Shown here: piece by piece, positions 1 to 64,000 of the stretch | How positions within the stretch are numbered: position 1 is the stretch's first letter | How the letters are laid out: each line of letters opens with the position of its first letter | Assembly (NCBI GenBank): GCA_964619725.1 | Contig: CAZUFC010000003.1 | Coordinates: 78,423-142,422, forward strand | From: an uncultured bacterium | GTDB lineage: Bacteria; CSSED10-310; CAZUFC01 | Length of the DNA stretch: 64,000 bases | Reading direction: 5' to 3' | Made by a program: the position numbers and the translations under genes | Notes under the pieces: generated by a model | The model's input: the letters and a program-made list of their open reading frames with translations, nothing else | What the model was told of the DNA's origin: nothing | Databases searched by the model: none

Positions 1-183
1 TCGAGGAAATTTTTCCTTGTCCTGGTAATCGCCTTTGTTTAGAAGAAAGTCGAGAGCTTCCTTCCCGTCTTTTACGCAAAAGAAATTTATGGAGGACTTG
101 AAGCCGCGCAATAAAGACATTTTTATCAAGGTGATGTGATCCAGATTGTCCTCTATCAGGAGCAACTTATGCCGCTGCATCAT
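1..183 (-). CDS. Response regulator receiver domain protein (N-terminal part; continues beyond window start)
   Basis: Manual translation gives MMQRHKLLLIEDNLDHITLIKMSL...VKDGKEALDFL...KFPR, the receiver start (LLIEDN acidic pocket, DGxEALDFL). GAGGAG RBS precedes the ATG at 183, and the gene lies just downstream of a histidine kinase. Not in the ORF track because it is truncated. Confidence 0.85.
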   Translation of the reverse strand, partial: MMQRHKLLLIEDNLDHITLIKMSLLRGFKSSINFFCVKDGKEALDFLLNKGDYQDKEKFPR

Positions 184-325
184 TATTCTCCTCAACCTTT
201 CAGTTCATGGTGAAAAAGTGTCATCATGCTTCCTTTATGAATTTACATAATATCGAAGAAAAAACAAAGATTTTTCCAACTATTTCGGAAATTTTTTTCC
301 AGAAGCTATTTCTACGATGAAAAAA

Positions 326-2311
326 CTATCCGTAGGTCCTTTGAAAACTCACCACAAAGCGAGAGCCTCCTTTTTTAGGGGTATGGAGCTGGATATCGGC
401 GTGATGCAAATCCAATATTTTTTGAACGAAATTCAATCCCATACCGGTTTTTCCCCGGGATGGGTCAAGTCTTTGGAACGCTTGAAAAACCTTTTCGTGA
501 TATTCATCAGGAATGCCCTGTCCGTTGTCTTCCACCCAGAGCTGGTAACTGTTTTCTGAGAGCCCGGCCCCGATGAGGATTCTGGGTTTTTCTGTTTCGC
601 CCATGTGAATGCAGGAGTTTTCGATAAGATGAAAAAGCACTTTATAGATGCGGTTTTTCTCGCCGTTTATAAAATTAAATTTTCCGCGCTTTTCAAAGCT
701 TATTCCGGGATATTTATCTTTGAATTCTCTGAGAAGACGATCGACCATCTCGTTCAAATCAATAACCTGGCGTTTTTCCCGGACGGTGCTGATCCTGTAA
801 TATTCCGCCAGGTCTCTGACCACATTGTTGATATGACCTAAATTATACCGGATGCGATCGGAAAGAAAAGCAGCGTCAGCATCATTCTCCATTTCGACGT
901 GGTCGAAAAACATATGGATCAATCCGTCCAGAGAAACCAGAGGATTTTTCAAATCGTGGGAAATTCCCGATATAAAATCTTCTAATTCTTTATTTTTTGC
1001 CTTTATCAAAACCCTGCTTTCGCTCAACTTGTCGCTTAAACCGTTAATTTCCTTCAGGTAAGATTTTATTTCATGACGCGAATCATTTAATTTTTTTTGC
1101 GTTGAAAAAAAACGTTCCAGGGCCCAGCTTTCAACATAAGCCATTCCGATTATCGGCGTCAGTTTTCCCAAAAAATTGAGCTGTTCTTTCGTAAGCTTTT
1201 CGGGGCCCGGCTGGATCAATATGCACATTCTTATGTCGTCCGATTTATGCCACGGCTGTAACGCAAGTCTCGGCATACTTTCATCCGCTCGATCTTCTTC
1301 AGTTTCTCCATTTTTATTGACTGCCGGTTCCTGTATAAGTTGCAGGGAGTCCATGCCAAGTCCGAAAGCAGCCTTTTCCAGGAGAAACTCTCTGGTTGAT
1401 CCGTCCAGCGAATTTATCTCACGCTTGTTGGCGCATTGAAGAGGTTCCTGGCCGTACCTGAAGAAAATCATGACTCTTTTCGCCCGAAAAAATCGCTTGA
1501 GATATTCAGAAGCATATATTGCCCGGGCGCTAGCCGGATTCCTTTTAAGAAGATTTCTGACCAGGTGCAGAGTTTCCGATAATTCTTTCCCCTTTTCCTT
1601 CAGGCCCTCTTCAACATCTCCCGCTTCCTCAGGCGTTCCTATACACAGTATACTCACGTCATTCTCATCAACGGCCGTTCGAAAAAACCATTTCACCATC
1701 TTCGTGGTATCATCGCCTTGCATCATCGGCAGCGTTATTTGTACCGTTTCATCAGCTTCAGTGTTCCAGAGTCTTCGCAGAGGAATATTAGGAATTATTT
1801 TTCTGACGGTTTCGTTTCTCAGACGCTCATTCGTCCAGTTCCCCGATTCAAGAAAATAGTTGTTCCAGTAACTGATTTTATTCGGTTTTTTGATTACAAG
1901 GATCGGTTCGGGTATCTGGTCCCAATATGTCCTGAAGAAGTCTGTTTTTCTTTTAAAAAAGTCTATCTTGCGTTTGTTGATTCTGTCGCGCTTTATTTTT
2001 TCTTTTAAATTTTTCTGAATGATGAGAGTGCCGAGATAATAGAAGATCAGCCGAAAAAGAGCCGGAAGGAAGAATTCCAGGTATACGTTTACATTCGGGC
2101 GGCGTAATGCAGAATTGATTGAATATCCCGACCACGAAAGATCGAAAATTATCAATATGAAAAGAAAAAGAAAATAAGAGCGATAAAGTTTTCTGTCAGA
2201 ACTCGTTGTCGGAACGAAACCGCGACTCAGCCTTAGAATGAATCGTCCCAGGCAGATCAGGATTCCGACATAAGAAAGAATAAGAAAAGCAAGAGGAAAC
2301 AAAATATTCAT
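326..2311 (-). CDS. Membrane sensor histidine kinase (about 3 TM, PAS-like, GAF-like, HisKA, HATPase)
   Basis: H-box ISHDLKNPL, N-box LIENS, G1 VEDNGQGI, F-box VFQAFQRL, G2 GMGLNFV; hydrophobic N-terminal helices. Confidence 0.9.
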   Translation of the reverse strand: MNILFPLAFLILSYVGILICLGRFILRLSRGFVPTTSSDRKLYRSYFLFLFILIIFDLSWSGYSINSALRRPNVNVYLEFFLPALFRLIFYYLGTLIIQKNLKEKIKRDRINKRKIDFFKRKTDFFRTYWDQIPEPILVIKKPNKISYWNNYFLESGNWTNERLRNETVRKIIPNIPLRRLWNTEADETVQITLPMMQGDDTTKMVKWFFRTAVDENDVSILCIGTPEEAGDVEEGLKEKGKELSETLHLVRNLLKRNPASARAIYASEYLKRFFRAKRVMIFFRYGQEPLQCANKREINSLDGSTREFLLEKAAFGLGMDSLQLIQEPAVNKNGETEEDRADESMPRLALQPWHKSDDIRMCILIQPGPEKLTKEQLNFLGKLTPIIGMAYVESWALERFFSTQKKLNDSRHEIKSYLKEINGLSDKLSESRVLIKAKNKELEDFISGISHDLKNPLVSLDGLIHMFFDHVEMENDADAAFLSDRIRYNLGHINNVVRDLAEYYRISTVREKRQVIDLNEMVDRLLREFKDKYPGISFEKRGKFNFINGEKNRIYKVLFHLIENSCIHMGETEKPRILIGAGLSENSYQLWVEDNGQGIPDEYHEKVFQAFQRLDPSRGKTGMGLNFVQKILDLHHADIQLHTPKKGGSRFVVSFQRTYG

Positions 2312-2459
2312 TTTTGATGCGACTCTATATCTGAATATTGCAAAAGGCTGCGCTTGCCCGGAGGCTATGATTTTCTAGCGTATTTCGAATGTTCCTGGGA
2401 ACTTTTTGAAACCGATTGCCCGCGCAATTTTAACGCTGAGACGACAGCATAAAATAGGT

Positions 2460-3452
2460 TTATTCCGCTTCCGCAGCCACCGTCGCCGCACTTTTCTGGA
2501 TTCGTTGAGAAAACCACCCGCCCGTATAGCCGTCAAGCGCCGCTGTGAGTTCCTCTATCTTTAATTCATTCTTTATCCTGACTTCCAAACGCGCTCCGGG
2601 GTTCATGATAACGTCGATCAGTATCCGCTTCCTGTCAAAATAAAGTTTCGTAACTTCTTCGAGTATATCTTCCCTTAACTCAACCAGGTCTTCTGATTCA
2701 TTCGCTACCCGAAGCATATCGGAGTTGAACACAAAATCGTCCAAATCCCAGGTGAACTGAAATTGCAGTTCCCAATCGTCATCCGTATCTTCTCTCTTAG
2801 TAATATCGTCGGGTCCGATTACGACATTTCCCGTACTGGACGAGATGCTGATGTTAGTGCGTCTTTGATATGAGCGGTCCATTTCCGTGTCGCGGTCCAG
2901 GGTAAACTTGAACCTGGGAAGCAGCGCTTTGTTTTTTGAATTCCGGTACCAGCGACGAATGCGAGACGGATCAATATCGGCATATCTCAGGACAGCGCGA
3001 TGCACTTCGTCTATACCCGGTTCACCCTCAAAATGCTGAAAAACTTCTTCCAGGGTCATTTGAGGTTCAGGCGTGGGCATTGGAAGAACTTCTTTTTCCT
3101 CCATGGAAGGTTCATAAGGTTCCGCTTCCGCTTCCTCTTTCTCCTCCATTTCAGGCTTCTTTTCAGCCTCAGCAGCAGGCTCGCCGGCAGTGATTAACTC
3201 CCTGAGTTTTTCGAGCGTTTTTTCTCCTATCCCTGGTACATCTGTCAGTTGTTCTATACTGCTGAACGCCCCGTGTTCCTGTCTGTAATTGATTATTTTT
3301 TGCGCAGTCGCAGGTCCTATCCCGGGTAAAGTGGTAAGTTCCTCAATCCCCGCCGTGTTTATATTCACCGCTCCGTAAGTTGAACTGACAGCAAAAATGA
3401 TAATCATCGAAAAAAGCAGATTTGCAATTCCAACGAGTCGGCTATGCTTCAT
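2460..3452 (-). CDS. Exported ComEA-type helix-hairpin-helix DNA-binding domain fused to a C-terminal TolC/OEP-like half-repeat
   Basis: Signal peptide, then the classic ComEA HhH core VNINTAGIEELTTLPGIGPATAQKIINYR...VPGIGEKTLEKL. An E/P-rich linker leads to a C-terminal region paralogous to that of 3547-5157. Confidence 0.8.
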   Translation of the reverse strand: MKHSRLVGIANLLFSMIIIFAVSSTYGAVNINTAGIEELTTLPGIGPATAQKIINYRQEHGAFSSIEQLTDVPGIGEKTLEKLRELITAGEPAAEAEKKPEMEEKEEAEAEPYEPSMEEKEVLPMPTPEPQMTLEEVFQHFEGEPGIDEVHRAVLRYADIDPSRIRRWYRNSKNKALLPRFKFTLDRDTEMDRSYQRRTNISISSSTGNVVIGPDDITKREDTDDDWELQFQFTWDLDDFVFNSDMLRVANESEDLVELREDILEEVTKLYFDRKRILIDVIMNPGARLEVRIKNELKIEELTAALDGYTGGWFSQRIQKSAATVAAEAE

Positions 3453-3546
3453 GACTAGCTACTCTCCTTTCAAAAAAAAACGGCCATAGCTTTTATTTTG
3501 CGATTCCGGAAATGTGCTGAGAACCGAAATCCTTTCATTACTTGTA

Positions 3547-5157
3547 TTATTCATTAACATTGACGTAACTCGAAAAAAAGCCCCCTGTCAAGTTATCGAT
3601 TCGAGCTGAAGTTTCCTCAATTTCTAAAGCCAGCAGAATCCGTTCTTCCATCGAAATAGTTTTTTCGTTTTCCTTGTAAGAGGTTATAAGTTTTTTCCTT
3701 TCGCTGTATAGCTGAAGAACAGTTGCTGAAATTTCACGTTCTCTGTCCGATAAATGCCTTATCAACTTTGCAGTCCGGGGTAAATCCCTGTTGAAAAGCA
3801 ATTCGCCCGGATTCCATACCAGGCTGACCTGAAAACTATATGCTTCCTGCTCCGTTTCGTCATAGTCGATTTGATCAGGGCCCAGGACCACTGTTCCATC
3901 GCTGGAAATCCCCAGACTGTTTTCTATGCTGAGCGATTTTGTTTTTTTATCGCTGTAGTCAAAAGTAATCTTTAATGAGGGGAGATAGCGGCTTCTCGAC
4001 GCGTTTTTCAGCCAGCGACGGTTTTTGTTCGGAGATAAATCATAGAACTGGAGCGCCGCCATCTGAATTTGCCTGCCTGAAGGTTCTTCGAAAGCTGTTT
4101 CGTCGTTTTCCGGCAACCTGGAGGAAAAGAATCTCGTTTTTGTATTGACGAGCCTCTCTTCTCGAAACTGGAAAATTCCTCGATTCGTCGCAGCCAATAT
4201 ATGTTCATCGGCTTTAAAGGCGAGGTCGTTTATTGTAATTCCACGGTCGATTTTCGTTGTGACCGACCATTCTCCTTTTTTAGCATCATATGAGTAAATT
4301 TCACCTTTATCCGTGACTGCCGCCACGCCCAGACTCTCAGAATCAGCATGCAATGACTGAAGGCAATTCAAGCCGGCAATCCGGTTCCACGTCGAACCTT
4401 GGTCCCCGGAGTAAAAAACATCACCGTCAGATGCCGCCAGATAGTAGTTCTCCTTCAGACAATCGAACGCTTTTATTTCATCCATTCCCAGGTCCTGAGC
4501 ATACAATATCCTTTCGAAACTCAGATGCGGACGCTCCGTTCTGTATAGTCCTTCAGAAGTGACGATAAGAATTTCGCCTTTTTCTCTATGAGCTATAATC
4601 CTGTGAAATTTCTCCCGCTCGGAAAACCGGATTAGCGGACGCCTTATATTTTCTTCACCGGTCATTATCTCCCAGGCTTCTCTCCCGTTCGCCGCTAATA
4701 AAGACGTTCCCGATACGATCAAAATGTCGCTTATGCTTTTTTCCCTCGCTGTTTCCCGCGCCCAGGTCACTCCCATATCGCTGCTCATGATAATGCCTTT
4801 GTCCGTCACGCAACACAAAAGTCCGGAATCCGGATCGAAAGAATATGAAACCGGCTTCGCACACACTGATGCATCCTCCCCAGGATAGACAACCCTCCAT
4901 TTCATATCCCCGGACGCGCTCATTAACACTCTGTCACGCGTTAACGCAATTATGATTTCTTCGTCACCATGACGGATCATCTCAAGCGACAGCATTTCCC
5001 GCACAAAAAAACCGGGAGTTCTGGAACTCCAGGAAGATTGCGCTTTATCGACGATCCCGTTCGACGAAAGGATAAAAACCAGGGAAAAAATGAAAATAAC
5101 GCGGCGAAATAAACATGATATCCTGAAAAAATTCAAAATACTAATTGGATGATCCAT
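3547..5157 (-). CDS. Exported BNR/Asp-box beta-propeller protein with C-terminal TolC/OEP-like half-repeat
   Basis: Asp-box motifs SSDMGVTW and SGDQGSTW, plus the propeller motif ILAATNRGIF. The C-terminal LPSLKITF...VSLVWN...VLQLYSER...IDNLTGGFFS aligns by eye with 2460-3452. Confidence 0.7.
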   Translation of the reverse strand: MDHPISILNFFRISCLFRRVIFIFSLVFILSSNGIVDKAQSSWSSRTPGFFVREMLSLEMIRHGDEEIIIALTRDRVLMSASGDMKWRVVYPGEDASVCAKPVSYSFDPDSGLLCCVTDKGIIMSSDMGVTWARETAREKSISDILIVSGTSLLAANGREAWEIMTGEENIRRPLIRFSEREKFHRIIAHREKGEILIVTSEGLYRTERPHLSFERILYAQDLGMDEIKAFDCLKENYYLAASDGDVFYSGDQGSTWNRIAGLNCLQSLHADSESLGVAAVTDKGEIYSYDAKKGEWSVTTKIDRGITINDLAFKADEHILAATNRGIFQFREERLVNTKTRFFSSRLPENDETAFEEPSGRQIQMAALQFYDLSPNKNRRWLKNASRSRYLPSLKITFDYSDKKTKSLSIENSLGISSDGTVVLGPDQIDYDETEQEAYSFQVSLVWNPGELLFNRDLPRTAKLIRHLSDREREISATVLQLYSERKKLITSYKENEKTISMEERILLALEIEETSARIDNLTGGFFSSYVNVNE

Positions 5158-5199
5158 TCGTATTGGTCCCGGTGTTGCTAAGGGTAACTAACATTACTA

Positions 5200-5229
5200 A
5201 AACTAACATTTTAATCCATTAAATGTCAA
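5200..5229 (-). promoter_or_regulatory. Putative sigma70 promoter for the propeller/ComEA-fusion pair
   Basis: Minus strand TTGACA-N18-TAGTTT with an extended TG; overlapped by the AACTAACATT direct repeat. Confidence 0.5.
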
Positions 5230-5289
5230 GACTCGAAAAAAAGTTCCGCGTTGCCGTCGGGAGCAGTGCGGTAATGAAGCTGAAGATGT

Positions 5290-6930
5290 TTATGGGTAAT
5301 AAGTTTGAGGCGGATAAGGCGAATCGGTCTGGTCCTGCAAGGCTGGAGTCTGTGGATAAGGCGCATGAATTATTTTTTCTTTTTCAGAGCGTGATTCGCC
5401 TTCACTTACGACTCTTATCGCGGCCCTTGTTTTAAGCGGGCATTTATTTTCACAGATTCCGCACCCGATACAGCGATCATATTCGACCTCAGGCAGAAAC
5501 AGAGTTTTTTTTCTACCGTTTCTCAGAACGATTTCGTCTTTTTTAAACCAGATGGCTTTCGGCGAAACGGGACAGTGTTCCTCGCATACGATGCAGGGAA
5601 TCCCCCGGGCGTATGGTATGCAAATATTTTTATCAATAAAGGCTTTGCCGATAATGTTTTTTTTCTTTTCTTCCTTCGTAAGGGACTGAAGTGCGCCGGT
5701 GGGGCAAATTTGCCCGCAAAGGGTGCAATTATATTCGCAATACCCGATACGCGGCACCAGAATGGGCGTCCAAATTCCTCGAATTCCGGCATCGATCAGA
5801 GAGGGTTGAACGGCATTGGTGGGACAAATTTTCATGCAGGCGCCGCAACGAATGCATATATCCAGAAATTTTTCTTCTTCAAGCGCTCCCGGAGGCCTGA
5901 TGCGTTTAGGCTGGATTTCTTTTCCTGCTATTTTTTCGCTGAGGAAAAAACTCAGCAGAAAAGATGATGCGACGGAAACGAGGAAAGAACGTTTGGTCAG
6001 GTCAATAGGGTGGACTTTGGATTTCCATGGAGGCGTCAGACGGAATTTTACCGCATCATCGGGACATGCGGCATTGCAGTCCATACACATGAAACATTCC
6101 GAAGGCCTCCATGCTTCCTCTCCTGATCCCGGTTCAGCTCCGCTCATGCAGGGGGATTCGCATAACCCGCATTTTCTGCAATTGGTTTTTTCAACCCGCC
6201 TGAGCCAGCTCCATCTGGAAAAAAGACCCAACAAGGCGCCGAGAGGACAGATGAAACGGCACCAGAACCTGGGTATGACGAAATTGAGGCCGGCCAGGAT
6301 AAGAAAGAACAGAAGAAGAATCCAGGAAAATCTGAACAGAGGCTGATGAAAAGAAAGATAATGATCTTTCAGGAAGCTGTATGCAGGTTCCGAGATGCCG
6401 GTTATTAGGCCTATGTCGGTTTCATAGAGAGCATCGAAGAAAGCCCTGAAGCCGTAATTTATCATCGGGTTGACTGCGACGGTTAATGACCTGAGAAAAA
6501 TGCTTATCGGATCAAATATTCCGACGATTGAGGTAGAAAAAAACGCGGTGATCAGGAGGAACGCAAGAAAATAATATTTGAATTTTTGCGTCGGCCTGTA
6601 ACTCGCCGCCGATTTCTTGTTCCGGGTTTTCTCCGCTATAAACGAAATGCCGTGGAAAGTCGTACCGAGGGGACAAATCCATCCGCAAAAAATCCGCCCC
6701 AGAAAAAGAGTGACAAGAATAAGAAAAAGAGAGAGAAAAACGCCGGGGATGAGGAAATCCGCAACGCGGTGCAGGCTTATAACGGAAGAAAACAGAACCA
6801 GAGGATTTAGTTGCGGGAGCAGTTCTATCGATATGCCGAGTTGATCGTTTCCCCGATATTCTGCGCCGGCGAATAAAAGAATGAAAAGTATGAGAAAAAG
6901 GATTTGGGAAGCAAGCCTGAGACGAGCCAT
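5290..6930 (-). CDS. Membrane polyferredoxin (NapH/MauN-like membrane domain plus NapG/MauM-like 4Fe-4S domains)
   Basis: GRIFCGWICPLG and RFWCRFICPLG membrane motifs, many CxxCxxCxxxCP clusters, and IRPPGA. Confidence 0.85.
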   Translation of the reverse strand: MARLRLASQILFLILFILLFAGAEYRGNDQLGISIELLPQLNPLVLFSSVISLHRVADFLIPGVFLSLFLILVTLFLGRIFCGWICPLGTTFHGISFIAEKTRNKKSAASYRPTQKFKYYFLAFLLITAFFSTSIVGIFDPISIFLRSLTVAVNPMINYGFRAFFDALYETDIGLITGISEPAYSFLKDHYLSFHQPLFRFSWILLLFFLILAGLNFVIPRFWCRFICPLGALLGLFSRWSWLRRVEKTNCRKCGLCESPCMSGAEPGSGEEAWRPSECFMCMDCNAACPDDAVKFRLTPPWKSKVHPIDLTKRSFLVSVASSFLLSFFLSEKIAGKEIQPKRIRPPGALEEEKFLDICIRCGACMKICPTNAVQPSLIDAGIRGIWTPILVPRIGYCEYNCTLCGQICPTGALQSLTKEEKKKNIIGKAFIDKNICIPYARGIPCIVCEEHCPVSPKAIWFKKDEIVLRNGRKKTLFLPEVEYDRCIGCGICENKCPLKTRAAIRVVSEGESRSEKEKIIHAPYPQTPALQDQTDSPYPPQTYYP

Positions 6931-7865
6931 TATGAATTGATTTTAATATCCTTGAAGTTCATGTCCCTGAAGTCGGTTTTTCCGTAGCCTCTTTTTTCAG
7001 CAATTTGCAAATACTCAGGCATGGAAGATTTGTCTGAAAAAAGTTCTGTTCCGCAGGCGTCGACGGCAATCTGATCCGTTCCGGCGACAAGCGTAGTCGC
7101 TTTTTTGACGTCCGATTCGTTTCCCCCCGTAGGACCGTTTCGGAAAAGTATGCGGTAGGCATCCAGAATGGTCAGAGCGGGTTTGAAATATCCGGCAAGG
7201 TCTGCCAGACAGTGATCCATATTACGATGAAGATAGCCGCGATTTCCGCCCAGAACGCCCATCCAGTTTTTGACGGCCATGGTCAAACCGGCCAGGGAAT
7301 GATGCTTGGCGATGGGCACGTTGATGACTTTATCCGCCTCGATTATTTCTTTATAAACAGGCCATTTCGATAAACACGTTCCGCTGAAGTCAACCTCGGC
7401 GTATTTTCTGTCGTCGACATAGGAAACTTCTCCGTCAACCTTCTTCACGGCATCGGCGATCCCGCTCGAGCTGTAACACCTTCTTGCGTCCATGCATGTC
7501 CTGTCGAAAACTTTGACTTTTCGCGCCCCCGCCTCGTAAGCCGCTTCCACCACCGCTGCAGTCAGTATCGGATTAGTATTTGCCGCCTGTTCCGGCGTCC
7601 TGTCCCAGCCGATGTTGGGCTTCACTACCACTATATCGCCCCGCTTGACGAACCTTCCCATTCCGCCTAATTCCGACAGCGTTCGAGCAAGCAGCTTCTT
7701 TATGGAATCCTCACCGGAAACTCGGACGATTTGAACCCCTGAAAGTCCACTCCCGGCTTTTCCCTGTGCCAAGGAATTTCCAATATCGAAAATCAAAGGA
7801 TAAGCCGCGCAGCCGCAACCTATCGCCGCCAATTTCCGTAAAGCATCGCGTCGGGTTATATCCAT
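6930..7865 (-). CDS. DUF362 domain protein with Tat-like signal
   Basis: TRRDAL twin-arginine leader; VVVKPNIGWDR...NTNP, INVPIAKHH, KNWMG. Its stop overlaps the polyferredoxin start (TAATG). Confidence 0.85.
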   Translation of the reverse strand: MDITRRDALRKLAAIGCGCAAYPLIFDIGNSLAQGKAGSGLSGVQIVRVSGEDSIKKLLARTLSELGGMGRFVKRGDIVVVKPNIGWDRTPEQAANTNPILTAAVVEAAYEAGARKVKVFDRTCMDARRCYSSSGIADAVKKVDGEVSYVDDRKYAEVDFSGTCLSKWPVYKEIIEADKVINVPIAKHHSLAGLTMAVKNWMGVLGGNRGYLHRNMDHCLADLAGYFKPALTILDAYRILFRNGPTGGNESDVKKATTLVAGTDQIAVDACGTELFSDKSSMPEYLQIAEKRGYGKTDFRDMNFKDIKINS

Positions 7866-8159
7866 TTTTTTTCTCCCTTTTGAGATTTTGTCGTTCTTAA
7901 CGCCGGCTCATGCCGTCCAACATCTACTTGTACTAGCAGAAACAACGCAAAAAATGAAGCCGATTCCTTCCTGCCCACGGCTCATGTCCCGCTCCGGCTT
8001 TTATGAACTCCCTTTTCAGTGTCGGACATGCTTCCAGGGAGACTCCACGTTTCTTGACTTCCCGCAGGAAATCCTGTAAAAACAAAGCAGAAGTGGGTGG
8101 AGAATCGCCGGATTCTTTGCAGTCGAAGCGAAGTAGGAATTTAAGGAGATAAAAGATTC

Positions 8160-9401
8160 ATGAGCAGGAAAAATGAGGGTTATACTCGATGTTCTTTTTG
8201 CGGAAAAACAAAGGATCAAGTTCGCAAGATGCTGGCAGGGCCTACAGTTTGCATCTGTAATGAATGCATTCAGCTTTGTTATGAAATAGTCTATCAGGAT
8301 GAATTGAATAATAAAGATTCTATTCCTGAAACGCATGTCCTTCCGAAACCGATAGAAATAAAAAATTTTCTGGATCAATACGTCATCGGGCAGGAAAAAG
8401 CCAAACGAATTCTGTCTGTCGCTGTTCATAATCATTACAAACGGATAGAAGCGAATTACAATTGCGGGGACGTCGAACTTGAAAAAAGCAATATCATGCT
8501 GATCGGACCTTCCGGAAGCGGAAAAACCCTTCTGGCTCAATGCCTGGCAAAAATATTGGATGTCCCTTTCGCCATAGCCGATGCCACAACCCTTACCGAA
8601 GCGGGTTATGTGGGCGAAGACGTCGAAACCATTCTGCTGAAATTGATACAATCTGCCGGAGGCAATATCGCACGAGCTGAAAAAGGGATTATTTATGTAG
8701 ATGAAATTGATAAAGTAAGCAGGAAAAGCGAAAACGTTTCCATTACGCGAGACGTTTCCGGAGAAGGCGTTCAGCAGGCTCTGTTAAAAATTATCGAGGG
8801 AACGATGGCTTCCGTTCCGCCTCAGGGAGGCAGAAAGCACCCCCACCAGGAAACTTACCAGATCAATACCGCCAATATACTTTTCATCGTCGGCGGCGCT
8901 TTCTGCTCACTCGATAAAATAATAGAAAAGAGGATCAATACAAAGGTTATGGGATTCGGCGCCGATATTCAAAGTAAAACGGACAGGCCGCTGGGGGCTG
9001 TTTTAGCCCATGTGCAGCCCCAGGACCTTATCCAATACGGATTGATCCCGGAATTCGTGGGTCGCGTACCCATAATTGCGCCGTTGCATGAGCTGACGGA
9101 ATTGAATTTAGTGCAGATATTGAAAGAACCCAAAAATTCCCTGGTGAAACAATATGAAAAATTATTCGACTTCGAAAACGTCAAACTGAAATTTACCCAG
9201 GAGGCTCTCATGGAAATAGCCAAGGAAGCCCACAAAAGGGACCTGGGGGCCAGAGGTTTGAAGGCGGTGATGGAAGAAGTTATGCTGGATATTATGTTTG
9301 AATTGCCGTCAAAGGAATTAGTCGATACCTGCCTTATCAACAAGGGCGTGATCAATGGCGAAGAAAAACCGATCCTTGAATATAAACACGCTGCGGGATA
9401 A
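8160..9401 (+). CDS. clpX: ATP-dependent Clp protease ATP-binding subunit ClpX
   Basis: CSFCGK...CNEC zinc finger, [42 protein letters not shown] loop. Confidence 0.98.
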
Positions 9402-9420
9402 TTCGGGTTAAAAAGTAAAA

Positions 9421-9458
9421 AAAAAGACCTGCGATTGAAGAATCGCAGGTCTTTTTTT
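9421..9458. terminator. Bidirectional intrinsic terminator between convergent clpX and secreted protein gene
   Basis: AAAAAGACCTGCGATT-GAAG-AATCGCAGGTCTTTTT, a perfect hairpin flanked by A and T tracts. Confidence 0.9.
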
Positions 9459-9467
9459 ATCGGCTTA

Positions 9468-10742
9468 TCATTCCCAGCCGAACTGCACGTATCCGATTTC
9501 GCCGATCAAATGTTCGACGTCCAGGAATCCCTGGTTGAACATGGCGGCATAAAATTCCACGCAGCAGAACGAACCGGCTCCGGTAGGCCAGGTGAAATCA
9601 AGTATATCCAGCGTTTGATCGCTTCCCCCCGGCAGGCCTTGCGTCGTCCAGTCGATATTCTGCGTCCAGCCGGGATACCAGAAAATCTCGCTTCCCACCA
9701 TCATCAGGATATAAAGATCAACGTCCACAGCCCCTTCGTTGTTGATCAGACGGCAATCAAGATTGAAAGGTTCCCCCGCGCTGAAAGTATCGTCGTTTAA
9801 TGATAAATATGCTCCTGTCTCTTCAGGCGGCGGCGTCGGCGTCGGATCGGAACCGTTGTTGATGAAATAATTCACATCCATCGTCAACTCGTCTATCGTT
9901 ATGTTCGTTCCCGATTCAGGATCATCGAAAGCCAGTTGCTGGATCGTCAAGCCCGAAAACCATAAATAGGATGGGGCATACCAGTAATTCTGGAACATCT
10001 CCGAACCGGGAGCCGTATCCGTCGCTACGGCCTTGTATGAAAATTCTCCGTTCTTCGTTTCCGTCCCTACCGTCTCGGCATCCAAAACAAAATCTGTCGA
10101 AATGTCGAATTCTTCGCTGATCGGATCGATAGGCATACCAGGAATGTCAAGCTCCGCTCCTATCATTCCGTATGCGTATACAGTCATGTTTACATTCCAC
10201 GTATCTCCTACGTTCGGCTCCATCTGGATGTTCACGAAAGGCGGCACATAATCCTCGCTCTCCTCAAGCGAAAAAGAACCTACGTTCACGAATCCTCCCC
10301 CGAAATCAGCTTCAAGGTCTCCGGAAATCACTCTTTTTCTCATCACAGATGCCAAATCCGCAGTCCTTACCCAAAACTCGCCGTTTATACTCGCTCCCTG
10401 TATCCGGGCGGGCGTCTCCGGCAATGGCGGATATGTCACGGAACCCGTTGCGTCCGCCGTCCCTGTATAGGTCACGACATATACTTCATGCGAACCTCCG
10501 CCGTGATTCATCGCCTTCGTTTCTATCGAACTCACCGTAAAAGTATTTCCGGATGCGGTGAAATCCAGACTGAAACTGCCGTCAGCCTTCTCATCAAATG
10601 AAAATTCTCCTGATGCCCTCAGTACCTGATCGATTCCATATTCATTTCCTACCGTCCATACAGGCACCGTCGCAGATGCCCAAGGCGCCGCATTCATCAA
10701 AAAAATGATGCCCGACAATGCTAAAAGCGTTCTCCTCAACAT
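9468..10742 (-). CDS. Secreted acidic beta-rich protein with PTPTP linker and C-terminal Ig-like domain
   Basis: GGAGG RBS before the ATG at 10742 (the track start at 10787 is less likely); signal peptide [34 protein letters not shown] linker. Confidence 0.75.
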
Positions 10743-10873
10743 TCCAAAACCTCCCTTGTAATTCGTAAAAAATTGATTATTCCTCATACTTCCGAACGAA
10801 TCAAATCTATTATAAATCTCATCACTCCCCTCATCTTCCGGATTAATTGTACTGAACCTTGTGTTCCTGAATC

Positions 10874-10902
10874 TTCATACCACCCCGGAGCCGCTTTGTC
10901 AA
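10874..10902 (-). promoter_or_regulatory. Putative sigma70 promoter for 9468-10742
   Basis: Minus strand TTGACA-N17-TATGAA. Confidence 0.5.
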
Positions 10903-11147
10903 GACAACTGAAAAACTTTTGCCGCAAATACAGCAACCTTCTCTGAAATGATTTTTCGGGCCGCAGCCGGCTTTTAATCTCTTTTTTTCGTTCAATGCCT
11001 CAGCAGCGCTTTAAAATTTCGATGTTAACTTGACAGGATAGAGTCGAATAATGTACCTTAAAAGGGCAAAATCAGGATTTCACTGACAGAAAGAAATCCG
11101 AATATCGGCGGGAAATTGATAGACCGCGGAACGAGGTGACGAACCCA

Positions 11148-12953
11148 ATGAGTCTTAAAATAGGCGAGCAATTAGTAAAGGCTGATCTAATATCTGAAGA
11201 ACAGTTGGAGCAGGCGCTGGCCCATCAGAAAAAGACGAACAGCGGAAGGCTGGGCAGCATTTTAATCAAACTCGGTTTTGTATCGGAGGAAGAGGTTACG
11301 GAAGCGTTGGCGGAGCAGTTTGGCGTGCCGGCGATCAACCTGTCGGACTTTGAAATCGATCCCAACGTATTAAAATTGGTTTCTGCCGATGTTGCTCGAA
11401 GATATCAACTTATTCCGATTTCCAGGACGGGTTCTTCTCTGACGATCGCCATGGCTGATCCGACCAACGTATTCGCCCAGGACGACATAAAATTTATTAC
11501 GGGGTATCATGTGGAGGCTGTGGTGGCTTCTGAGGCAGCGGTTCAGGAGGCTATAAAAAAGTATTACGGAACAGGAAAAAGCATCGTAGGGACATCGTTC
11601 GATCTGGATGACCCGGCGGAACTGGAAATCGAAGACTACAAGCAGTTCGACGAGGAATTGGACGAAGAATTCGATGAAGAGATGATCAACATAGGCGATT
11701 TTGAAGACCTGGTTACTCAGTCAGTGGATGAGCTGGAAATAGCGGAAGAGACAGATGAGATAGATACTTTGCGTGAAGAGGATGTCGACGCTCCGATCGT
11801 CAAGCTGGTAAACGGCATTTTAATCAAAGCGATCAATTCGGGTGTGAGCGACATACACTTTGAACCTTATGAAAAGCAATTCAGGGTGCGATACAGGTTG
11901 GACGGAGTGCTTCGCAAGGAGCTGGCTCTTCCGATGAGGATCAAAAACGCGGTTACGTCGCGATTAAAGATTATGGCGAGTTTGGACATTTCCGAGAAGA
12001 GGCTTCCCCAGGACGGTCGTATTAAAATGAAGCTGGGACCGAGAAGGGAGATCGATTTCCGCGTTTCTGCCATGCCGACGCTTTACGGCGAAAAAGTGGT
12101 GCTCAGAATTCTGGATAAAGCCAGCCTGAAACTCGACATGACCCAACTGGGATTTGAATCGCAGCAATTGGCGGAGTTTCAGGAGGCTATTCACAAGCCT
12201 TACGGAATGGTGCTGGTCAGCGGACCTACAGGAAGCGGGAAAACTACGACGCTTTACTCCGCTCTCAGTCAGCTGAATTCTGTCGCTGACAACATCATGA
12301 CCGCTGAAGACCCTGTGGAATATAACCTGATGGGGATTAATCAGGTTCAGATGAAAGACGATATCGGACTCAATTTTGCCGCAGCGCTGCGCTCTTTTTT
12401 AAGGCAGGACCCGGATATCATCATGGTGGGTGAGATTCGAGATTTTGAAACCGCTGAAATCGGGATCAAGGCCGCCTTGACAGGACATCTGGTTTTAAGT
12501 ACTATTCATACTAACGACGCTCCGAGCACGATTAACCGTCTTTTGAACATGGGTATTGAACCGTTCCTCGTTTCGAGTTCCCTGATTCTGGTTCAGGCAC
12601 AAAGATTGGCGCGAAGAGTCTGTAAAAATTGCGCCGAACCCGTTCATCTGCCGCCGGAAGCTTTGCTGGACATTGGATTCGATGAGGAAGAAATCGACGA
12701 ATTGGTGATATATAAAGGAAGAGGCTGTCAGGAATGCGGCGAAACCGGATATAAAGGGAGAATAGCTCTGTTTGAAGTGATGCCGATTACGGATGAGTTG
12801 AGAGAACTGATCCTGAGAGGAGCTTCTTCCATGGAAATAAAAGAAACTGCCATGGCTTTAGGAATGAGAACATTGCGAGATTCCGGATTGGAAAAGATTC
12901 GCGAGGGAATAACAAGCGTTGAGGAAATCGTGCGCGTAACTTTCGGTAATTAG
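11148..12953 (+). CDS. pilB: Type IV-A pilus assembly ATPase PilB with N-terminal MshEN-like domain
   Basis: SDIHFEP, GPTGSGKTTTLY, LRQDPDIIMVGEIRD and tetracysteine CKNC...CQEC. GAGGTG RBS favours the ATG at 11148. Confidence 0.96.
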   Translation: MSLKIGEQLVKADLISEEQLEQALAHQKKTNSGRLGSILIKLGFVSEEEVTEALAEQFGVPAINLSDFEIDPNVLKLVSADVARRYQLIPISRTGSSLTIAMADPTNVFAQDDIKFITGYHVEAVVASEAAVQEAIKKYYGTGKSIVGTSFDLDDPAELEIEDYKQFDEELDEEFDEEMINIGDFEDLVTQSVDELEIAEETDEIDTLREEDVDAPIVKLVNGILIKAINSGVSDIHFEPYEKQFRVRYRLDGVLRKELALPMRIKNAVTSRLKIMASLDISEKRLPQDGRIKMKLGPRREIDFRVSAMPTLYGEKVVLRILDKASLKLDMTQLGFESQQLAEFQEAIHKPYGMVLVSGPTGSGKTTTLYSALSQLNSVADNIMTAEDPVEYNLMGINQVQMKDDIGLNFAAALRSFLRQDPDIIMVGEIRDFETAEIGIKAALTGHLVLSTIHTNDAPSTINRLLNMGIEPFLVSSSLILVQAQRLARRVCKNCAEPVHLPPEALLDIGFDEEEIDELVIYKGRGCQECGETGYKGRIALFEVMPITDELRELILRGASSMEIKETAMALGMRTLRDSGLEKIREGITSVEEIVRVTFGN

Positions 12954-12970
12954 GCTTTCGGGAGATTATT

Positions 12971-14074
12971 ATGCTGAGTTTGACGACTCTTTTATCTGTT
13001 TTGCTGGAGAAGAAGGCTACGGATTTACATATAACGACAGGCGTCTGTCCGCATTTAAGAATAGACGGCATACTGCATCCGTTGTCTCAATTTCCCGTTC
13101 TGGGGCCCAAAGATACCAAGCAACTGGCTTACAGTATTTTAACCGACGTTCAGAAACACAAGTTGGAAGCGGATAAGGAATTGGACTTTTCATTCGGGAT
13201 AAGAGGATTGAGCCGCTTTCGCGCCAACGTATTCATGCAGCGCGGGGCTGTGGCTATGGCCATCAGAACCATCCCTTTCCGCATACCCAGTTTTGAAGAG
13301 TTGGGTTTGCCCAGGGTTATCTCTGATTTGGCTCATAAGCCTAAAGGGCTCATACTGGTGACAGGTCCGACCGGATGCGGGAAATCGACTACTCTGGCGG
13401 CCATCATTGACAAAATCAACCGAGAGAAAAAATTACATGTCGTAACGATAGAAGACCCGATCGAATATCTGCATCAGCATCACGGGTGCGTGGTTAATCA
13501 GAGAGAAATCCTGGCCGACACGAAATCATTCGCCGCCGCTCTTCGATCTATTCTCAGGCAAGACCCGGACGTGATACTCGTCGGAGAGATGAGAGACCTG
13601 GAAACCATTCAGGCCGCTTTGCGATGCGCTGAAACCGGTCACCTTACCTTCGCCACGCTCCACACCAACTCAACCGTCGAAACGGTCAACCGTATTATCG
13701 ATGTTTTTCCGCCTCATCAGCAACAGCAAATTCGCACCCAGTTGTCATTCGTCCTCGAAGGCATCGTCTGTCAAACGCTCCTCCCCAGAAGAAGCGGTAA
13801 AGGCCGCGTCCTCGCTCTTGAAATTATGTGCCCCAACGATGCCATCAGAAATCTGGTCAGAGAAGACAAGATTCATCAAATTTATTCCATTATGCAGATG
13901 GGACAGGATCGATACGGGATGGTCACTTTTAATCAGTCTTTGCTTGCGCTCTATTTAAGAAAACAGATTTCCCTCCAGGAAGCCAGAAATAGAACGATGA
14001 AACCCCAGGAATTCGAGCAAATGTTGCTGAAATCCGGAGAGACTCAGGTTTCTTCTCGCCATAGAAGAATTTGA
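12971..14074 (+). CDS. pilT: Type IV pilus retraction ATPase PilT
   Basis: GPTGCGKSTT, TIEDPIEY, AETGHLTFATLHTN and the AIRNLVRE PilT signature. Confidence 0.96.
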   Translation: MLSLTTLLSVLLEKKATDLHITTGVCPHLRIDGILHPLSQFPVLGPKDTKQLAYSILTDVQKHKLEADKELDFSFGIRGLSRFRANVFMQRGAVAMAIRTIPFRIPSFEELGLPRVISDLAHKPKGLILVTGPTGCGKSTTLAAIIDKINREKKLHVVTIEDPIEYLHQHHGCVVNQREILADTKSFAAALRSILRQDPDVILVGEMRDLETIQAALRCAETGHLTFATLHTNSTVETVNRIIDVFPPHQQQQIRTQLSFVLEGIVCQTLLPRRSGKGRVLALEIMCPNDAIRNLVREDKIHQIYSIMQMGQDRYGMVTFNQSLLALYLRKQISLQEARNRTMKPQEFEQMLLKSGETQVSSRHRRI

Positions 14075-14147
14075 CATTTTTTAACAGAGGACAAGACTTT
14101 GTTTAGAAAACAATTCCTTTCAAATCTTTAGATGGAGGAAAATCAAA

Positions 14148-15362
14148 ATGGCCGAATTCAAATGGATCGGTAAGGATCAGACCGGTAAGGAAGTAAAAGG
14201 AGTCATGTCGGCCGAAACCTCCGATCAAGTTAAACTCCAATTGCGCCGACAGAAAATAGAGCCCGTCAATGTTAAGAAGAGATTGAAGGACATTCAGATT
14301 GTTATTCCGGGACTGTCTTATCGTATTACGGAGAGAGATCTGGTGGTTTTTACCCGAACCTTTTCCACAATGGTCGATGCCGGGCTTCCGCTGGTGCAAT
14401 GCCTGGAAATCCTTTCACAGCAGACGGAGAACCCGGTTTTCGCCAAGGCGATCAATGATATTCGACAAAATGTCGAATCCGGAAGTACATACGCCGATGC
14501 TTTGCGTAAACATCCCAAAATTTTCAATGAATTGTATTGCAATATGGTGGAAGCGGGCGAAACGGGCGGTATTCTCGACACTATCTTGAACCGACTTGCC
14601 TCATACATGGAAAAAAATATATCGTTGAAGCGACAGGTCAAATCCGCACTGGTTTATCCCGGATTCATCATCACGGCTGCAGTGATCGTTATTTCATTCA
14701 TGATGTACTATGTGATACCGACTTTTACCCAGATTTTCGTCCAGTTGGGCAGCACGCTTCCTTTGCCGACGAAAATAGTTATGGGCATCTCTTCCGTAGT
14801 CAAATCGTATATTCACTTTTTCATCTTGGGCATCATATTGATCATTTTGGGCATTCGAGCGATTCACAAGCGGGAGAAAGGCGCATTGTTCATTGACGGA
14901 CTTCTTTTAAAATTACCGGTTCTGGGCTCGTTGTTCAGAAAAGTCGCTGTCGCCAAGTTCACGAGAACTCTGGGAACTCTCATCAGTTCGGGCGTTTCCA
15001 TCCTCGATGGTCTGGAAATTACGGCGAAAACGTCAGGAAATAAAGTCGTTGAGGAAGCCGTGATGAAAACGCGTGTCAGCATTAGCGAAGGAAAAACCAT
15101 TTCCGAACCATTGGCTCAGACCGAAGTCTTTCCTCCCATGGTCGTTCAGATGATTGCCGTGGGAGAATCTACCGGTGCGCTGGATTCCATGTTGGAAAAA
15201 ATTGCAGACTTTTACGATGAAGAAGTCGATGTGGCCGTCGCTAATCTTACGCAGTTGCTGGAACCGTTTATGGTGGTTTTTCTGGGGGTTACCGTAGGCG
15301 GCATCGTCGTCGCCATGTACATGCCGCTGTTTAAATTAATCGGCGAGTTGTCCATGCGCTGA
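14148..15362 (+). CDS. pilC: Type IV pilus platform protein PilC (GspF family)
   Basis: FTRTFSTMVDAGLPL, AGETGGILD, VGESTGALD, LLEP...VAMYMPLF; follows pilB-pilT. Confidence 0.95.
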   Translation: MAEFKWIGKDQTGKEVKGVMSAETSDQVKLQLRRQKIEPVNVKKRLKDIQIVIPGLSYRITERDLVVFTRTFSTMVDAGLPLVQCLEILSQQTENPVFAKAINDIRQNVESGSTYADALRKHPKIFNELYCNMVEAGETGGILDTILNRLASYMEKNISLKRQVKSALVYPGFIITAAVIVISFMMYYVIPTFTQIFVQLGSTLPLPTKIVMGISSVVKSYIHFFILGIILIILGIRAIHKREKGALFIDGLLLKLPVLGSLFRKVAVAKFTRTLGTLISSGVSILDGLEITAKTSGNKVVEEAVMKTRVSISEGKTISEPLAQTEVFPPMVVQMIAVGESTGALDSMLEKIADFYDEEVDVAVANLTQLLEPFMVVFLGVTVGGIVVAMYMPLFKLIGELSMR

Positions 15363-15412
15363 TAATTTCTTCACGAAAAATTCCGGATCGAGGATGCACG
15401 TTTGTTTACAAC

Positions 15413-17176
15413 GTGATGGTTGATATCGATAGTGATCGAAAAAGAATACGGACATTAATCGCAGTCCGTGTCGTCGTCGCTCTTACACTTCTCCTGGGAT
15501 CGGGAATACCTCTTTACATCGGGAGCGAATTCACTAAATCCGTATCGCTTATCCTGTTTAAATTCGTGTTCGTTATTTTCGCCGTTTCTCTGGTTTATTC
15601 CCTTTTATTAAACAGGATCAGGAGAGTTCTTTTTTTCGGTTGCATTCAGATTATCGTCGACGTTATTTTGGAATCGGTCATCGTTTTCTATACCGGTCAG
15701 ACTGGCAGTCCTTTCACCATCCTATACATTTTTACAATTATCTACGCCGGGATTATTCTCAGAAAACATTCCTGCTTCATCTTTGCTGCGCTCTGTTCGA
15801 GCATGTACGTCTGGATGGTCGCAGGAAAAATGCTGAATGTTCTTCCCTTGAAAGAGACCGTTTTCACTCATTTGAACGTCACGATGCCGGTTTCCGAGCT
15901 GGTTTATTTCACAATCGTCAATTTGATCGGCTTTTTTACCGTCGCTTATTTTACCGACTACATATCCGGAAAATTGGAACACACGGATAAACTGCTCAAT
16001 CAGCAGATTTCTCTCGTCGGAGATTTGCAATCTCTAAGATCGAATATACTGCAAAGTATGGCCAATGGCCTCATAACTCTGAACGGCAATGGAGAAATAG
16101 ACCTCGTCAACAACGCTGGGGAGCGTATCCTCGGTTTGCGAGAAGAACAGCTCCAAAGAAAACTCATTGAAGAGATTTTTCCTGATTCTACGGCTGAAAA
16201 AATTAAAAATATAATTAAAAATTTGTCGCAATCAGGAGAGCTCAACGAAGAATTCGAATATATAAAGGAAGGCAAAAATATTCCTCTGGGGCTGGCGGCG
16301 TCTCCTCTGAAAGATGCCAGAGGAAGACAAGTCGGCGCGCTGATATTGCTCAATGATTTGACAAACAAAAAAGAGCTGGAGAAGCACAAGCAGGCGGCCG
16401 ACCGGTGGGCTGCAGTTGCTGAACTCGCAGCCAACATGGCCCATGAAATCAGGAATCCCCTGGCCGCGATCAGCGGCAGCATTGAAGTCTTGCAGGAATC
16501 CATGAAGCTGGACGATACCGATACCCGGCTCATGGACATTATTCTGCGCGAATCGAGCCGACTGAATACACTGATTTCAGACTTCCTGAATTACGCTAAA
16601 CCGCCCGTACTTGAGAAAAACCAATGCGACCTTATTAAGCTGCTCAAAGAAACATCTACTCTCGCCGAATCGGATACTGGAAGGAAGAATCAATTGAAAA
16701 TAATCAGCGATTACAGGATTTCTTCCTTGTATATTCCTCTTGATGCCAAGCAGATTAAACAGGTTTTCTGGAACTTGATTCGTAACGCTATGGAAGCCAT
16801 GCCTGAAGGCGGAATTTTAAAAATTTCAGTCACTAAGGAAAAATATATTAATTCCTCTGACCAGCCTGCCAATTCCAGGGATAAATTTTTCGTCATAGGA
16901 GCCGATGCGATAGAGAATATGGAATATGCCTGCATTTCTTTTAAAGATAACGGGATAGGGATTTCCGAGGAGAATCTGAGTTCTATTTTTAATCCATTCA
17001 CAAGCTTTAAAGAGAACGGATCGGGTTTGGGATTAGCCATCTCATATCGTATAATAAAAGATCATGGAGGAAGGATTGCCGTTAAAAGCATCCCGAATGT
17101 CGGAACGGTTATTGATCTATTCCTTCCTTTGGAACAAACCGCCGAAATGCTGACGGCCGTTACCCAGGAGATTTGA
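15413..17176 (+). CDS. pilS: PilS-like sensor histidine kinase (multi-TM, PAS, HisKA, HATPase)
   Basis: About 6 TM segments, AHEIRNPL, NLIRNA, DNGIGI, GSGLGLAI; position between pilC and an NtrC-type regulator. Confidence 0.85.
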   Translation: MMVDIDSDRKRIRTLIAVRVVVALTLLLGSGIPLYIGSEFTKSVSLILFKFVFVIFAVSLVYSLLLNRIRRVLFFGCIQIIVDVILESVIVFYTGQTGSPFTILYIFTIIYAGIILRKHSCFIFAALCSSMYVWMVAGKMLNVLPLKETVFTHLNVTMPVSELVYFTIVNLIGFFTVAYFTDYISGKLEHTDKLLNQQISLVGDLQSLRSNILQSMANGLITLNGNGEIDLVNNAGERILGLREEQLQRKLIEEIFPDSTAEKIKNIIKNLSQSGELNEEFEYIKEGKNIPLGLAASPLKDARGRQVGALILLNDLTNKKELEKHKQAADRWAAVAELAANMAHEIRNPLAAISGSIEVLQESMKLDDTDTRLMDIILRESSRLNTLISDFLNYAKPPVLEKNQCDLIKLLKETSTLAESDTGRKNQLKIISDYRISSLYIPLDAKQIKQVFWNLIRNAMEAMPEGGILKISVTKEKYINSSDQPANSRDKFFVIGADAIENMEYACISFKDNGIGISEENLSSIFNPFTSFKENGSGLGLAISYRIIKDHGGRIAVKSIPNVGTVIDLFLPLEQTAEMLTAVTQEI

Positions 17177-18579
17177 TGGGAAAACTACTTGTCGTCGATG
17201 ATGAGCCGAGCATCTGCGCTATGCTCAGCATAATGTTTGAGAAACAGGGACATTCGGTCAAATCATGCACCAGCGCTCAAAAAGCCCTCGCCTCTATCCA
17301 GGACGAAAATGAATTCGATGTTCTGATTTCCGATATCAAGATGCCTGAAATGGATGGTCTGGAGCTTTTGAAGTCAGTTAAAAACATAAATCCCAATCTT
17401 CCGGTCATTTTAATTACGGCTCATGACAATAAAGAAACCGCCGTTTCCGCGTTGAAACACGGCGCCGAGGATTACATTGTTAAGCCTTGGAAAAAGGAGG
17501 AATTGAGGTTTCTGGTTGAGAGGGCCATTCGGAACCGTCGACTGAAAGAAGAGAATTTGATTCTCAAGCAGGAATTACAAACGCATTATCGATTTGAAAA
17601 TATTATCGGTAACAGCAAAAAAATTAGAAATATTTGGGGTACGATAAGAAAAGTGGCGGACCTGGATGCCACTGTTCTGATTACGGGCGAAAGCGGTACC
17701 GGAAAAGAGCTCATAGCATCGGCCATTCATTATGCAGGAGCCCGAAAAGAGAAGCCTTTCGTCACCGTCAATTGCGGCGCTTTACCTGAAAGCCTGCTTG
17801 AATCGGAACTTTTCGGACATAAAAAAGGAGCTTTTACAGGCGCTTATCAGAATAAGCCGGGTTTATGCGAAGTGGCGCATACCGGGACAGTGTTTCTTGA
17901 TGAAATCGGTGAAATAAGTCCCTCATTTCAGATAAAACTGCTCCGTTTCCTCAACGATAAAAAGTTGAAAAGATTGGGCAGCGTGGACGACATTACCGTG
18001 GACGTCAGAGTTATAGCCGCTACAAATAAAGACCTCCAGGCCGCAGTAAACGAGGATAAATTCCGCCAGGACCTCTTCTATCGGCTGAACGTCATTCCTA
18101 TACACGTGCCGCCGCTGAGGGAAAGGAAGGAAGATGTTCCTCTTCTCGCCGAATTTTTTCTTCAAAAATATTGTGAAAGATGTCGATGTGAATTGAAAAG
18201 ATGTTCTTCAGAAGCCATAAATCTCATGATAGAATACAAATGGCCGGGCAATGTGAGGGAACTGGAAAACGTCATCGAAAGAACGGTGGCTTTGGAACCG
18301 AAGCCTTTGATCATTCCGGAAAGTCTGCCTCCGGAGATTCGTCAAGCCGGCAGAAAAAAATATTATTCGATAAACGATATAGAAAAAGAACCGGCCAGTC
18401 TTGACGATATTCTCAGCAATATTGAGAAGAATATTCTGGTCGATGCGTTAAAGAAAACCGACGGGGTAAAAATGAAAGCCGCAGAATATTTGAAGATCAG
18501 TTTCCGTTCATTAAGATATCGGTTGCAAAAACACGGATTAGGCGATAACAATAACGTCGATGAAACGAAGGAGTTATAG
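17176..18579 (+). CDS. pilR: PilR-like sigma54-dependent response regulator (REC-AAA-HTH)
   Basis: LLVVDDE, GESGTGKE, GAFTGA, WPGNVRELEN and HTH ISFRSLRYRL; TGATG coupling to pilS. Confidence 0.88.
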   Translation: MGKLLVVDDEPSICAMLSIMFEKQGHSVKSCTSAQKALASIQDENEFDVLISDIKMPEMDGLELLKSVKNINPNLPVILITAHDNKETAVSALKHGAEDYIVKPWKKEELRFLVERAIRNRRLKEENLILKQELQTHYRFENIIGNSKKIRNIWGTIRKVADLDATVLITGESGTGKELIASAIHYAGARKEKPFVTVNCGALPESLLESELFGHKKGAFTGAYQNKPGLCEVAHTGTVFLDEIGEISPSFQIKLLRFLNDKKLKRLGSVDDITVDVRVIAATNKDLQAAVNEDKFRQDLFYRLNVIPIHVPPLRERKEDVPLLAEFFLQKYCERCRCELKRCSSEAINLMIEYKWPGNVRELENVIERTVALEPKPLIIPESLPPEIRQAGRKKYYSINDIEKEPASLDDILSNIEKNILVDALKKTDGVKMKAAEYLKISFRSLRYRLQKHGLGDNNNVDETKEL

Positions 18580-18618
18580 AACAACAAGGATGAGGTTCAT
18601 TAAAGTTGGGAGGAAAAT

Positions 18619-19029
18619 ATGTCAGAGAGAATTAAAAATGTTTTGAAAAAACAAGAGGGGAAAGCGGATTCCAAGCTGCCTTCCATTATCTTGCTGATCA
18701 TTATAATCGTTGGGGCTTTTGCGGCATACAAGTTCGTTCCGCCTTACTTTCAGAAGATGAAATTTGAACAGGAAATAACGGAAATATTGAATTGGGACCA
18801 GTTTCATCAAGGTTCAAGACCTCCTGACGAAAAAAAAGTGTTCCAGGAAGTGACGGACCTGGCGAAAAAAATGCAAGTGCCGCTCAAGGATGAAAATCTT
18901 GATGTCAAAAGGACGGAAGACAAGCCATATCGGATCGCCGTTAATCTGAATTACACGGTTGAAGTATCCTTGCCGATAATCGGCGCCAAACCCTTGCAAT
19001 TCTATATTCATAAGGTGCAGGACAAATAA
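18619..19029 (+). CDS. Single-TM protein with pilin-like leader (DUF4845-like)
   Basis: GGAGG RBS; basic leader KKQEG followed by a hydrophobic helix ending FVPPY; C-terminal YTVEVSLP strand. Confidence 0.6.
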   Translation: MSERIKNVLKKQEGKADSKLPSIILLIIIIVGAFAAYKFVPPYFQKMKFEQEITEILNWDQFHQGSRPPDEKKVFQEVTDLAKKMQVPLKDENLDVKRTEDKPYRIAVNLNYTVEVSLPIIGAKPLQFYIHKVQDK

Positions 19030-19093
19030 GTTTTTCAGGAACCCACCAATTTTTCACGTTAGTAGCCTTTTTTCTGCGAATTACAGGAAAAAA

Positions 19094-20140
19094 GTGAACG
19101 TATCTATCTTTTCCCCAAGCTTTCCCTTTATCGACGGCGGTTGCGAACTTTTAGGAAAAAGCCTTGAAAAAAAATTGAATCAGAAAGGTTTCAGAAGCCG
19201 TTTACTCTATTCGCCGCAGCATCGTTTTGACCGGCAATGGTCCTCTTACCTGTGTCATTGGTTGTGGAGGGCAGAAGAGAGCGAAAATGGGGAATCGAGC
19301 GACGCCGTGATTTCGCTGAAATATCCCGCTTTCCTGGTCCGTCATCCCAATCACATACTCTGGCTGACTCACAGGATGAGGGTGTATTACGACCTGTGGC
19401 CGCAATTTTATTCTTCTTTAGCATCCTTGCCGGCACGGGTATCGGCGCTGGCGAGAAAAAGGATAATTCATCGGATTGATTATCGGGCCATAACAAGAGT
19501 CAAGAAAGTTTTTGCTATATCGGCCTGCGTTGCCGATCGACTGAAAAAATGGGGCGGCATACGCGCTGAAGTGCTGAATCCTCCGCCGCCTGAACGGGAT
19601 TATGCATCCCGGGATTACGGAAATTACTTTCTGGCGGTTTCAAGACTGGAAAAATTGAAGAGACTGCAACTCTTTATAGAAGCGGTCGGCTTAATGAAAA
19701 ACAAAGACTTCAAGGCACATATTATCGGGGATGGACCTTACAAAAAAAAACTGATCGATTTAATTAATGAAAGGCGGCTGAATCATCGCGTTATTCTTAT
19801 GGGAAATCTATCAGACGAATCCCTTGTCGACGGATATGGAAGGGCCCGCGCTGTCTTTTTCGGTCCTTTTCAGGAGGACTACGGTTTCGTGAGTCTGGAA
19901 GCTTTTCGTTCTGAAAAACCGGTCATTACCTGTTCAGACAGTGGAGGAACCCTGCAATGGGTTAAAAATGAGAAGACGGGATTCGTCACCGAACCCCAGG
20001 CAGGATCAATCGCCGCCGTTCTGGATTTGCTGGCTGAAAACCCGGATGTTGCAAAAGAATTAGGGAAAGCAGCGGCAAAATCCATAAAGAATCTGAACTG
20101 GGACTCAACCGTTGAAACTTTAATACGATCTATGCAGTGA
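19094..20140 (+). CDS. Glycosyltransferase family 4
   Basis: SRLEKLKR and EDYGFVSLEAF (ExxG..lEA) GT-B motifs. Confidence 0.9.
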   Translation: MNVSIFSPSFPFIDGGCELLGKSLEKKLNQKGFRSRLLYSPQHRFDRQWSSYLCHWLWRAEESENGESSDAVISLKYPAFLVRHPNHILWLTHRMRVYYDLWPQFYSSLASLPARVSALARKRIIHRIDYRAITRVKKVFAISACVADRLKKWGGIRAEVLNPPPPERDYASRDYGNYFLAVSRLEKLKRLQLFIEAVGLMKNKDFKAHIIGDGPYKKKLIDLINERRLNHRVILMGNLSDESLVDGYGRARAVFFGPFQEDYGFVSLEAFRSEKPVITCSDSGGTLQWVKNEKTGFVTEPQAGSIAAVLDLLAENPDVAKELGKAAAKSIKNLNWDSTVETLIRSMQ

Positions 20141-20148
20141 GGATTTTT

Positions 20149-20826
20149 ATGCTTTCTGTCATTATTCCAGTTTACAACGAAGAAAATACCCTCGAAATCA
20201 TAGTAAGGCGTTTGTTGGACCTGAAACTGGACCTGCAAATCATTATCGTCGACGACGGTTCCGACGACGCTACCCCCCTCGTTATGGATCGTCTCGCCAA
20301 TACCCCGAAAGTCATTGCCCTCAGGCATAATGAAAATAAAGGCAAAGGCAGCGCCGTCATAACCGGCCTTACTCGCGCCCAGGGTGAAATTACCGTGATC
20401 CAGGATGCCGATCTCGAATACGATCCCATTGACCTTGTTACTATGTACCATTACATGACCGAAAAAAAACTCGACGTTCTCTACGGTTCAAGGATTCTGG
20501 CCGGCTCCTCCATGTCCCACTTAAGATTCTGGCTGGGTGGACGACTAATAACCTTTATCACTAATCTGCTTTTCAAAAGTCATATCACGGATGAACCAAC
20601 CTGCTATAAAATGATCAGAACTCCACTGCTGAAAGATTTGAAACTGGAATCAACAGGATTTGAATTCTGTCCGGAAGCGACCGCCAAGATATTGAAGAGA
20701 AATATTAAAATTCCCGAACTGCCTGTAGCTTATTACCCGCGCAAAAAAAGCGAAGGAAAAAAAATAAATTGGCGCGACGGTTACCGGGCCGTGATCACAC
20801 TCCTCAAATATAAATTAAAAAAATAA
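20149..20826 (+). CDS. Glycosyltransferase family 2 (polyprenol-phosphate glycosyltransferase/DPM1-like)
   Basis: LSVIIPVYNEE, VDDGSDD, NKGKG, QDADLEYDP, TDEPTCYK. Confidence 0.92.
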   Translation: MLSVIIPVYNEENTLEIIVRRLLDLKLDLQIIIVDDGSDDATPLVMDRLANTPKVIALRHNENKGKGSAVITGLTRAQGEITVIQDADLEYDPIDLVTMYHYMTEKKLDVLYGSRILAGSSMSHLRFWLGGRLITFITNLLFKSHITDEPTCYKMIRTPLLKDLKLESTGFEFCPEATAKILKRNIKIPELPVAYYPRKKSEGKKINWRDGYRAVITLLKYKLKK

Positions 20827-21039
20827 TCAAAATTTTCCGAGTCATTCCCTCCAGAGAAACATAGGATTCCTGCAAATTAATGTCAAAGGGCAGAAAAGTG
20901 TGAAACAGAAAAATTACACGTTCGCGTAAAGTTACCCCTCTGCAGAACTGAATCTGCAAAAAAAGCGACTCCCTTTAAATCTTCTTGCTTGTTTAATGCA
21001 GGGCACGCAACCCGTTGATGAAAATCTTTACCGGTTTAT

Positions 21040-21921
21040 TTATTCTTCCGGAGCCAATCCTTTCTCAATCAAAAATGAAAGGTCTTCCGTCTTTATTCTT
21101 CCAGAAGAACCGGAGCCGTTTCTGTAAATGTGTCTGATCGACTTTTTCAATTCATTGATGTTGCCCGGCCAGGGATAATCCATCAATAATTGCATCGCTC
21201 CATCGGTGAATCCCCTCAATTCCTTGCCGTATTCCTGGTTGAATATCTGAGTGAAACGGTTGACCAGATGAGGAATGTCGTTGACGCGCTCACGCAAAGG
21301 CAATAATTTGAAATCCAATACATTTAACCGGACGTAAAGTTCCCTGTTCATCATTCCCGTATCGACAAGCTTCGATAAATCGTCCGTTGTGCTGCCTATC
21401 ACTCGATACTTATCCGTTATCGATCGTTTGGAAAGTCCCCTCAAATGATCCAGGAAATAAATAGTCGTCTTCTGAAAATCAGCTTCCAGATGCTCGATGC
21501 CGTCCAGATAAATCGTCACTAGTTTGTCCAGGTAACCGGCTGCAGGCGGATTGTAAAAATAATCCGTTTCGATTTTTATTATCCCTTTACGCTCGTATCT
21601 TTTTAATAGCTCCATGGACAAAGTCTGACGCTCATGGACATGCTGCAATATCTTCTCCTTCTCCCTTGAAGGCAATTCCTTGCACATCTTCCTGCATGAA
21701 ACGTCCACAAAATGTTTTTTCGGCGCCGCACTCTGATTATGAATAACACGCGCTAAAAGTTTCTTGCCTGTTCCCACTTCGCCATACAGCATCAACGGTC
21801 CGTCAATGCGCTTCGAAATGTCGGCAAATTCCACCATCTTCTCGATGAATTTCGTGCTTCCCAGAATGTCCTTTACCGTATAACCGTCCCTTCGCTTTTT
21901 CGTTTTCCGCACTTTGTTCAT
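21040..21921 (-). CDS. Stand-alone degenerate sigma54-activator AAA+ domain (no GAFTGA, no Walker B Glu, no HTH)
   Basis: GEVGTGKK, FVDVSC, IYLDGIE, RELYVRLNV, LRER and WPGNINEL are retained; the GAFTGA loop is replaced by unrelated sequence. Confidence 0.8.
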   Translation of the reverse strand: MNKVRKTKKRRDGYTVKDILGSTKFIEKMVEFADISKRIDGPLMLYGEVGTGKKLLARVIHNQSAAPKKHFVDVSCRKMCKELPSREKEKILQHVHERQTLSMELLKRYERKGIIKIETDYFYNPPAAGYLDKLVTIYLDGIEHLEADFQKTTIYFLDHLRGLSKRSITDKYRVIGSTTDDLSKLVDTGMMNRELYVRLNVLDFKLLPLRERVNDIPHLVNRFTQIFNQEYGKELRGFTDGAMQLLMDYPWPGNINELKKSIRHIYRNGSGSSGRIKTEDLSFLIEKGLAPEE

Positions 21922-22028
21922 AACCTTTGCTTCCTTTCCTATTGCTTCATCGATGCCGACGTACCCTTCTACTGTTCCTCATCAAACGAATACTCATAAA
22001 AATCTTCGCTCAATCGAAAATTATCCTT

Positions 22029-22286
22029 TTAAAATAATTCCAACGGAACTACAAAATTAAAAAGCTCTTCCCAGAATCCAGCAGGAGCATATCCGCCGTC
22101 CCCTTCTTCCTCTTCGTCTCCCGTATCACCGGATGAATTGTCTCCGTTTCCCTGATCGTCATAATTGGAAGGATCCATTGATAATGCTCCCCCTCCGTCA
22201 GCATAAATGCTCTCCAAAGCTCCTCCGACAAGGCAAATCACCAGCATTGCCGTCATTACGGAAATTATAAGTTTGTAATCTCTCAC
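22029..22286 (-). CDS. Small secreted acidic peptide (85 aa)
   Basis: GTG start after a GGGGAAG RBS; signal-peptide-like N-terminus ending IYA; D/E/G-rich middle; hydrophobic tail GFWEELFNFVVPLELF; sigma54 promoter just upstream. Confidence 0.7.
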   Translation of the reverse strand: MRDYKLIISVMTAMLVICLVGGALESIYADGGGALSMDPSNYDDQGNGDNSSGDTGDEEEEGDGGYAPAGFWEELFNFVVPLELF

Positions 22287-22365
22287 AGCATCTTCCCCCT
22301 TTCAGGAACTCCTTTGTTTGTCGGTTTTTTCATTTTTTGAAATTGAAAATCCCGTCTATGCTAAA

Positions 22366-22382
22366 AGCAATAACTGTACCAA
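22366..22382 (-). promoter_or_regulatory. Sigma54 (-24/-12) promoter
   Basis: Minus strand TTGGTACAGTTATTGCT has exact GG-N10-GC spacing and is close to consensus TGGCAC-N5-TTGC; 80 nt upstream of the peptide gene. Confidence 0.8.
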
Positions 22383-22411
22383 CAGCAAAAAAAGAGTTAA
22401 AAAGACTGAAA

Positions 22412-22424
22412 AAACAATGACTTA
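22412..22424. promoter_or_regulatory. Putative IHF site
   Basis: AAACAATGACTTA has one mismatch to WATCAANNNNTTR and sits in an A-tract between the sigma54 promoter and the candidate enhancer. Confidence 0.4.
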
Positions 22425-22553
22425 ATAAAAAGACGCGTTTCCAGAGTCTTAAAATGAAAATTTCTGCCTCCATCATCAAGCAAAAGAACGTTACAAAAAT
22501 TTATTCAAGTTATTGAATTTAAAGGGAAACGAATAAAAAGAACAAAACTTTAC

Positions 22554-22574
22554 AATGTCACAAAATATAACATT
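22554..22574. promoter_or_regulatory. Candidate upstream activator sequence for the sigma54 promoter
   Basis: Imperfect palindrome AATGTCACA-AAA-TATAACATT (TGT-N11-ACA) about 175 bp upstream of the -24 element. Confidence 0.4.
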
Positions 22575-22594
22575 TATAAAAAGAATTCATGGAC

Positions 22595-25500
22595 TCAATG
22601 TTGCTTTTTGGGCCAGGGAATTCTGTATTCTTCCATTTTTCTGTCAAGCGTCGGTCGAGAAATGCCAAGGACTCTGGCAGCATCAATTTTTCTCCAACGA
22701 AGTTTTTTGAGAGTTCTTTGGATGTGTTTTTTTTCCATTTCAGCGAGAGAAAAGAGTTCATGCTCTTCTGTTTCGTCGACTTCTTCAACGGAGACGTTTT
22801 TAATACGAGGCGGAAGGTCTTTTCTTTTGATGAGCGGCGGTTTTCCGTAGACGACGGCGAATTCGACAACGTTTTCTAGGTCTCTGACATTCCCAGGCCA
22901 ATTATATTTTTTAAGGCATGTAATGGCTTCTCTGGTAAAGCCCTTGAACATTTTATTCATGCGTTTCATTTTTCTGGCGAGGAATTCAGCAGCAAGGATG
23001 GGGATGTCGTCTTTTCTTTCCCGGAGAGGGGGAAGCCGCAGGGGTAGCACATTGATGCGGTAGAAGAGGTCTTCCCTGAAATTACCATTTTTGACTTCTT
23101 TGATGAGGTCTTTGTTGGTAGCGGTAATGATACGGACGTCGACTTTACGTTTTTTACCGGCGCCGAGCTTTTGAATTTCTCCGTCATTGAGCGCTCTGAG
23201 CAATTTTGATTGAACGATGAAATTCAACTCAGCGATTTCATCGAGGAAGAGCGTGCCGCCGTCAGCGATTTCGAAGGCTCCTTTTTGATCTCTGTAAGCG
23301 CCGGTAAAGGAGCCTTTGACATGTCCGAAAATCTGGGATTCGAGCAATGATTCCGGAATAGCGGCGCAGTTAACAGGGTGAAAAGGTTTATCTCTTCTGG
23401 CGCTGTTCAGGTGAATGGCTCTGGCGAAAAGGTCCTTGCCTGTGCCCATTTCTCCTTCAATGAGGACCGTAGAATCGCTTTGAGAAATGTTGGGCAATTG
23501 TTTAAAAAGGTCCAGCATTTTTTTGCTGTTTCCGATGATAAGGTTCTGATAGCTGTATTTTTGTTCCACGTTCTTTTTGAACAGGAGGAATTCTTCCTGT
23601 TGCTGCTTGTAATAATTCGATCTGTCGATGGCGACCGCGGCAAGATTGGCGAAAGCGGAAAGAAAATCCCTGTCTCTTTCGCTGAACAAGTCCTGACTTT
23701 TTCTGCTGTCGACGTAAATAGTACCGATGATTTTATTTTCGATGAACATAGGGACGCACAGAAGCGACAATATATTGTACATCTGAACGCTTCTGAATCT
23801 GAAGAAACGTTCGTCCGACAGGGCATTGTTTGAGAATAAGGGTTCATTTTTTTCGAGTGTGGAGCGGACGATGTTTCTGCTGTAGTCCTTGGCGTCCTCC
23901 ATGGTTTTAGGGTCCAGATTCTTGGTAACCTGAGGATAAAGTTCACCGCTGCTGTCGTCCAAAAGAAATATCATGCCTCTTTCGGCTCCCACAAAACGAA
24001 TGGCCTGTTCCAATATACGTTCCAGCAGGTCTTCCGGCTCGGTTAAAGAATTAAGAATCGAAGCGATCTGAGAAAAAGTGTCGAGCAGCACGTAAACGTC
24101 TGTTTGCGTTTTAGTCTGCATCTCGCTTTCAATTTTTTTCACCAGCCCCTGAGCTTTAGCCAGCTCCGATTGAGCTTCCAGACGCTGGAAATTGTCGACA
24201 GCATTTTTGGAAAATCTCAACGCTTTTTCATAATCCTTCAATTCTATAAAAAGATTGGCGAATGTTAAATAAACGCGACTCAATCCCGCCACCGAATCCA
24301 GTTCCTGGAAAAATTTGAGCGCTTTATCCAGGTCGCTTCTGGCTTTATTGAACTGCTTCTGTTTCAGCCGGATTTTTCCGAGAAGATGATGGATTTCAGA
24401 AGATTCCATTTTATGGCCGACTTGCTCAGCAAGCTCAAGCGCCTTATCGCATAAATCAACGGCCTGATCCACATCATCCTGCGCCAGCTTTACCTCTGCC
24501 AGTATCCTCGTGTTCTTCGCCAGATTCTTGCCGGCCTCCATTTCACTGTAGAGGTTGATCGATTTGTTGAGGAACTTTTCGGCCAGGGGATATTCGCCTT
24601 TCTCTTTGTATATGTTGCCGATATGCGAAAAACAATCCGCCATGCCGCCCTGATCCTTGGAACGAATCCAGATTTCCAGGCTCTCGTTGAAAAACTTCAA
24701 CGCATCATCCCAGCGTCCTGTTCGCTGCTTCAGAAAACCCAAATTTAAAAGATTTCGCGCTATCTCAATGTGCTGATTATACTTCTCCGCCAAACTCAGC
24801 GCCTTCCTGAAACAGCTCTCCGCTTTTTTCCACTGTCCTATATCCTCGAACAACAGTCCGAGATTGGTGTTGGAACTTATGATCAGGCGGTGATCGTTCA
24901 TTTTTTGGCCGATCATTATGGCCAAATTGAAAAATTCCTCAGCCTTCGCCACTTCGCCCAGTTCCCGATGTGTGTTGGCTAAAAATTGATAGATTTTCGC
25001 CAGTTGAAAAAAATTCCCCGTTTTATGGAATATCTCCAGGCTGTAATTAAAGTGTTCGAGAGCTTGATGATACTGACTTTTTTTGAAAAAAACCAGTCCC
25101 AAATTTAAATAATTCACCGCCCGTACATCGATATTCTTGTTCGCATCCAACAAAGAAAGAGCCTGACGATAAGTGTCCCTCGCATCATCAAGTTTTCCCA
25201 GAGAAAGATAAGCGCTTCCCATAGCATTATATATTTTGCTCTTCTGAAGGTCCATCTGCTTTTGACTTTTGACCTTGCTGAGCGTCTCTTCGCATATTTC
25301 CAACGCTTGATCGATTTCCCTTTTTTCAATATGCTGCCAGGCTAAATCCATCTTTAATGAAACGCCTGTTCGACTCTTGCTCCAATCGGGAAGAACCTCC
25401 AATCCCTTCTCCATAATTTCTCTGGCTTTTTCCGCGTTCCCTTTTCTTTTTTGCAGCCTGGCAAGATTCATGTAGAGAGAACTGATTTTCTCCGCGGAAA

Positions 25501-27904
25501 ATTTGCGGTTTTTAACTATCTGAAGAGCCTTATTGTAAGCATCTTCCGACTCGCTGTACCGCCCCGTTCGTCCCAGTAACTGGCCCATGGATTTCAGCGC
25601 CTCAAATTTGTGTTTCAGCGCTCCTTTTTTCCTCATCATTTCCAGGGACCACTGATAATAGGTCAATGCCTGCTGGATATTATAAATCGACGCAGACTGA
25701 TGACCGGCTCTCAGCGCATACAACGCCCCCTTCTGATAATTGTTCGAATGGTAATGATGGTAAGCTAGGTCTCCCGCCTTCTTCTCCTGATCCTCTTGAG
25801 TCTTCTTCTCATAATATTTGGCGACTCTTTTGTGGTACAATTCTCTCGTTTTTTTATCAATCGCCGAATAGATGTATTCTTTCATCGGAAGATAACTGAA
25901 CCTGTATCTTAAATCGCCGTTGGCGGATACCGTCGTGATCAGTCGCCGGTTCATCAGCTTCGAGAGACTTTCCAATACCAGGTAGGAATCGATGTTGGCC
26001 AAACCCACTATGTCCTCCACCGTGAAATCGCCCCTCAATACTGAAGCATGACGAAGCAATTCCCAATCCGTTTTGAATAAACCCTCCAGACGTCCCTCCA
26101 TCGATTGCTGTAAAGATTGTGGAATTTTATGCTGCTTGGATTTTCCGGATTGAAATATCCAGCTTTCCCCACGTAACTCGATGACTCCCTTCTCGATCAT
26201 TGAATAGAGTATCTCTTCAACAAAAAGAGGATTGCCGCTTGTCGCCTTGTACGCCTCATCCGTTATCACTTCTTCAAAATTCGCAGCGCCGAGCATCGAC
26301 GAAAGCATCTCCTGCGTGCTCTTTTTGTCGAAAGGTTCAAGGTTCACCACGTTCGAATACAAATCCTCGCTATGAACCGACTCTCTTCCCGGCGAACCCA
26401 TGCCCGAACGCGTTTCGAAATAATCGTCGTCCATTGTCGCCAGTAACATTAAATGACAACGATCCTCCTTGTCAGTGTAATCCTCGTAGCGGTTCAACGT
26501 GTTCAAAAAATACTTCAGATAATCCAGGCTGCTCTGATCAGAAAAATGAATATCCTCTACCGCCAACACCAGCGGATCTACGCCGTTCTGAGGGTCCACG
26601 ATTCTTTTAGTCATCTCCCAGATAAAATGAGATAAACTCTCAAAGAGAAGTATCTTGTCCTTTTCAGATTTGATCTCTAACGGCTGATTCCGCAAAGATG
26701 CCTCTTCACTCTCGTAAAATTCCGGCGCCAAACGGCTCAATTGTACCTTGTACTTTTCAAGTATGCCGGATGCCTCAGCCCCCAAATACTTGACCATCTG
26801 ATTCAGCAATTCAACTATCGTCTGATAAGCTTTGTCTTCATCATGATGACAAACGCTCTTGAAAATCCGCGCTCCTCCTATCTGCACCTCGCGCTCAAAC
26901 TCATTAAGAAGCCGCGTCTTCCCGACGCCGAACTCTCCCTTTATAAGACAGGATTGAGGCTTATTGTTCTTTACTTCCGATAAATACCGCTGAAGAGCCG
27001 AAAACTCCTCTTCGCGACCGATGAAACTGCTGTAAAATCTGAAAGTCGTCGGAGTCAGTATACGCTTCGCTTTCATCGGAGTCACCAAATCTCCCAGAAC
27101 CTCAGTCGCATGCCGATATCGGAGAGCCGGGTCCTTCGCCAGCAATTTCTGAATCACCCCACTTAAACGCTGGGGCACCTCCTCGTTTATCTCTCGCGGC
27201 GGCGAAACCTCCTTTTCCAAATGCGCCATGCCCGTCTTTAACGGCGTATCCATCAAAAAAGGATTCTTCCCCGTCACCAGCTCATAAGCTACTACTCCCA
27301 GTGAATATAAATCCGCTCGCTGATCCACCGGCTTGTTCGAAAAATATTCCGGCGCCGTATACCCTAAATTGCCGCGCAGCGTCGAAGCCCCCTTCTTCTG
27401 ACTTAAAAGCTTGAACCAGCCCGCATGACCGAAATCCACCAGCTTCACGCTGTATGAACGACGGGCTTCGCCCGCTCCTGAATTCTGAAGCAATATGTTC
27501 CCCGGATTTATGTCGCCGTGAATTATACCCAACCTGTGCATGTAAGACAACGCCTGGCATATCTGGACCATTAAACGGGAAAATAAAAAATAATCTGGCC
27601 GCCGCGCCTCAATCGCTTCCGTCATCTTCGGACCCTTGATATGCTCCATCGTGAAAAATACCCGGTAGCCGCTCAATATCCCGCCTCGATAAAAATCAAA
27701 CGCACGCACGATGTTGGGATGACGTAATTGTGACAATATGCGATACTCGTTCTCCAGCGCCTTCACTTCTTCTTCCTCCACCGCCGTCTTCAGTATCGCC
27801 TCGCGCTCCTCGTAATCATCCCGAACAAGATAAAGATTGCCCCATCCCCCCTGGTCAATCTGCTCGATTATCTTGTATCTGCCCCCTAATATCACGCTTT
27901 CCAT
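22595..27904 (-). CDS. Ser/Thr kinase - STAND NTPase - TPR array - GAF - sigma54 activator AAA+ - Fis HTH fusion (1769 aa)
   Basis: Kinase: GGWGNLY, HGDINPGN, DFG, YTAPE, ADLYSLG. STAND: FIGREEE, GEFGVGKT, VEDIH, SGNPLFVEE. Long TPR array. GAF: AERGMIFL...IGTIYVDS. Activator: GEMGTGKD, GSFTGA, LFLDEI, WPGNVRDLEN. HTH: AARVLGISRPTLDRKM. Confidence 0.93.
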   Translation of the reverse strand: MESVILGGRYKIIEQIDQGGWGNLYLVRDDYEEREAILKTAVEEEEVKALENEYRILSQLRHPNIVRAFDFYRGGILSGYRVFFTMEHIKGPKMTEAIEARRPDYFLFSRLMVQICQALSYMHRLGIIHGDINPGNILLQNSGAGEARRSYSVKLVDFGHAGWFKLLSQKKGASTLRGNLGYTAPEYFSNKPVDQRADLYSLGVVAYELVTGKNPFLMDTPLKTGMAHLEKEVSPPREINEEVPQRLSGVIQKLLAKDPALRYRHATEVLGDLVTPMKAKRILTPTTFRFYSSFIGREEEFSALQRYLSEVKNNKPQSCLIKGEFGVGKTRLLNEFEREVQIGGARIFKSVCHHDEDKAYQTIVELLNQMVKYLGAEASGILEKYKVQLSRLAPEFYESEEASLRNQPLEIKSEKDKILLFESLSHFIWEMTKRIVDPQNGVDPLVLAVEDIHFSDQSSLDYLKYFLNTLNRYEDYTDKEDRCHLMLLATMDDDYFETRSGMGSPGRESVHSEDLYSNVVNLEPFDKKSTQEMLSSMLGAANFEEVITDEAYKATSGNPLFVEEILYSMIEKGVIELRGESWIFQSGKSKQHKIPQSLQQSMEGRLEGLFKTDWELLRHASVLRGDFTVEDIVGLANIDSYLVLESLSKLMNRRLITTVSANGDLRYRFSYLPMKEYIYSAIDKKTRELYHKRVAKYYEKKTQEDQEKKAGDLAYHHYHSNNYQKGALYALRAGHQSASIYNIQQALTYYQWSLEMMRKKGALKHKFEALKSMGQLLGRTGRYSESEDAYNKALQIVKNRKFSAEKISSLYMNLARLQKRKGNAEKAREIMEKGLEVLPDWSKSRTGVSLKMDLAWQHIEKREIDQALEICEETLSKVKSQKQMDLQKSKIYNAMGSAYLSLGKLDDARDTYRQALSLLDANKNIDVRAVNYLNLGLVFFKKSQYHQALEHFNYSLEIFHKTGNFFQLAKIYQFLANTHRELGEVAKAEEFFNLAIMIGQKMNDHRLIISSNTNLGLLFEDIGQWKKAESCFRKALSLAEKYNQHIEIARNLLNLGFLKQRTGRWDDALKFFNESLEIWIRSKDQGGMADCFSHIGNIYKEKGEYPLAEKFLNKSINLYSEMEAGKNLAKNTRILAEVKLAQDDVDQAVDLCDKALELAEQVGHKMESSEIHHLLGKIRLKQKQFNKARSDLDKALKFFQELDSVAGLSRVYLTFANLFIELKDYEKALRFSKNAVDNFQRLEAQSELAKAQGLVKKIESEMQTKTQTDVYVLLDTFSQIASILNSLTEPEDLLERILEQAIRFVGAERGMIFLLDDSSGELYPQVTKNLDPKTMEDAKDYSRNIVRSTLEKNEPLFSNNALSDERFFRFRSVQMYNILSLLCVPMFIENKIIGTIYVDSRKSQDLFSERDRDFLSAFANLAAVAIDRSNYYKQQQEEFLLFKKNVEQKYSYQNLIIGNSKKMLDLFKQLPNISQSDSTVLIEGEMGTGKDLFARAIHLNSARRDKPFHPVNCAAIPESLLESQIFGHVKGSFTGAYRDQKGAFEIADGGTLFLDEIAELNFIVQSKLLRALNDGEIQKLGAGKKRKVDVRIITATNKDLIKEVKNGNFREDLFYRINVLPLRLPPLRERKDDIPILAAEFLARKMKRMNKMFKGFTREAITCLKKYNWPGNVRDLENVVEFAVVYGKPPLIKRKDLPPRIKNVSVEEVDETEEHELFSLAEMEKKHIQRTLKKLRWRKIDAARVLGISRPTLDRKMEEYRIPWPKKQH

Positions 27905-28026
27905 TTTTTTTAATCTCCTTTCGGATTTTTATCACAATTATTGTAACGAACTTTTACGCAGAAGACAAAGTGATTTTTGAGGTTTCAAGGGAAATTTTTA
28001 ATTTTTTTTTCGAAAAAGTGCAGGTT

Positions 28027-29943
28027 TTATTCGAATTTTATCGGTGAAATGTAAAGTTTTGGATTTTCAGGAGGGATAAGTGTAAGTGATCTAAGACTTA
28101 TTTTTGACGGGGAGGCTGCAGGGTCTAAACGAATGCCGGTCAGATGAGTTTCCGGAGAGGAGGATTGAATGGGAGCGGCATCAACAGAGTAGATATGAAA
28201 TTCAGAATCCTGGAAGATGTCGAATTCGATTTTTTTATTTTCGTCCCAGGTTGGGTCAAATTGAGTAATCCAGTAGATTTGGGCTTTGGACAGGTCATGA
28301 ATTCCCGAAACGGCCATTTCAATTTTGAAGGAATGAATTAATCCGATGGGCCATTGGATATGGAGAGTGAGGAGATGGGGGTCGCTGCCGTAAGAGATCA
28401 GAGACCAGTAGGGGGATGTACCGGTGAGTTCAAGTTCAGGGGAGGTAAACCAGTTATGTACAGGCATTGAGCTGTCGAATTTCCATTCTTTCCTGTAAAA
28501 AGAGGGCGGAACGATTTGAAGGATAGTTGAGCGGAAATCGTAAAGTCTTTTCAAGCGTTTTTCTTCTTTGAATCGGGAACCGGTCCAGGTGAGGAAACGG
28601 TATGAATGGTAAGGAGGCGGAGGCGGAATGTTGCGCATCTGAATTTCGGAGAATGTGTATGCGCGGATATCGTAGGGTTGGAATTCATATTTCATTTTGT
28701 AATAAAGCGAGGCGCCGCTTTTAACGACATGGGCGGGTCCGAAGGAGGATGGGAGGTTTTGAATGAAGATATGAGTATCTGGAGTGATTTTTCCTGTGCA
28801 TTGTTCTATTTTTTGAGGAATTTGATCGATGAAGCTCCCGGCATAATGCCAATAGGGAAGAAGGGAGCGGATAATGAGGAGGGAGAAGAATCCGAAAAGG
28901 AGGAATGCTGTTGTAAATAGTGTGCGTGCGGTATGAGCGTTTATTTTTTTCAGTCCGGAAAAGAAACCGGCGGCTGCAACTGCAGCGCCTATCAGCGGCA
29001 TGTAAAGGAAACGTTCTCCATAGATGCTTAAAGCCGGGGATAATGCTGCTGTGAACCAGAATATCCCGGTCCGGGTTTTTCGGTTGAATGCCGCGAAAAA
29101 AAGAAAAAGCAATGCGAGCTGCATACTGGAAAGTTTAATTCCGTTTTTTGAAAGAAAGGGAGAAAACAGAGCTCCTGCATAGGTTTTCAGGTGTTCCCAA
29201 AGGTTAATTCCGAAACTGAAATGAACTTTGTTCCCGTAAACGCCGACGCTGCCCAGAACGAAAATTCTATAGAGGAGATAAGCTGCGAGAATCATGAAAA
29301 AAGGAATGAGCGGGATGATCGCTTTTTTGATTGTCGTGGACTTGCGACGAAAAAATGCCGCCAGTATAAGTATGAGCAGAGGAAGAGAAGTTGCCGTGCC
29401 TTTGCACAGCAGGGCGGCAACGAAAACGATATAAGCGGATAGGATGAATCTGGCTTTATTGCGGTAAAAAAACAATAAAAACAGGTTCAGAGCACACAAT
29501 TGAAAAAAGGCGCTGAAAAGTTCAAAAAGATTGGAAGCCCAGGGAATGATGTATGCCTGAAGCGGGTGAAAAGCGAAAATAACGCAGCCAAAGGCAGCAT
29601 ACCCGGAATCTTTCAGCATCCTTTTCATGATGACGAACGCCATGGATACATTCAGACAATGAATGATGAGACTCAAACAATGATAGGCCTGCGGACGGAA
29701 TCCGAATATCCTGAACATGCAGGTGAATGCCAGCTCGCCGACCGGACGATAAAAAAGTCCCTCACGCCCCTCCAGGAAATTTATGCCGATTTCCGAAATT
29801 CGTTGTTTCTTCAGATAATAGAAATCGTCTGCTGTAAAATAATCGTCGATTACAGGCAGAAATATACCCCAAATCCCCAGGAGGATAAAAAACAAAATCA
29901 CCTTGTCCAGCGTCCGGACTCTTGCTTCGCCGGCGATGTTCAT
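28027..29943 (-). CDS. Multi-TM GT-C-like glycosyltransferase with C-terminal soluble beta-sandwich domain
   Basis: FTADDF, FYRPV, FAFHP, ALLCK and ERFLYMP motifs; more than 10 TM segments; C-terminal SDPHL...IRLDP. Confidence 0.7.
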   Translation of the reverse strand: MNIAGEARVRTLDKVILFFILLGIWGIFLPVIDDYFTADDFYYLKKQRISEIGINFLEGREGLFYRPVGELAFTCMFRIFGFRPQAYHCLSLIIHCLNVSMAFVIMKRMLKDSGYAAFGCVIFAFHPLQAYIIPWASNLFELFSAFFQLCALNLFLLFFYRNKARFILSAYIVFVAALLCKGTATSLPLLILILAAFFRRKSTTIKKAIIPLIPFFMILAAYLLYRIFVLGSVGVYGNKVHFSFGINLWEHLKTYAGALFSPFLSKNGIKLSSMQLALLFLFFAAFNRKTRTGIFWFTAALSPALSIYGERFLYMPLIGAAVAAAGFFSGLKKINAHTARTLFTTAFLLFGFFSLLIIRSLLPYWHYAGSFIDQIPQKIEQCTGKITPDTHIFIQNLPSSFGPAHVVKSGASLYYKMKYEFQPYDIRAYTFSEIQMRNIPPPPPYHSYRFLTWTGSRFKEEKRLKRLYDFRSTILQIVPPSFYRKEWKFDSSMPVHNWFTSPELELTGTSPYWSLISYGSDPHLLTLHIQWPIGLIHSFKIEMAVSGIHDLSKAQIYWITQFDPTWDENKKIEFDIFQDSEFHIYSVDAAPIQSSSPETHLTGIRLDPAASPSKISLRSLTLIPPENPKLYISPIKFE

Positions 29944-29980
29944 CTTTTCGGATTCAACGAGTTTCCTTATTCTATGAAAT

Positions 29981-30484
29981 TTATCTGAACAGCTTGTTCA
30001 GCAAATTGTTGATTTTTGGAATGTTTATATAGGAAGGACCGTAATCGCCCGTCATGTTCGGCCTGACGCCTTCTCCGCACAGAAAAATCGCATCCTCCTC
30101 AGAATAGATGCCCACCACGAAATTCTCTTCCCGGCATATGTCGGAAAAGTCTTTGATCAAAGGACGAAGATTTCTGAGAATCTTATTTACATCGTTTGAG
30201 CGGGGCTTGCTGTCTGCATCAAGGAGATTCAGAACAAAAAGAAACGGGCGGAAAAGAAGATTCAACCGGTCGGGAAGAAGAAAATTAATTTTCAGCTCCT
30301 TAGAGTCCCGTTTTAGGCTCAAAAGGGTTGATTTTCGGCTGTTAATTTGTAAATCCAGGGGCGTTTTTTTCGATTCCTCGATTATCTCGGGAAGTTCCGC
30401 AAAAATCTCAGCGAACTGATCCCCGGCCGCCATTTCATGAATATTTTCCGTCAAGTGAGACAGTCGGTTTATTATATCGTTCAT
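29981..30484 (-). CDS. Hypothetical protein (167 aa)
   Basis: GGAGG RBS and clean ORF; no recognisable motif. Confidence 0.6.
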   Translation of the reverse strand: MNDIINRLSHLTENIHEMAAGDQFAEIFAELPEIIEESKKTPLDLQINSRKSTLLSLKRDSKELKINFLLPDRLNLLFRPFLFVLNLLDADSKPRSNDVNKILRNLRPLIKDFSDICREENFVVGIYSEEDAIFLCGEGVRPNMTGDYGPSYINIPKINNLLNKLFR

Positions 30485-30716
30485 TCAAGCCTCCTTTTGC
30501 TTTTCCGTATTTACCATAAAAAGAACCTTTTTTTCCAGAAACTCTGATTGTTACCCGACAACAGGAATTTTGGAGACTGAGGAAACAGGGATGACTATTT
30601 TGACGAATCACTTCTTTTCTTTTCCGTGATATCTGCAGCGGCAGAGTCTCTGTCTTCCTTTCCAGAATGCTGTGCATTTTAATCACCACGAAATTTCGTT
30701 ACTCAAAGAAGGGATA

Positions 30717-30733
30717 TTGGTACATATTTTGCT
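30717..30733 (+). promoter_or_regulatory. Sigma54 (-24/-12) promoter
   Basis: TTGGTACATATTTTGCT with GG-N10-GC spacing, about 90 nt upstream of 30825. Confidence 0.7.
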
Positions 30734-30824
30734 GAGTTTTTTGATGTTTTGCAGAGTTCGACATCACAATTAAGGGCTTCGCTGAAGCTGAAACGCTTAA
30801 TTTTTTTTCACTCGCTGGAGGTGT

Positions 30825-31400
30825 ATGGTGAAAACGAAAAATCTCTGCAAAAAAGAGGAAATCGACAGCATTGAAAAATGCCGGAAAAAACTTTTTTCAA
30901 AGCAAAAAGTAAGAACTGACGAACTGGAGGAGGCTATGGTTTATCTGGCTCACGAAGGTTCGGATGAGGCAGTTTCGCTTTTAAAGGAGTATGGAAAGAA
31001 TGTGCCGGAGAATTTGAAGTATTTTTACGACTGTGCTTACGATGAAGCGGCATATTTTAATTTCGTGGAGAAAACGCAGGACATGAAAATTAAAGTGGAA
31101 ACGCCCAAAAATTTCAAACCGGAAGAGAACGGGGAGAAACTGGAGCAGTTGGAGAGAGACTGTCGTTCCATTGAGGAGCGTCTGGCGGAAAAGGGCATTA
31201 TCGTTTCATTATGCGAAAAACTGCCGGTTGAGCTGAGGAAAAAATATGTGGAAAAACTGGATGAATTGCTGAAGGGATTTCGATTTAAATCTGATGGATT
31301 CATTCATTTCGACGGCTGTTCCGGATACTGCGAAGAATGTTTTCAGTTCCAGTGGTGCGATGTTGCTGCAGAAATTATGGGCAGCAGCCGTCTTATGTAG
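30825..31400 (+). CDS. Hypothetical protein with C-terminal Cys cluster (CxxxCxxCxxxxxC)
   Basis: GGAGGT RBS; IHFDGCSGYCEECFQFQWC suggests a metal or Fe-S site. Confidence 0.7.
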   Translation: MVKTKNLCKKEEIDSIEKCRKKLFSKQKVRTDELEEAMVYLAHEGSDEAVSLLKEYGKNVPENLKYFYDCAYDEAAYFNFVEKTQDMKIKVETPKNFKPEENGEKLEQLERDCRSIEERLAEKGIIVSLCEKLPVELRKKYVEKLDELLKGFRFKSDGFIHFDGCSGYCEECFQFQWCDVAAEIMGSSRLM

Positions 31401-31494
31401 TTTTTGTCCATTAACTCGTTCGCGTGCACAGGCGTGCGTGCGCCGGTTCATTCAGGCTCAAGGTTGAACAGAAAAGAATTAATGAGCGGGGCAC
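31400..31494. mobile_element. Degenerate 95-bp relative of the 200-bp MITE
   Basis: Begins GTTTTTGTCCATTAACTC and ends GAATTAATGAGCGGGGCAC, resembling the two MITE ends; flanks TATGTA/TGATTA are not an exact duplication. Confidence 0.45.
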
Positions 31495-31614
31495 TGATTA
31501 AACGTTTGACTTTTTAAGCTTCGAAGCGCTAAATAAGAAAAGGTGAAAAGGTCAAATAGTCATTGCAACAAGAGTCGATTTTCAATGAACCGCAAACATC
31601 AAAGGAATAAAAAA

Positions 31615-34266
31615 ATGCGAAGAGTATGCATTATTTCTGCAATTTTGTCGACGTTTTTCGTCGGCGCAGGTATGAGTCGGGGAATAACGCCCGAGACTAT
31701 AGGAGTCATAATAAATGAAGTTTATTATGATGCGCCGGGGACGGATACGGGATATGAGTTTGTCGAATTGTACAACAATGCGCCCGATGCAGTGGATATG
31801 ACGGGATATGTATTAGCGATGAACGACCGTTATACGTTTGGAAGTTATGTCCTGCCGGCTTACACGTATGTGGTGATACACAACAACGCCGACGCGCCGG
31901 ACGAGGAGTTTGATCTTTACACGGGACCGGGTTTCGACAATATGGGTGACAGTCACGCCAGCGTGGCGTTGTTTACGGGGGCTCCTGGAAGCAGCACCAT
32001 AATAGATTTTCTTCAGTATGGGGAAGGCGACGGGGAGACCTGGGAGTCTGCGGCGGTGAGCGCAGGCATATGGACTGAAGGCGATTACGTGGATGACGTT
32101 GAGCCGGGGTATTCGATCAATTTGTACCCTGATCATCAGGATAACGATACGCCGGAGGACTGGACGGACTGCATCCCGTCGGCGCATTACAGCAACTGTA
32201 CGATTGAGCCGACGCCGGAGGGAAGTCCAACGCCGGAACCGACGATTACGCCGACTCCCACGTCATCGGGAACGCCCGGACCGTCGCCGACGCCTTATAT
32301 TTATTCGCCAACGCCGTTTCCCACCCCGACACCCTGTATATGCGGCGGACTAATCCTGAATGAAGTGATGTGCAACGCCGATGAGAACGACAACGATTTT
32401 GTCGAAATCATCAATTGTTCAATGGAAGCCGTCGATGTCGCTGACCCTCAAGTTTACATATCGGAAGAAGATTCCGACGCTGCGCCCGATAAATTGCTGC
32501 CTTTCTATTCAGGCGGAAATACCGTTATTCCGCCTCAGGGTTTCGGCGTTATATTGGACCCGAATCAGGAAGATTTTTATGACGTTCCTGAAGACGCCGT
32601 GCTGTTGAAGACGGATGATGACAGTATAGCGGACGCTAACATCAGTTGTGATGAAGTAATAGTTTTATGTTACGGTGCAACCGGCCAGGAATGCGAGGAT
32701 TCGATTTTTTCGACATACGGAGGATACAACAGTCCCGCTACGGCTCAATCCGTCGAAAGAACCGACCCCTGTGCAGACGATGAACCGGACAACTGGAATA
32801 ATTCTTCATGCGAACCCTCTTCTACCGGCCGACATTCCATAGGAGCTGCCAACTGTCCGCCAGTGGGACTGATTCCGCCGGGTTATTTGAACATTACCGA
32901 GGTTTGCCCCAAACCCGGAGAGACGGAAGGCGGAGGAAATTGCTCGGAATTTATAGAAATACTTAATTGTTCCGATGAAACGATTGACTTGAGAAACGTT
33001 CTGCTGACCGACGGTGAGACTGACGGACCGGACGGACCGCTTATTTTCAATCTCCTGGTCCCTGTCTATCCGGATGAGAATCCATACCTGGAACCCGGGG
33101 AAATGGCCGTAATTCTGCAGGAAAGCTATTTTGAAACCGCGGATATATTTACCGATGGAGAATACTCCGACACCATCTGTCAGACCGGCACGAAACTTTT
33201 AACGACCGATTCCGGTTCTCTGACTAAGAACGGGATGGCCGAAGCCAATCCCTACCTGCTGTTGAATACGGATTTTTCTCGCATCTCCACTTACCTGTTT
33301 CCGGTCTCTCATGAGACGGGCAATTCTATCGAGAGAATCGATCTTTGCGGTCCTGATACGGATGGCGCCTGGGCCGTCACTGCAGCCGATCAGCAAAAAT
33401 GCGGACGCCATTCATGCGGAAGATGGAATACGGTCAGCCCTCCTGCGCCCTCAGACGCCCCCAGAATACTGATGGGCGGTTACATGGATTCGGAAATCTC
33501 GGAAAGATACGGCGGAGTGTTGAACCTGACCGCCATAGCCATGGACCCGGACGGAGCTGAAACCATCGATTACATCGATATTCTGTTTTCAGGAATTTCC
33601 TATGGCTTCCACATGCCTCTTGTTGAAATTATTCCCCTGGATGACATATCTTTTTCCAATATAGCCCTCTATTCGGTCGATTTCGCTGTACCGCCGGGCG
33701 CCGCTCCTTCCCATTTTTCCTTTTCGCTGATTCCTTACGATGATGAAGGACATGTCGGAATCGAATGGCCATTTTTCCATATTAGGGGTACGGAATCCAT
33801 TTGTCCTCCCTATAGTTACTCTTTCGCTCCGCCGGAATTCCACAGCCCGCTTAACTTTTACGCCTGCAGCAGCCAAACTCCCTCTGTCGGAGACGTTCTC
33901 TGCGGTTTCTCTGATCCTAAAATCCTCCTGGCCGGATACTGGACCACTGATTTAAACGCTATAACTTCATGCCGCCTGCAAATGGTCGCTGCCGCTCAAC
34001 CCGCTCCAGGAAGAAGAATCGTTAAAGTCGAAATCTATTTTGCAGGATTGCCCACAGGCGTCTGTTTGCAGGATTTCGGCTTCTCTTCGGATGCGGACCT
34101 GGAATTCCTCGATGCACCCAACGACAATATCTTCGGCATTGAAATACCCCTGCAGCCTGGAGACTTGGAATATGAGGAGAATAATAGATATGCCCTGGGA
34201 CTGGCAGCAGTAGACGATTTAGGAAATAAAAGCGCTATATGGCCGCTCAGTCCGATTAATTTCTAA
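31615..34266 (+). CDS. Secreted protein with three lamin-tail-like domains, Pro/Thr linker and two C-terminal repeats
   Basis: ATG at 31615 after AAGGA, then a signal peptide. Repeats VIINEVYYD..EFVELYN, LILNEVMCN..DFVEIIN and LNITEVCP..EFIEILN; PTPEPTITPTPT linker; paired PRILMGGY/PKILLAGY...WP domains. Confidence 0.8.
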   Translation: MRRVCIISAILSTFFVGAGMSRGITPETIGVIINEVYYDAPGTDTGYEFVELYNNAPDAVDMTGYVLAMNDRYTFGSYVLPAYTYVVIHNNADAPDEEFDLYTGPGFDNMGDSHASVALFTGAPGSSTIIDFLQYGEGDGETWESAAVSAGIWTEGDYVDDVEPGYSINLYPDHQDNDTPEDWTDCIPSAHYSNCTIEPTPEGSPTPEPTITPTPTSSGTPGPSPTPYIYSPTPFPTPTPCICGGLILNEVMCNADENDNDFVEIINCSMEAVDVADPQVYISEEDSDAAPDKLLPFYSGGNTVIPPQGFGVILDPNQEDFYDVPEDAVLLKTDDDSIADANISCDEVIVLCYGATGQECEDSIFSTYGGYNSPATAQSVERTDPCADDEPDNWNNSSCEPSSTGRHSIGAANCPPVGLIPPGYLNITEVCPKPGETEGGGNCSEFIEILNCSDETIDLRNVLLTDGETDGPDGPLIFNLLVPVYPDENPYLEPGEMAVILQESYFETADIFTDGEYSDTICQTGTKLLTTDSGSLTKNGMAEANPYLLLNTDFSRISTYLFPVSHETGNSIERIDLCGPDTDGAWAVTAADQQKCGRHSCGRWNTVSPPAPSDAPRILMGGYMDSEISERYGGVLNLTAIAMDPDGAETIDYIDILFSGISYGFHMPLVEIIPLDDISFSNIALYSVDFAVPPGAAPSHFSFSLIPYDDEGHVGIEWPFFHIRGTESICPPYSYSFAPPEFHSPLNFYACSSQTPSVGDVLCGFSDPKILLAGYWTTDLNAITSCRLQMVAAAQPAPGRRIVKVEIYFAGLPTGVCLQDFGFSSDADLEFLDAPNDNIFGIEIPLQPGDLEYEENNRYALGLAAVDDLGNKSAIWPLSPINF

Positions 34267-34368
34267 GGCTCTATCCAGGAAGCCGGCGATTCATAAATAC
34301 TGCCGGGCGCCTTCGGCCCGGCCGCACCGGCATCGCTTCACGCCAAATCCGTACCTGATAACTATCTC

Positions 34369-34568
34369 GTTTTTGTCCATAAACGGCGAATTTTTCCCAA
34401 TACTGCGTCAGTCTTCGGATTTGCTCAGTCAAAGTATAAGCGCCGCCCCTGCCTCGCAAATCATTACCATCCTTGTCTTAAGAAAAATTCGCTCGTTTAT
34501 GGATCAAAAACCGCAGTGACTGTCCAGCACTAAATTTTGAATCGAGAATCGAGTTTATGGACAGGCAC
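34369..34568. mobile_element. 200-bp MITE, copy 1
   Basis: Ends GTTTTTGTCCATAAAC / GTTTATGGACAGGCAC form imperfect inverted repeats; flanked by TATCTC at 34363-34368 and 34569-34574; ungapped match to 53619-53818. Confidence 0.85.
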
Positions 34569-34574
34569 TATCTC

Positions 34575-34648
34575 GTTTTTGGATCAAAAACCGCAGTGAC
34601 TGTCCAGCATTAAATTTTGAATCGACAATCGAGTTTATGGACAGGCAC
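34575..34648. mobile_element. 74-bp internally deleted MITE stacked next to copy 1
   Basis: Left end GTTTTTG is joined directly to GATCAAAAAC...GGACAGGCAC and followed by a third TATCTC at 34649-34654. Confidence 0.8.
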
Positions 34649-34744
34649 TATCTCGCTTGTGCAACAGAAGTTTACGCTTGAAAAGCTATACCAGTTTCTA
34701 ATCACAAAATGAAACTTATATTCAATTGATTCCCGGGAATGTCC

Positions 34745-35302
34745 TTAAGACTTGGGCGATGCCTCTTTTTCCTCTTCAATCGGCAATTTTATGCCTAATT
34801 TCTTCAAATCGGACTTTTTTAAATTTTCCAGAAGGTCCTCGTCTTCCTCCGCCTTCTTTTTTAATTCGGGCTCAATCTCGAAGGCTTGCGAAAGAAACTG
34901 CTTGACTTTGCGGCGGCTTCCGCCGACAGCATGCAAGCAGGCAAGATCATATTGGATTTCCGCATTGCTTTCATCCAATTTGACGGCCTTCTCCAGATAC
35001 TTGATAGCCTGATCCAAATCGGAATGGTTATAGGCGTCGATTCCTAGCTGGTGGAGTTCCTCCGGGTCGTTCGATCTGATTTTTTTCTTTTTTTCAGGAT
35101 GGATATACTTTGAAAGATAAATGTTGGCCCGGTTGACTATGTCCAATTGCGCCGCGTATTTCTTCTGGATTCTCAGAAACTCGGTTTCTGCTTCCTCATG
35201 CTTACCTTCCTGAAGGAGAGTTACCGCATGATCGAATTCCTGGAAGGCTTTTTTTCTCCGTTCCGGTACGTTTTTTTTTCTTGATGCCTTGGTTTCAGTC
35301 AT
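34745..35302 (-). CDS. TPR-repeat protein
   Basis: LGIDAYNHSDLDQAIKYLEKAVKLD and YDLACLHA...AFEIEP; the ATG at 35302 after GAAAGGG is preferred over the track start. Confidence 0.8.
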   Translation of the reverse strand: MTETKASRKKNVPERRKKAFQEFDHAVTLLQEGKHEEAETEFLRIQKKYAAQLDIVNRANIYLSKYIHPEKKKKIRSNDPEELHQLGIDAYNHSDLDQAIKYLEKAVKLDESNAEIQYDLACLHAVGGSRRKVKQFLSQAFEIEPELKKKAEEDEDLLENLKKSDLKKLGIKLPIEEEKEASPKS

Positions 35303-35380
35303 ATGCTGCCCTTTCTTCAAACTCAAAACCGGCGAGAAGAACGCTTCTTTTAAATTAGATTACGTTCATGGCCGTCGGCA

Positions 35381-35410
35381 TATATAACAGTTATTAAAAG
35401 GTAATGTCAA
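35381..35410 (-). promoter_or_regulatory. Putative sigma70 promoter for the TPR gene
   Basis: Minus strand TTGACA-N18-TATATA with an extended TG. Confidence 0.5.
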
Positions 35411-35517
35411 GAATTACATTCAGAGGATGATTCAAATTGTCCGGGACGCGGAAGTTTATCAGTTATTTATTCTGAAAACAGCATGCTGTCGTCAACGAAC
35501 AGTTTTCGGATTCCTCC

Positions 35518-35546
35518 TTGACGATTATCTTACTATCCTCTATTTT
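35518..35546 (+). promoter_or_regulatory. Putative sigma70 promoter for the DUF507 to mfd gene run
   Basis: TTGACG-N17-TATTTT. Confidence 0.5.
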
Positions 35547-35587
35547 TTATGGGGATATTTTCAGGGTCCCCCCAAGGAGGTGATATC

Positions 35588-35866
35588 TTGAAACTTCGGC
35601 ATGAAAGAATAGGGATACTGGCTGGTATTATCGCCGAAACCTTAACGGATGAGAAAATGGTTGAAATTGAGGATCAAGATGAGTTGACCGGGCTGATCCG
35701 ACAAATCATTACCGAAGACTTGAAGGTCGAAGACAAACTTGATGAAGAAGTGCGGGATATTCTTAATAATCACTACGACGAACTTCAAAAGCAGAGAATA
35801 CCTTACCACCACATGTTTAAATTAATAAAAGACAAACTGGTCAAAGAGAGAAATTTAATTCTGTAA
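35588..35866 (+). CDS. DUF507 family protein
   Basis: GGAGGTGA RBS before TTG at 35588; EDKLDEEVRDIL...YHHMFKLIKDKLVKERNLIL. Confidence 0.8.
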   Translation: MKLRHERIGILAGIIAETLTDEKMVEIEDQDELTGLIRQIITEDLKVEDKLDEEVRDILNNHYDELQKQRIPYHHMFKLIKDKLVKERNLIL

Positions 35867-35904
35867 TCGTATGCCGCAAGTTCGGCGAAAGGAGCGCGGC
35901 CGGT

Positions 35905-36180
35905 ATGAGATTGAGTGCAGTGAAAATCAATCATATCTCTCATTTAATTGCTGACGAGTTGGAAAATGAGTCCTCGGTCAAGCTGTTAGCGGAAAAAAAC
36001 GACGTAAGGTTGAAAATAAAAGTGCTGATAACGAAAGAACTGAAATTGGACGACATTGTGGATGAAAAGATTCGTAAATCGATAAGCTCCATGTCCCGAA
36101 AAATTCCGGAAGGCAGCAGGGAATGGGAAGTGCTTTATAATAAAATGTTCGAAGAAGAAATGGAGAAACTTCGCAGATAA
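35905..36180 (+). CDS. DUF507 family protein (second paralog)
   Basis: MRLSAVKINHISHLI...IPEGSREWEVLY. Confidence 0.8.
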   Translation: MRLSAVKINHISHLIADELENESSVKLLAEKNDVRLKIKVLITKELKLDDIVDEKIRKSISSMSRKIPEGSREWEVLYNKMFEEEMEKLRR

Positions 36181-36290
36181 TTTTTCTGCATCCGGGCGTT
36201 CGCATTGAAAATGAGAAAGATTTAAACCCGATCATTCAGCGGATGTCTTTCGGCAATCGTTTCATGCGATTATTGCACTGAGAATCAATA

Positions 36291-36833
36291 ATGAGAGTCC
36301 CCAGTATTCCTCCTCCAGCTAAACTCTTTTGCGGTCTTTTATATAATAATGAAAAAATATTTGATAGAGGAATCCAGAGCCTGCAGAATCATTTCGGGCC
36401 GCTGGAAGCTGTCAGCGATCCGGTAGACTTCGATTTCACCGATTATTACCTGAAAGAAATGGGGCCGGGATTGATTCGGAAATTCGCGGTTTTTAAACGG
36501 TTGTTTCCCAGGGATCAACTGGTTAATGCCAAACACAAAACCATCTCAATTGAAAAACAGTTCAGCCGTAACAAAAACGATATCATTCATCGTGAACTTA
36601 ATGTCGATCCCGGTTATCTGACTGCCGAAAACCTGATCCTGTCCACGACCAAAGGATATTCCCATCGCATCTACCTGGACAGGGGAATTTATGCTGAAGT
36701 TTCTCTGGAGGTCAGAAAGAAAAAGTTCCACGCATTTCCATGGACTTATCCTGATTACCGTTTGAAAGAAATTTGGGATTTCTTTTGGAATATCAGGCAG
36801 GAATATTTAAAAACAATTAAATCAGAAGGATAA
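36291..36833 (+). CDS. DUF4416 family protein
   Basis: FTDYYLKEMG, NVDPGY, HRIYLDRGIYAE, PWTYPDY. Confidence 0.85.
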   Translation: MRVPSIPPPAKLFCGLLYNNEKIFDRGIQSLQNHFGPLEAVSDPVDFDFTDYYLKEMGPGLIRKFAVFKRLFPRDQLVNAKHKTISIEKQFSRNKNDIIHRELNVDPGYLTAENLILSTTKGYSHRIYLDRGIYAEVSLEVRKKKFHAFPWTYPDYRLKEIWDFFWNIRQEYLKTIKSEG

Positions 36834-36841
36834 AATAAATT

Positions 36842-37852
36842 TTGAAAAGAGCCGGCATGGTCCGCCGAATAGATGTTGATTATCTCAAAAGTTTGACCGC
36901 TGATGACGACGATGCCCCTTTAGCCGTCATACCAGGCGTATTCGACGTCCTGCATCCCGGGAATCTGTTTCAGATAAATGAGGCCGTCAGGGAATGTTCG
37001 TCGGTAGCGATACTATTGATAGACGATGAAATTTGTCGCAAATATCGAGGATGGAACCCCGTCCATGATATGACCCTGAGACTCAAAACCGTCTGCTCAA
37101 TTAAAAACGTCGATTATGTATGTCCCGTATCTCAAAACATCGAGAAGGTTTTTCATGCTTTGTTGAATTCGAAACGGACCGTTGAATTCCGAATGAGCAT
37201 GCGTGATCCTGCAGGCGACTTTCTACAGGAGATCAGCCAGGGACAAATAAGGGGTAAAAAAATCATCAGACAGGATTTGAATAACGCGCGGCGAACCGAG
37301 GATTATTTCAGAGAATTCCGTATTTTTTCAGACGGGTTCGTCAGCCGGAATGATTTGGAAAAATTATGCCGGTCAGTGAGAGAGTCCGGAAAGAGGATCG
37401 TGTCCACCAACGGATGTTTCGACATCATTCATCCGGGGCATGTTTTGTATCTCGAAAAAGCGTCTGCCTTAGGCGACGTATTGATCGTGTCGATCAACGG
37501 GGACGCTTCCGTTCGTCAATTCAAGGGAGCGGGCCGTCCCGTCCATAGGGAGATGGACCGTGTGAAAACGCTTTTGGGATTGAGGTCTGTGGATTATGTT
37601 ACCATATTCGATGAAGACGATTCTTTAGCCGTATTGTCCAGAATAAAACCTGATTTTCACGTCAAAGGAGGAACTTTCATAGAAAAACGTATCCAAAAAG
37701 AGAAAAATCTGGTAGAATCTTTCGGCGGAGTCATGAAGACTTACGCTGTTGAAAAGCAGGGCTCGATTGTTCTTTCGACTACACGTTACATTAATCAAGC
37801 CTCTCGTCTGTTCGATTCCCATTATGAGAATAATGAAAAAAATGAAGCCTAA
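36842..37852 (+). CDS. Tandem nucleotidyltransferase domains; C-terminal RfaE domain II (heptose-1-phosphate adenylyltransferase)
   Basis: C-terminal TNGCFDIIHPGH...NGDASVRQFKGAGRP...VDYV..F.ED; degenerate N-terminal copy PGVFDVLHPGN; gmhA nearby. Confidence 0.85.
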   Translation: MKRAGMVRRIDVDYLKSLTADDDDAPLAVIPGVFDVLHPGNLFQINEAVRECSSVAILLIDDEICRKYRGWNPVHDMTLRLKTVCSIKNVDYVCPVSQNIEKVFHALLNSKRTVEFRMSMRDPAGDFLQEISQGQIRGKKIIRQDLNNARRTEDYFREFRIFSDGFVSRNDLEKLCRSVRESGKRIVSTNGCFDIIHPGHVLYLEKASALGDVLIVSINGDASVRQFKGAGRPVHREMDRVKTLLGLRSVDYVTIFDEDDSLAVLSRIKPDFHVKGGTFIEKRIQKEKNLVESFGGVMKTYAVEKQGSIVLSTTRYINQASRLFDSHYENNEKNEA

Positions 37853-37880
37853 AAATATTGATGGTTAAAGGAGGAAAAGC

Positions 37881-38948
37881 ATGAAAGCATCAAAAATTGT
37901 CGGCGTCATTGTTCTTTTTATTTTTATCGGTTTAATTCCGGCTGCTCATGGCGATTATTACTCGGATGCTTACGCCGAGTATCAGAAGCAGAATTATCAG
38001 AAAGCCTGCGAGATTCTCGAGGAGGGTTTGCAAATGACTCCGGAGGATTATCGTATGCTTTATCTTCTGGGATTCTGCTACACCAAGCGAAGCATGTGGA
38101 ATGAAGCCCTGGAGCCTTTGAAAAAGGCCGTACTGGTTAAACCGGAAGCTGCAGATGCTCATTTTCTGCTGGGCTACACATATATGAACTATGAAAAGAA
38201 CGGCAAGAAGCAACCGGATTATCATCTGGCGGGGATGAGTTTTCAGAAGGCGGCACAGATCAGGCCGGACAATTATCAATACCAGTATTACTGGGGAGTA
38301 AGCGAGATACAGTTGGGGAATTTTTCTCAGTCTGTTGCGCCGTTGCGTCAGGCTGCCAAGCTGAATCCGAACGCTTTCGCCGTTCAGTTCAACCTGGGAT
38401 ATGCATTAGCGAAGTTAAACAGGGATAAAGAAGCCATTACTCATCTGGAAAAAGCCGAGGGTCTGGATCCGGACGACGAGAACACCTTGTTTTACCTGGC
38501 CGATTCTTACATCAGTACGGATAATTACCAGAAAGGCAAAACGATCGCTCAACGTTACGTCCAGGTTAAGCCGAATGATTACCGGGGTTATTTGCTCCTG
38601 GGAAAAGCGAACATGCAGCTTAAAAACTTTTCGGAAGCCGTAGTCAATTTCCAGAAAATTACGCAGTTGAACTCGGATTTTGCGGAAGGGCACTATTATC
38701 TGGCCCAGGCTTATGAAGGAGCTAAAAATTTTGGAGCGGCAGCGGAATCATATGGGGATGCATTGAAGTTAAAACCGGGCAAGGCGGACTGGCAGTACAA
38801 GCTGGCTTATTCTTATGAACTTTTGAGCAATTGGAGCAAGGCTTTGAGCGAATACAAAAAAGCTGAACGAATGAATCCTGATTCCGAGTTGAAGCAGAGG
38901 ATTAATGATAGAATTCTTTATTGTGAGAAAAAGATAGCGGAAATGTAA
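37881..38948 (+). CDS. Exported TPR-repeat protein
   Basis: Signal peptide followed by about 9 TPR motifs (e.g. YLLGFCY...EALEPLKKAV...P). Confidence 0.88.
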   Translation: MKASKIVGVIVLFIFIGLIPAAHGDYYSDAYAEYQKQNYQKACEILEEGLQMTPEDYRMLYLLGFCYTKRSMWNEALEPLKKAVLVKPEAADAHFLLGYTYMNYEKNGKKQPDYHLAGMSFQKAAQIRPDNYQYQYYWGVSEIQLGNFSQSVAPLRQAAKLNPNAFAVQFNLGYALAKLNRDKEAITHLEKAEGLDPDDENTLFYLADSYISTDNYQKGKTIAQRYVQVKPNDYRGYLLLGKANMQLKNFSEAVVNFQKITQLNSDFAEGHYYLAQAYEGAKNFGAAAESYGDALKLKPGKADWQYKLAYSYELLSNWSKALSEYKKAERMNPDSELKQRINDRILYCEKKIAEM

Positions 38949-38958
38949 GACGAAAAGT

Positions 38959-39531
38959 ATGAGAAAATTTATCGAAGAAATTGCAGAAGAATCAATAGCG
39001 GTCAAGAGGAGATTTTTCGAGTCGAACGCAGAGGCGATTGAAGAATCAGTTCGGATGCTTTTAGATGTATTCAAAGGGGGAAGGAAAATTCTGATATTCG
39101 GCAATGGGGGAAGCGCTGCGGATTCACAACACGTGGCTGCAGAATTGGTAAATCGCTTTCTGGTCAATAGACGGGCCCTTCCTGCCATTGCTTTAACGAC
39201 GGACACCTCGATTATAACGAGCATAGCCAACGATTCTGATTTCGATCACATTTTTTCCCGTCAAATAGAAGCGCTGGGAGAACCCGGAGATGCCGCCCTG
39301 GCTATTTCAACAAGCGGAAACTCGCCGAACATTAAACTGGGTTTGCTTCAAGCAGGCGATTCAGGTTTGAAAACTCTGGCGCTTCTGGGGAAAGATGGGG
39401 GAGCCGTCAAGGGAATTTCTGACATTGACATCATCGTAAGGACCGACAGTACGCCTCGGATTCAGGAATGCCACATAACTTACCTGCACATTCTGTGCGA
39501 ATTGATTGAACAAAATTTTACAGAAAAATAG
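38959..39531 (+). CDS. gmhA: Phosphoheptose isomerase
   Basis: FGNGGSAADSQH, IANDSDF, ISTSGNS, RIQECH. Confidence 0.95.
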   Translation: MRKFIEEIAEESIAVKRRFFESNAEAIEESVRMLLDVFKGGRKILIFGNGGSAADSQHVAAELVNRFLVNRRALPAIALTTDTSIITSIANDSDFDHIFSRQIEALGEPGDAALAISTSGNSPNIKLGLLQAGDSGLKTLALLGKDGGAVKGISDIDIIVRTDSTPRIQECHITYLHILCELIEQNFTEK

Positions 39532-39592
39532 CAGGTTCAGAATGCCGTAAGCGTATCCTGCGCCGGCGTTTCTATATTTAATTTTCCGGTAA

Positions 39593-42500
39593 ATGAAAGA
39601 AAGCGACAGCCGCAATCTGACGGAAAAATGGAGCCGCAGTTCTGAGTTCAAGAGATTAATCGAGGAATTACAGAACGATCGGGATGCCCTGACAGTCCAT
39701 GGTCTCCAGGGTTCGGCTCTTGCCGGTCTGGTCGCCGCAGTCCGGTTCTTTGTCCAAAGACCCATATGGTATATCGCCGGCTCCTTATACGATGCGGAAA
39801 ATTTCGCCCGGGACTTGAGGACTTTCCTCACCGAAGTTTTTACAGCCAAAGGCGAAAAAAAAGATGCCGGCTTTTCCCGGACCCTGGATTCCGGAGCGCT
39901 GGTTTTTCCGCCGCCATGCTATAAAGCTTATCGTTACCAGGACGCCTCACTGCGCGACAGGGCCCGTCGCATTCTGGCATTGTATGCTCTGAGGACTGTG
40001 AAGAACCCGATCATAGTCACATGTCCCGAGAACATGCTCAGTCTTCAACCGGGACCTCAAAGTTATCAATTCGAAGAAAAAAGTTCCGGGCATTATTCCC
40101 GAGGGTTTTATACATTGCGGAAAGGTCAGAGCATCGATCTGGAAAATTTGAAAAGGTATTTCTTTAATTCCGGTTACCGCAGAGAAGAAAAAGTCAGGCA
40201 GCCTGGAGAATTCAGCATAAGGGGCGGCATCGTCGATTACTTTTTTCCGCTTTTCGATCAACCTTACAGAATTGAATTGTTCGGTGATGAAGTGGAAAGC
40301 ATACGTTCGTTTGATCCGTCAACCCAAAGATCGATCTCACCCATAAATTCAATTCCTTTGTTGCCTTTGTCGGAGTTGTTTCCGACGAAAAAACGCATTG
40401 GGAGGATGATTGAAAGAGTCAAGGAAGAGGCGCTGAAAAGAAAAATGGCTGCCGCTGAGACTTTAAGAATAGTAAATGATCTTGAGGCTGCTGAAAACCG
40501 GGAAAATCTGCTGAACTATGCCTTTATGCATCAGGAGTGGTTAAAGCCGGTTTTTGAATGGGCCGATGAAGATTCGATTTTTATCCGCCAGGACCCGGAA
40601 ATAGTCGAGCATAACGGCGAAAGATTCATAAACGAGATAAAGGAAGTCTGGAACAATATAAGAAACGTTGCCCTTTATCCCAGGCCGTCAAAACTTTATC
40701 TTTCCATGTCAGATTGGAACCAGAAAGAAAAACGTCATCAAACGATAAGTAATCGGTTTTTCGAATCCTCTGATATTCAAACGGAAGCATTTCGCTTTGA
40801 TACGCGTAAGGTAAGTCATTTCAACGGAAACATTAAGTCGATACTGCTGGGTATAGAGGATTGGGCAGCCAGCGGAATCACCTGCGTTTTAGTATGCTCC
40901 AGTCCAGGAACGATGAACAAGCTCAAGAAGGTGCTGTCAGATTATGAACTGGACAAGATGTTGCTTAAAGCAGAAAGGATTTCTAGCGGAAAAGGCATAC
41001 AAAGAGGTTCAGTTATTTTCGTGACGGGTGAGCTCGAAAACGGTTTCCTGATAAAGGACCTGGGCCTGATTTTCATCAATGAAAAAGAGATTTTCGGCGA
41101 GCAGAAAAGAAAACGGCCAGTCATGCATTGGTCGGACGACGGGCTGGCGCTGTCTCATAAGGACCTGGAGAAAGGCGATTATGTGGTCCATATCGATCAC
41201 GGCATAGGTCGTTGCGAAGGGTTGACGAAAATGACCGTGGAAGGCATCCGGCGTGATTTCCTCGTCATCGTTTACGCGGACAACGATAAAATTTTCCTCC
41301 CCATCGATCAGCTTCATCTGGTTCAACGCTATATGGCCCCGAAAGGACATAAAGCCAAACTGGATAAACTGGGCGGCGTCGCCTGGAAATCCAGAAAAAA
41401 GAAGGTTAAAGAAAATGTTCTGAAATTGGCCGCAGAATTGCTCAAATTATACGCTAAAAGAGCCGGCAATCGCGGTTTCGCCTTTTCCCCGGATAACGTA
41501 TCCCAACGTATCTTTGAGCTGAATTTTGAATACGAAGAAACCCCGGACCAGCTCGGCGCCGTTAATGACGTCAAAAAGGACATGGAAAGTTTTAAATTAA
41601 TGGACCGGTTAGTGTGTGGAGACGTCGGATTCGGTAAAACGGAAATAGCCATGCGCGCTGCTTTTAAGGCCGCGTGGAACGGCAAACAGGTCGCGTTCGT
41701 CGTTCCTACGACAGTGCTGGCTCAACAGCACTATGAAACTTTCAAAGAACGGTTTGAGGACTTCCCCATCGAAATAGGCGTCATGAGCCGGTTTACTCCG
41801 AAAAAGGTGCAGAAAGAAACCCTTGAAAAACTGGAACAGGGAAAACTCGAAGTGCTTATCGGAACTCATAGACTTTTTTCAAAAGATATTAAATTCAAAG
41901 ACCTGGGATTACTCGTCATTGACGAAGAGCACAGGTTCGGCGTAAAACAGAAAGAAAAACTCAAGCAGATAAAAAATAACGTCGACGTCTTGACCATGAC
42001 AGCTACTCCCATTCCCAGAACGCTTTATTTATCGTTGATGGACCTGCGTGATATGAGTTTGATCAATACGCCGCCGGAGGAAAGATTGCCCATCAGAACG
42101 GAAGTGCGTAAATTCAGTAAATCGTTGATACAAAAGGCGATCCGATTTGAAATGAGCCGCAAGGGTCAGGTTTATTTTTTGCACAATCGCGTTCAAAGCA
42201 TTGGCCTAATTGCCGAAATGATCGCAGAGCTGACTCCTGAATGCCGTCTGGCCGTCGCACACGGTCAGCTTCCGGAAAAAAGCCTCCAAAAGATCATGTC
42301 GGATTTCACTGCTGGAAAATATGACGTACTCATATGCACGGCCATCATTGAGTCCGGACTGGATATTCCTTCGGTCAACACCATTATCATTAACAGGGCT
42401 GATAAGCTGGGACTGGCCCAGCTTTACCAGATAAGAGGCAGGGTTGGAAGATCGGATACTCAAGCCTACGCCTACCTGTTGATTCCGGGTTTTAAAAACA

Positions 42501-43156
42501 TCACCAGCCAGGCAAGAAAAAGACTGGAATCGATCGTTGAAGCCAGAGAATTGGGTTCAGGATATCAACTGGCCGCAGCTGACCTTGAAATTCGAGGCGC
42601 CGGCGAAATTCTGGGAGCCAAACAACACGGTCAAATAGCCGCTATCGGGTTCGACCTCTATTGCAATCTCCTGAAAGAAGCCGTCAGCGAACTTAAAGGT
42701 GAAAAAATTGAACAAGAATTTGAACCGACCCTCAACCTCCCTGTCAGCACTTCCATCCCCGATGAATATATCTATTATGATCAGGAGAGATTAACGCTCT
42801 ACAGAAAACTCTCTTCTGCAGTTACCCAGGACGCTCTGGAACAGATTAAAGAAGAAATCGCAGACCGGTACGGACCCTGGAACGAACAAATGGAACTTTT
42901 CCTTGATTTCATTGAATTAAAAATAGATGCGAGAAACCTGAAAATCGATAAAATCGACATGACTCACGATTTTGCTCTTATCCAGTTCAATCAGAATACG
43001 CCCGTTCAACCGAAAGAAATTATCGACTTCATCAAAAAATCCAAAGAAAAAGCCAATCTCCTGGAAAGCGGTAAAGGAATTAGAATTAGGTTCCATGAAG
43101 GCGAATTGAAACAAAAAATGAATACGCTGAAGGATGTTCTGAAACGTTTTCTATAA
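39593..43156 (+). CDS. mfd: Transcription-repair coupling factor
   Basis: GEFSIRGGIVD, VVHIDHGIG, CGDVGFGKTE, DEEHRFGV, TATPIPRTL, DLEIRGAG and C-terminal TRCF domain. Confidence 0.97.
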   Translation: MKESDSRNLTEKWSRSSEFKRLIEELQNDRDALTVHGLQGSALAGLVAAVRFFVQRPIWYIAGSLYDAENFARDLRTFLTEVFTAKGEKKDAGFSRTLDSGALVFPPPCYKAYRYQDASLRDRARRILALYALRTVKNPIIVTCPENMLSLQPGPQSYQFEEKSSGHYSRGFYTLRKGQSIDLENLKRYFFNSGYRREEKVRQPGEFSIRGGIVDYFFPLFDQPYRIELFGDEVESIRSFDPSTQRSISPINSIPLLPLSELFPTKKRIGRMIERVKEEALKRKMAAAETLRIVNDLEAAENRENLLNYAFMHQEWLKPVFEWADEDSIFIRQDPEIVEHNGERFINEIKEVWNNIRNVALYPRPSKLYLSMSDWNQKEKRHQTISNRFFESSDIQTEAFRFDTRKVSHFNGNIKSILLGIEDWAASGITCVLVCSSPGTMNKLKKVLSDYELDKMLLKAERISSGKGIQRGSVIFVTGELENGFLIKDLGLIFINEKEIFGEQKRKRPVMHWSDDGLALSHKDLEKGDYVVHIDHGIGRCEGLTKMTVEGIRRDFLVIVYADNDKIFLPIDQLHLVQRYMAPKGHKAKLDKLGGVAWKSRKKKVKENVLKLAAELLKLYAKRAGNRGFAFSPDNVSQRIFELNFEYEETPDQLGAVNDVKKDMESFKLMDRLVCGDVGFGKTEIAMRAAFKAAWNGKQVAFVVPTTVLAQQHYETFKERFEDFPIEIGVMSRFTPKKVQKETLEKLEQGKLEVLIGTHRLFSKDIKFKDLGLLVIDEEHRFGVKQKEKLKQIKNNVDVLTMTATPIPRTLYLSLMDLRDMSLINTPPEERLPIRTEVRKFSKSLIQKAIRFEMSRKGQVYFLHNRVQSIGLIAEMIAELTPECRLAVAHGQLPEKSLQKIMSDFTAGKYDVLICTAIIESGLDIPSVNTIIINRADKLGLAQLYQIRGRVGRSDTQAYAYLLIPGFKNITSQARKRLESIVEARELGSGYQLAAADLEIRGAGEILGAKQHGQIAAIGFDLYCNLLKEAVSELKGEKIEQEFEPTLNLPVSTSIPDEYIYYDQERLTLYRKLSSAVTQDALEQIKEEIADRYGPWNEQMELFLDFIELKIDARNLKIDKIDMTHDFALIQFNQNTPVQPKEIIDFIKKSKEKANLLESGKGIRIRFHEGELKQKMNTLKDVLKRFL

Positions 43157-43175
43157 CTCCGGCCGACCTACAAAA

Positions 43176-44213
43176 ATGAACGAAAAAATGGATAATTCAA
43201 AAACAATGCTGAAAGATGCCGGCTTCGCTTATTATTTCATCTTATGGACTCTCAGGCTGATTAATTTGTCGCTCGTTTTCCTCATCGCCGCACTGCTTCT
43301 GTCCGTTGCCTGTATTTTTTTGTTCTCGGCAGATATCAACGCTGTTTCCACCGTGGCTTACGTCGGCGAGACCAGCATAACCCGGGATTCTTTCTTGAAA
43401 GATTGGCGGAACAAATGTTCGCTGTTTTCCGGCACAGAAGACAAAGCGAATGCCTTGAGAATGAAAATGGGAATTATCGACGAATTGATCGAAAAGGAGT
43501 TGCTGAAAAGCGAGGCTGACCAAAGAGGAATATCTTTATCCGATGAATTGGAATCGGCCGTCACGGAAGATTTTAACGCTGTTGATTTTCAGATTGAATC
43601 GAATGTATCTCTTCCTGCATCAGAAGGCATCCCGGAACATGAAAACAACAGAAGCGGCATTTATGAGTTACTGATCCTTTTTGAGGTGATAAGCAGCGTT
43701 GTCCCGGACGATATACCTGTTCTGGAAAAAGAGATTAAAGAATACTACGAAAGACATGAGGCTTTATTTCGAAGCGAGGAAACGGTCAAAGTAAAACGTA
43801 TCGGTTTAAGGACTCTGGATCAGGCAGAAGAAATAAGGCGATTATTGAAGAAAGGCCGTCGTTTCGATAAATTGGCGAGCGAGTATTCTTTATTTGAAGA
43901 AGAGCGTCGGGTCGGCGGCGATATGGGTTACGTCGCCAGAGCTGAATTGCCTTCAGAGATAGCGGATGAAATTTTTGCCCTTAAAGAAAAACAGACGACT
44001 CCTATCCTTAAAATTCCTGAGGGGTACGCTGTTTTTTTGCTTGAGAAAAGGCGGCCGGGACATCTCGTCAGCCTGGAGGACGCTAAAAGCGAAATTAAAA
44101 AAAGAATTCTCGCGGATAAAAGAAATGAATTTTTTAAACAATGGCTTGATGAAAAAAAGAGAGAAAGTATAATCAAAATTGATTTAGCTTTTCTTCACTT
44201 GGGAGAACAATGA
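43176..44213 (+). CDS. SurA/PrsA-type parvulin peptidyl-prolyl isomerase
   Basis: FDKLASEYS...GGDMGYV; N-terminal TM segment; follows mfd. Confidence 0.85.
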   Translation: MNEKMDNSKTMLKDAGFAYYFILWTLRLINLSLVFLIAALLLSVACIFLFSADINAVSTVAYVGETSITRDSFLKDWRNKCSLFSGTEDKANALRMKMGIIDELIEKELLKSEADQRGISLSDELESAVTEDFNAVDFQIESNVSLPASEGIPEHENNRSGIYELLILFEVISSVVPDDIPVLEKEIKEYYERHEALFRSEETVKVKRIGLRTLDQAEEIRRLLKKGRRFDKLASEYSLFEEERRVGGDMGYVARAELPSEIADEIFALKEKQTTPILKIPEGYAVFLLEKRRPGHLVSLEDAKSEIKKRILADKRNEFFKQWLDEKKRESIIKIDLAFLHLGEQ

Positions 44214-44214
44214 G

Positions 44215-45201
44215 ATGCTTCAAAAAATATTATCGATGATCGTCGTAATAATCCTGACTGCGGGTTTTTCGCCGGCCTCGGCAAAACGGGTCGTTGTGGA
44301 TAGAATAGTCGCTGTCGTCGGCGAGACCGTTATTACGGAATCAGAGTTGGACCGGTTGACGGCTCCTTTGATGGCCCAGATGTCTCAACGGACGGATAAG
44401 AAGGACCTGAGCGGCCGTATCCTCGAATTAAGGAATGATGTGCTCGAGCGTATGATTGATCAGGAACTGATGCTCCTTAAGGCTGACGAGCTGGGAATAA
44501 GAATTACCAGGGCTGATGTCGATCAGACTCTGGAACGCTTTATGAGCTCTAATGATATTTCTTCTGAAAAAGAACTGGATCAGGCTTTGAAAATGGAGAA
44601 CTTGACGCTGGAAGAGTTCCGAGAAAACCTGGAAAGACGTCAGAAAATCAATCGGCTGGAAAGGCAGGAGATTCACAGTCGAGTTCTCGTTACAGACGTG
44701 GAAATTAATGAATATTACAATGATAATATTGACCGATATCGACGATCAGCCCAGGCGAAGTTGCGCATCATACTGCTGGAAAAGCAGAAGTCGGTCTTCG
44801 CAGAATCTGAAAAAGAACTGATGACCAAAGCTCAAAAGATCAAAGAAGAAATAGAAAATCAGGATGACTTTGCCGCTGCCGCACGCATATATTCGGATGC
44901 TCCCAATGCAAAAAACGGAGGCTTGATGGGATGGGTTAATATCGACGACCAACTCCCGGAACTTCAGGAACAAATTGAACGGCTCGATGAAGGCGAAATC
45001 AGCCCGCCTTTCCTCACTGACTACGGCGTTAATCTCATCATGGTCATTGAAAAGAAAGAGGCTTATTATACTCCACTGGAAGAAATTCGCGATGAAATTT
45101 GGAATGAACTATTTACAAAGGAATATGAACAGCAATACCAGGATTATCTGGATGAACTCAGAGACGAATATTTCGTCGATAAAAGATTATATCGGGAATA
45201 G
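44215..45201 (+). CDS. surA: SurA-like periplasmic chaperone/PPIase
   Basis: Signal peptide; VDRIVAVVGETVIT (SurA N-domain); FAAAARIYSD...GGLMGW. Confidence 0.8.
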   Translation: MLQKILSMIVVIILTAGFSPASAKRVVVDRIVAVVGETVITESELDRLTAPLMAQMSQRTDKKDLSGRILELRNDVLERMIDQELMLLKADELGIRITRADVDQTLERFMSSNDISSEKELDQALKMENLTLEEFRENLERRQKINRLERQEIHSRVLVTDVEINEYYNDNIDRYRRSAQAKLRIILLEKQKSVFAESEKELMTKAQKIKEEIENQDDFAAAARIYSDAPNAKNGGLMGWVNIDDQLPELQEQIERLDEGEISPPFLTDYGVNLIMVIEKKEAYYTPLEEIRDEIWNELFTKEYEQQYQDYLDELRDEYFVDKRLYRE

Positions 45202-45250
45202 CTTTTCCTGGGGCTGAAAAAGCGTTGCCCCAATCAGGCGGGAATCCGGC

Positions 45251-45523
45251 ATGAGATTGGACTTATATTTAAAACGGACAGGGTTGGTTAAAAGGCGGAG
45301 CTGGGCTGAAGAATTGTGCGAGACGGGCGCGGTCATTGTGAACGGAAGGAAAGGGAAAAAGGGTAAAGATGTGGCTCCGGGCGATATTTTGGATATAAAA
45401 CTTCGAAGAAGAGCGCTTAAAGTGAAGGTAATCCAACTCCCGGAAAAAAATATTTCAAAGAAGAAGGCGGCGGAAACCTTTGAAGTTATGGAAGAACGGA
45501 AGATAAATGAGGATTTGATCTGA
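45251..45523 (+). CDS. S4-domain RNA-binding protein (RqcP/YabO/Hsp15-like)
   Basis: MRLDLYLKRTGLVKRRSWAEELC...VNG...PGDIL. Confidence 0.88.
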   Translation: MRLDLYLKRTGLVKRRSWAEELCETGAVIVNGRKGKKGKDVAPGDILDIKLRRRALKVKVIQLPEKNISKKKAAETFEVMEERKINEDLI

Positions 45524-45533
45524 GGGACTGTGA

Positions 45534-46658
45534 GTGAAGTCTGCGATTCAAAAATATTCAAAGATATATAAATCTGTGAAAGAGGGAAAAAAATATCCTT
45601 TTTTGATTTTCGCCGGGGTGGATGATTATATCGTAAGCCAATCGCGAAAACATATAACGGGTCTGCTGGTTCCGGCGGGATCGGAAGATGTAATGCTTAC
45701 TTCCCTGGATGCGGATGAGAACAAGGCTGAAGATTTGAGCCGGGCATTGAACTCCATGTCGCTTTTCAGTTCCAACCAGGTGGTGACATTAAAAGCCTAC
45801 GATCCCAAGAAGGCTGCTCATCAAAAGTTCACGGAGGTTTTGAATAAATGGATGGAGCAGGGGAGAACGACGCCTGTTTTGATCCTGGAACACAGAAACA
45901 AGTTGAATGTCAGAGGGGGGATCAAGAAGAAAAATCTTAAATCGGGAGCGGTCGTCGAATTCCCGAGTATCGATACTTATTCGCCGGGTCACCCTCAGAA
46001 AGACCCCGCAGTATTCTGGATACAGCATCAATTCCGGACCGCGGGCATCGAAATTTCCCCTGGGGCTCTCAAACTGCTGCGGGAAAGAACAGACAACAGT
46101 TTATGGGCTTTGAAGACTGAAATTGACAAACTTGTCGCCTGCAAAACCGATACGATGATCAATGAATCAGATGTTATGGAACTTGTTCCAAAGTCACGGC
46201 CGGATATAATTTTTGAATTAATGGAAGCCGCCGCGGCCCGCAACGTCAAAGAAGCCCTGCAAAAACTGGATTCCCTGATGAAAACAGGCGCCGCACCTAT
46301 TGTGATTTTAACTCTTTTCGTAAGGCAGATCAGGCTTATGCTCCAGGCTCAAGTCATTTTGAGAAAGAATATCATTCCTTCCGGCGCTATAAGAGCGAAC
46401 TTTTATAATTTTCAAAAAATGAATTACAGCGCCATAAAAGAATATGGAAAACAGAAAAATTTTTCAGGTCAGTACTGGATTTATAATCAGCATCCTTACG
46501 TTATTTTCAAGACGCTTAAACAGACAGGAAGATTCAGAAAATCAAAATTGACGGCTGCTCTTGTCGCCCTCTGTCGCATAGATTATAAAATGAAACGGAG
46601 CTCCTCGAACCCAAGAGATTTTCTGGCTGAATGGATTATCGACCTGTGTAGAGATTGA
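45534..46658 (+). CDS. holA: DNA polymerase III subunit delta
   Basis: SMSLFS, EIDKL, IFEL, IDYKMK; adjacent to holB. Confidence 0.8.
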   Translation: MKSAIQKYSKIYKSVKEGKKYPFLIFAGVDDYIVSQSRKHITGLLVPAGSEDVMLTSLDADENKAEDLSRALNSMSLFSSNQVVTLKAYDPKKAAHQKFTEVLNKWMEQGRTTPVLILEHRNKLNVRGGIKKKNLKSGAVVEFPSIDTYSPGHPQKDPAVFWIQHQFRTAGIEISPGALKLLRERTDNSLWALKTEIDKLVACKTDTMINESDVMELVPKSRPDIIFELMEAAAARNVKEALQKLDSLMKTGAAPIVILTLFVRQIRLMLQAQVILRKNIIPSGAIRANFYNFQKMNYSAIKEYGKQKNFSGQYWIYNQHPYVIFKTLKQTGRFRKSKLTAALVALCRIDYKMKRSSSNPRDFLAEWIIDLCRD

Positions 46659-46664
46659 GAGACG

Positions 46665-48032
46665 ATGCGGAAATCTGAACAACGCATTTTAGGACATGAA
46701 AAGATACAGGAGATTCTGAGGAGAGAATTTCAAAAGAATCGAATACCGAGCGCTTATCTTTTTACGGGGAAAAAGGAGATAGGCAAAAAGACGGTCGCGC
46801 TGGAGCTGGCTGCTGTGATCAATTGTAAACAAAGTGATGGTTATGCCTGCAGAAAGTGTTCTTCATGCCGCAAAATTTTCGATCCTTTTTCGGATCATTC
46901 CGATGTCGTTTTAATTCAGGATATCCGTCAGCCCGTCGTTAAAAGAAGACGTTCCCTGTTTGATAACGTTGAGTTCTACAAATCTCTTGAATATCAGGCC
47001 GAAGATGAGGAGATAGAACAGACATATCTGAATATCTGTAAAAAACTCTATGAATCTAAATTGCTGACGGAAAGTTACCCGACCCTGAGCGGCCTGGAAC
47101 GACTTGATTTTTTCTGGAGGAACCCGGATATCTGCATGAAATTGGGCGACATCGATTCCAAATCCGTTACCGAAATCCTGAACGGAATTTCTCCGGAAAC
47201 TCCAGCGGAGAGTTACCTGATAAAGTCGCTTTATCAATCTCTCGGACCCGAATATTATTCCGGAAGCATCCGAATCGATCAAATTCGTAAAGTTGTTCAA
47301 AGAACGGTGGTACATCCTCCTTTTGAAGGGCGAAAGAAAGTATACATTATCGACGATGCGGAAAATATGACCACTGAAGCGGAAAATTGCCTCTTGAAAA
47401 CCCTGGAGGAGCCCCCGGAATACGCTCTCATCATTCTTGTTTCTTCCAAGCCTTCGGACTTGCTGCCGACAACCAGATCAAGGTGTCGGACTATTCGTTT
47501 CACGGCCCCGACGATAAAGACGATACAGGAAAAAATACAAAACGACCTCCAATACGACGAACAACGAGCACGTTTAATTGCAGGACTGACGCAGGGAAGT
47601 TTCGCTGCGGCTTATTATATGGATTGGGATCAAAGGCTTGAAAACAGGCGCCTTATTCTCGATCAATTCAAAAAAATGAATTTCGATGACGCCCAGGCCG
47701 TATTTGAATTGACCGAACTTCTGGCCCCCGCCGCAAGCGGCAACAAAAAAACCGCCAGAATTGCCGCTTTACAAAGGCTTGAATTTGTCAGGCTTTGGCT
47801 CCATGACCGGTTGCTCATTGAAACGGGCGTCCCTTCAGATTACGCTTTTGCCGGAGTCGAAATTGAACAATATGCTCCTGAAGAATCCCTGAACCAGGAG
47901 CGAATTTTCGGACTTCTGGAAATAATCGATCATGCCAGGAAAATGATATACAGCAATGTAGACGTCAGATTGGCCGTTGAAAGCGCGCTTTTCTCAATGG
48001 CTTCTTACTTGCAAAAAAGGCGAATCCAATGA
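46665..48032 (+). CDS. holB: DNA polymerase III subunit delta-prime with large internal insertion
   Basis: ILGHE, AYLFTG..IGK, C...CRKCSSC, IRIDQIR, KVYIIDDAE, NCLLKTLEEPP, TRSRC. Confidence 0.9.
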   Translation: MRKSEQRILGHEKIQEILRREFQKNRIPSAYLFTGKKEIGKKTVALELAAVINCKQSDGYACRKCSSCRKIFDPFSDHSDVVLIQDIRQPVVKRRRSLFDNVEFYKSLEYQAEDEEIEQTYLNICKKLYESKLLTESYPTLSGLERLDFFWRNPDICMKLGDIDSKSVTEILNGISPETPAESYLIKSLYQSLGPEYYSGSIRIDQIRKVVQRTVVHPPFEGRKKVYIIDDAENMTTEAENCLLKTLEEPPEYALIILVSSKPSDLLPTTRSRCRTIRFTAPTIKTIQEKIQNDLQYDEQRARLIAGLTQGSFAAAYYMDWDQRLENRRLILDQFKKMNFDDAQAVFELTELLAPAASGNKKTARIAALQRLEFVRLWLHDRLLIETGVPSDYAFAGVEIEQYAPEESLNQERIFGLLEIIDHARKMIYSNVDVRLAVESALFSMASYLQKRRIQ

Positions 48033-49462
48033 AAGAATTTACCGGAAAGTTAAACAATAGAACGGCTTCTGATAATAAGAGAAAACTGCGCGAAAAGGAT
48101 ACCGGGAAACCGCAATCATCCCGAAAGAAAAAGGCGCGCCGGATCAGCGCCGGATGCCTGTTTATATTATTTTTCCCTTTGTTGATCGCCGCAGGAGTCG
48201 TATTGTGGGCTGACTGGGTTAATTATCCCCTGTTGCCTGTCGATTTGTTCAATACATTGAGGACGGTCGAGTTCCAATGCAAAATCTCCGGTGAAAGCCG
48301 TGAATTTCTTACGAATGCCATCCGGGAGACGGGAGGCGTTTCCATAAGCATTATGGACAAGGAGGGAAAACCTTTAAAATCCCGGAATCTGAGCAAACTT
48401 AAAACGGACCTGGTAGGTAAAACCATTATTTCATTGCCGGAAGGTCGTTACAGGGTCGCTGCTTCCCTCAGAACAATAAAGCAGAACCGCCTGATTCGTT
48501 TTCAGACCAGGTATGGCCCTGAAGGAGAGCCGGTGGATATTTCAGAAGAAAGTCGCACTATTATTCTGGAACTGTTTCCGGGAGATGATCCTGATTTGAC
48601 GAGAGCATGGAACCTGTTTAAGGAATTTACCGGCAGAGGAAACCTCCATAAAGCCTTGAAACTCGCAAAGACAATCTTACAGGATGAAAGCCAGGGCAAA
48701 TACGAGGACCCTGCTGAGCAGCGAACCATCCTTGAACTGAAGCGGAACGTAGACCGCATTACCGACATTTTCGACTTGCTTGAACAGATCGAACAGGCCC
48801 CGAATAACGCCTACAATACCAGCATAGGAATCGTTGAAGATATACTTCTTTATCTGGAAAGAATTTGCCCGGAATCAGCGCCGGATGAATTGAAAATTCA
48901 AACGCATGAGGAAATTCTCTATCCCGCTTATCGAATTGAGTCTCTCAAGCAGGCTCGAGACGCCGTTATTTTTATGCACCTGGAAAATTTTAATCGTTTT
49001 ATGGATATCAGACATTATCCTACTGCATTGGAAGAATGGCTGAAAATAATTGAAAATCAGGAACTGTACCGGGAAGATCAGGATATGGGTGAGGATTTAA
49101 TGGCCTTTTTTGATGAAGTAAAAGAAAGGATTCCTGAAATTCAGGATAAAGTTAAGGCATGGTTGATTTCGAACCATGAACAAGCAAGAAAACTTCTTGG
49201 AGAGGGAAAAACGGAGGATTCCTGGAAACATATGAGCGTAGTTTTCAGAAATTATGATATTTTCAAGAAGAACCTGGAATTAAGCGAAGATTTATGGACT
49301 CAAAACGAGAGTTTAAGAGAAGATGCCCGTCGCATTATGGAAGCGGAGCAGGCTTATAATGAAAGCCGTTATGAGGAGGCTCTGAGGCTTATGGAAATGG
49401 TTGATGTAGAAGGGACATGGATACAGGGACGGATAAAAGAACTTAAAGTGCTTATAATGTAA
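48029..49462 (+). CDS. Membrane-anchored helical hypothetical protein
   Basis: ATGA overlap with holB; basic N-tail, one TM segment, short beta domain, then a helical region. Confidence 0.7.
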   Translation: MKEFTGKLNNRTASDNKRKLREKDTGKPQSSRKKKARRISAGCLFILFFPLLIAAGVVLWADWVNYPLLPVDLFNTLRTVEFQCKISGESREFLTNAIRETGGVSISIMDKEGKPLKSRNLSKLKTDLVGKTIISLPEGRYRVAASLRTIKQNRLIRFQTRYGPEGEPVDISEESRTIILELFPGDDPDLTRAWNLFKEFTGRGNLHKALKLAKTILQDESQGKYEDPAEQRTILELKRNVDRITDIFDLLEQIEQAPNNAYNTSIGIVEDILLYLERICPESAPDELKIQTHEEILYPAYRIESLKQARDAVIFMHLENFNRFMDIRHYPTALEEWLKIIENQELYREDQDMGEDLMAFFDEVKERIPEIQDKVKAWLISNHEQARKLLGEGKTEDSWKHMSVVFRNYDIFKKNLELSEDLWTQNESLREDARRIMEAEQAYNESRYEEALRLMEMVDVEGTWIQGRIKELKVLIM

Positions 49463-49480
49463 GGATGAAAAGGAAAAACG

Positions 49481-50842
49481 ATGACGGAACAAAAGTATAG
49501 CGATGTGAGGCCGGGATGGTTTTTGCCGGTTTATTTGTTCGTGACTGCTCTTTCAATCCTGTCGGCAGTCGTGCCTGTGGCGGCGCTGTCGCTGGATCGG
49601 CGAATAACTTTATTCTGGATTATTCCGGGATGCATTCAGATTCTGTGTACGGCAATGCTGCTGATAAGGAAGAGATGGACCTGGATGTACGTGCATGTTT
49701 CAACCGGAATCGTCATTATCATTCAACTGTTTATAAAACAGCATTTTCCCGAACCGCTTGCTTACGGAATTTTAGCGGTATGGACCCTCTTTCTTTTTAT
49801 GCTGAATTTGAAACGGGTCAGCAGAATGTACAATATCGAAAAAGGTTACAGGGTCCTCGTCGGGATATTGATCAGCGACGTATTTCTTTATCTGGCTTTC
49901 AGAGGCACTCCTTTCCGGCAGATAAAAGAAGCCATAATGACGGTGGAAATCTGGTGGATTCCGCCGGCAATCCTGGTCTATTTCGCAGCGATATGGATCA
50001 GAACCGTGCGCTGGAGATATCTGATGAAACCGGTCAAGAAGTGCTCGACCAGAAGCCTTTTTCCCGTTTACGTCATCAGTTATATGGCTAACAATGTCCT
50101 GCCGCTCAGAATGGGAGATGTCTACAGGGCTTACTTCATCGGAAAAAAGGAATCGGTAAGCAAAGCGGCCGCCCTGATGACCATCGGCGTTGAGCGCATA
50201 TTCGACGGCCTGACTATGATTATTTTTCTGGCAATCGCCTCTCTGATGTTTCCTTTTGAGGAAGATATCAGAACAGTCCTGCGGTTCGCAGCGCTGGCTT
50301 TTATTCCCATGATGCTTTTTTGTTATGTGTTGATATGGAAGCAGAGTATGGCCAGGCGATTATTTCATTTTTTCACGTCAAAGCTTCCTGATAAACTGTC
50401 GTTCAAACTTGATAAGATTTTCGATTCTTTTTTTCTGGGATTGGGAGCGCTGAAAGGGCCCCGGGATATTTTTTTCGTTATCGTGTATTCCATCTTAACC
50501 TGGCTGACGGAAGCCGTGATGTATCATCTTTTCCTGTTGGCCTTTCAATTATCCCTGCCTTTCCATGTCGCCGTCAGCGCTCTGGCAGTCGTTAATCTGG
50601 GAATCATTATACCTGCAGGACCCGGATACATGGGCACCTTCGAATACTTCTGCGTACTTATCCTGGGACCCAGAGGATACGGGGCGGTTATGGGAATTAC
50701 CAAAGATGTGGCCCGCGCTTATGCCCTTCTGCTTCATATTGTCGGACAATGGATACCCAGCACGCTGCTGGGCATCTGGTACATGTGGAGAGAACATCTC
50801 AGTTTCAGTGAAGTTAAAAGCGATGAGGGAGGAATAAAATGA
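49481..50842 (+). CDS. Lysylphosphatidylglycerol synthase TM / flippase-like protein with extra N-terminal helices
   Basis: RTVRWRYL, ANNVLPLRMGDVYR, ERIFD, IPAGPGYMGTFE. Confidence 0.88.
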   Translation: MTEQKYSDVRPGWFLPVYLFVTALSILSAVVPVAALSLDRRITLFWIIPGCIQILCTAMLLIRKRWTWMYVHVSTGIVIIIQLFIKQHFPEPLAYGILAVWTLFLFMLNLKRVSRMYNIEKGYRVLVGILISDVFLYLAFRGTPFRQIKEAIMTVEIWWIPPAILVYFAAIWIRTVRWRYLMKPVKKCSTRSLFPVYVISYMANNVLPLRMGDVYRAYFIGKKESVSKAAALMTIGVERIFDGLTMIIFLAIASLMFPFEEDIRTVLRFAALAFIPMMLFCYVLIWKQSMARRLFHFFTSKLPDKLSFKLDKIFDSFFLGLGALKGPRDIFFVIVYSILTWLTEAVMYHLFLLAFQLSLPFHVAVSALAVVNLGIIIPAGPGYMGTFEYFCVLILGPRGYGAVMGITKDVARAYALLLHIVGQWIPSTLLGIWYMWREHLSFSEVKSDEGGIK

Positions 50843-51723
50843 GTTTTCGGGCAAGAGAAATTTTACTCGTTTTTATTTTTTTCCCTCTGCTCTCTCTGTC
50901 CTGCCCCTTTTACTCAATCGAGGCTGCGGATTTTTCTCTTGGAATAAGGTACCTTTATCCCATGTGGGAAATGCAGGATTACAACATTCTTATCAGAGAA
51001 AACTGGTATTACCGCAGCGTCTACGGCGAAAACTGGTTTGACGGGGTGGATGACATCAGAATGTCCGGAGCCGGTATGGTCGGCGCGGAACTGGGCATAA
51101 ACTTTTCCGGTAAACTGGATTTCCTGACTGCCTTTCGTTTCGGTAATTTCACCGCTGAAATTGAAAACAAAGCCCTGACCGTGCAAAATGATATCACCGC
51201 AGAAACGGAATACCAATTCGAAACCGATGCCCGACGGATTGAAATTAACGCCTTGATACGATACAGAATGATGAACTTGCTTACGGCCTATGCAGGATTC
51301 GAATACCTCGATTTCAGCATGAAAGGCATTGATTTCAACGTTAAAAAGACCCTGGAAGAAACTGTGCCGGCTTTCTATACGAGACATTTTAACGATTACA
51401 GGGAAGTGTCCATGGGGCCCCTGTTAGGCCTCAATCACTACAGGCCCCTCCTCTCCGGTAAATGGTTCTGGCTCATCGGCGGCTCTGCAGCTTACCTGCT
51501 TGTCGATCCAGGAGGCGATGAAGAAACCGGCGATGATCCCGTTTACTTCGAAGAATCTGAAAAGTCAGGTTTCCTGCTCTCAGCCGAAACGGGAATTTTT
51601 AAAATGTTTCTGCAAGGTAAAATGTCTTTGGAATTCCGATACTCCTACGATTATTACAGGCTGAATCCACAAAACAGCCGCCTGCAAGCCGTCAGCGTCA
51701 GCCTGCACTATATCTTCGAATAA
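50839..51723 (+). CDS. Probable outer-membrane beta-barrel protein
   Basis: Signal peptide, amphipathic strands and C-terminal VSVSLHYIFE. Confidence 0.7.
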   Translation: MSFRAREILLVFIFFPLLSLSCPFYSIEAADFSLGIRYLYPMWEMQDYNILIRENWYYRSVYGENWFDGVDDIRMSGAGMVGAELGINFSGKLDFLTAFRFGNFTAEIENKALTVQNDITAETEYQFETDARRIEINALIRYRMMNLLTAYAGFEYLDFSMKGIDFNVKKTLEETVPAFYTRHFNDYREVSMGPLLGLNHYRPLLSGKWFWLIGGSAAYLLVDPGGDEETGDDPVYFEESEKSGFLLSAETGIFKMFLQGKMSLEFRYSYDYYRLNPQNSRLQAVSVSLHYIFE

Positions 51724-51727
51724 TAAC

Positions 51728-52303
51728 CTACGCAGAAAGTGCCGCGCTTCTATCGAAACCGCTATGCCTTTGCCGGTAATAAATGACCGCTTTTCCCATT
51801 CCCCAGATCGCAGCGCCGGCGCCCAATCCGACAGGAAAGGTTATGAAATCTTTCCAGACCCATAACTTGTAATAGGCTATATGTGCCGTCAGAGCCGCTC
51901 CTACTCCTATACGAAAAAAACTCTTTTCCCGCCGGAAAAATAGTTGATGCGGAAGGTAATACCCTATAAGAAGCGCATGTCCGCTGATGGGGATGTAAAA
52001 CATTAACCGCGTCAAAGCCGTCAGGCACAGCATTAAAAACTGAATGGCGTTCGATGTCCATAACGCTTTGGAACCCGAATGATAACAATGCGCTGATATC
52101 TCCGCTATGAGAATTCCGAATGGAAAAAAAATCAGAAACTGGTAGCTCCATGGAGTGAGCTGATCCAGCGGCGTCGATCCGCGGACCGCAGGGTAAGGCT
52201 CCATGACGGAAAACGCGACGGCTCCTGCCAGCGTCAACAAAAACGCCGTTCCATATACCCATAAGGAACTCGCCCTATAATGCGCGCTTATTCCGGTAAT
52301 CAT
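51728..52303 (-). CDS. Integral membrane hypothetical protein
   Basis: About 5-6 hydrophobic segments; PISGHAL motif. Confidence 0.65.
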   Translation of the reverse strand: MITGISAHYRASSLWVYGTAFLLTLAGAVAFSVMEPYPAVRGSTPLDQLTPWSYQFLIFFPFGILIAEISAHCYHSGSKALWTSNAIQFLMLCLTALTRLMFYIPISGHALLIGYYLPHQLFFRREKSFFRIGVGAALTAHIAYYKLWVWKDFITFPVGLGAGAAIWGMGKAVIYYRQRHSGFDRSAALSA

Positions 52304-52324
52304 ATCAGTCGCTCGTCCAATCCC

Positions 52325-52516
52325 CTATTTCAAATTTATTCCAGCGTTCTGCTTTTCTTTTTTCGTCCCTACAGATTCCGTGCACCTGGCGCATAAATAT
52401 TCATATAAAGCTCCGTCAGGCAATATTAAAAGCAGGCGCTTCCTGACCGGCATTGCGGTTTTGCAGCGCGGACAATAAAGAGTTATGGCTTCCAGGTCTT
52501 TATATTGAGAGTTCAT
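52325..52516 (-). CDS. Small zinc-ribbon protein (63 aa)
   Basis: GGAGG RBS before the ATG at 52516; LYCPRC...PVRKRLLLILPDG..YEYLCARC. Confidence 0.75.
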   Translation of the reverse strand: MNSQYKDLEAITLYCPRCKTAMPVRKRLLLILPDGALYEYLCARCTESVGTKKEKQNAGINLK

Positions 52517-52646
52517 TAAATCGGCCTCCTTCGATTTAACTCGCCCCCATTCTAATAAAAATCCATGCGCATGACCAGCCCTGAAAAGTGAATTCGGACG
52601 TACCGGCATCCGGCACATCGACTAAAGTCCGTTTCTCGTCCGGAAT

Positions 52647-53513
52647 TTACCTCTGTTCCGTCAACATGCTCCTTTGTCTTTCCATCACATAATTTGCAAT
52701 GGCCGATTCCTGCTGGTAATGGCAATCCGTTTGACTCCAATCGAATTTTATGCCGTAACGAAATATCTTCTTCCCGTTTGAAGTTCTGGATAACTTATAC
52801 CTTATTTTTCCCGTTATCTTTAATCCCATTTCACAATGCGGCAGGCGGAATACGAGCAGCGTCTCATCCCGTTCTTCGATTTTTTCCGATGTCGCTTCAT
52901 CCGCTTCCAGCCCGATTCCGGATATTGAAATGTCGATAAGTTTACCCTTGTGAGACTCGTCTTCCCATTCGAGTAGGATGAATATCGGCGCATTGACTTC
53001 AGGTTTCACCCGGAATCCTTCACGCCTGTTCAAAAAATTCCAGAAATAGGGATCGAATCCTTCAGCCCACGTTATTGGGTCTACAAAATGAAAATGGATT
53101 TTCTGGATGTTCTTCCACGGAGTTACAGCTTTTACTTCGGAATCAATGAACACGCTGATCGTCGTCCCCGTTACCTGAAAATTAAGCTTTGCCGTGACTC
53201 CCTGCTCCAGAACGCCAGATTCTTCCTCCCTTACCCCGATTACTGCACTCTCCTTGTTGATCTCCAGCAACGCCACATGTAATGCGCCTTTCTTCGGATC
53301 AATAATGTACGCGTTTACGGCCTGAAGATAAGGGGAATTGACGAGCGGAGTTTCTGATTTATTGATCTGTTCCGAGTGGCTGAACAATTCGACCTCCTCC
53401 GAAAACTTATAAAAATTTGTGTGCGTAATTACCGAACATGTTCCATTTCCGGACATCCTGATCTCACCGGAATATCTCTTTTTTTGTCTTATTAATTTTG
53501 TATTAATTCCCAT
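52647..53513 (-). CDS. PilZ-domain (c-di-GMP receptor-like) protein
   Basis: RREGFR (RxxxR) and DISISG (DxSxxG), then YGIKF; start codon uncertain. Confidence 0.8.
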   Translation of the reverse strand: MGINTKLIRQKKRYSGEIRMSGNGTCSVITHTNFYKFSEEVELFSHSEQINKSETPLVNSPYLQAVNAYIIDPKKGALHVALLEINKESAVIGVREEESGVLEQGVTAKLNFQVTGTTISVFIDSEVKAVTPWKNIQKIHFHFVDPITWAEGFDPYFWNFLNRREGFRVKPEVNAPIFILLEWEDESHKGKLIDISISGIGLEADEATSEKIEERDETLLVFRLPHCEMGLKITGKIRYKLSRTSNGKKIFRYGIKFDWSQTDCHYQQESAIANYVMERQRSMLTEQR

Positions 53514-53618
53514 TCAGGCTATGGAGCGCAAGGTATCGCGGGCTGTCCGGCGACAACCTGCCGGTACAAATAACATGCAAAAAAGCAGCCGTTTTTGACG
53601 GACTTTTCGGATTAATTA

Positions 53619-53818
53619 GTTTTTGTCCATAAACGGCGAATTTCCCCCAATGCTGCGTCAGGCTACGGATTGGCTCAATCAACGTATAATAAATACCCCT
53701 GCCTCGTAAATCCTTGCCTTCCTTGCCTTAAGAAAAATTCGCCCGTTTATGGATCAAAAACCGCAGTGACTGTCCAGCATTAAATTTTGAATCGACAATC
53801 GAGTTTATGGACAGTCAC
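53619..53818. mobile_element. 200-bp MITE, copy 2
   Basis: Same ends as copy 1; flanked by TAATTA at 53613-53618 and 53819-53824. Confidence 0.85.
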
Positions 53819-54147
53819 TAATTAGACTTATCTGCAAATCGAAATTTTTGTCGAAACTCATAAGTCCTTGTTTATTTTCGATCTCTGCCCCCCTTTCTGC
53901 CTTTTGCCGGAATCCAGTCGATGCCTTGAAAAAAAACTCTATCGATCCTATCATTTCAACGAAATGACTCAACTGAGAAAAATAAACGTGATATCGGCGC
54001 AAACGGATTGCGCGTTTTATTTTGTGCGTGTAAGCTGAATCGTCTTTTTCGGGAAACGCTGTCCGTGCGCGTTGAAATAAAACGATGACGAATAGTAACG
54101 AAGAACGGCTGTCTGCACCGACAACAGAATGAAATCGGAGGAATTCA

Positions 54148-54909
54148 ATGGTTAAACGTGAAGAACTAATCCGGTATCTTGATGAAAGACTCGACATAGA
54201 ATCCGTCACGGATTATTCTATGAACGGACTTCAAGTGCAGGGAACGGATCAAATCGACAAGGCTGCTCTGGCTGTGGACGCAGCGCTGATAACCTTCAGA
54301 AAAGCCGCCGAACAGAAATGTCCGATAATTTTAACTCATCACGGCATTCTGTGGAAAAGCCCGGAGAGAATTACGGGGCCCTTTTATGAAAAAATTAAAT
54401 TTTTAATCAATCGCAACATAAACCTTTATGCCGTTCACTTGCCGCTGGATGCACACCCGGAACTGGGCAACAACGCTGAACTTGCCCGAATGATGGAACT
54501 TAATGAGATAAAACCCTTCGGTTATGACCGCATGTCCGGGATTCATCTGGGATTCTCTGGCCAGTTGCCTGACGAGATGACTGTTGAAGAATTGAGGAAC
54601 GTCTGGAGGACGAATCTGGCATGCGAACCGAAAGTTCTTCCCTTCGGTCCGAAAAAAATCAGAAAAGCGGCCATAGTGTCCGGCAGCGCCGGCAATATGC
54701 TCGGTGAGGCCATTAAAGAAGGCCTCGACTGCTTCATAACGGGCGAAGGCTCACATCCCCATTACCATCAGGCATTGGAATTCGGTATTCACGTCATCTA
54801 CCTGGGGCATTATCACTCTGAAAAACCAGGAATCAAAGCCCTGGGAAAGGAACTGGAAAAAATATTTAAAATTCAGACGGTTTTTATCGACGAGCCGACT
54901 TCCTTCTAA
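54148..54909 (+). CDS. Nif3-like dinuclear metal center protein (YbgI family)
   Basis: NGLQVQG, THHGILW, HLPLDAHPELGNN, GHYHSE. Confidence 0.93.
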   Translation: MVKREELIRYLDERLDIESVTDYSMNGLQVQGTDQIDKAALAVDAALITFRKAAEQKCPIILTHHGILWKSPERITGPFYEKIKFLINRNINLYAVHLPLDAHPELGNNAELARMMELNEIKPFGYDRMSGIHLGFSGQLPDEMTVEELRNVWRTNLACEPKVLPFGPKKIRKAAIVSGSAGNMLGEAIKEGLDCFITGEGSHPHYHQALEFGIHVIYLGHYHSEKPGIKALGKELEKIFKIQTVFIDEPTSF

Positions 54910-56576
54910 TTCGGGTCGAAAACCATGAAAGCACCCTGATTTTTTCGTCCGCCTTCGCCTCGAGCGTATTTTTCATGATCGATAAGGTGATCGAAAAGCC
55001 CCATATTCATTTTTAAGATGTTGATCAGGCGTTCGTTGTTCCACAAGGGCCCTCTGGTAATGGAGCGTAATTTTTCGTAAAACTGACCCAGGCTGCGGTC
55101 TTTCAAAAGAATCTCATCTTTCTCGATTGATTCCAGGTAGCCTGCTGGAACGACTCTCCGAAAGTGTCCAATGCGTCTGTTCGGGTCCTTTATTGCCGGC
55201 AATCTTGCGAGCAACGGATCGGTCAAGCCCACGAAATCGACGATATGAGTATCCGTATGAGCGTAGAATCCCGGTATTCCGACGTTACCGTGAAGGATCA
55301 CTTTTTTCTTCTCTCGTTTGCCGGCATTAACGACTTGCGAACTCAGGAGCTGTTCCGGCTGAGACGGACGGCGACGATTTTTTCGCATAGGATTCTCATG
55401 CAAAATGGAATTCTGATGCCTTCTATTGATCAGTCCGGTTTTTCTGAAATATACTCCCCGTTCGTCGGCTATGCCGTTACGATCTATCGACCAGCCCTTA
55501 TAGTCCCTTTCTCTAAGTATGGAAGAATAAGGTGTGGATGTGCCTGTAAACGCTATAACGGTCAAAATCAGGATTAAAAGCGGAAGGCGAGGTTTCCAGG
55601 AAAGACGAGTCAACATGAAAACAGCGCAGAATAATACCGGGGTAAGAAACCGGCCGCTCATAAAATCGCCGCCGATCCATAAGATGTAAAGCAGATAAAG
55701 AAAAATGGCTGCTGAGATCGCCCGGAAAAGTCTGTTTTTCTTGAATAAACCGATGAAAAATGTGAGTCCCACGGTCGTCAATGTAATCGGATCGACGAAT
55801 AATGAATTTTTAAGATACAGCGTTCCTTGCTCCATCAGTTCAAAACGACTGATTCCCGCTCCCAGTTTTGAATAGGCCGGATTAGGAAAAGGAGTTCCGT
55901 AGTATATCAAAGAGAAAAATTCCCAGAGGATAAAAGGCATGAAACCGAGGACGAGAGCAACGATTCTCCTGGCTTTTATTCTTTTGCTTCGTTGTTTTTC
56001 GAATAGTTTGAGCAGCAGCATGGGCAGGAAGAGCAGCAACGTATCCATGCGATTGAGAACGCCTAAGCCGGCGAAAAAGGCCAGGTGAAAAAGTGAATAT
56101 TGGTCGTTTTCATCCTTGAACGCGGTCAGCAGAAAAAACAACAGGATAACATGAGTTAAACAATTCTCAAGGCCCGATGTGGAATAATCGAGGTAAGCTT
56201 TTGAAAAAATTAAGAGGGACAACCCGACGGGTAGAACCGACGAGCGTCGGTCGGATTTAAAAATTAGAACGAGCATGCTCGCCATAGAAATGCCGATGGA
56301 TAGAAAAATGGATGTGAATAAAAGTTCACGGGTTATCAGTCCGGCCAGTGACAAAAGAAGCATCCACAAGGGATGGGTAAAGGTTTGAACCCTTTCGTCC
56401 GGGTTCCAGCCGATGCCGTCACCCTCAAGCAGCCGGCGCACCGTTCTGAAAGTGATGAACGCGTCGTCCGCCAGCCAGGCTGTCTGATACAGACAATAGG
56501 CATAAAGACCAAACAGAATTAAGGATATGACTGTTATTGTTTTTTTGGATGCCGGACCTGTCAGGGGTGAGCTCAT
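54906..56576 (-). CDS. GT-C membrane glycosyltransferase (arabinofuranosyltransferase-like)
   Basis: DDAFITFR, ERVQTFTHPLW, TSGLE, GGDFMSGRFL, GLTDPLLA, IGHFRR. The ATG at 56576 avoids overlap with the upstream gene. Confidence 0.78.
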   Translation of the reverse strand: MSSPLTGPASKKTITVISLILFGLYAYCLYQTAWLADDAFITFRTVRRLLEGDGIGWNPDERVQTFTHPLWMLLLSLAGLITRELLFTSIFLSIGISMASMLVLIFKSDRRSSVLPVGLSLLIFSKAYLDYSTSGLENCLTHVILLFFLLTAFKDENDQYSLFHLAFFAGLGVLNRMDTLLLFLPMLLLKLFEKQRSKRIKARRIVALVLGFMPFILWEFFSLIYYGTPFPNPAYSKLGAGISRFELMEQGTLYLKNSLFVDPITLTTVGLTFFIGLFKKNRLFRAISAAIFLYLLYILWIGGDFMSGRFLTPVLFCAVFMLTRLSWKPRLPLLILILTVIAFTGTSTPYSSILRERDYKGWSIDRNGIADERGVYFRKTGLINRRHQNSILHENPMRKNRRRPSQPEQLLSSQVVNAGKREKKKVILHGNVGIPGFYAHTDTHIVDFVGLTDPLLARLPAIKDPNRRIGHFRRVVPAGYLESIEKDEILLKDRSLGQFYEKLRSITRGPLWNNERLINILKMNMGLFDHLIDHEKYARGEGGRKNQGAFMVFDPN

Positions 56577-56598
56577 GAATGAAAAACTTCTTCGGCAG

Positions 56599-58995
56599 CT
56601 ATTGGGTGAATAATTTTTTCGGAAAGCCCTCTTTTTTCCAGTTCGATTCGTCCAGAAGGCGGACAAGATGTAAAATGGATATTCCCCGGGAATAATAAGT
56701 CAATATTAGATTATTGGGGCTGTCGCAAAATCCTCCGAAATCCGACACTCGGCCCGATCTGCTGTTAAGGAAAAACTGCAGATCGAAATATTTCTTCAAA
56801 TTGCCCTCATAGTCCAGATTCGCCTTTAAATAAACTCCGATCATATCACGCCAGATATTCTGACTGACCCAGACCTTATCGGAATTGTTGCGGTGCGAGC
56901 ATCCGAACATGGTCATAGTCTTTTCGTAAGCCCTCTCCATATCTGATTTCAGTATTTCCATATTGAAAGGAGGCGCTGCGCCATATTTCAACAAGTAAAA
57001 AACGCCGTTGGGATTATGAATGCAGAAGCCGTTGCGGGAAACCCAGGGTCTCATTTCATTGGAATGGATTCGCATCATAAAAAAGATAAAAGGACTTCTG
57101 GAGCTGGGCACAATGATCGGGTCGGCTGATGCCGTGGTTTTCACATTCAGATATACCGGAAGTCTATTATTAAACGCGGAATTGTGAACGGTTCGCCTGA
57201 TTTTGACGATAAAATTCTGTATCTCTGTTCTGTCCGCAGTCCTGTCGACTTTTTTAAGAATATTCAGATAGGCCGTTAAGGCGCTGGCAGTTTTAATGCC
57301 CAGATAAATTTGATCCGGGGCCTGGTAAACCGACCAGTGAGCATCGTCGAATGTGGTGTTGGTCTGAATGTCAGGGAGGCCGTTTCCGTTACGGTCCGCA
57401 TTCATTAAAAATTCCGTTATTTCCTTTAATACCGGCAGGTGTTTTTCTGCGACGCTTCGGTCTCCCGTTTCCTCCATATAGGCGAATTCAAGCAACAGCA
57501 GGTTGCAGCTCTCTTCCACTTCCATTTCCAGCCTGTATCCGGCGCCGGCGCCGACTATCGGTTCAGGACCCAGGTCGTGCGGCGGATAACCCTCGCTGAC
57601 GCCCGCTATCCAGAACGGTAATTGCTTCTTCAAAAGCTCCGGCCAGTATTCGAGATAAAAAACAGCGTTGTTGTACTCCACGTCCAGCGTCGAAAGATAA
57701 GATGGATATCCCTCTCGCACAAAATAAAAATCACGGCCGTCATCCGTCTCTACCCACCGGGTATTCAGGAAAAAACTCTGTATCGCCATGCCCATAAGTT
57801 CTTTTAATTCGGGAATATCCAGGTTTCCTGGTTTGAGGTTTTCGGAGAATTGACCGCTTTTTGCCCGAATTTCTTTTTGTTCTCTAAAAGCATAATCGAT
57901 TATCTCGACTGTACTTTTGAAAAAATTGGTATAACGCCATTTGCATTTTTTGCCGTAAACCCAGAGGACGTCGGCATCTATGAAACTCGCAGAAGCGACT
58001 GTCTTCTTTTTGACAGGATTATCTTCATCCAGGCGAAATTCCCAGACCAGAGAATTGTCCGCCGCTCGCCATCCGTCAGCAACTCTGCATGCCGTAAGCC
58101 ATTCGATGTTCCAACCGTCGGAAAGATAGCCTTCCATGGCTCTCTTCGTTTCGCTGTTTGCCTGGTAAACGGTACTGACTGAATAACCCACATAATCCTC
58201 ATTTCCATACGGAGATATTTTGCCGTTTTTTACCGGAGATATCCCTATCTTCAGAACGCCTTCCGCCGGCTCCCTCTGTTTCGAGGAAAGTTCTATATCC
58301 AGGTAAAAAAACGGCGCTGTCGACAGCTTTTCTTCTCCGGGAGAAAAAGGAGCGGTGATGGTGAGTTCCATATCGAAGGGCATGCCGGGGTCTTTGCATA
58401 GGTAATTTAAGGATAGCCCTTCCTGTGTTTGAGTAATTTCCGAAAAATAAGGTCCTGCGGGTGAGAATGGAAGATTCAGTTTCTTGTCGTTTGACTCAAC
58501 CGTAAATTGCAAGGACATATCAGAGGGGTTATAAATGCCCATGGCGGATTGATGCCAGGCTCTCTGATGCGGCCGGGGATTTATTACTACCGGAGAACCG
58601 AATTTTGATGCCAGCGCCTCGTAAAGACCGGGAAATTTTTTCCGTTCGGCCTCCTTCAAATTCTGTCTCAGTTTTCTCTCTTCACCCTGGAAATTTTCGA
58701 TCAGCTTCTCTTTGGAAAGAACGAGCCCAAGGCGATAAGAAAGTTCCATGGCCTTCTGCACGTCATAACCCTCCATGTCCCGTTTAATTATTTCAATGTC
58801 CAGGGCTTCAAGTTTATCGTGCTGATCGGCTAACTCATAAGCATGGCGTTTCGATTCCGATGATTTTGCCGCCATATCGAGTTTGTAGCTCTGTTTGACG
58901 GTTATCGCCGGCAGGATTTCGCAAAGAACGAGGAAAGCGAAAATCGTGATCAGGAAAAATGAAAGACTGATTGTTTTTCGGGTCTCAGGATGCAT
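56599..58995 (-). CDS. GtaA/DUF4965-like alpha/alpha-barrel glycoside hydrolase-like protein with N-terminal anchor
   Basis: STLDVEY, PHDLG, MEVEESCNLLL, TTFDD, YLGIK, WVSQNIWRD. Confidence 0.7.
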   Translation of the reverse strand: MHPETRKTISLSFFLITIFAFLVLCEILPAITVKQSYKLDMAAKSSESKRHAYELADQHDKLEALDIEIIKRDMEGYDVQKAMELSYRLGLVLSKEKLIENFQGEERKLRQNLKEAERKKFPGLYEALASKFGSPVVINPRPHQRAWHQSAMGIYNPSDMSLQFTVESNDKKLNLPFSPAGPYFSEITQTQEGLSLNYLCKDPGMPFDMELTITAPFSPGEEKLSTAPFFYLDIELSSKQREPAEGVLKIGISPVKNGKISPYGNEDYVGYSVSTVYQANSETKRAMEGYLSDGWNIEWLTACRVADGWRAADNSLVWEFRLDEDNPVKKKTVASASFIDADVLWVYGKKCKWRYTNFFKSTVEIIDYAFREQKEIRAKSGQFSENLKPGNLDIPELKELMGMAIQSFFLNTRWVETDDGRDFYFVREGYPSYLSTLDVEYNNAVFYLEYWPELLKKQLPFWIAGVSEGYPPHDLGPEPIVGAGAGYRLEMEVEESCNLLLLEFAYMEETGDRSVAEKHLPVLKEITEFLMNADRNGNGLPDIQTNTTFDDAHWSVYQAPDQIYLGIKTASALTAYLNILKKVDRTADRTEIQNFIVKIRRTVHNSAFNNRLPVYLNVKTTASADPIIVPSSRSPFIFFMMRIHSNEMRPWVSRNGFCIHNPNGVFYLLKYGAAPPFNMEILKSDMERAYEKTMTMFGCSHRNNSDKVWVSQNIWRDMIGVYLKANLDYEGNLKKYFDLQFFLNSRSGRVSDFGGFCDSPNNLILTYYSRGISILHLVRLLDESNWKKEGFPKKLFTQ

Positions 58996-59117
58996 ACCAA
59001 AGTTCTCCTGTGCTCTTCGATAAAGCGGATGATGTAAAAAACGTTTTGACTTTACTTCTGTGAATCTGAGTTTTCATTGCATTTGGTTTTCTGCCGCCTG
59101 GTTTTTGCATGGGATTC

Positions 59118-59852
59118 TCAGGAGTGATCTGATTTTCTCATAATCAGGACCTGGGAAGTTCTTTCGTACTCTTTCCCATACTTATTACTTTTAAAAAAAC
59201 ATCTTTGTTCCGATAATAATTCATAGCAGTCATGAAATAAGTCGATGATCTCACTTCTTTCATAGAGCCTGAAATACAATTTGTTATGGGGATCATAGGC
59301 CAAATGCTTTTCCCTGCCGGTCGAGGCGATAATGAATTCCCTGTAGTAACCGTCTTCAGGGAGGTAGAATTCGGCGGCGAAAAGAGCGCCGGGTTTGAGT
59401 ATGCGGTTCAGTTGGAACTTGAAATGTATCATCTGTTGTTCACTTATGAAGCTTTCGAATATCGTAATTGCGAAAGCGGCATCAAAGGAAGAATCAGCGA
59501 ACGGCCATGTTTCCTCCAGATTTTGTTCGACCGTTTTTATTCGATGAGCCAAGGACAGATTTCGAGCCGTCTTTTTGAATTCATTTAACGCAGAAGGCAC
59601 GAAGTCAATTCCTGTGACCGCATGTCCTTGTTTGGCCAGATGCAGACCGATTCGTCCTTTTCCGCATCCTATGTCCAGTATATCGAGTGGTTTGAAACCC
59701 TTGTTCATTTTTTCCGACATCTTTGAAAACAAAACTGCGGCCAGGGGAATTTCATCGCTGTATTCCATGCTGATTCCCATGAGTTCGTCATACTCGCGAA
59801 CCCATTCCGGGTGAGAAGTCCGGTAAAGATTTTCTGGATTTTCAGTTTGCAT
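59118..59852 (-). CDS. Class I SAM-dependent methyltransferase
   Basis: ILDIGCGKGR, VTGID, PFADSSFD, RILKPGA. Confidence 0.9.
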   Translation of the reverse strand: MQTENPENLYRTSHPEWVREYDELMGISMEYSDEIPLAAVLFSKMSEKMNKGFKPLDILDIGCGKGRIGLHLAKQGHAVTGIDFVPSALNEFKKTARNLSLAHRIKTVEQNLEETWPFADSSFDAAFAITIFESFISEQQMIHFKFQLNRILKPGALFAAEFYLPEDGYYREFIIASTGREKHLAYDPHNKLYFRLYERSEIIDLFHDCYELLSEQRCFFKSNKYGKEYERTSQVLIMRKSDHS

Positions 59853-59926
59853 CAGTGTACTTCATGCGGCGAAGGAGGAAACCCGCTCAGTTTAATTCGG
59901 AACGCTTTTCGATGAATTTCGGCTGC

Positions 59927-61420
59927 TCAATCTTCATACCTCGCCAGCATCTCTTTTACGGCCGAAACCAGGTTGCTCCTTTCAACCGTTATCTGGGCCG
60001 GCTGCTCTTCCAGCCATGTCGAACGGTCTTTGATCTTTTTCGACAGCATGCGTCCTTTCTTCAGGTCTTTGATTGCGGCCGTTTTCTGTAGACGTTCATC
60101 TTCCCCTACAATTATGACGACGGTTTTTTCAACTTTATCGGCATATTTCAATTGGGCGCGAAATCCTCGGTTACCGGCGTACAATTCAGTGTTGATTCCC
60201 GCATTACGCAGCTCCGTCGCCATAGCGTTATATTCCGCTATCTTATCTTTATCCATGACGGTTACCAGCACGGGGGCCGGCGTTTGTTCCGTTTTAATCT
60301 TTCCTCCTGCTTTCAATGCAGCAGTCAGCCGGTCTATCCCTATCGAAGCGCCGGTGGCCGGCACATTTTCACCCGTAAACCGCTTCACCAGGTCGTCGTA
60401 CCTTCCGCCGCCGAATACGCTCCCGAATCGACGCCGTTCGCCCTTCTCGTCCGTTATCTCAATGGTCAGCTCCGCTTCGAATACCGGACCCGTGTAATAA
60501 CCTAAACCCCTCACCACGGTAGGATCGAATATCACTCTGTCCTCGGCATATCCTGATGCCGCCAGTATCTCGTCTATTTCACGCAACTCTTCAACACCCT
60601 CGATTCCTATCTGTGAATCTTTCATCATCTTTTCCAGGGAATTGCACAGTTCGCTGCGATTCTCAGAGATGAGATCAAGATATTCATCAATGACCCTTAT
60701 TTTTTCGTCATCCAGGTTCGCTCCCCGCGTAAAATCCCCCGATTCGTCCAAGCGGCCTTTACCGAGAAGCTCGCGAATTCCGTCTCGCCCTATGCGGTCC
60801 AGTTTGTCGATGGAACGGAGCACGTTCATGGCCTCAACTGGAGGTTCTCCCGTTCCCGTCTGCTTCACAATGCCCGCTGTTTCCAGTACTCCGTTTAATA
60901 TCTTCCGGTTGTTTATGCGAACGATATAATCGTTACGCTCTATGCCCACCGCCTCAAGACAGTCTGCCGCTATGCTGCAAGCCTCCGCATCAGCTATCAT
61001 TCCGGGAACTCCCACACTGTCGAAATCAACCTGGTAAAACTCACGGAACCTGCCCGGTCCCGGCTTCTCCTTTCTCCATACAGGACCGATCTGATACCGA
61101 CGAAAAGGCCGGGGCAACTCATTATATAAAGCCACGACGCGCGACAACGGCGCCGTCAGATCATATCGCAACGCCACCCATTCTTCCTCCTCCCGAAATG
61201 CGAAAATTCCTCCTTCAGGCGTCTCGCTTTCCGGGAGATACTTACCCAATACATCCACATACTCCAGCGCCGGCGTCTCCAGGGGAGAAAAACCATACCG
61301 CTCGTAAACCTCTATTATACGGTCGATCATCCTCCGGCGGGGCGTCAGATCGTCCGGAAATATGTCCCGAAATCCCTTCAAAACCTTCGGCGTGATCAAC
61401 TCTATCTCTGAAGCGCTCAT
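59927..61420 (-). CDS. hisS: Histidine--tRNA ligase
   Basis: KGFRD, LRYDLT, GRFREFYQVD, RGLGYYTG, GGGRYD; GGAG RBS before the ATG at 61420. Confidence 0.97.
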   Translation of the reverse strand: MSASEIELITPKVLKGFRDIFPDDLTPRRRMIDRIIEVYERYGFSPLETPALEYVDVLGKYLPESETPEGGIFAFREEEEWVALRYDLTAPLSRVVALYNELPRPFRRYQIGPVWRKEKPGPGRFREFYQVDFDSVGVPGMIADAEACSIAADCLEAVGIERNDYIVRINNRKILNGVLETAGIVKQTGTGEPPVEAMNVLRSIDKLDRIGRDGIRELLGKGRLDESGDFTRGANLDDEKIRVIDEYLDLISENRSELCNSLEKMMKDSQIGIEGVEELREIDEILAASGYAEDRVIFDPTVVRGLGYYTGPVFEAELTIEITDEKGERRRFGSVFGGGRYDDLVKRFTGENVPATGASIGIDRLTAALKAGGKIKTEQTPAPVLVTVMDKDKIAEYNAMATELRNAGINTELYAGNRGFRAQLKYADKVEKTVVIIVGEDERLQKTAAIKDLKKGRMLSKKIKDRSTWLEEQPAQITVERSNLVSAVKEMLARYED

Positions 61421-61829
61421 TGAATTCTCCTTAAAAATTGTAAAATGAATTTTGCACCCGGAAAGCAAAGTCTATCGTTTAATGAGAGGGATGAAAACGA
61501 TGAAACAGCCCATCCTCAATATAATCAAGCAAGCCTTGACCGAAATATCCGGTCAGCGTCCCAGGCCGCAGGCGGACATACGAAAATAATATCATCATTC
61601 TCAAACTCCTCTTTAAAACGAAAACCGGCGATCTTTCACGACGGCGGTCATCTCTGCCTTGTACAATAAATTTCTCGGTAAAGTCAACCGACCCCAAACA
61701 TGTTCATGTTTTCGTCAATTTTCCATGTACTTCTTGCAGTCATCCATATGGAACATCCTGACGAGATCAACAACGGCATGAAAATTGCTCATCTACAGAC
61801 GACAACTTTTTCGTGAAGGAGATGATGAA

Positions 61830-63395
61830 ATGTTCGCTAAAGTTATCAGCAGCGCGGTCATAGGCATAGAAGCACACCTGGTGGAAGTCGAAGTTGACGT
61901 CGGGAGAGCCGGCAAGCCCCGTTACGCCACCGTAGGTCTGCCGGATACCGCAGTCAAGGAAAGCTCGGAAAGAATAATCTCCGCATTATTTCATTGCGCT
62001 TACTTGCGTGCTTTTCCAAACGTCACTGTAAATTTGGCTCCGGCAGACATTAAAAAAGAGGGTTCGGCCTATGATCTGCCCATCGCCGTCGGAATCGTCA
62101 AAAATCGCCTGGGACTTAACATGGAAAAATTGAAAGATTACGTGATAATGGGCGAACTCTCCCTGGACGGATATGTCAGAAAAATCAAGGGCGCTTTGCC
62201 AATTGCATTGAAAACCAGAGATCAGAACATCAAAGGTCTCATACTGCCGAAAGAGAACGCCAGGGAAGCTTCAGTCGTGGACGGAATAGATGTATACGGC
62301 GTTACCTGTCTGCCCGAAGCGATAGAATTTCTGACCGGTGAAATTGATCTTGAACCCGTCAAGCGCAACATCGAAAACCTCTTCTTGTCGGAACCGGATG
62401 ATGACATCGACTTCAGCGACGTCAGAGGACAGGAACACGTCAAGCGAGCTTTTGAAATTGCCGCCGCCGGCTCTCACAACATCCTTATGATCGGGCCGCC
62501 GGGTTCCGGTAAAACAATGCTCGCCAAAAGATTTCCCACTATCCTCCCTGAAATGACCCTCGAAGAATCACTCGAAACCACCAAAATCCACAGCGTGGTC
62601 GGCCTGCTTCCCCAAAATGAAGGCCTGGTCACCAGAAGACCCTTTCGGGCCCCTCATCACACCATATCATACGCAGGACTCATCGGCGGCGGTTCCTACC
62701 CCCAACCCGGAGAAGTCAGCCTGGCACACAACGGCGTCCTTTTTCTCGATGAACTCCCCGAATTCAAACGTCATGTGCTGGAAGTCCTCAGACAACCCCT
62801 GGAAGACGGCAAAGTCACCATATCCAGAGCCCAGATGACGTTGACTTACCCCGCTAGACTGATGATGGCTTCCGCCATGAATCCATGCCCCTGCGGTTAC
62901 CTGGGACAGAAAGAACGGCAATGCCAGTGCTCATCGCTGCAGATTCTGAACTACCGCTCAAAAATCTCAGGGCCGCTCCTCGACAGAATAGACCTCCACA
63001 TTGAAGTCTCAGCCCTGAACTGGCACGAAATGCAGAATAAAACCCCCGGTGAAAACTCCTCTGTCATACGCGAAAGAGTCAATCAAGCCAGAAGAATACA
63101 GTTGAAAAGATTCCAGGGTACCAAGATTTTCTGCAACACACAGATGTCCTCAAAACAACTGGCAAAATATTGTAAAGTTGACCAGGACGGACTGAGAATA
63201 CTTGAAAGAGCCGTCAACCAAATGGGTTACTCGGCCAGAGCCTACGACAGAGTCCTTAAACTGGCCAGAACAATTGCCGATCTGGAAAAATCAAGAGATA
63301 TTAAAGCCGAACACATATCAGAAGCCATCCAATACAGAACCCTGGACAGAGCTCCTCTGGAACAGGACGACCCATACCTCGCCTGTCCGATATAG
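61830..63395 (+). CDS. comM: YifB/ComM family Mg-chelatase-like AAA+ ATPase
   Basis: VGLPDTAVKES, GPPGSGKTM, PFRAPHH, GEVSLAHNGVLFLDELPEF, MNPCPCG, SARAYDR; GAAGGAG RBS. Confidence 0.93.
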   Translation: MFAKVISSAVIGIEAHLVEVEVDVGRAGKPRYATVGLPDTAVKESSERIISALFHCAYLRAFPNVTVNLAPADIKKEGSAYDLPIAVGIVKNRLGLNMEKLKDYVIMGELSLDGYVRKIKGALPIALKTRDQNIKGLILPKENAREASVVDGIDVYGVTCLPEAIEFLTGEIDLEPVKRNIENLFLSEPDDDIDFSDVRGQEHVKRAFEIAAAGSHNILMIGPPGSGKTMLAKRFPTILPEMTLEESLETTKIHSVVGLLPQNEGLVTRRPFRAPHHTISYAGLIGGGSYPQPGEVSLAHNGVLFLDELPEFKRHVLEVLRQPLEDGKVTISRAQMTLTYPARLMMASAMNPCPCGYLGQKERQCQCSSLQILNYRSKISGPLLDRIDLHIEVSALNWHEMQNKTPGENSSVIRERVNQARRIQLKRFQGTKIFCNTQMSSKQLAKYCKVDQDGLRILERAVNQMGYSARAYDRVLKLARTIADLEKSRDIKAEHISEAIQYRTLDRAPLEQDDPYLACPI

Positions 63396-63880
63396 AGCAG
63401 CCCCAACGTTGCGGATTATCATCAATTTCGCTGGTGATTGGAACAAAGGCTTTTCATTTCTGTTAAATACCCTTTCAGGATTTTTATATTTATCCCGCCT
63501 GGCCGGGGTTGCTCCACCTTCGCTCGATTAAACCACGCCTTCGATGGCCGATAACTTCAGGATCGACGCATATGATCAAGAGTTGTTAACAATGAGTTCT
63601 GCGGAATGCTTCCGGCGTCTATATCGTCATTTCTGGTCTATTTAAATATCCAGCCTGATTAGCAGTTTTTCATTACTTGACGGTTTAAAGTGCGCACGCA
63701 GATTGGAAGCCTGCGCTCCCAGTAAATCGCCAGGCTTTCATTGAATTGCCGGTTTTAGGTTATTCCATGCATTCTGTCGTCCTCGCCGTATCCTTTAGAA
63801 GCATTTTTTTTTCATTACATTTTTTGGGATTGATCAAGCCGGGATTACAATTCTTTCAAAACTTTTGACAATTTGTGTCT

Positions 63881-64000
63881 GTATCGCAATCGGTATCAGG
63901 GGCGGGTCGATATCGCAATCGGTTCCGGGGTCGGGATTGGTGTCAGGGTCGGTATCGCAATCGGTATCGGCATCGGTATCGCAATCGTGATCGAAATCGA
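63881..64000. repeat. Degenerate hexamer (ATCGNN) array running off the window end
   Basis: TATCGCAATCG occurs four times amid ATCGGT/GTCGGT units; one minus-strand frame reads DFDHDCDTDADTDCDTDPD. Confidence 0.8.

Follow-up and report, generated by a model that had tools for sequence, protein, structure and literature searches.

Two neighbouring genes on the minus strand of the window (the whole stretch of 64,000 nucleotides analysed) encode proteins, P0001 and P0002, that begin with a ComEA-type DNA-binding domain and a beta-propeller, respectively, and end in a common C-terminal domain of ~180 aa (CTD). The first-pass annotation proposed that each CTD supplies one OEP repeat of the kind found twice in a TolC protomer, that the two proteins together could build a hetero-hexameric outer-membrane channel, and that this channel might be a pore for DNA uptake or export. 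The locus raises the question of what the CTD is related to, what it would assemble into, and whether DNA has any part in its role.

Gene layout and the two N-terminal halves

Both open reading frames were found where that annotation had placed them, with the features given below; the Shine-Dalgarno-like site and the signal peptide and linker of P0001 were read from the sequence.

3547..5157, minus strand: P0002 gene (536 aa), signal-like N-terminus, 7-bladed propeller, linker and CTD (ORF list, translation, AF2 model with pLDDT 83.8)
5053..5157, minus strand: P0002 signal peptide or membrane anchor, hydrophobic, residues 1-35 (model helix 7-32; sequence)
4162..5034, minus strand: P0002 7-bladed beta-propeller, BNR/Ycf48/HTCS-sensor like, residues 42-332 (28 strands in the model)
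4087..4161, minus strand: P0002 linker, residues 333-357 (mostly low confidence, with pLDDT < 50 at 338-342 and 345-355)
3550..4086, minus strand: P0002 CTD, single OEP-like repeat, residues 358-536 (BLASTP; own-genome profile match 2.0e-53)
3952..3978, minus strand: predicted P0002 strand 1, residues 394-402, after the conserved (L/Y)LP motif and inside an inter-chain contact stretch of the 3:3 model
3817..3843, minus strand: predicted P0002 strand 2, residues 439-447, amphipathic, with an invariant W at its end (model)
3462..3470, minus strand: Shine-Dalgarno-like AAAGGAGAG, 9 nt before the P0001 start
2460..3452, minus strand: P0001 gene (330 aa), signal peptide, ComEA HhH, acidic linker and CTD (ORF list, translation)
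3372..3452, minus strand: P0001 signal peptide, residues 1-27, with a basic n-region, a hydrophobic core and ...TYG/A
3189..3371, minus strand: P0001 ComEA-type double helix-hairpin-helix (HhH) DNA-binding domain, residues 28-88 (HHH_3, TIGR00426)
3024..3188, minus strand: P0001 acidic Pro/Glu-rich linker, residues 89-143
2463..3023, minus strand: P0001 CTD, single OEP-like repeat, residues 144-330 (AF2 pLDDT 83.0; own-genome profile match 1.1e-79)
2892..2915, minus strand: predicted P0001 strand 1, residues 180-187 (model E41-48; alternating hydrophobic columns)
2745..2774, minus strand: predicted P0001 strand 2, residues 227-236, W-x-L-x-F-x-F-x-W with charged or polar alternates (model E88-97)

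Each protein begins with a hydrophobic, signal-like segment, in agreement with the export claimed for both. Since the 94-nt gap between the genes holds a ribosome-binding site, AAAGGAGAG, and no promoter-like site was seen in it, co-transcription of P0002 and P0001 is suggested. Among the datasets listed as containing this stretch none is of RNA, and the four of DNA all belong to a single study. BLASTP aligned residues 144-319 of P0001 with residues 358-533 of P0002 (56/177 identical, 32%; 2 gaps; E 2e-25), and this alignment spans every motif pair on which the paralogy of the two domains had been proposed. Because the CTD recurs in 66 database proteins (E <= 1e-3; 614 candidates) and its family amounts to 3619 clusters at 50% identity, the similarity of P0001 to P0002 is not a matter of chance.

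The ComEA-type domain attributed to P0001 scored above cut-off with both Pfam HHH_3 (3.4e-24; 85.2 bits, cut-off 27) and NCBIfam TIGR00426, the ComEA HhH repeat region (76.3 bits, cut-off 53.1). Like ComEA, P0001 has an exported double HhH domain with both (L/V)PGIG hairpins. The full-length comE model, TIGR01259, gave P0001 82.6 bits, below its cut-off of 152.35, with the match confined to residues 27-88; the linker that follows (89-143) was unalignable across relatives. P0001 differs from ComEA in that it ends in a putative half-OEP domain, whereas ComEA is soluble or inner-membrane anchored. The beta-propeller ascribed to P0002 was likewise recovered, with seven blades in the model and Foldseek matches to the periplasmic sensor domain of BT4673 (1.1e-12) and to Ycf48 (2.5e-11); the match to NF045728 (4e-13) fell under that model's cut-off. 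The P0002 propeller superposes on those of Ycf48 and of the Bacteroides hybrid two-component proteins BT4673 and BT4663 over ~310-330 columns (Foldseek E 1e-12 to 3e-11). It differs from them in that P0002 has no kinase or transmembrane signalling part, its BNR/Asp-box sequence signals are weak, and the propeller is fused to the half-OEP-like domain.

The CTD and its likeness to one OEP repeat

The CTD runs from two short helices to a strand that follows a conserved LLP motif, then through a variable acidic loop to an amphipathic strand with a terminal invariant Trp. A helix of 40 residues comes next, from which a conserved PPxD turn leads into the return helix with its nearly invariant terminal LTGG(W/F)FS motif. 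The OEP-repeat topology of helix, strand, strand, long helix and return helix is present in both CTD models as assigned by DSSP (in P0002: H361-371, H376-391, E394-402, E439-447, H458-496, H503-524 and H527-535), with the hairpin loop at pLDDT < 50 in both. Family-wide, the column profile of strand 2 shows W/L/F/F/W/L at every other position, and the residues in between are charged or polar. Scans of P0001, P0002 and a set of family members gave no Pfam or NCBIfam match on the CTD, and PDB sequence searches with the CTD returned chance rows only (condensin, E 0.42, with a single sequence; a designed NTF2 protein, E 0.013, with a profile).

To place the domain, a CTD profile of 204 sequences was compared by hhalign with OEP proteins of the same phylum, and the match strengthened as the OEP profile was deepened from 13 to 31 to 62 sequences. 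With 13 OEPs the probability was 33.9% (P 4.3e-4), with 31 OEPs repeat 1 reached 47.8% and repeat 2 15.4%, and with 62 single OEP repeats it reached 73.7% (P 2.9e-5; score 36.7; 144 collinear columns), where the usual mark is 90-95%. Reversed profiles scored 12.6-15.1, and 50 block shuffles gave means of 15.6-17.8 and a maximum of 20.6, which puts the CTD-OEP score ~10 sd above the shuffles. The CTD profile aligned once to each OEP repeat. An OEP-repeat HMM made here and run unfiltered found 23/204 CTDs at E <= 1e-3 and 42/204 at >= 10 bits (maximum 20.1), and none of the reversed CTDs at >= 10 bits (maximum 4.9). The reciprocal comparison did not discriminate, with the CTD HMM giving 10.8 bits on OEP repeats vs 8.2 bits on reversed ones. 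The curated Pfam OEP model (PF02321, cut-off 22 bits) matched 0/33 CTD family members at E <= 10, and a genome-wide OEP search returned 26 matches in 13 ORFs, none of them at the P0001/P0002 locus.

Structural alignment of the P0001 CTD model by VIA-align covered TolC, OprM, VceC, OprN/J and TOprJ1 over 143-157 of 191 residues, with model residues 3-6 to 179-191 lying on the first OEP repeat (OprM 46-248, VceC 72-275), at Z 5.3-6.1, values that are within helical-bundle noise (top Z 7.1-7.5). Against 48,161 chains, the same method yielded generic helical bundles only (best Z 7.5), and with Foldseek no PDB entry came up at E <= 1e-3. The claim that each CTD resembles one OEP repeat is supported by the hhalign match above its controls, the OEP-repeat HMM and the order of elements, and the CTD is probably a remote, shortened relative of a single OEP repeat.

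Compared with TolC, OprM, VceC and CmeC, the CTD shows the same element order within one repeat, with a strand after the (L)P motif, a profile collinear with both repeats, a structural alignment over the whole repeat, a helix ending in an L..(A/T)(L/V)G-like motif (as judged against OEP C-termini of its own genome) and predicted strand pairing between protomers. The tandem arrangement is absent: P0001 and P0002 each hold one CTD copy, whereas an OEP chain holds two repeats, so that a total of 12 strands would take ~six chains in place of three. Internal duplication of a single repeat is the usual account of how TolC-type channels arose. The CTD long helix (40 residues) is also shorter than that of TolC (~67 residues), and the CTD proteins bear N-terminal passengers (HhH, propeller) that OEPs do not.

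Family distribution and a predicted alternating ring

The CTD family is widespread in uncultivated bacteria. In all relatives the CTD is C-terminal, preceded by an HhH domain, by a propeller or by a signal peptide alone, and the phyla represented include CSSED10-310, Omnitrophota and Myxococcota. The majority of relatives are single genes in which a propeller without HhH is fused to the CTD. Longer fused forms amounted to only 3 proteins (581-613 aa) and showed no new architecture, and Atlas look-ups gave nothing beyond unnamed clusters of the CTD family and one HHH_3 cluster. Within phylum CSSED10-310, exactly two adjacent CTD matches occur in 12/14 genomes, with the P0002/P0001-type gene order preserved, and pairs are also found at Myxococcota-type loci. 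The ComEA fusion recurs, HhH and CTD lying within one ORF in 5/5 phylum genomes checked. In a tree, the CTDs of the short proteins make up one clade and those of the long proteins its sister. Full-text literature searches, judged on titles, turned up no description of a single-repeat TolC relative or of an outer-membrane ComEA fusion.

A 3:3 model of the P0001 and P0002 CTDs passed our binding test, with ipSAE values of 0.62, 0.62 and 0.58 vs 0.00 for the best control; the mark is reached by 58/80 solved complexes and 2/110 mismatched pairs, and the test is calibrated on single-chain pairs, not on six chains (the input termini were trimmed by 4-6 residues). Three runs agreed in >= 92% of contacts, at a moderate partner pLDDT of 65-68. 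The model is a strictly alternating ring in which the hairpins pair on both edges in all six copies, and its lowest-error pairs are antiparallel strand pairings across chains (P0002 443-446 with P0001 183-187; P0001 219-233 with P0002 397-410). Since the two CTDs are paralogous, an interface inherited from an ancestral homomer may be what the test picked up. The predicted ring agrees with the proposed hetero-hexamer, but the notion that both genes are needed is contradicted family-wide, a single CTD gene being present in 66/80 loci listed. A precedent for a small, multimer-built barrel at the tip of an envelope-spanning protein comes from long MlaD forms and Mce1, for which PMC10665443 describes a beta-barrel made from one or few strands per hexamer protomer. 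The likeness is one of architecture, and P0001 and P0002 differ in having no MCE domain, inner-membrane anchor or lipid tunnel.

Genome context and the proposed role

We propose that P0001 and P0002 probably assemble into an oligomer anchored in the outer membrane, with a 'half-TolC' module as its building block. Six CTDs, with P0001 and P0002 alternating 3:3, would join hairpin to hairpin along their edges to form a single membrane-inserted barrel of ~12 strands above a periplasmic helical stalk of ~60 A, where the stalk of TolC measures ~100 A. Since both termini are periplasmic in OEP topology, the N-terminal domains would hang under the outer membrane: the ComEA-type module of P0001, which we infer to bind dsDNA, on its ~55-residue acidic tether, and the sensor-like 7-bladed propeller of P0002. 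The oligomer would probably act as a fixed platform in the envelope, keeping a ligand-binding propeller and a module for DNA binding at the outer membrane. No conserved partner gene pointing to the role of the assembly in the phylum was found in the window or at the paired loci scanned.

The CTD pair is not a tripartite-pump exit duct, a candidate ruled out by the lack of adaptor or pump neighbours and by the short stalk. No HlyD, RND or ABC-exporter genes lie beside it in the window, and no efflux or secretion partner was seen among 30 neighbour proteins at 7 of the 13 mapped paired loci. The lack of an adjoining gene for an adaptor or an inner-membrane pump also sets the CTD pair apart from OEPs, and the genome has 13 ordinary two-repeat OEP genes elsewhere.

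The CTD could instead be a soluble domain of the periplasm that serves in oligomerisation or as a coiled coil and lies outside the outer membrane, its OEP likeness being convergent and due to a helix-hairpin-helix-bundle topology. This would account for the empty curated OEP search, for fold searches in which generic helical bundles reach the same Z or a higher one, for helices much shorter than those of OEPs, and for a strand 1 that, by column profile, has only three outward hydrophobic positions next to a highly acidic hairpin loop. We regard this as rather unlikely, considering that the profile signal is collinear over 144 columns, stands far above shuffles and extends to both OEP repeats, that strand 2 is strictly amphipathic with flanking Trp throughout the family, and that the 3:3 model pairs the hairpins between chains and does not bury them; furthermore, all 80 loci listed come from phyla that we take to have two membranes. 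Granting the same fold and outer-membrane role, P0001 and P0002 could also be tandem-duplicate neighbours that form separate 6:0 homo-oligomers, with the HhH and propeller proteins acting independently. This is possible, if somewhat doubtful. Homo-oligomers must work at the single-gene loci, which point to a homo-oligomer as the ancestral state; near relatives of a genuine partner get through the binding test as well; and in pairs the long-protein CTDs have branch lengths of 1.7-4.4 vs 0.3-0.7 for the short ones, as would fit divergence to a separate role. Against it are the adjacency and order kept in most phylum genomes and also at Myxococcota-type loci, the strict alternation and low-error cross-chain strand pairs of the model, and the suggested co-transcription.

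With the alternating oligomer as the preferred reading, there remains the proposal that it is an unconventional, secretin-independent pore in which tethered ComEA ratchets DNA through the barrel during uptake or export. The fusion of a ComEA-type HhH to a putative channel module throughout the phylum speaks for it, as do the charged or polar lumen-facing strand residues, a separate double-HhH gene two genes downstream of a CTD pair in another lineage (L061), and the presence of ComEC, type IV pilus genes and a ComM-like protein in the genome. However, the genome has canonical ComEC loci of its own on other contigs, one with an adjacent HhH protein (C10) and one with a double-HhH protein nearby (C63), and its 7 secretins are all on contigs other than that of the CTD pair; no genomic link of P0001 to comEC or DNA-uptake machinery was found in this genome, where other HhH genes adjoin comEC and that of P0001 lies apart. 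pilBTC and comM, whose presence in the window had been taken to fit a competent organism, lie at a distance from the pair: pilBTC is 6-13 kb off on the opposite strand, behind unrelated genes, and 56 kb separate the pair from the comM-like gene. That pilBTC and the pair share an operon is ruled out by the strand and by the ClpX, DUF362 and Fe-S genes in between. Because propeller fusions without HhH dominate the family, the conserved job of the CTD is not DNA-specific, and an open pore finds no support in the present results. We therefore consider a DNA pore very unlikely.

Its most elaborate form, a secretin-independent conduit descended from a single-repeat TolC ancestor, in which an alternating hexamer would pass nucleic acid with three ComEA ratchets and three propeller gates or sensors, seems to us very unlikely as well; if true, it would be a living 'pre-duplication' TolC and a new route for DNA uptake or eDNA handling. 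The proposed outer-membrane platform has consequences of its own. If it is correct, this large and unannotated single-repeat family would be the first extant example of the TolC building block, thousands of 'hypothetical proteins' would gain a testable structural role, and the CTD would offer a small, expressible domain for studying the assembly of shared barrels. An outer-membrane-tethered ComEA would be a new arrangement of a well-studied competence protein, and bacteria of the poorly known phyla CSSED10-310, Omnitrophota and Myxococcota would possess a modular means of fastening periplasmic domains, whether DNA-binding or propeller, to the outer membrane.

A paralogous domain in two adjacent genes

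The two genes lie on the same strand, separated by a gap of 94 nt:

3547-5157, minus strand: P0002 gene, ORF of 536 aa
2460-3452, minus strand: P0001 gene, ORF of 330 aa

BLASTP aligned residues 144-319 of P0001 with residues 358-533 of P0002 at 32% identity (56/177, two gaps, E 2e-25); thus, the paralogous C-terminal domain (CTD) that the first-pass annotation had noticed in both proteins is real. P0001 also carries a ComEA-type double helix-hairpin-helix (HhH) domain at residues 28-88 (Pfam HHH_3, 3.4e-24, 85.2 bits, cut-off 27; TIGR00426, 76.3 bits, cut-off 53.1), followed by an acidic, Pro/Glu-rich linker. In the AF2 model of P0002 (pLDDT 83.8), a hydrophobic helix at the N-terminus precedes a 7-bladed propeller (residues 42-332), which a linker of low confidence joins to the CTD. 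The propeller is similar to Ycf48 (2.5e-11) and to the periplasmic sensor propellers found in Bacteroides hybrid two-component systems (1.1e-12). The 94-nt gap contains no promoter-like site, and a good ribosome-binding site lies 9 nt ahead of the start of P0001; the two genes are therefore likely co-transcribed.

Distribution and evolution of the CTD family

None of the Pfam and NCBIfam models matched the CTD. A word-indexed search recovered 66 CTD relatives among 614 candidates, and with profile A1, built from 33 of them, the family grew to 3619 clusters of 50% identity (E <= 1e-3), 1111 of these at <= 1e-30. Relatives carry the domain at the C-terminus without exception, mostly in one of three arrangements: behind only a signal peptide (proteins of about 200-250 aa), behind HhH (about 290-340 aa) or behind a propeller (about 500-650 aa). 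Of the 25 members between 253 and 364 aa that were scanned, 8 had HHH_3. A pattern search of species-representative genomes gave 301 matches, of which 277 were confirmed. The best 80 of the 277 came from CSSED10-310 (the closest), which is described as a rare uncultured phylum (PMC8248873), from Omnitrophota (the majority) and from Myxococcota and Bradymonadales, together with MAGs labelled Planctomycetes and one labelled Margulisiibacteriota. In 14 of these 80 loci, a long CTD gene is directly followed by a short one; the other 66 have a single CTD gene, mostly propeller-CTD in Omnitrophota.

Within CSSED10-310, the CTD is present in 13 of the 14 genomes examined, and exactly two adjacent matches occur in 12 of the 14, including the window's own, where P0001 and P0002 are the only copies. 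The exceptions are one genome (93% complete) without a CTD and one with a single match. As HHH_3 also matched the same ORF, just ahead of the short CTD, in all five CSSED10-310 genomes checked, the ComEA fusion is no isolated case but a single-copy feature conserved in the phylum. Gene order is fixed in the closest relatives (loci L011-L017): a GlnD-like gene (~1010 aa), an ORF of ~103 aa (called in 4/7 of these loci), the long CTD gene, the HhH-CTD gene, a Big_5/Lamin-tail-domain gene (~1160 aa) and adenosine kinase. Only the CTD pair of this order is retained in the window.

An LTD protein is encoded in the window at 31543-34266, 28 kb from the CTD pair. The window also contains a large fusion gene:

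22595-27904, minus strand: 1769-aa fusion of Ser/Thr kinase, AAA_16, many TPRs, GAF, sigma-54 activator domain and HTH

The ORFs beside it, at 28027-29943 (638 aa) and 29981-30484, had no Pfam match.

In a quick maximum-likelihood tree of CTDs, in which long branches leave deeper placements unsure, the short (HhH) and long CTDs of CSSED10-310 formed sister clades (SH-aLRT 98 and 94) and the Omnitrophota single-gene CTDs a clade of their own (SH-aLRT 96). End branches were 1.7-4.4 for the long-protein CTD versus 0.3-0.7 for the short-protein CTD at every paired locus in the tree. On these branch lengths, the CTD behind the propeller in the long protein evolves several-fold faster than the one in its short neighbor, an asymmetry following duplication.

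Relationship to OEP repeats and a predicted hetero-ring

The first-pass annotation took each CTD for half of a TolC-type protein, i.e., one OEP repeat (PF02321). OEP profiles were built from ordinary two-repeat OEP genes (13 ORFs of the window's genome, 31 in all with the phylum). As the OEP profile was progressively deepened, hhalign against the CTD rose from 14.5% to 33.9% and then to 47.8% for repeat 1 (15.4% for repeat 2). With 62 single OEP repeats combined in one profile, the probability climbed to 73.7% (P 2.9e-5), with a score of 36.7 across 144 collinear columns; scores were 12.6-15.1 for reversed profiles and at most 20.6 for fifty block-shuffled OEP profiles. This alignment takes in the N-terminal helix, the (L)LP strand, the Trp strand and the long helix. 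When the 62 repeats were made into an HMM and searched without filters, 42 of 204 CTDs reached 10 bits or above (maximum 20.1) and P0001 itself 8.8 bits; no reversed CTD came as high as 10 bits (maximum 4.9). The curated OEP model did not match the CTD, and a reciprocal HMM test failed to discriminate real from reversed sequences.

AF2 models of both CTDs showed helix, helix, strand, loop, strand, a 40-residue helix, a turn and return helices. Foldseek returned no significant match to the CTD model, and the top VIA-align matches were generic bundles only (Z <= 7.5). The longest-coverage VIA-align matches were TolC-family chains, in which the first OEP repeat aligned with the model from end to end over 143-157 residues, with Z only 5.3-6.1. 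From the profile comparison, the repeat HMM and this alignment, we consider the half-OEP assignment supported: the CTD is quite probably a distant relative of the OEP superfamily, shortened and with a single repeat. It lies outside PF02321 in that family's present definition. A conserved (D/N)-P-P-x-D motif occupies the turn between the long and return helices in P0001 (residues 284-288; CTD at 2463-3023) and in relatives. The corresponding helix tips of OEPs are where the periplasmic adaptor docks; in the CTD, this turn may serve to contact peptidoglycan or another partner.

In strand 2 of the CTD, the residues W/L/F/F/W/L alternate with charged or polar ones throughout the family; an acidic loop whose length varies connects it to strand 1, the shorter of the two. 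A complex of the two CTDs in three copies each, cut to 166 residues, passed (ipSAE 0.62, 0.62 and 0.58; best control 0.00), a mark that 58/80 solved complexes and 2/110 mismatched pairs reached in a calibration on two chains, not six. Further caveats are that TolC-like structures are possibly remembered by the predictor and that paralogues can pass via an ancestral homomer interface. At least 92% of contacts agreed between runs, and partner pLDDT was 65-68. The lowest-error contacts, both antiparallel, join P0002 397-410 with P0001 219-233 and P0002 443-446 with P0001 183-187, and both hairpin edges were listed at the interface in all six copies. As modelled, these contacts would close the chains into an alternating ring held together by pairing of strands.

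Pump duct, DNA pore or periplasmic platform

The hetero-hexameric channel of the first-pass annotation is plausible as a hetero-ring; its proposed role as a DNA uptake or export pore is unsupported. That role had been linked to pilus and competence genes in the window:

11136-18579, plus strand: pilB/T/C/S/R block, i.e., pilB-like (T2SSE+MshEN), pilT-like, pilC-like (T2SSF), PilS-like kinase and sigma-54 PilR-like regulator
61785-63395: ComM-like gene

Fe-S, DUF362 and ClpX genes stand between the CTD pair and the pil block, and neither it nor the ComM-like gene lends the pore much weight. Furthermore, the genome has seven secretins and nine HHH_3 hits in all; an HhH gene adjoins ComEC on contig C10, and a double-HhH gene lies near a second ComEC on contig C63. 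Given these ComEC loci and secretins, a DNA pore has little support. Part of this redundancy could come from bin contamination (assembly of 9.17 Mb, 6.5% contamination). We also rejected a pump exit duct, since no adaptor, RND or ABC exporter genes flank the pair in the window or in the relatives examined, and the helical stalk would be ~60 A.

In many Omnitrophota loci (L018, L020, L022, L032, L034, L036, L041, L044, L053, L060, L078 and L084), the propeller-CTD gene directly follows genes for an ECF sigma factor, a zf-HC2 anti-sigma factor and a CHAT+TPR protein. Among the 30 single-gene loci whose upstream sequence extends for 3800 nt or more, the CHAT-TPR gene was found in 14, the anti-sigma gene in 13 and all three in 11. 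In the DdvS/DdvA system, as described in PMC11506125, the anti-sigma factor itself carries a periplasmic TPR-CHAT domain, and the Omnitrophota set looks like a split version of it. The propeller-CTD protein could be the outer-membrane sensor of such a system.

At locus L061, from a lineage unrelated to the window's, a separate 225-aa double-HhH ComEA-like protein (8753-9427; HHH_3 1.2e-44) is encoded two genes downstream of a CTD pair (952 aa and 306 aa); this is a second case, independent of the first, in which the CTD module is associated with ComEA-type domains. Together with the Big_5/Lamin-tail-domain protein that follows HhH-CTD in the closest relatives, it makes for a noteworthy, recurring connection with DNA-binding modules. 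The best-supported mechanism is that P0001 and P0002 would form an outer-membrane-anchored platform, which would hold the HhH module and the propeller in the periplasm.

Follow-up and report, generated by a model that had tools for sequence, protein, structure and literature searches.

Described systems of several kinds serve as background. NifA is a sigma-54 activator whose sites have an N10 spacing. Partners of the FleT, HrpR/HrpS and VnfA type are active ATPases with sigma-54 contact loops. RRNPP receptors are TPR-HTH proteins of about 300 amino acids from Firmicutes, without NTPase and without sigma-54, and the Rgg systems use small hydrophobic peptides. The TIGR03903 family consists of giant, kinase-led probable regulators that have small peptide-precursor genes as neighbours. 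The antiviral Avs proteins are among the STAND NTPases with TPR sensors.

The window, which is the whole stretch of 64,000 nucleotides that was analysed, contains three co-oriented genes, all on the minus strand, which code for a giant regulator (P0001, 1769 amino acids), a peptide (P0002, 85 amino acids) and an AAA+ protein (P0003, 293 amino acids). The gap between the giant gene and the peptide gene is 308 nt long. The P0003 gene starts 107 nt past the peptide gene, and no terminator-like site was found between these two genes on the minus strand. A preliminary description knew of no described system with this layout, and our literature search has turned up no description of one. The features are the following, with coordinates in the window:

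27932-27947, minus strand: dyad GTTACAATAATTGTGA, a possible autoregulatory site, 28-43 nt before the giant start codon
22595-27904, minus strand: giant regulator gene, P0001 (open reading frame, translation and Pfam)
27104-27877, minus strand: kinase-like domain (Pkinase) of P0001, aa 10-267, Pfam 137 bits
26489-27025, minus strand: STAND P-loop (AAA_16), aa 294-472, Pfam 77 bits
~24080-25747, minus strand: TPR region (TPR_MalT/TPR_12), aa ~800-1230, Pfam 116/203 bits
23624-24040, minus strand: GAF domain, aa 1289-1427, Pfam 68 bits
22775-23539, minus strand: AAA+ domain with AAA_lid_14, including Sigma54_activat, aa 1456-1622, Pfam 234 bits
22625-22750, minus strand: HTH_8, aa 1719-1760, Pfam 46 bits
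22556-22572: TGT-N11-ACA, overlapping the candidate enhancer block
22550-22568, minus strand: candidate enhancer (upstream activating sequence) ATATTTTGTGACATTGTAA, 27-45 nt past the giant stop codon
22506-22518, minus strand: IHF-like site or inverted repeat ATTCAATAACTTG(AAT), one mismatch to WATCAANNNNTTR, between the enhancer block and the promoter
22366-22381, minus strand: sigma-54 type -24/-12 promoter TGGTACAGTTATTGCT, GG-N10-GC spacing
22029-22286, minus strand: peptide gene, P0002, GTG start (open reading frame and translation)
21040-21921, minus strand: degenerate sigma-54-activator-like AAA+ gene, P0003 (open reading frame, translation and Pfam)

We read the whole as a regulator-plus-target cassette, with a probability of about 0.55. 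Observed directly are its domains and motifs, the gene order kept among relatives and the preserved position of the promoter. The giant would be a cytoplasmic NifA-like (GAF / AAA+ / HTH_8) sigma-54 enhancer-binding protein, with its activity gated by two parts fused to it, one resembling a Ser/Thr kinase and the other a STAND NTPase-TPR switch of the MalT/PknK kind. Once active, it would bind TGTNAC-type sites just past its stop codon, perhaps together with a site in the promoter of its own gene. At the -24/-12 promoter, which lies about 180 nt further along, it would then remodel RNA polymerase carrying sigma-54. This promoter would drive a two-gene operon, P0002 followed by P0003. The output of the switch would be a Sec-exported acidic peptide of 56 amino acids, which would act in the cell envelope or beyond it. 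We infer which protein binds where, the joint transcription of P0002 and P0003, and the roles of the peptide and of the dead AAA+ protein. The source genome has about 37 full sigma-54 activators, one of them only 2.5 kb from the locus, and any of them could serve the peptide promoter.

The giant has an intact-looking sigma-54-activator output, as had been proposed: GSFTGA, LFLDEI and the HTH are all visible in its translation. No typical hydrophobic segment that might span the membrane was found in P0001. Its kinase activity is doubtful, because the catalytic loop, HGDINPGN, departs from the HxDLKPEN of its homologues. Full-length homologues are found in three phyla with 23–34% identity, and more than 60 protein clusters have a Pfam set identical to that of P0001. 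The dyad GTTACAATAATTGTGA upstream of the giant gene overlaps a sigma-70-like TTGTCT-17-TACAAT. The pattern GTKACA-N5-TGTRA appears once in the window, while 0.05 are expected; this statistic is biased, because the pattern was chosen once the site had been seen.

The window's own phylum was covered by a comparison of 14 genomes. The four best-scoring homologues of the giant are G005:C40, G008:C59, G003:C54 and G013:C223, the last one a fragment; the G013 giant is 48% identical over GAF-AAA-HTH. Behind each of the four there is a TGGYAY-N7-GC motif followed, 67–73 nt on, by an open reading frame of 66–69 amino acids with a 29 amino acid signal peptide, A-x-A|D, a linker that is acidic and rich in Pro and Gly, and a hydrophobic tail. 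The recurrence of promoter and small signal-peptide gene behind the best homologues, a check set in advance, is thus found in this phylum. The order giant, promoter, peptide is kept in 5 genomes belonging to 4 genera and 4 families. The giants L034 and L035 have a strict -24/-12 motif ahead of signal-peptide proteins of 344 and 359 amino acids. None of the four peptide-linked loci of these relatives contains the dead AAA+ gene; there, the third gene codes for a PP2C phosphatase or a PAS-receiver protein, or there is nothing on that strand.

The gap between giant and peptide had been said to hold a correctly spaced -24/-12 promoter facing the peptide gene. The motif TGGTACAGTTATTGCT is indeed found there, its -12 GC standing 80 nt upstream of the GTG that starts P0002, and rpoN is present in the source genome. 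The strict pattern, TGGYAYN5TTGCW, is found twice in the window (0.10 expected), the second time 8 kb off, in 30718-30733. Throughout the genome it has 29 matches, the same number as the reversed control (29), so the motif by itself is no proof. Judging from the sequences compared, its position and conservation do count as evidence, unlike the motif alone: TGGYAY-N7-GC is present on the correct strand in 5/5 peptide-linked intergenic regions, 67–80 nt before the start codon, with a background of 0.016 per 300 nt.

The candidate enhancer ATATTTTGTGACATTGTAA sits about 170–200 nt upstream of the -24 element. At the equivalent place in L017/L134, from G013, whose giant is the closest homologue over the C-terminal third, 17 of its 19 nt are identical. 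As many matches were reached by 4 of 1000 shuffles. With up to 2 mismatches allowed, neither of the two genomes has a second copy of the block. It is common to this one relative only, since it was not detectable in G005, G008 or G003. The pattern GTKACANTGTRA, chosen post hoc, is found once in the window (0.02 expected). The TGT-N11-ACA palindrome noted previously is present and overlaps the block conserved in G013, but by itself it is at chance level, with 9 in the window and 6.9 expected. A half-site of ATATTTTGTGACATTGTAA resembles the TGTRAC-N5-GTYACA palindromes of a phylum with a WOR-3-titled seed record, and TGT-N11-ACA shares the form of these palindromes. Palindromes of this type, 2–3 copies each, are found directly behind four giants of that phylum and in no other of 226 loci. 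An IHF-like site is also present, with one mismatch. One-mismatch WATCAANNNNTTR sites number four in 213 nt, where the average of the window predicts 0.28. The site is weak evidence, because the region is AT-rich and L017 has not preserved it.

The third gene codes for a degenerate activator-like protein. Pfam finds Sigma54_activat in P0003 in two pieces only, plus AAA_lid_14, and no HTH_8; no HTH remnant was found behind its stop codon. About 54 residues that cannot be aligned stand in place of the GAFTGA region, Walker B (in the stretch TIYLDG) is DG, with the glutamate lost, sensor II is GNINEL, with the arginine lost, and the sensor I asparagine is lost too. Walker A and the arginine-finger region are kept. 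According to its AlphaFold2 model (pLDDT 81) P0003 is a well-folded AAA+ domain; the top Foldseek matches of this model are the AAA+ domains of NtrC1, FleQ, VpsR, ZraR and PspF. The preliminary description called it a dead activator paralog. It is a degenerate activator-like AAA+ protein, but paralog of the giant is too specific, because P0003 is about as similar to other activators (29–36% identity) as to the AAA+ domain of the giant (31–34%). No orthologue with more than 36% identity was found among 5.8 billion proteins of 161–513 amino acids.

In the regulator-plus-target cassette, P0003 would probably bind ATP still, but would not hydrolyse it, contact sigma-54 or bind DNA. It would most likely enter or cap the AAA+ ring of the giant and tune the response, probably damping it, and we infer that feedback inhibitor is a plausible role. 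The opposite is possible, although rather unlikely: P0003 may be a positive partner, whose mixed ring with the giant is needed for activation at a second promoter set, or redirects activation there. The preserved Walker A and arginine finger, the predicted fold and the second strict motif of the window are consistent with such a partner. On the other hand, given the lesions listed above, every copy of P0003 costs the ring one hydrolysing, sigma-54-contacting subunit, and in known cases variants of this kind lower the activity of the activator rings into which they are mixed. HrpR with HrpS is one of the two models for a positive partner. The other one is also a precedent for the ring of the cassette: FleQ activates the operon encoding a second AAA+ partner, FleT, and then works with FleT as a hetero-oligomer (PMC7277832; PMC9542535).

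The peptide P0002 has a signal-peptide-like N-terminus of 29 amino acids, which ends in IYA|D by a heuristic prediction. Its mature part of 56 amino acids has a net charge of -15; in it, an acidic linker rich in Gly and Asp leads to a hydrophobic/aromatic tail, GFWEELFNFVVPLELF. GGGGGA is found 7 nt ahead of its GTG. P0002 has no match in Pfam, NCBIfam, PADLOC or the Atlas. Eight more peptide reading frames built like P0002 have been found behind giants, which correspond to 7 distinct sequences when the two copies of G005, a tandem duplicate, are counted as one. A peptide profile search in the 14 genomes gave 6 matches in 5 of them, all beside giants.

Such peptides might be ligands rather than products. 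After export the peptide, or the hydrophobic piece at its C-terminus, would accumulate outside, re-enter the cell and bind the TPR sensor of the giant, and the resulting STAND oligomerisation would increase transcription of the peptide's own gene. If true, the circuit would be the sigma-54/STAND counterpart of RRNPP quorum sensing that the preliminary description proposed. Several observations point in this direction: A regulator gene is coupled to a small peptide gene in at least three phyla, one genome has tandem copies of the peptide gene, divergence between giants is greatest in the TPR and NOD domains, and the peptides evolve faster than the giants (59% identity in G008 and G003, compared with 88–97% per domain for the giants). 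The hydrophobic C-terminal tail is also reminiscent of the peptides of Rgg systems. We consider this circuit improbable, since the sensor is cytoplasmic whereas the peptide bears a Sec-type signal, and the phylum of the window is predicted to be Gram-negative (PMC8248873). Neither an oligopeptide permease nor a processing protease was found among the scanned open reading frames of the window or the parts of related loci examined. In addition, other giants of the family have large secreted proteins (344–1051 amino acids) downstream in place of peptides, which suit a target better than a ligand.

The comparison also covers other phyla. In a second, Zixibacteria-titled phylum, both a signal-peptide reading frame (68–78 amino acids) and a dead AAA+ gene (243–254 amino acids) are found behind the giant in 4 of 5 inspected loci, so the homologue check also gave a positive result here. 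Two of these four cassettes (L245 and L246) have a strict -24/-12 motif 50–58 nt ahead of the peptide start. In this phylum, the dead AAA+ proteins consist of a Sigma54_activat fragment and AAA_lid_14, without the L1 loop and with Walker B DE changed to RR. They are only 20–25% identical to P0003, and the lesions are different (deletion instead of insertion, RR instead of DG), so the recurrence may be convergent and the function may not be the same. No peptide was found downstream of the L119 giant, from an Acidobacteriota record.

These distributions bear on a further reading, in which the three genes are chance neighbours: Another activator would serve the promoter, the giant would act elsewhere, and P0003 would be a decaying remnant without a role. 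It agrees with the number of activators in the genome, with the lack of genome-wide enrichment of the strict motif and with the absence of a P0003 orthologue in its own phylum. Nevertheless, we find it very unlikely, because the gene order is preserved within and beyond the phylum, the distance from promoter to start codon is fixed, P0003 keeps an intact frame of 293 codons with a confident predicted fold, and most inspected loci of the second phylum have a dead AAA+ gene at the equivalent position. The preliminary description had also suggested a danger-sensing module. A danger-sensing or anti-phage module, in which the STAND NTPase would detect an invader and the peptide or the dead AAA+ protein would arrest the cell, is hardly credible: Antiviral Avs proteins are also STAND NTPases with TPR sensors and the PADLOC kinase defence models PD-T4-6, mad6 and MkoA match the kinase domain, but these matches reflect general kinase and AAA+ homology. 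Neither a defence-specific partner nor a nuclease, protease or pore former as effector domain was found, the locus lies among housekeeping and pilus genes and not in an island, and the giant family is widespread, with exported proteins of several kinds as targets in the inspected loci. The original proposal is supported in part: an intact-looking activator faces a -24/-12 promoter that lies before a peptide gene.

Compared with known systems, the regulator-plus-target cassette resembles the GAF-type enhancer-binding proteins NifA, NorR and FhlA in its output. P0001 has their GAF / sigma-54 AAA+ / HTH_8 order, an adjacent target promoter and TGT...ACA-type upstream sites, and nifA is the best NCBIfam match of residues 1275-1726 (392 bits, below the cut-off of 529). 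It differs from them in an N-terminal extension of about 1270 residues, which holds the kinase, STAND and TPR parts, and in its predicted target, a tiny exported peptide instead of a metabolic operon; the site spacing is N11, not the N10 of NifA. The N-terminal part resembles MalT and PknK, in that a P-loop NTPase (AAA_16) precedes a TPR sensor of the MalT kind (PF17874, 116 bits). PknK of Mycobacterium tuberculosis also has an N-terminal Ser/Thr kinase, and some sources name P0001 homologues 'PknK', but the catalytic loop of P0001 is atypical. MalT and PknK have a LuxR-type HTH or none as output, whereas P0001 has a sigma-54 AAA+ motor with a Fis-type HTH, so that two different oligomerising ATPases are found on one chain.

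RRNPP systems (Rap, NprR, PlcR, PrgX, Rgg) also have a cytoplasmic TPR regulator beside a small exported peptide gene, and their peptides share a hydrophobic C-terminal part with P0002; no import system was found among the open reading frames examined. Residues 294-999 (NOD-TPR) match the TOMM system kinase/cyclase fusion protein (TIGR03903) with 203 bits, far below its cut-off of 706, but P0001 has no cyclase domain, and neither a cyclodehydratase nor other peptide-modifying genes were found nearby. In FleQ/FleT of Cereibacter (Rhodobacter) sphaeroides, HrpR/HrpS and the VnfA paralogues an activator induces a second AAA+ activator-like partner and then joins it in a hetero-oligomer; P0003 differs in having lost the loop, the Walker B glutamate, sensors I and II and the DNA-binding domain. 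Finally, VpsR, NtrX, TyrR and the P0084 family of Acidobacteriota have, like P0003, a sigma-54-activator-type AAA+ domain without the sigma-54 contact loop. These proteins keep an HTH, which P0003 lacks, and regulate by binding DNA. Even the Walker B sequence TIYLDG is common to P0084 and P0003, but at the same position P0084 carries a deletion and P0003 an insertion.

The three co-oriented genes claimed in the preliminary description are found as minus-strand ORFs. They code for a giant regulator (P0001), a short peptide (P0002) and a degenerate AAA+ protein (P0003), and they may form a cassette in which the regulator has its target next door. The features are as follows:

22595-27904, minus strand: P0001 gene, 1769-aa ORF
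22029-22286, minus strand: P0002 gene, 85-aa ORF with a GTG start
21040-21921, minus strand: P0003 gene, 293-aa ORF
22366-22381, minus strand: -24/-12 motif TGGTACAGTTATTGCT, canonical GG-N10-GC, ending 80 nt before the P0002 GTG
22506-22518: IHF-like site
22556-22572: TGT-N11-ACA palindrome
27932-27947, minus strand: dyad GTTACAATAATTGTGA, within a sigma-70-like TTGTCT-17-TACAAT just before the giant start codon

Pfam matches divide P0001 as follows:

Residues 10-267: Pkinase (137 bits)
Residues 294-472: AAA_16 (76.9 bits)
Residues ~800 to 1230: MalT-like and other TPR repeats (TPR_MalT, 116.5 bits)
Residues 1289-1427: GAF
Residues 1456-1622: Sigma54_activat, PF00158 (233.8 bits)
Between Sigma54_activat and HTH_8: AAA_lid_14
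Residues 1719-1760: HTH_8, the DNA-binding domain

The sigma-54 activator output of P0001 looks intact, as had been described. Walker A (GEMGTGK) and Walker B (LFLDEI) can be read in the translation, HTH_8 is present, and the sigma-54 contact loop is GSFTGA, with GAFTDA in relatives. The sequence features of a bacterial enhancer-binding protein are found: the AAA+ domain, a GAFTGA-type loop, an HTH, rpoN in the genome and a -24/-12 motif. The genome (9.17 Mb, 344 contigs, 90.9% complete) has one rpoN, at G000:C28, and about 37 full sigma-54 activators. The domain matches also give P0001 a STAND layout (MalT/PknK-like), with a repeat sensor behind a P-loop NOD; the NOD P-loop GxxGxGKT is kept in all five giants aligned. 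A hydropathy scan of P0001 finds no membrane-span-like segment, so the protein is probably cytoplasmic. The kinase-like domain has AILK and DFG, and its catalytic loop is HGDINPGN as against the HRDxKxxN pattern. Phosphotransfer is doubtful, since this loop lacks the usual arginine and the lysine; three homologues have HxDLKPEN.

Giants of this family are widespread in uncultured phyla and seem to be unstudied. The Pfam set of P0001 is found in more than 60 metagenome protein clusters, none of them with a full-length identity to P0001 above 30%. Their source names include "sigma 54-interacting transcriptional regulator", "Nif-specific regulatory protein" and "PknK". A search with the STAND region gave 80 loci from many phyla (21-26% identity), of which a single one, L119, has the full kinase-STAND-GAF-sigma54 chain; no peptide is found downstream of its giant. 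Searches with the GAF alignment gave three metagenome loci (one near-copy of the giant at G008:C59 and two too short) and four genome loci, all already known from other searches. PADLOC returned generic matches only.

The gap between the P0001 and P0002 genes is 308 nt long and holds a correctly spaced -24/-12 motif, in agreement with the preliminary description. The strict pattern TGGYAYN5TTGCW is found twice in the window (0.10 expected). In the whole genome it has 29 matches, compared with 29 for a reversed control, and therefore the motif on its own is no evidence. The looser TGGYAY-N7-GC has a background of 0.016 per 300 nt. The pattern GTKACANTGTRA occurs once in the window (0.02 expected), a figure which is indicative only, as the pattern was picked after seeing the site. 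The IHF-like site is present with one mismatch, and we give it little weight. The scan of 20700-22700 for terminators and promoters showed nothing telling, the two promoter regions contain no repeats beyond short AT-rich ones, and an Rfam search of the whole window gave no match.

The second -24/-12 motif with the strict pattern, TGGTACATATTTTGCT, is at 30718-30733 on the plus strand and is very like the P0002 promoter. It lies 92 nt ahead of a 191-aa ORF of no family (30825-31400), followed by a 907-aa protein with a lamin-tail domain (31543-34266). The giant might also serve this promoter.

Comparison with other genomes of the phylum, CSSED10-310, gives the motif its context. [quoted passage not shown] The 14 genomes compared contain many giants of 1500-1870 aa that have a sigma-54 C-terminus. 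Downstream DNA was taken for 13 of them, one stretch being too short, and a contig-edge fragment (L017, the homologue at G013:C223) was added. Four homologues have the best scores: G005:C40 (32% identity to P0001 over the full length), G008:C59 and G003:C54 (29% in full-length alignment) and G013:C223 (48% over GAF-AAA-HTH). Behind each of the four comes TGGYAY-N7-GC on the right strand, and a 66-69-aa ORF starts 67-73 nt further on. A search with a profile of the peptide gave matches beside giants only, in six places and five of the 14 genomes. At G005:C40 the 67-aa peptide gene is found in two identical tandem copies (L028, 865-1068 and 1172-1375); the duplication takes in the ribosome-binding region, not the -24/-12 motif.

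Other giants of the phylum have different neighbors. Two of them (L034, L035) have the strict motif downstream, ahead of a signal-peptide protein of 344 or 359 aa, and two others (L036, L037) have large exported proteins with dockerin and beta-helix domains, with no motif seen. PP2C phosphatases are directly downstream of the giants at L031 and L032. The loci L033, L039 and L040 were left out of the interpretation. The third gene, after the peptide, also varies: a PP2C phosphatase at G013:C223, a PAS-receiver protein in G008 and G003, none on that strand in G005. The giant at L031 (G003:C98) has degenerate kinase motifs, without the VAIK lysine or DFG, and a degenerate L1 loop. It is followed by the PP2C phosphatase, an epimerase and a large protein, in the same order as behind the peptide at G013:C223, and the locus looks like a decayed, peptide-less version of the cassette.

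A probable enhancer is found directly after the giant stop codon, where the window and L017 have a 19-nt block in common, ATATTTTGT[G/T]ACA[T/C]TGTAA. The two copies are identical at 17 of 19 positions, a value reached by 4 of 1000 shuffles, and the block is single-copy in both genomes, allowing up to two mismatches. It overlaps the TGT-N11-ACA palindrome noted previously, which is present and at chance level by itself. In the intergenic regions of G005, G008 and G003, matches to the block are no better than in shuffles. The pattern GTKACA-N5-TGTRA has a single match in the window, the dyad at 27932-27947, which is indicative only as the pattern was picked after seeing the site. Its position hints at autoregulation of the giant.

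P0002 matches no family in Pfam, NCBIfam or PADLOC, and has no usable match in the protein Atlas. A GGGGGA is found 7 nt ahead of its GTG. The five peptides of the phylum, P0002 included, have the same build: a 29-residue start resembling a signal peptide and ending in A-x-A (IYA in P0002), an invariant Asp, an acidic linker rich in Pro and Gly, and 16 hydrophobic residues at the end. These signal-peptide features were assigned by a heuristic, not by SignalP. In G008 and G003, which belong to one genus, the giants are 88-97% identical per domain, whereas the peptides are 59% identical.

P0003 has an AAA+ fold of the sigma-54 activator type. Its AlphaFold2 model (pLDDT 81, pTM 0.79) has its best Foldseek matches in the AAA+ domains of NtrC1, FleQ, VpsR, ZraR and PspF, with E values of 1e-13 to 1e-17 for NtrC1, FleQ and PspF. 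Pfam finds PF00158, split in two, and AAA_lid_14, and no HTH_8; no HTH remnant is found behind the stop codon in any frame. With the solved structures of NtrC1 the protein aligns in two blocks (24-81 and 136-265), and the position of the GAFTGA loop is occupied by about 54 unalignable residues. In an alignment with 25 relatives, Walker A (GEVGTGK) and the arginine-finger region are kept. On the other hand, Walker B is LDG instead of LDE, sensor I is GSTTD instead of AATN, and sensor II is GNINEL instead of GNIREL, without the arginine. We do not class P0003 as a functional activator because it lacks the GAFTGA loop, the Walker B DE, the sensor II arginine and an HTH; from these motifs it is predicted to be a disabled activator core. 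It had been called a dead paralog of the activator. The losses agree with "dead", but P0003 is no recent copy of the giant, since its identity is 31% to the giant's own AAA+ domain and 29-36% to ordinary activators. No orthologue above 36% identity was found among 5.8 billion proteins of 161-513 aa.

A family of activator-like regulators of about 290 aa, represented by P0084, is found in 80 loci (L135-L214, match mostly at 8001), mostly from Acidobacteriota. P0084 lacks GAFTGA and its Walker B is TIYLDG; it keeps HTH_8. In L135, the sole locus read, it lies inside a polysaccharide synthesis and export cluster. A strict -24/-12 motif precedes the gene by 120-180 nt in at least 11 of these 80 loci. 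Membership of P0003 in this family was considered and dropped (31% identity, a different indel, HTH in P0084).

The giant is also found in two other phyla. Under records titled WOR-3, 21 of the 101 genomes sampled contain it (E below 1e-130). Two loci of this phylum, near-copies of each other, have the giant followed by a large signal-peptide protein. Behind the giant at L220 lies a Pro-rich signal-peptide ORF of 52 aa. In L220-L223, two or three palindromes TGTRAC-N5-GTYACA, which are of the TGT-N11-ACA type, lie directly behind the giant gene, in L220 between this gene and the 52-aa ORF; none is found in the remainder of the 226 loci examined. The canonical -24/-12 motif was not found in L220.

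Under records titled Zixibacteria, four of the 81 genomes sampled have the giant; a fifth locus comes from a separate search. Four of these five loci (L243-L246) have a 68-78-aa signal-peptide ORF and, immediately after it, a 243-254-aa protein with an N-terminal fragment of Sigma54_activat plus AAA_lid_14. The peptides have the build A/G|DGG, a Gly/Pro-rich linker and a hydrophobic tail. P0002, with DGGG right behind its signal peptide, is nearer to them than to those of its own phylum. The AAA+ protein lacks the L1 loop and has RR where the Walker B DE belongs. An HTH_11 gene comes next in three of the four loci, with a WYL domain confirmed by Pfam in L245 only. L245 and L246 have the strict -24/-12 motif 50-58 nt ahead of the peptide start. 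At L242, the remaining locus, a 628-aa exported protein takes the place of the peptide. The dead AAA+ proteins are 20-25% identical to P0003 and have different lesions, and their recurrence may reflect either common descent or repeated recruitment. The pairing of a regulator with an adjacent target promoter, as first suggested, is supported by the comparison over three phyla. The downstream layout recurs in part: promoter and peptide accompany the four best homologues, but among the loci compared in its own phylum only the window has the dead AAA+ gene.

The neighborhood of P0001-P0003 is no mobile island. Directly upstream of the giant and co-oriented with it is a 638-aa protein of no family with about eight hydrophobic segments (28027-29943, minus strand), preceded by a 167-aa ORF without a family, also co-oriented. 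A type IV pilus cluster (11136-18579, plus strand), convergent with the three-gene locus, contains PilB, PilT, PilC, a sensor histidine kinase and an NtrC-type activator; the 136-aa ORF after it is no recognizable pilin. Glycosyltransferases and housekeeping genes are further neighbors.

The simplest account of the cassette would be a regulator with its target next door. The fused kinase-like domain and the STAND NTPase-TPR switch would gate a NifA-like sigma-54 activator. The giant would bind behind its own gene and switch on an operon for exported products from its -24/-12 promoter. We read P0002 as an output of the giant and not as its input, because in the loci read the product downstream is usually exported and varies in kind (peptides of 52-85 aa or proteins of 344-1051 aa). 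P0003 is probably made from the same promoter, as the gap between both genes is 107 nt, with no terminator-like site on that strand. P0003 would most plausibly join the giant's AAA+ ring. We would expect a damped rather than an enhanced response, because P0003 lacks the residues for hydrolysis and sigma-54 contact.

The preliminary description went further and proposed a self-contained peptide-signalling circuit. In a fuller version of this idea, the peptides would be autoinducers: Their hydrophobic tails would be released, re-enter the cell and be read by the STAND TPR, NTPase oligomers would assemble the sigma-54 ring, and the ATPase-dead subunit, encoded on the peptide transcript, would provide a built-in delay or brake. 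The P0002 gene adjoins the giant gene, and the same adjacency is found in related loci. No Opp-type permease for re-import is found among the window ORFs scanned. A co-fold of P0001 TPR residues 720-1275 with the mature peptide scored 0.01, a value which counts neither for nor against binding. We consider the complete scheme improbable; its signalling and feedback parts are plausible and unproven. If true, it would be the first such peptide quorum-sensing receptor in diderm bacteria, and the cassette an ancient cell-cell signalling device common to several uncultured phyla.

Read as a regulator with an adjacent target, the cassette would be a small unit open to testing, with the regulator, the probable enhancer, the promoter and the two-gene target all inside 7 kb. 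The targets are a tiny, fast-evolving exported peptide of conserved build and a ring subunit that may be "poisoned" by nature. Should the dead subunit tune the ring, sigma-54 activators would have a new mode of control; should the peptide act back on the sensor, peptide signalling would gain a new class. In any case, the cassette offers a handle on regulation in phyla without a cultured member. No published account of this architecture or cassette was found at the level of titles and abstracts, and it is apparently not in print.

As a rule, the activity of enhancer-binding proteins is controlled through a receiver, GAF, PAS or V4R domain, or else through a partner protein. In P0001, a kinase-like domain and a second oligomerizing (STAND) NTPase precede a complete NifA-like activator. 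The RRNPP receptors, to which the circuit had been likened, have the TPR fused directly to an HTH or phosphatase, whereas P0001 is arranged as kinase-NOD-TPR-GAF-AAA-HTH. The nearest precedent is FleQ/FleT, in which an activator induces an AAA+ partner (PMC7277832, PMC9542535); what our cassette is seen to have in common with such a pair is the order of the genes and one upstream -24/-12 motif only.

Follow-up and report, generated by a model that had tools for sequence, protein, structure and literature searches.

A giant kinase-STAND-TPR sigma-54 activator flanked by candidate sigma-54 promoters and a degenerate AAA+ gene in an uncultured bacterium

The locus analyzed here raises the question of whether a giant sigma-54 activator controls the candidate promoters beside it, and what the products of the two genes downstream of it contribute. 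ORF calling across the window (the whole 64-kb stretch of DNA that was analyzed) confirmed three co-oriented minus-strand genes: P0001, hereafter the giant, P0002 and P0003 (Table 1). The preliminary description had read this trio as a self-contained switch in which the giant drives its own peptide ligand or effector together with a feedback inhibitor. The genome encodes rpoN and, besides the giant, about 40 other sigma-54 activators, one of which, PilR, lies 4 kb from the locus; type IV pilus genes are present, so the host is apparently diderm. Codon usage is gene-like for both P0002 and P0003, and a search of the minus strand between them revealed no terminator-like site. On the upstream side the giant is separated from P0242 by 122 bp and has its own ribosome-binding site, AAAGGAGA.

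Table 1. Features of the P0001 locus, with positions in the window
Feature	Position	Strand	Evidence or remark
P0003, 293 aa, bEBP-type AAA+ domain only	21040-21921	-	Pfam, motif alignment
P0002, 85 aa, GTG start	22029-22286	-	ORF, signal-peptide-like N-terminus
Intergenic gap P0001/P0002, 308 bp	22287-22594	.	ORF boundaries
Candidate sigma-54 promoter P1, TGGTACAGTTATTGCT	22366-22381	-	Strict -24/-12 match
Dyad AAGAC-N11-GTCTT with AGACTCTGGAAA, candidate enhancer (UAS)	22430-22450	.	About 50-70 nt upstream of the P1 -24 element
Dyad AATGT-N11-ACATT (TGT-N11-ACA palindrome), 20 nt past the giant's stop	22554-22574	.	Chance-level
P0001, giant enhancer-binding protein, 1769 aa	22595-27904	-	Pfam and motifs
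HTH_8, P0001 residues 1719-1760	22625-22750	-	Pfam
Sigma54_activat (residues 1456-1622) and AAA_lid_14, P0001	22775-23539	-	Pfam PF00158, 1.1e-69
GAF, P0001 residues 1289-1427	23624-24040	-	Pfam
TPR/MalT-TPR, P0001 residues about 805-1230	24215-25492	-	Pfam PF17874, 2e-33
AAA_16/STAND NTPase, P0001 residues 294-472	26489-27025	-	Pfam PF13191, 3.3e-21
Pkinase, P0001 residues 10-267	27104-27877	-	Pfam
P0242, 638 aa, 8 hydrophobic segments, no family match; co-oriented, upstream of the giant	within 28027-30484	-	
P0243, 167 aa, no family match; co-oriented, upstream of the giant	within 28027-30484	-	
Second candidate sigma-54 promoter P2, TGGTACATATTTTGCT	30718-30733	+	Strict -24/-12 match
P0244, 191 aa, no family match, Cys-rich C-terminus	30825-31400	+	
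P0245, 907 aa, Lamin-tail domain, N-terminal hydrophobic segment	31543-34266	+	

The AAA+ domain of the giant carries Walker A (GEMGTGK), Walker B (LFLDEI) and the Arg-finger motif FREDLFYR, and its GAFTGA-type L1 loop reads GSFTGA at residues 1531-1536, a variant also seen in canonical homologs. Together with HTH_8, these motifs bear out the earlier claim of an intact output, and P0001 is by sequence an intact sigma-54 activator. Its C-terminal 500 aa match the NifA model TIGR01817 (6e-117) with a score of 391.6 bits, short of the model's 528.85 cut-off, and the protein is accordingly not a NifA equivalog; relative to the GAF-AAA+-HTH activators NifA and FhlA, it carries a 1270-aa kinase-STAND-TPR extension and has no nif genes near the locus. 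The extension follows the STAND NTPase layout of the MalT/PknK type, an AAA_16-type NOD followed by a TPR/MalT-like sensor, and its Walker A residues G323, G326, G328 and K329 are invariant across 24 homologs. Of the catalytic residues of a eukaryote-like Ser/Thr kinase, K39 (VAIK), D131 (HRD), the catalytic-loop N136, D157-F-G and P185-E186 (APE) are present, whereas the catalytic-loop Lys, kept in at least 90% of the 24 homologs, is replaced by Asn133. Residues 294-999 match TIGR03903 (5e-60, below the cut-off of that model). The Pkinase, AAA_16 and MalT-like TPR module is shared with PknK/MalT STAND regulators and the TIGR03903 kinase/cyclase fusions; the giant differs from both in its output, which is a GAF-gated sigma-54 AAA+/HTH where those proteins have a LuxR-type HTH or a cyclase. 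No membrane segment was found in P0001, whose sole borderline hydrophobic stretch falls within GAF, and the protein is predicted to be cytoplasmic. Two oligomerizing NTPase engines, STAND and bEBP AAA+, are joined to a kinase on this one polypeptide.

The gap downstream of the giant, earlier put at about 310 bp, does contain a correctly spaced -24/-12 promoter motif: P1 matches the strict motif TGGYAY-N5-TTGCW, with GG at 22379-22380 and GC at 22367-22368. It lies 80 nt from the P0002 start, and its predicted transcription start near 22355-22357 would leave a leader (5' UTR) of about 70 nt. The window contains two strict sites, P1 and P2, where 0.10 would be expected, and in 2 of 100 shuffled versions the count reached two; genome-wide there are 29, compared with about 36 predicted by base composition, i.e., no enrichment. 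Since 21 of these 29 fall outside ORFs of at least 120 aa, intergenic matches appear to be mostly genuine promoters. P2 occupies the gap that separates the P0243-P0242-giant string from the divergent P0244, 2.8 kb upstream of the giant and 92 nt ahead of P0244, and faces two genes, P0244-P0245, whose products are predicted to be exported. The cores of P1 and P2 are near-identical, and both are intergenic and correctly oriented. The preliminary description did not include P2.

Other elements that had been proposed for the gap fared less well. IHF-like sites with one mismatch occur 83 times in the window, no more often than chance would produce (86 expected); the TGT-N11-ACA palindrome is indeed present but does not rise above chance, as the gap holds 6 five-base dyads against about 3 expected by simple arithmetic. 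Two 8-mers of the dyad at 22430-22450 reappear upstream of P2 at a similar distance, and the combination of GACTCTG and TCTGGAA about 60-75 nt upstream is found only at P1 and P2 among the 29 strict genome sites. In a block-shuffle test of this upstream element, the observed match was reached in 91 of 2000 shuffles; at p about 0.05, borderline and picked post hoc, a common element is suggestive only, and no dyad-symmetric site common to P1 and P2 was found.

The preliminary description had called P0003 a degenerate activator-like protein, and motif alignment agrees. Pfam matches are limited to Sigma54_activat (PF00158, 1.8e-18) and AAA_lid_14 (PF25601, 9.9e-19), a FleT-like type Ic layout with neither an HTH nor an N-terminal sensor; the compact relatives P0083 and P0117, unlike P0003, keep the HTH. 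Walker A, both Arg fingers and PLRER are retained. The GAFTGA position reads ERQTLS, with Thr alone kept, Walker B is IYLDGI in place of hhLDEI (DE to DG, loss of the catalytic Glu), WPGNINEL in place of WPGNxREL loses the sensor-II Arg, the sensor-I Asn is also lost, and there is a 20-aa insertion. AF2 modeling (pLDDT 83.3, pTM 0.82) and the best Foldseek matches, the AAA+ domains of NtrC1 (3m0e, E 3.6e-17), FleQ, PspF, ZraR and VpsR, confidently assign the predicted fold to the bEBP AAA+ domain. P0003 is predicted to be unable to hydrolyze ATP, contact sigma-54 or bind DNA, and without GAFTGA and the Walker-B Glu it could serve only as a passive or inhibitory subunit. Its frame is intact despite long divergence (33% identity or less to any known protein), and it is a singleton, with no homolog in the billions of proteins searched. 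The description of P0003 as a paralog of the giant is correct at the family level, but the giant is not its closest relative: the giant's AAA+ domain ranks third among the paralogs in the genome at 34% identity, and two others score higher. P0003 resembles the giant's AAA+ no more closely than it does other paralogs, which gives no indication of a specific pairing.

With every sigma-54-specific feature lost and no homologs found, P0003 might instead be a relic or a neofunctionalized ATP-binding protein outside sigma-54 control, e.g., an adaptor for P0002 or an envelope process, and P0002 perhaps a minor envelope protein. There is precedent for such a departure: TyrR, DhaR and HupR are described in PMC3162934 as having the bEBP AAA+ fold with the sigma-54 contact loop deleted or mutated, and as GAFTGA-less proteins working independently of sigma-54. 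These regulators and VpsR, which is among the structural matches of P0003, share with it the fold and the defective loop; however, they are sigma-70-type regulators that keep sensor and DNA-binding domains, whereas P0003 has neither; known sigma-54-independent derivatives retain a DNA-binding domain. The intact ORF with gene-like codon usage, the confident model, and the retention of inter-subunit Arg fingers and lid motifs, which are important mainly within a ring, also speak against this explanation, and we consider it improbable.

We favor, with a probability of roughly 0.4, a reading in which the giant activates P1 and/or P2, P0003 is a dead ring subunit providing FleQ/FleT-like feedback, and P0002 is an output. 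A PknK/MalT-like sensor (Ser/Thr kinase, STAND NTPase and TPR) and GAF would gate the NifA-like AAA+/HTH output of the giant, which would activate P1, P2 or both; P1 would drive the lineage-specific two-gene operon P0002-P0003, and P2 would drive P0244-P0245. The predicted fold of P0003 is that of a bEBP subunit, and its nucleotide-binding pocket and trans-acting Arg fingers are retained; it may then be built as a non-productive subunit into rings assembled by the giant or by some other member of the set of about 40 activators. With its own gene expressed from a sigma-54 promoter, P0003 would damp activation or limit its duration, and by analogy with known systems built-in feedback at the P0001 locus is possible.

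The nearest parallel is found in Rhodobacter (Cereibacter) sphaeroides, in which FleQ is reported to activate the sigma-54 promoter of an operon encoding the AAA+-only FleT, after which hetero-oligomers form (PMC7277832, PMC10084136); FleT is assigned to type Ic in PMC3162934. P0003 is likewise an AAA+-only second protein without N-terminal domain or HTH, behind a sigma-54 promoter motif. FleT, by contrast, is classed in these sources as a functional activator whose hetero-oligomer activates later promoters, whereas P0003 lacks GAFTGA and the Walker-B Glu, and no flagellar genes were found near it. The earlier statement that no system with this layout had been described was therefore too strong, as the path from FleQ through PfleT to FleT, in the form these sources give it, is wired in the same way, except that its subunit is live. 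Inactive RedR subunits are reported to inhibit active ones within mixed oligomers (PMC10084136), and several L1 loops of one ring are described as engaging the promoter complex (PMC3467059). A sigma-54 activator held back by a product of its own regulon is also known from PspF/PspA and HrpR/HrpS/HrpV, although neither PspA nor HrpV is an AAA+ protein, whereas P0003, the putative inhibitor, is a degenerate version of the motor domain itself. PspF is restrained by PspA, which is encoded in the regulon controlled by PspF. HrpV is named a negative regulator in PMC4145663.

Against the FleQ/FleT-like reading, a look for RNA runs that contain the locus found none, and any of the about 40 other activators, PilR included, could drive P1. 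Were P1 driven by another activator, P0002-P0003 would be unrelated to the giant, whose targets would be P2 or lie elsewhere. Such adjacency without coupling fits the many activators in the genome, the lack of special affinity of P0003 to the giant, and the lack of a conserved neighboring sigma-54 promoter in the giant's family, since a relaxed motif search near 13 homolog loci gave a single site, facing an SSB-like gene. Yet P1 begins 213 bp past the stop codon of the giant, and promoters in the vicinity are the usual targets of bEBPs; moreover, the near-identical core with the borderline upstream element is shared by P1 and P2 and found at no other strict genome site. We regard uncoupled adjacency as somewhat less likely than the favored reading.

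Full-length homologs of the giant number in the dozens (25-32% identity). The architecture is widespread, being found across several phyla, and uncharacterized; full-text literature searches found no paper describing the family. The peptide and promoter of the preliminary description do not recur downstream of these homologs: a P0002/P0003-like gene pair was found at 0 of 12 informative loci, and a same-sense sigma-54 motif downstream at 0 of 12. This absence is evidence against a family-wide circuit, and the lack of conservation of the P0002-P0003 pair also counts against the reading favored here. PP2C phosphatase genes lie downstream of the giant homolog at 4 of the 12 informative loci, and PP2C, FHA and PAS-REC are the recurring neighbors of the kinase-STAND-TPR sensor, which elsewhere (L100) is joined to a GGDEF output. 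The PP2C neighbors point to phospho-signaling as the input of this sensor.

P0002 has the signal-peptide-like N-terminus noted earlier, with MRDYK, a hydrophobic core and SIYA|D, its single strongly hydrophobic segment scoring 2.57 (KD19). Its codon-usage score of 0.248 (real genes, 0.182 +/- 0.065) exceeds that of 99% of 75-100-aa ORFs, and a Shine-Dalgarno-like GGGGGAAG stands 6 nt ahead of the GTG. The middle is acidic and Gly/Asp/Glu-rich, the C-terminus is hydrophobic and aromatic, and the tail of about 55 aa contains 14 acidic and 0 basic residues. No homologs were found among 1.84 billion representatives. P0002 would most simply be an exported acidic envelope protein, a circuit output rather than a ligand.

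The preliminary description had instead drawn an analogy to RRNPP systems: P0002 would be processed, secreted and returned to the cytoplasm to bind the giant's TPR, with STAND oligomerization and P1 activation completing an autoinduction loop. As in RRNPP systems, a TPR sensor adjoins a small signal-peptide gene, here behind a plausible target promoter, and the hydrophobic aromatic C-terminus of P0002 is distinctive. However, there is no sequence relation to RRNPP proteins, the output is a sigma-54 AAA+ domain, and the TPR sensor is conserved among giant homologs while a peptide gene accompanies it at none of the 12 loci and P0002 itself has no homolog. The fusion of the sensor to GGDEF and its usual neighbors likewise argue against peptide sensing, and a cytoplasmic giant in an apparent diderm would need peptide re-import, for which no importer was identified. 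Sensing of a neighbor-encoded peptide is thus not supported, and the loop is very improbable. Equally little credence is due to the complete self-contained switch, in which the giant would fire both flanking promoters, P0003 would poison the ring as a decoy (pulse generator), and the exported P0002 C-terminus would feed back on the TPR, making the locus a Gram-negative counterpart of RRNPP autoinduction built on sigma-54 and STAND.

The practical weight of the FleQ/FleT-like reading is limited because the P0002-P0003 pair is known from a single uncultured genome. The locus is unusual in that candidate target promoters flank the giant on both sides, which provides a handle for reporter assays. 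If the reading is true, P0003 as a natural "poison subunit" would represent a new route to negative feedback in enhancer-dependent transcription and would, in addition, offer a useful means of damping bEBPs.

The three co-oriented reading frames of the preliminary description were confirmed on the minus strand: the giant kinase-STAND-TPR-GAF-sigma-54 activator P0001, the small signal-peptide ORF P0002 and the AAA+-only derivative P0003. The giant retains, as far as its residues can tell, the output of an intact sigma-54 activator, as had been proposed: GSFTGA, GEMGTGK, LFLDEI and FREDLFYR were all found, and Pfam assigns a terminal HTH_8. Its last 500 residues are NifA-like, at 391.6 bits and under the equivalog cut-off of 528.85, and no membrane segment was found in the protein. 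In an alignment of 24 full-length homologs, the catalytic residues of the kinase, STAND and AAA+ domains do not vary, with one exception, the kinase catalytic-loop Lys (HxDxKxxN), which is present in at least 90% of these homologs and replaced in P0001 by Asn133 (window 27506-27508); the remaining kinase catalytic residues of P0001 are all retained.

Features of the locus and its surroundings, with positions in window numbering unless given as residues of P0001
Feature	Position	Strand	Description
Type IV pilus cluster	11136-18579		regulatory and assembly genes
P0003	21040-21921	minus	293 aa
P0002	22029-22286	minus	85 aa, GTG start
P1 sigma-54 motif TGGTACAGTTATTGCT	22366-22381	minus	fits TGGYAY-N5-TTGCW
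Dyad AAGAC-N11-GTCTT	22430-22450		upstream of P1
Dyad AATGT-N11-ACATT	22554-22574		in the P0001-P0002 gap
P0001 (giant)	22595-27904	minus	1769 aa
P0001 Pkinase	residues 10-267		Pfam
P0001 AAA_16	residues 294-472		Pfam
P0001 TPR/MalT-TPR	residues ~805-1230		Pfam, long region
P0001 GAF	residues 1289-1427		Pfam
P0001 Sigma54_activat	residues 1456-1622		Pfam, followed by AAA_lid_14
P0001 HTH_8	residues 1719-1760		Pfam
P0242	28027-29943		638 aa
P2 sigma-54 motif TGGTACATATTTTGCT	30718-30733	plus	second strict site in the window
P0245	31543-34266		907 aa

The -24/-12 promoter noted after the giant is borne out by a strict sigma-54 motif (P1) in the 308 bp that separate P0001 from P0002. Two sites of this pattern occur in the window against 0.10 expected, and two were reached in 2 of 100 shuffles; genome-wide the pattern is not enriched (29 sites vs ~36 expected from base composition). 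Since 21 of these 29 strict sites fall outside every ORF of at least 120 aa, an intergenic and correctly oriented match is very likely a real promoter, and rpoN was found in the genome. We estimate a probability of roughly three in four that P1 genuinely serves P0002 and P0003 as a sigma-54 promoter. Two other elements reported for the gap did not stand out from background: one-mismatch matches to the IHF consensus occur at chance frequency (83 vs 86 expected), and the TGT-N11-ACA palindrome is one among six 5-base dyads there. The hairpin in the P1 5' UTR was not significant (z = -1.14), and Rfam gave no matches at E <= 1 within 20800-31600.

Both genes behind P1 look real. P0002 is preceded by a Shine-Dalgarno-like GGGGGAAG, and its codon-usage score, 0.248, is in line with that of real genes (0.182 +/- 0.065) and exceeds the score of 99% of 75-100-aa ORFs. 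In agreement with the signal-peptide gene originally described, its N-terminus carries a single strongly hydrophobic segment and, by inspection, a plausible SIYA|D cleavage site; the tail of ~55 residues, with 14 acidic and 0 basic ones, closes with a stretch that is hydrophobic and aromatic. An exhaustive HMMER search of 1.84 billion representatives returned only P0002 itself and one low-complexity match, its own genome holds no paralog, and the protein atlas gave no usable match.

P0003 consists solely of a bEBP AAA+ domain and fits the degenerate activator-like gene of the preliminary description. Walker A, both Arg fingers, PLRER and WPGN are retained, whereas GAFTGA is changed to ERQTLS, Walker-B DE to DG, sensor-I Asn to Thr and sensor-II Arg to Asn; a 20-residue insertion is present and the HTH is absent. 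These changes mark P0003 as a catalytically and functionally stripped AAA+ protein. It is nevertheless predicted to be folded, by a confident AlphaFold model (pLDDT 83.3, pTM 0.82) whose closest structural matches are NtrC1, FleQ, PspF, ZraR and VpsR. Searches against proteins of similar length (184 matches of 1065 candidates) and against longer ones (41 of 2293) gave ordinary activators as the best matches, at up to 33% and 32% identity, respectively. No close paralog was found in its own genome, where the AAA+ domain of the giant ranks third by score, and no terminator-like site was found between P0002 and P0003 on their strand. Two compact bEBP homologs of 293-309 aa, P0083 and P0117, have a deleted GAFTGA loop and a retained Fis-type HTH, with Walker-B DG also in P0083; they appear to form a separate class of sigma-54-independent mini-regulators.

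The second strict motif, P2, was absent from the preliminary description. Its position is the divergent gap preceding the gene string P0243-P0242-giant, whose members are co-oriented, and it faces P0244, a Cys-rich orphan of 191 aa without a family match at a distance of 92 nt, and P0245, a Lamin-tail domain protein with a hydrophobic segment at its N-terminus. The cores of P1 and P2 are nearly the same, so that the giant is bracketed by two similar, well-placed putative promoters. Upstream, AGACTCTGGAAA is placed 57-68 nt before the P1 -24 element, within the AAGAC-N11-GTCTT dyad, and CAGAGTCT and TTTCCAGA precede P2 by 52-76 nt on the other strand. Both 7-mers occur together only at P1 and P2 among the 29 strict sites genome-wide; in a block-shuffle test of the shared upstream match, 91 of 2000 trials equalled the observed one, and P1 and P2 have no dyad in common that agrees in half-site and spacer. 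We regard this shared element as a lead, not a finding.

Several neighbouring genes deserve mention. The Lamin-tail protein P0245 has many partial paralogs genome-wide (contigs C118, C174, C145, C156 and others), and on C118 its N-terminal domain is repeated several times in tandem. P0242 has 8 hydrophobic segments, a DD-rich N-terminal loop, no family match and roughly a dozen distant paralogs genome-wide. The type IV pilus cluster encodes PilB-like and PilT-like ATPases, PilC, a PilS-like kinase and a PilR-like sigma-54 activator, and is followed by a 136-aa ORF without a family match and two glycosyltransferases.

The stretch is present in three DNA runs of one microbial mat study, with contigs identical to the window wherever they cover it, in support of the assembly; no RNA run containing it is listed. 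Contigs of two further samples from that study show no difference across P0003, P0002 and P1, so this arrangement is not an assembly artefact. The genome comprises 9.17 Mb in 344 contigs, with a completeness of 90.9% and a contamination of 6.5%.

With P0001 as query, a word-indexed search across 5.8 billion proteins gave 390 matches among 8000 scored candidates, the top non-self match sharing 30% identity over 100% of the length. Close relatives were absent from the protein searches, which also covered JGI data. Pkinase and Sigma54_activat are both listed for 31 of the 32 first non-self matches (P0123-P0154), the domain list being incomplete for one of the 32, and named sources include Thermoanaerobaculia, Acidobacteriota, WOR-3 and similar groups; the architecture is common. 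The host phylum is represented by just 13 other species genomes, none in the host's own family, and 8 of the 14 genomes, host included, hold a match at E <= 1e-100. A sweep of Acidobacteriota gave 3 of 301, a lower bound with two candidates scored per genome. When genome contigs were scanned with the alignment of 24 sequences, the matches followed generic bEBP motifs (ELFGHxKGAF, FREDLFYR) and were ordinary activators, only L002 and L017 matching past the C-terminal module. A full-text literature search outside subscription journals found no description of the architecture and surfaced an unrelated preprint on fungal NLRs; PADLOC gave generic kinase and RtcR-type domain matches only, without defence-system membership.

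Nine homolog loci from the host phylum and four from other phyla were compared. Pkinase and Sigma54_activat occur together on 8 ORFs of these 13 loci; in L099 the sigma-54 module is present but no kinase match is strong, L109 lacks the kinase, and L095 is truncated by the contig start. Leaving out L098, where a GAF-type activator of 572 aa is followed by hardly any DNA, 12 informative loci remain. The proposal had been that the giant's TPR region senses the secreted peptide, as in RRNPP systems, with P0003 as a dead feedback paralog. In the 12 loci, tblastn with P0002, P0003 and P0242-P0245 recovered nothing beyond the AAA+ domain of each giant itself, and no same-sense sigma-54 motif comes after the homolog. 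This is the outcome that the preliminary description had set as refuting its proposal. It rules out a peptide circuit conserved throughout the family; a lineage-specific one may exist. It is very improbable that the TPR sensor has P0002 as its ligand. The observations behind the proposal were largely right. The one relaxed sigma-54 motif beside a homolog, at L100, faces an SSB-like gene. That homolog (L100:3963-8762, same phylum, G001) joins the same Pkinase-AAA_16-TPR sensor to a GGDEF diguanylate cyclase in place of the sigma-54 module, so this sensor looks like an input cassette that can be exchanged. A PP2C phosphatase directly follows the homolog at four loci (L095:2249-6351, L096:1517-5618, L097:3568-5379, L099:4808-5716); in L095 and L096, NAD-epimerase and sulfatase-like membrane protein genes come next, an order that suggests kinase/phosphatase control of envelope genes. 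Downstream of the homolog, L092 has an oppositely oriented gene for an FHA protein, L093 and L094 a PAS-receiver protein, and the loci from other phyla unrelated genes.

The giant may activate P1 and/or P2; for P1, we consider this slightly short of an even chance. P0003 would take a subunit's place in activator rings, able to bind ATP and to contribute Arg fingers but presumably incapable of ATP hydrolysis, DNA binding or sigma-54 contact, and would thereby lower output. Action through such mixed rings is a tentative proposal. A documented precedent for such wiring is FleQ, which is reported to activate the sigma-54 promoter of the FleT-encoding operon and to build hetero-oligomers together with FleT, described as having neither N-terminal domain nor HTH (PMC7277832, PMC10084136). 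In the RedR pair, the active subunit is reported to be inhibited by the inactive one (PMC10084136), and one ring is stated to use several L1 loops (PMC3467059). A FleQ/FleT-like feedback would be plausible here. GAFTGA-defective homologs such as TyrR, DhaR and HupR are reported to retain DNA-binding domains (PMC3162934), as do P0083 and P0117 with their HTH, unlike P0003, which would thus represent a new variant, AAA+-only and dead. Sigma-54 regulons have been proposed to concern the cell exterior (PMC3162934), and the predicted export of P0002 and P0245 fits that proposal.
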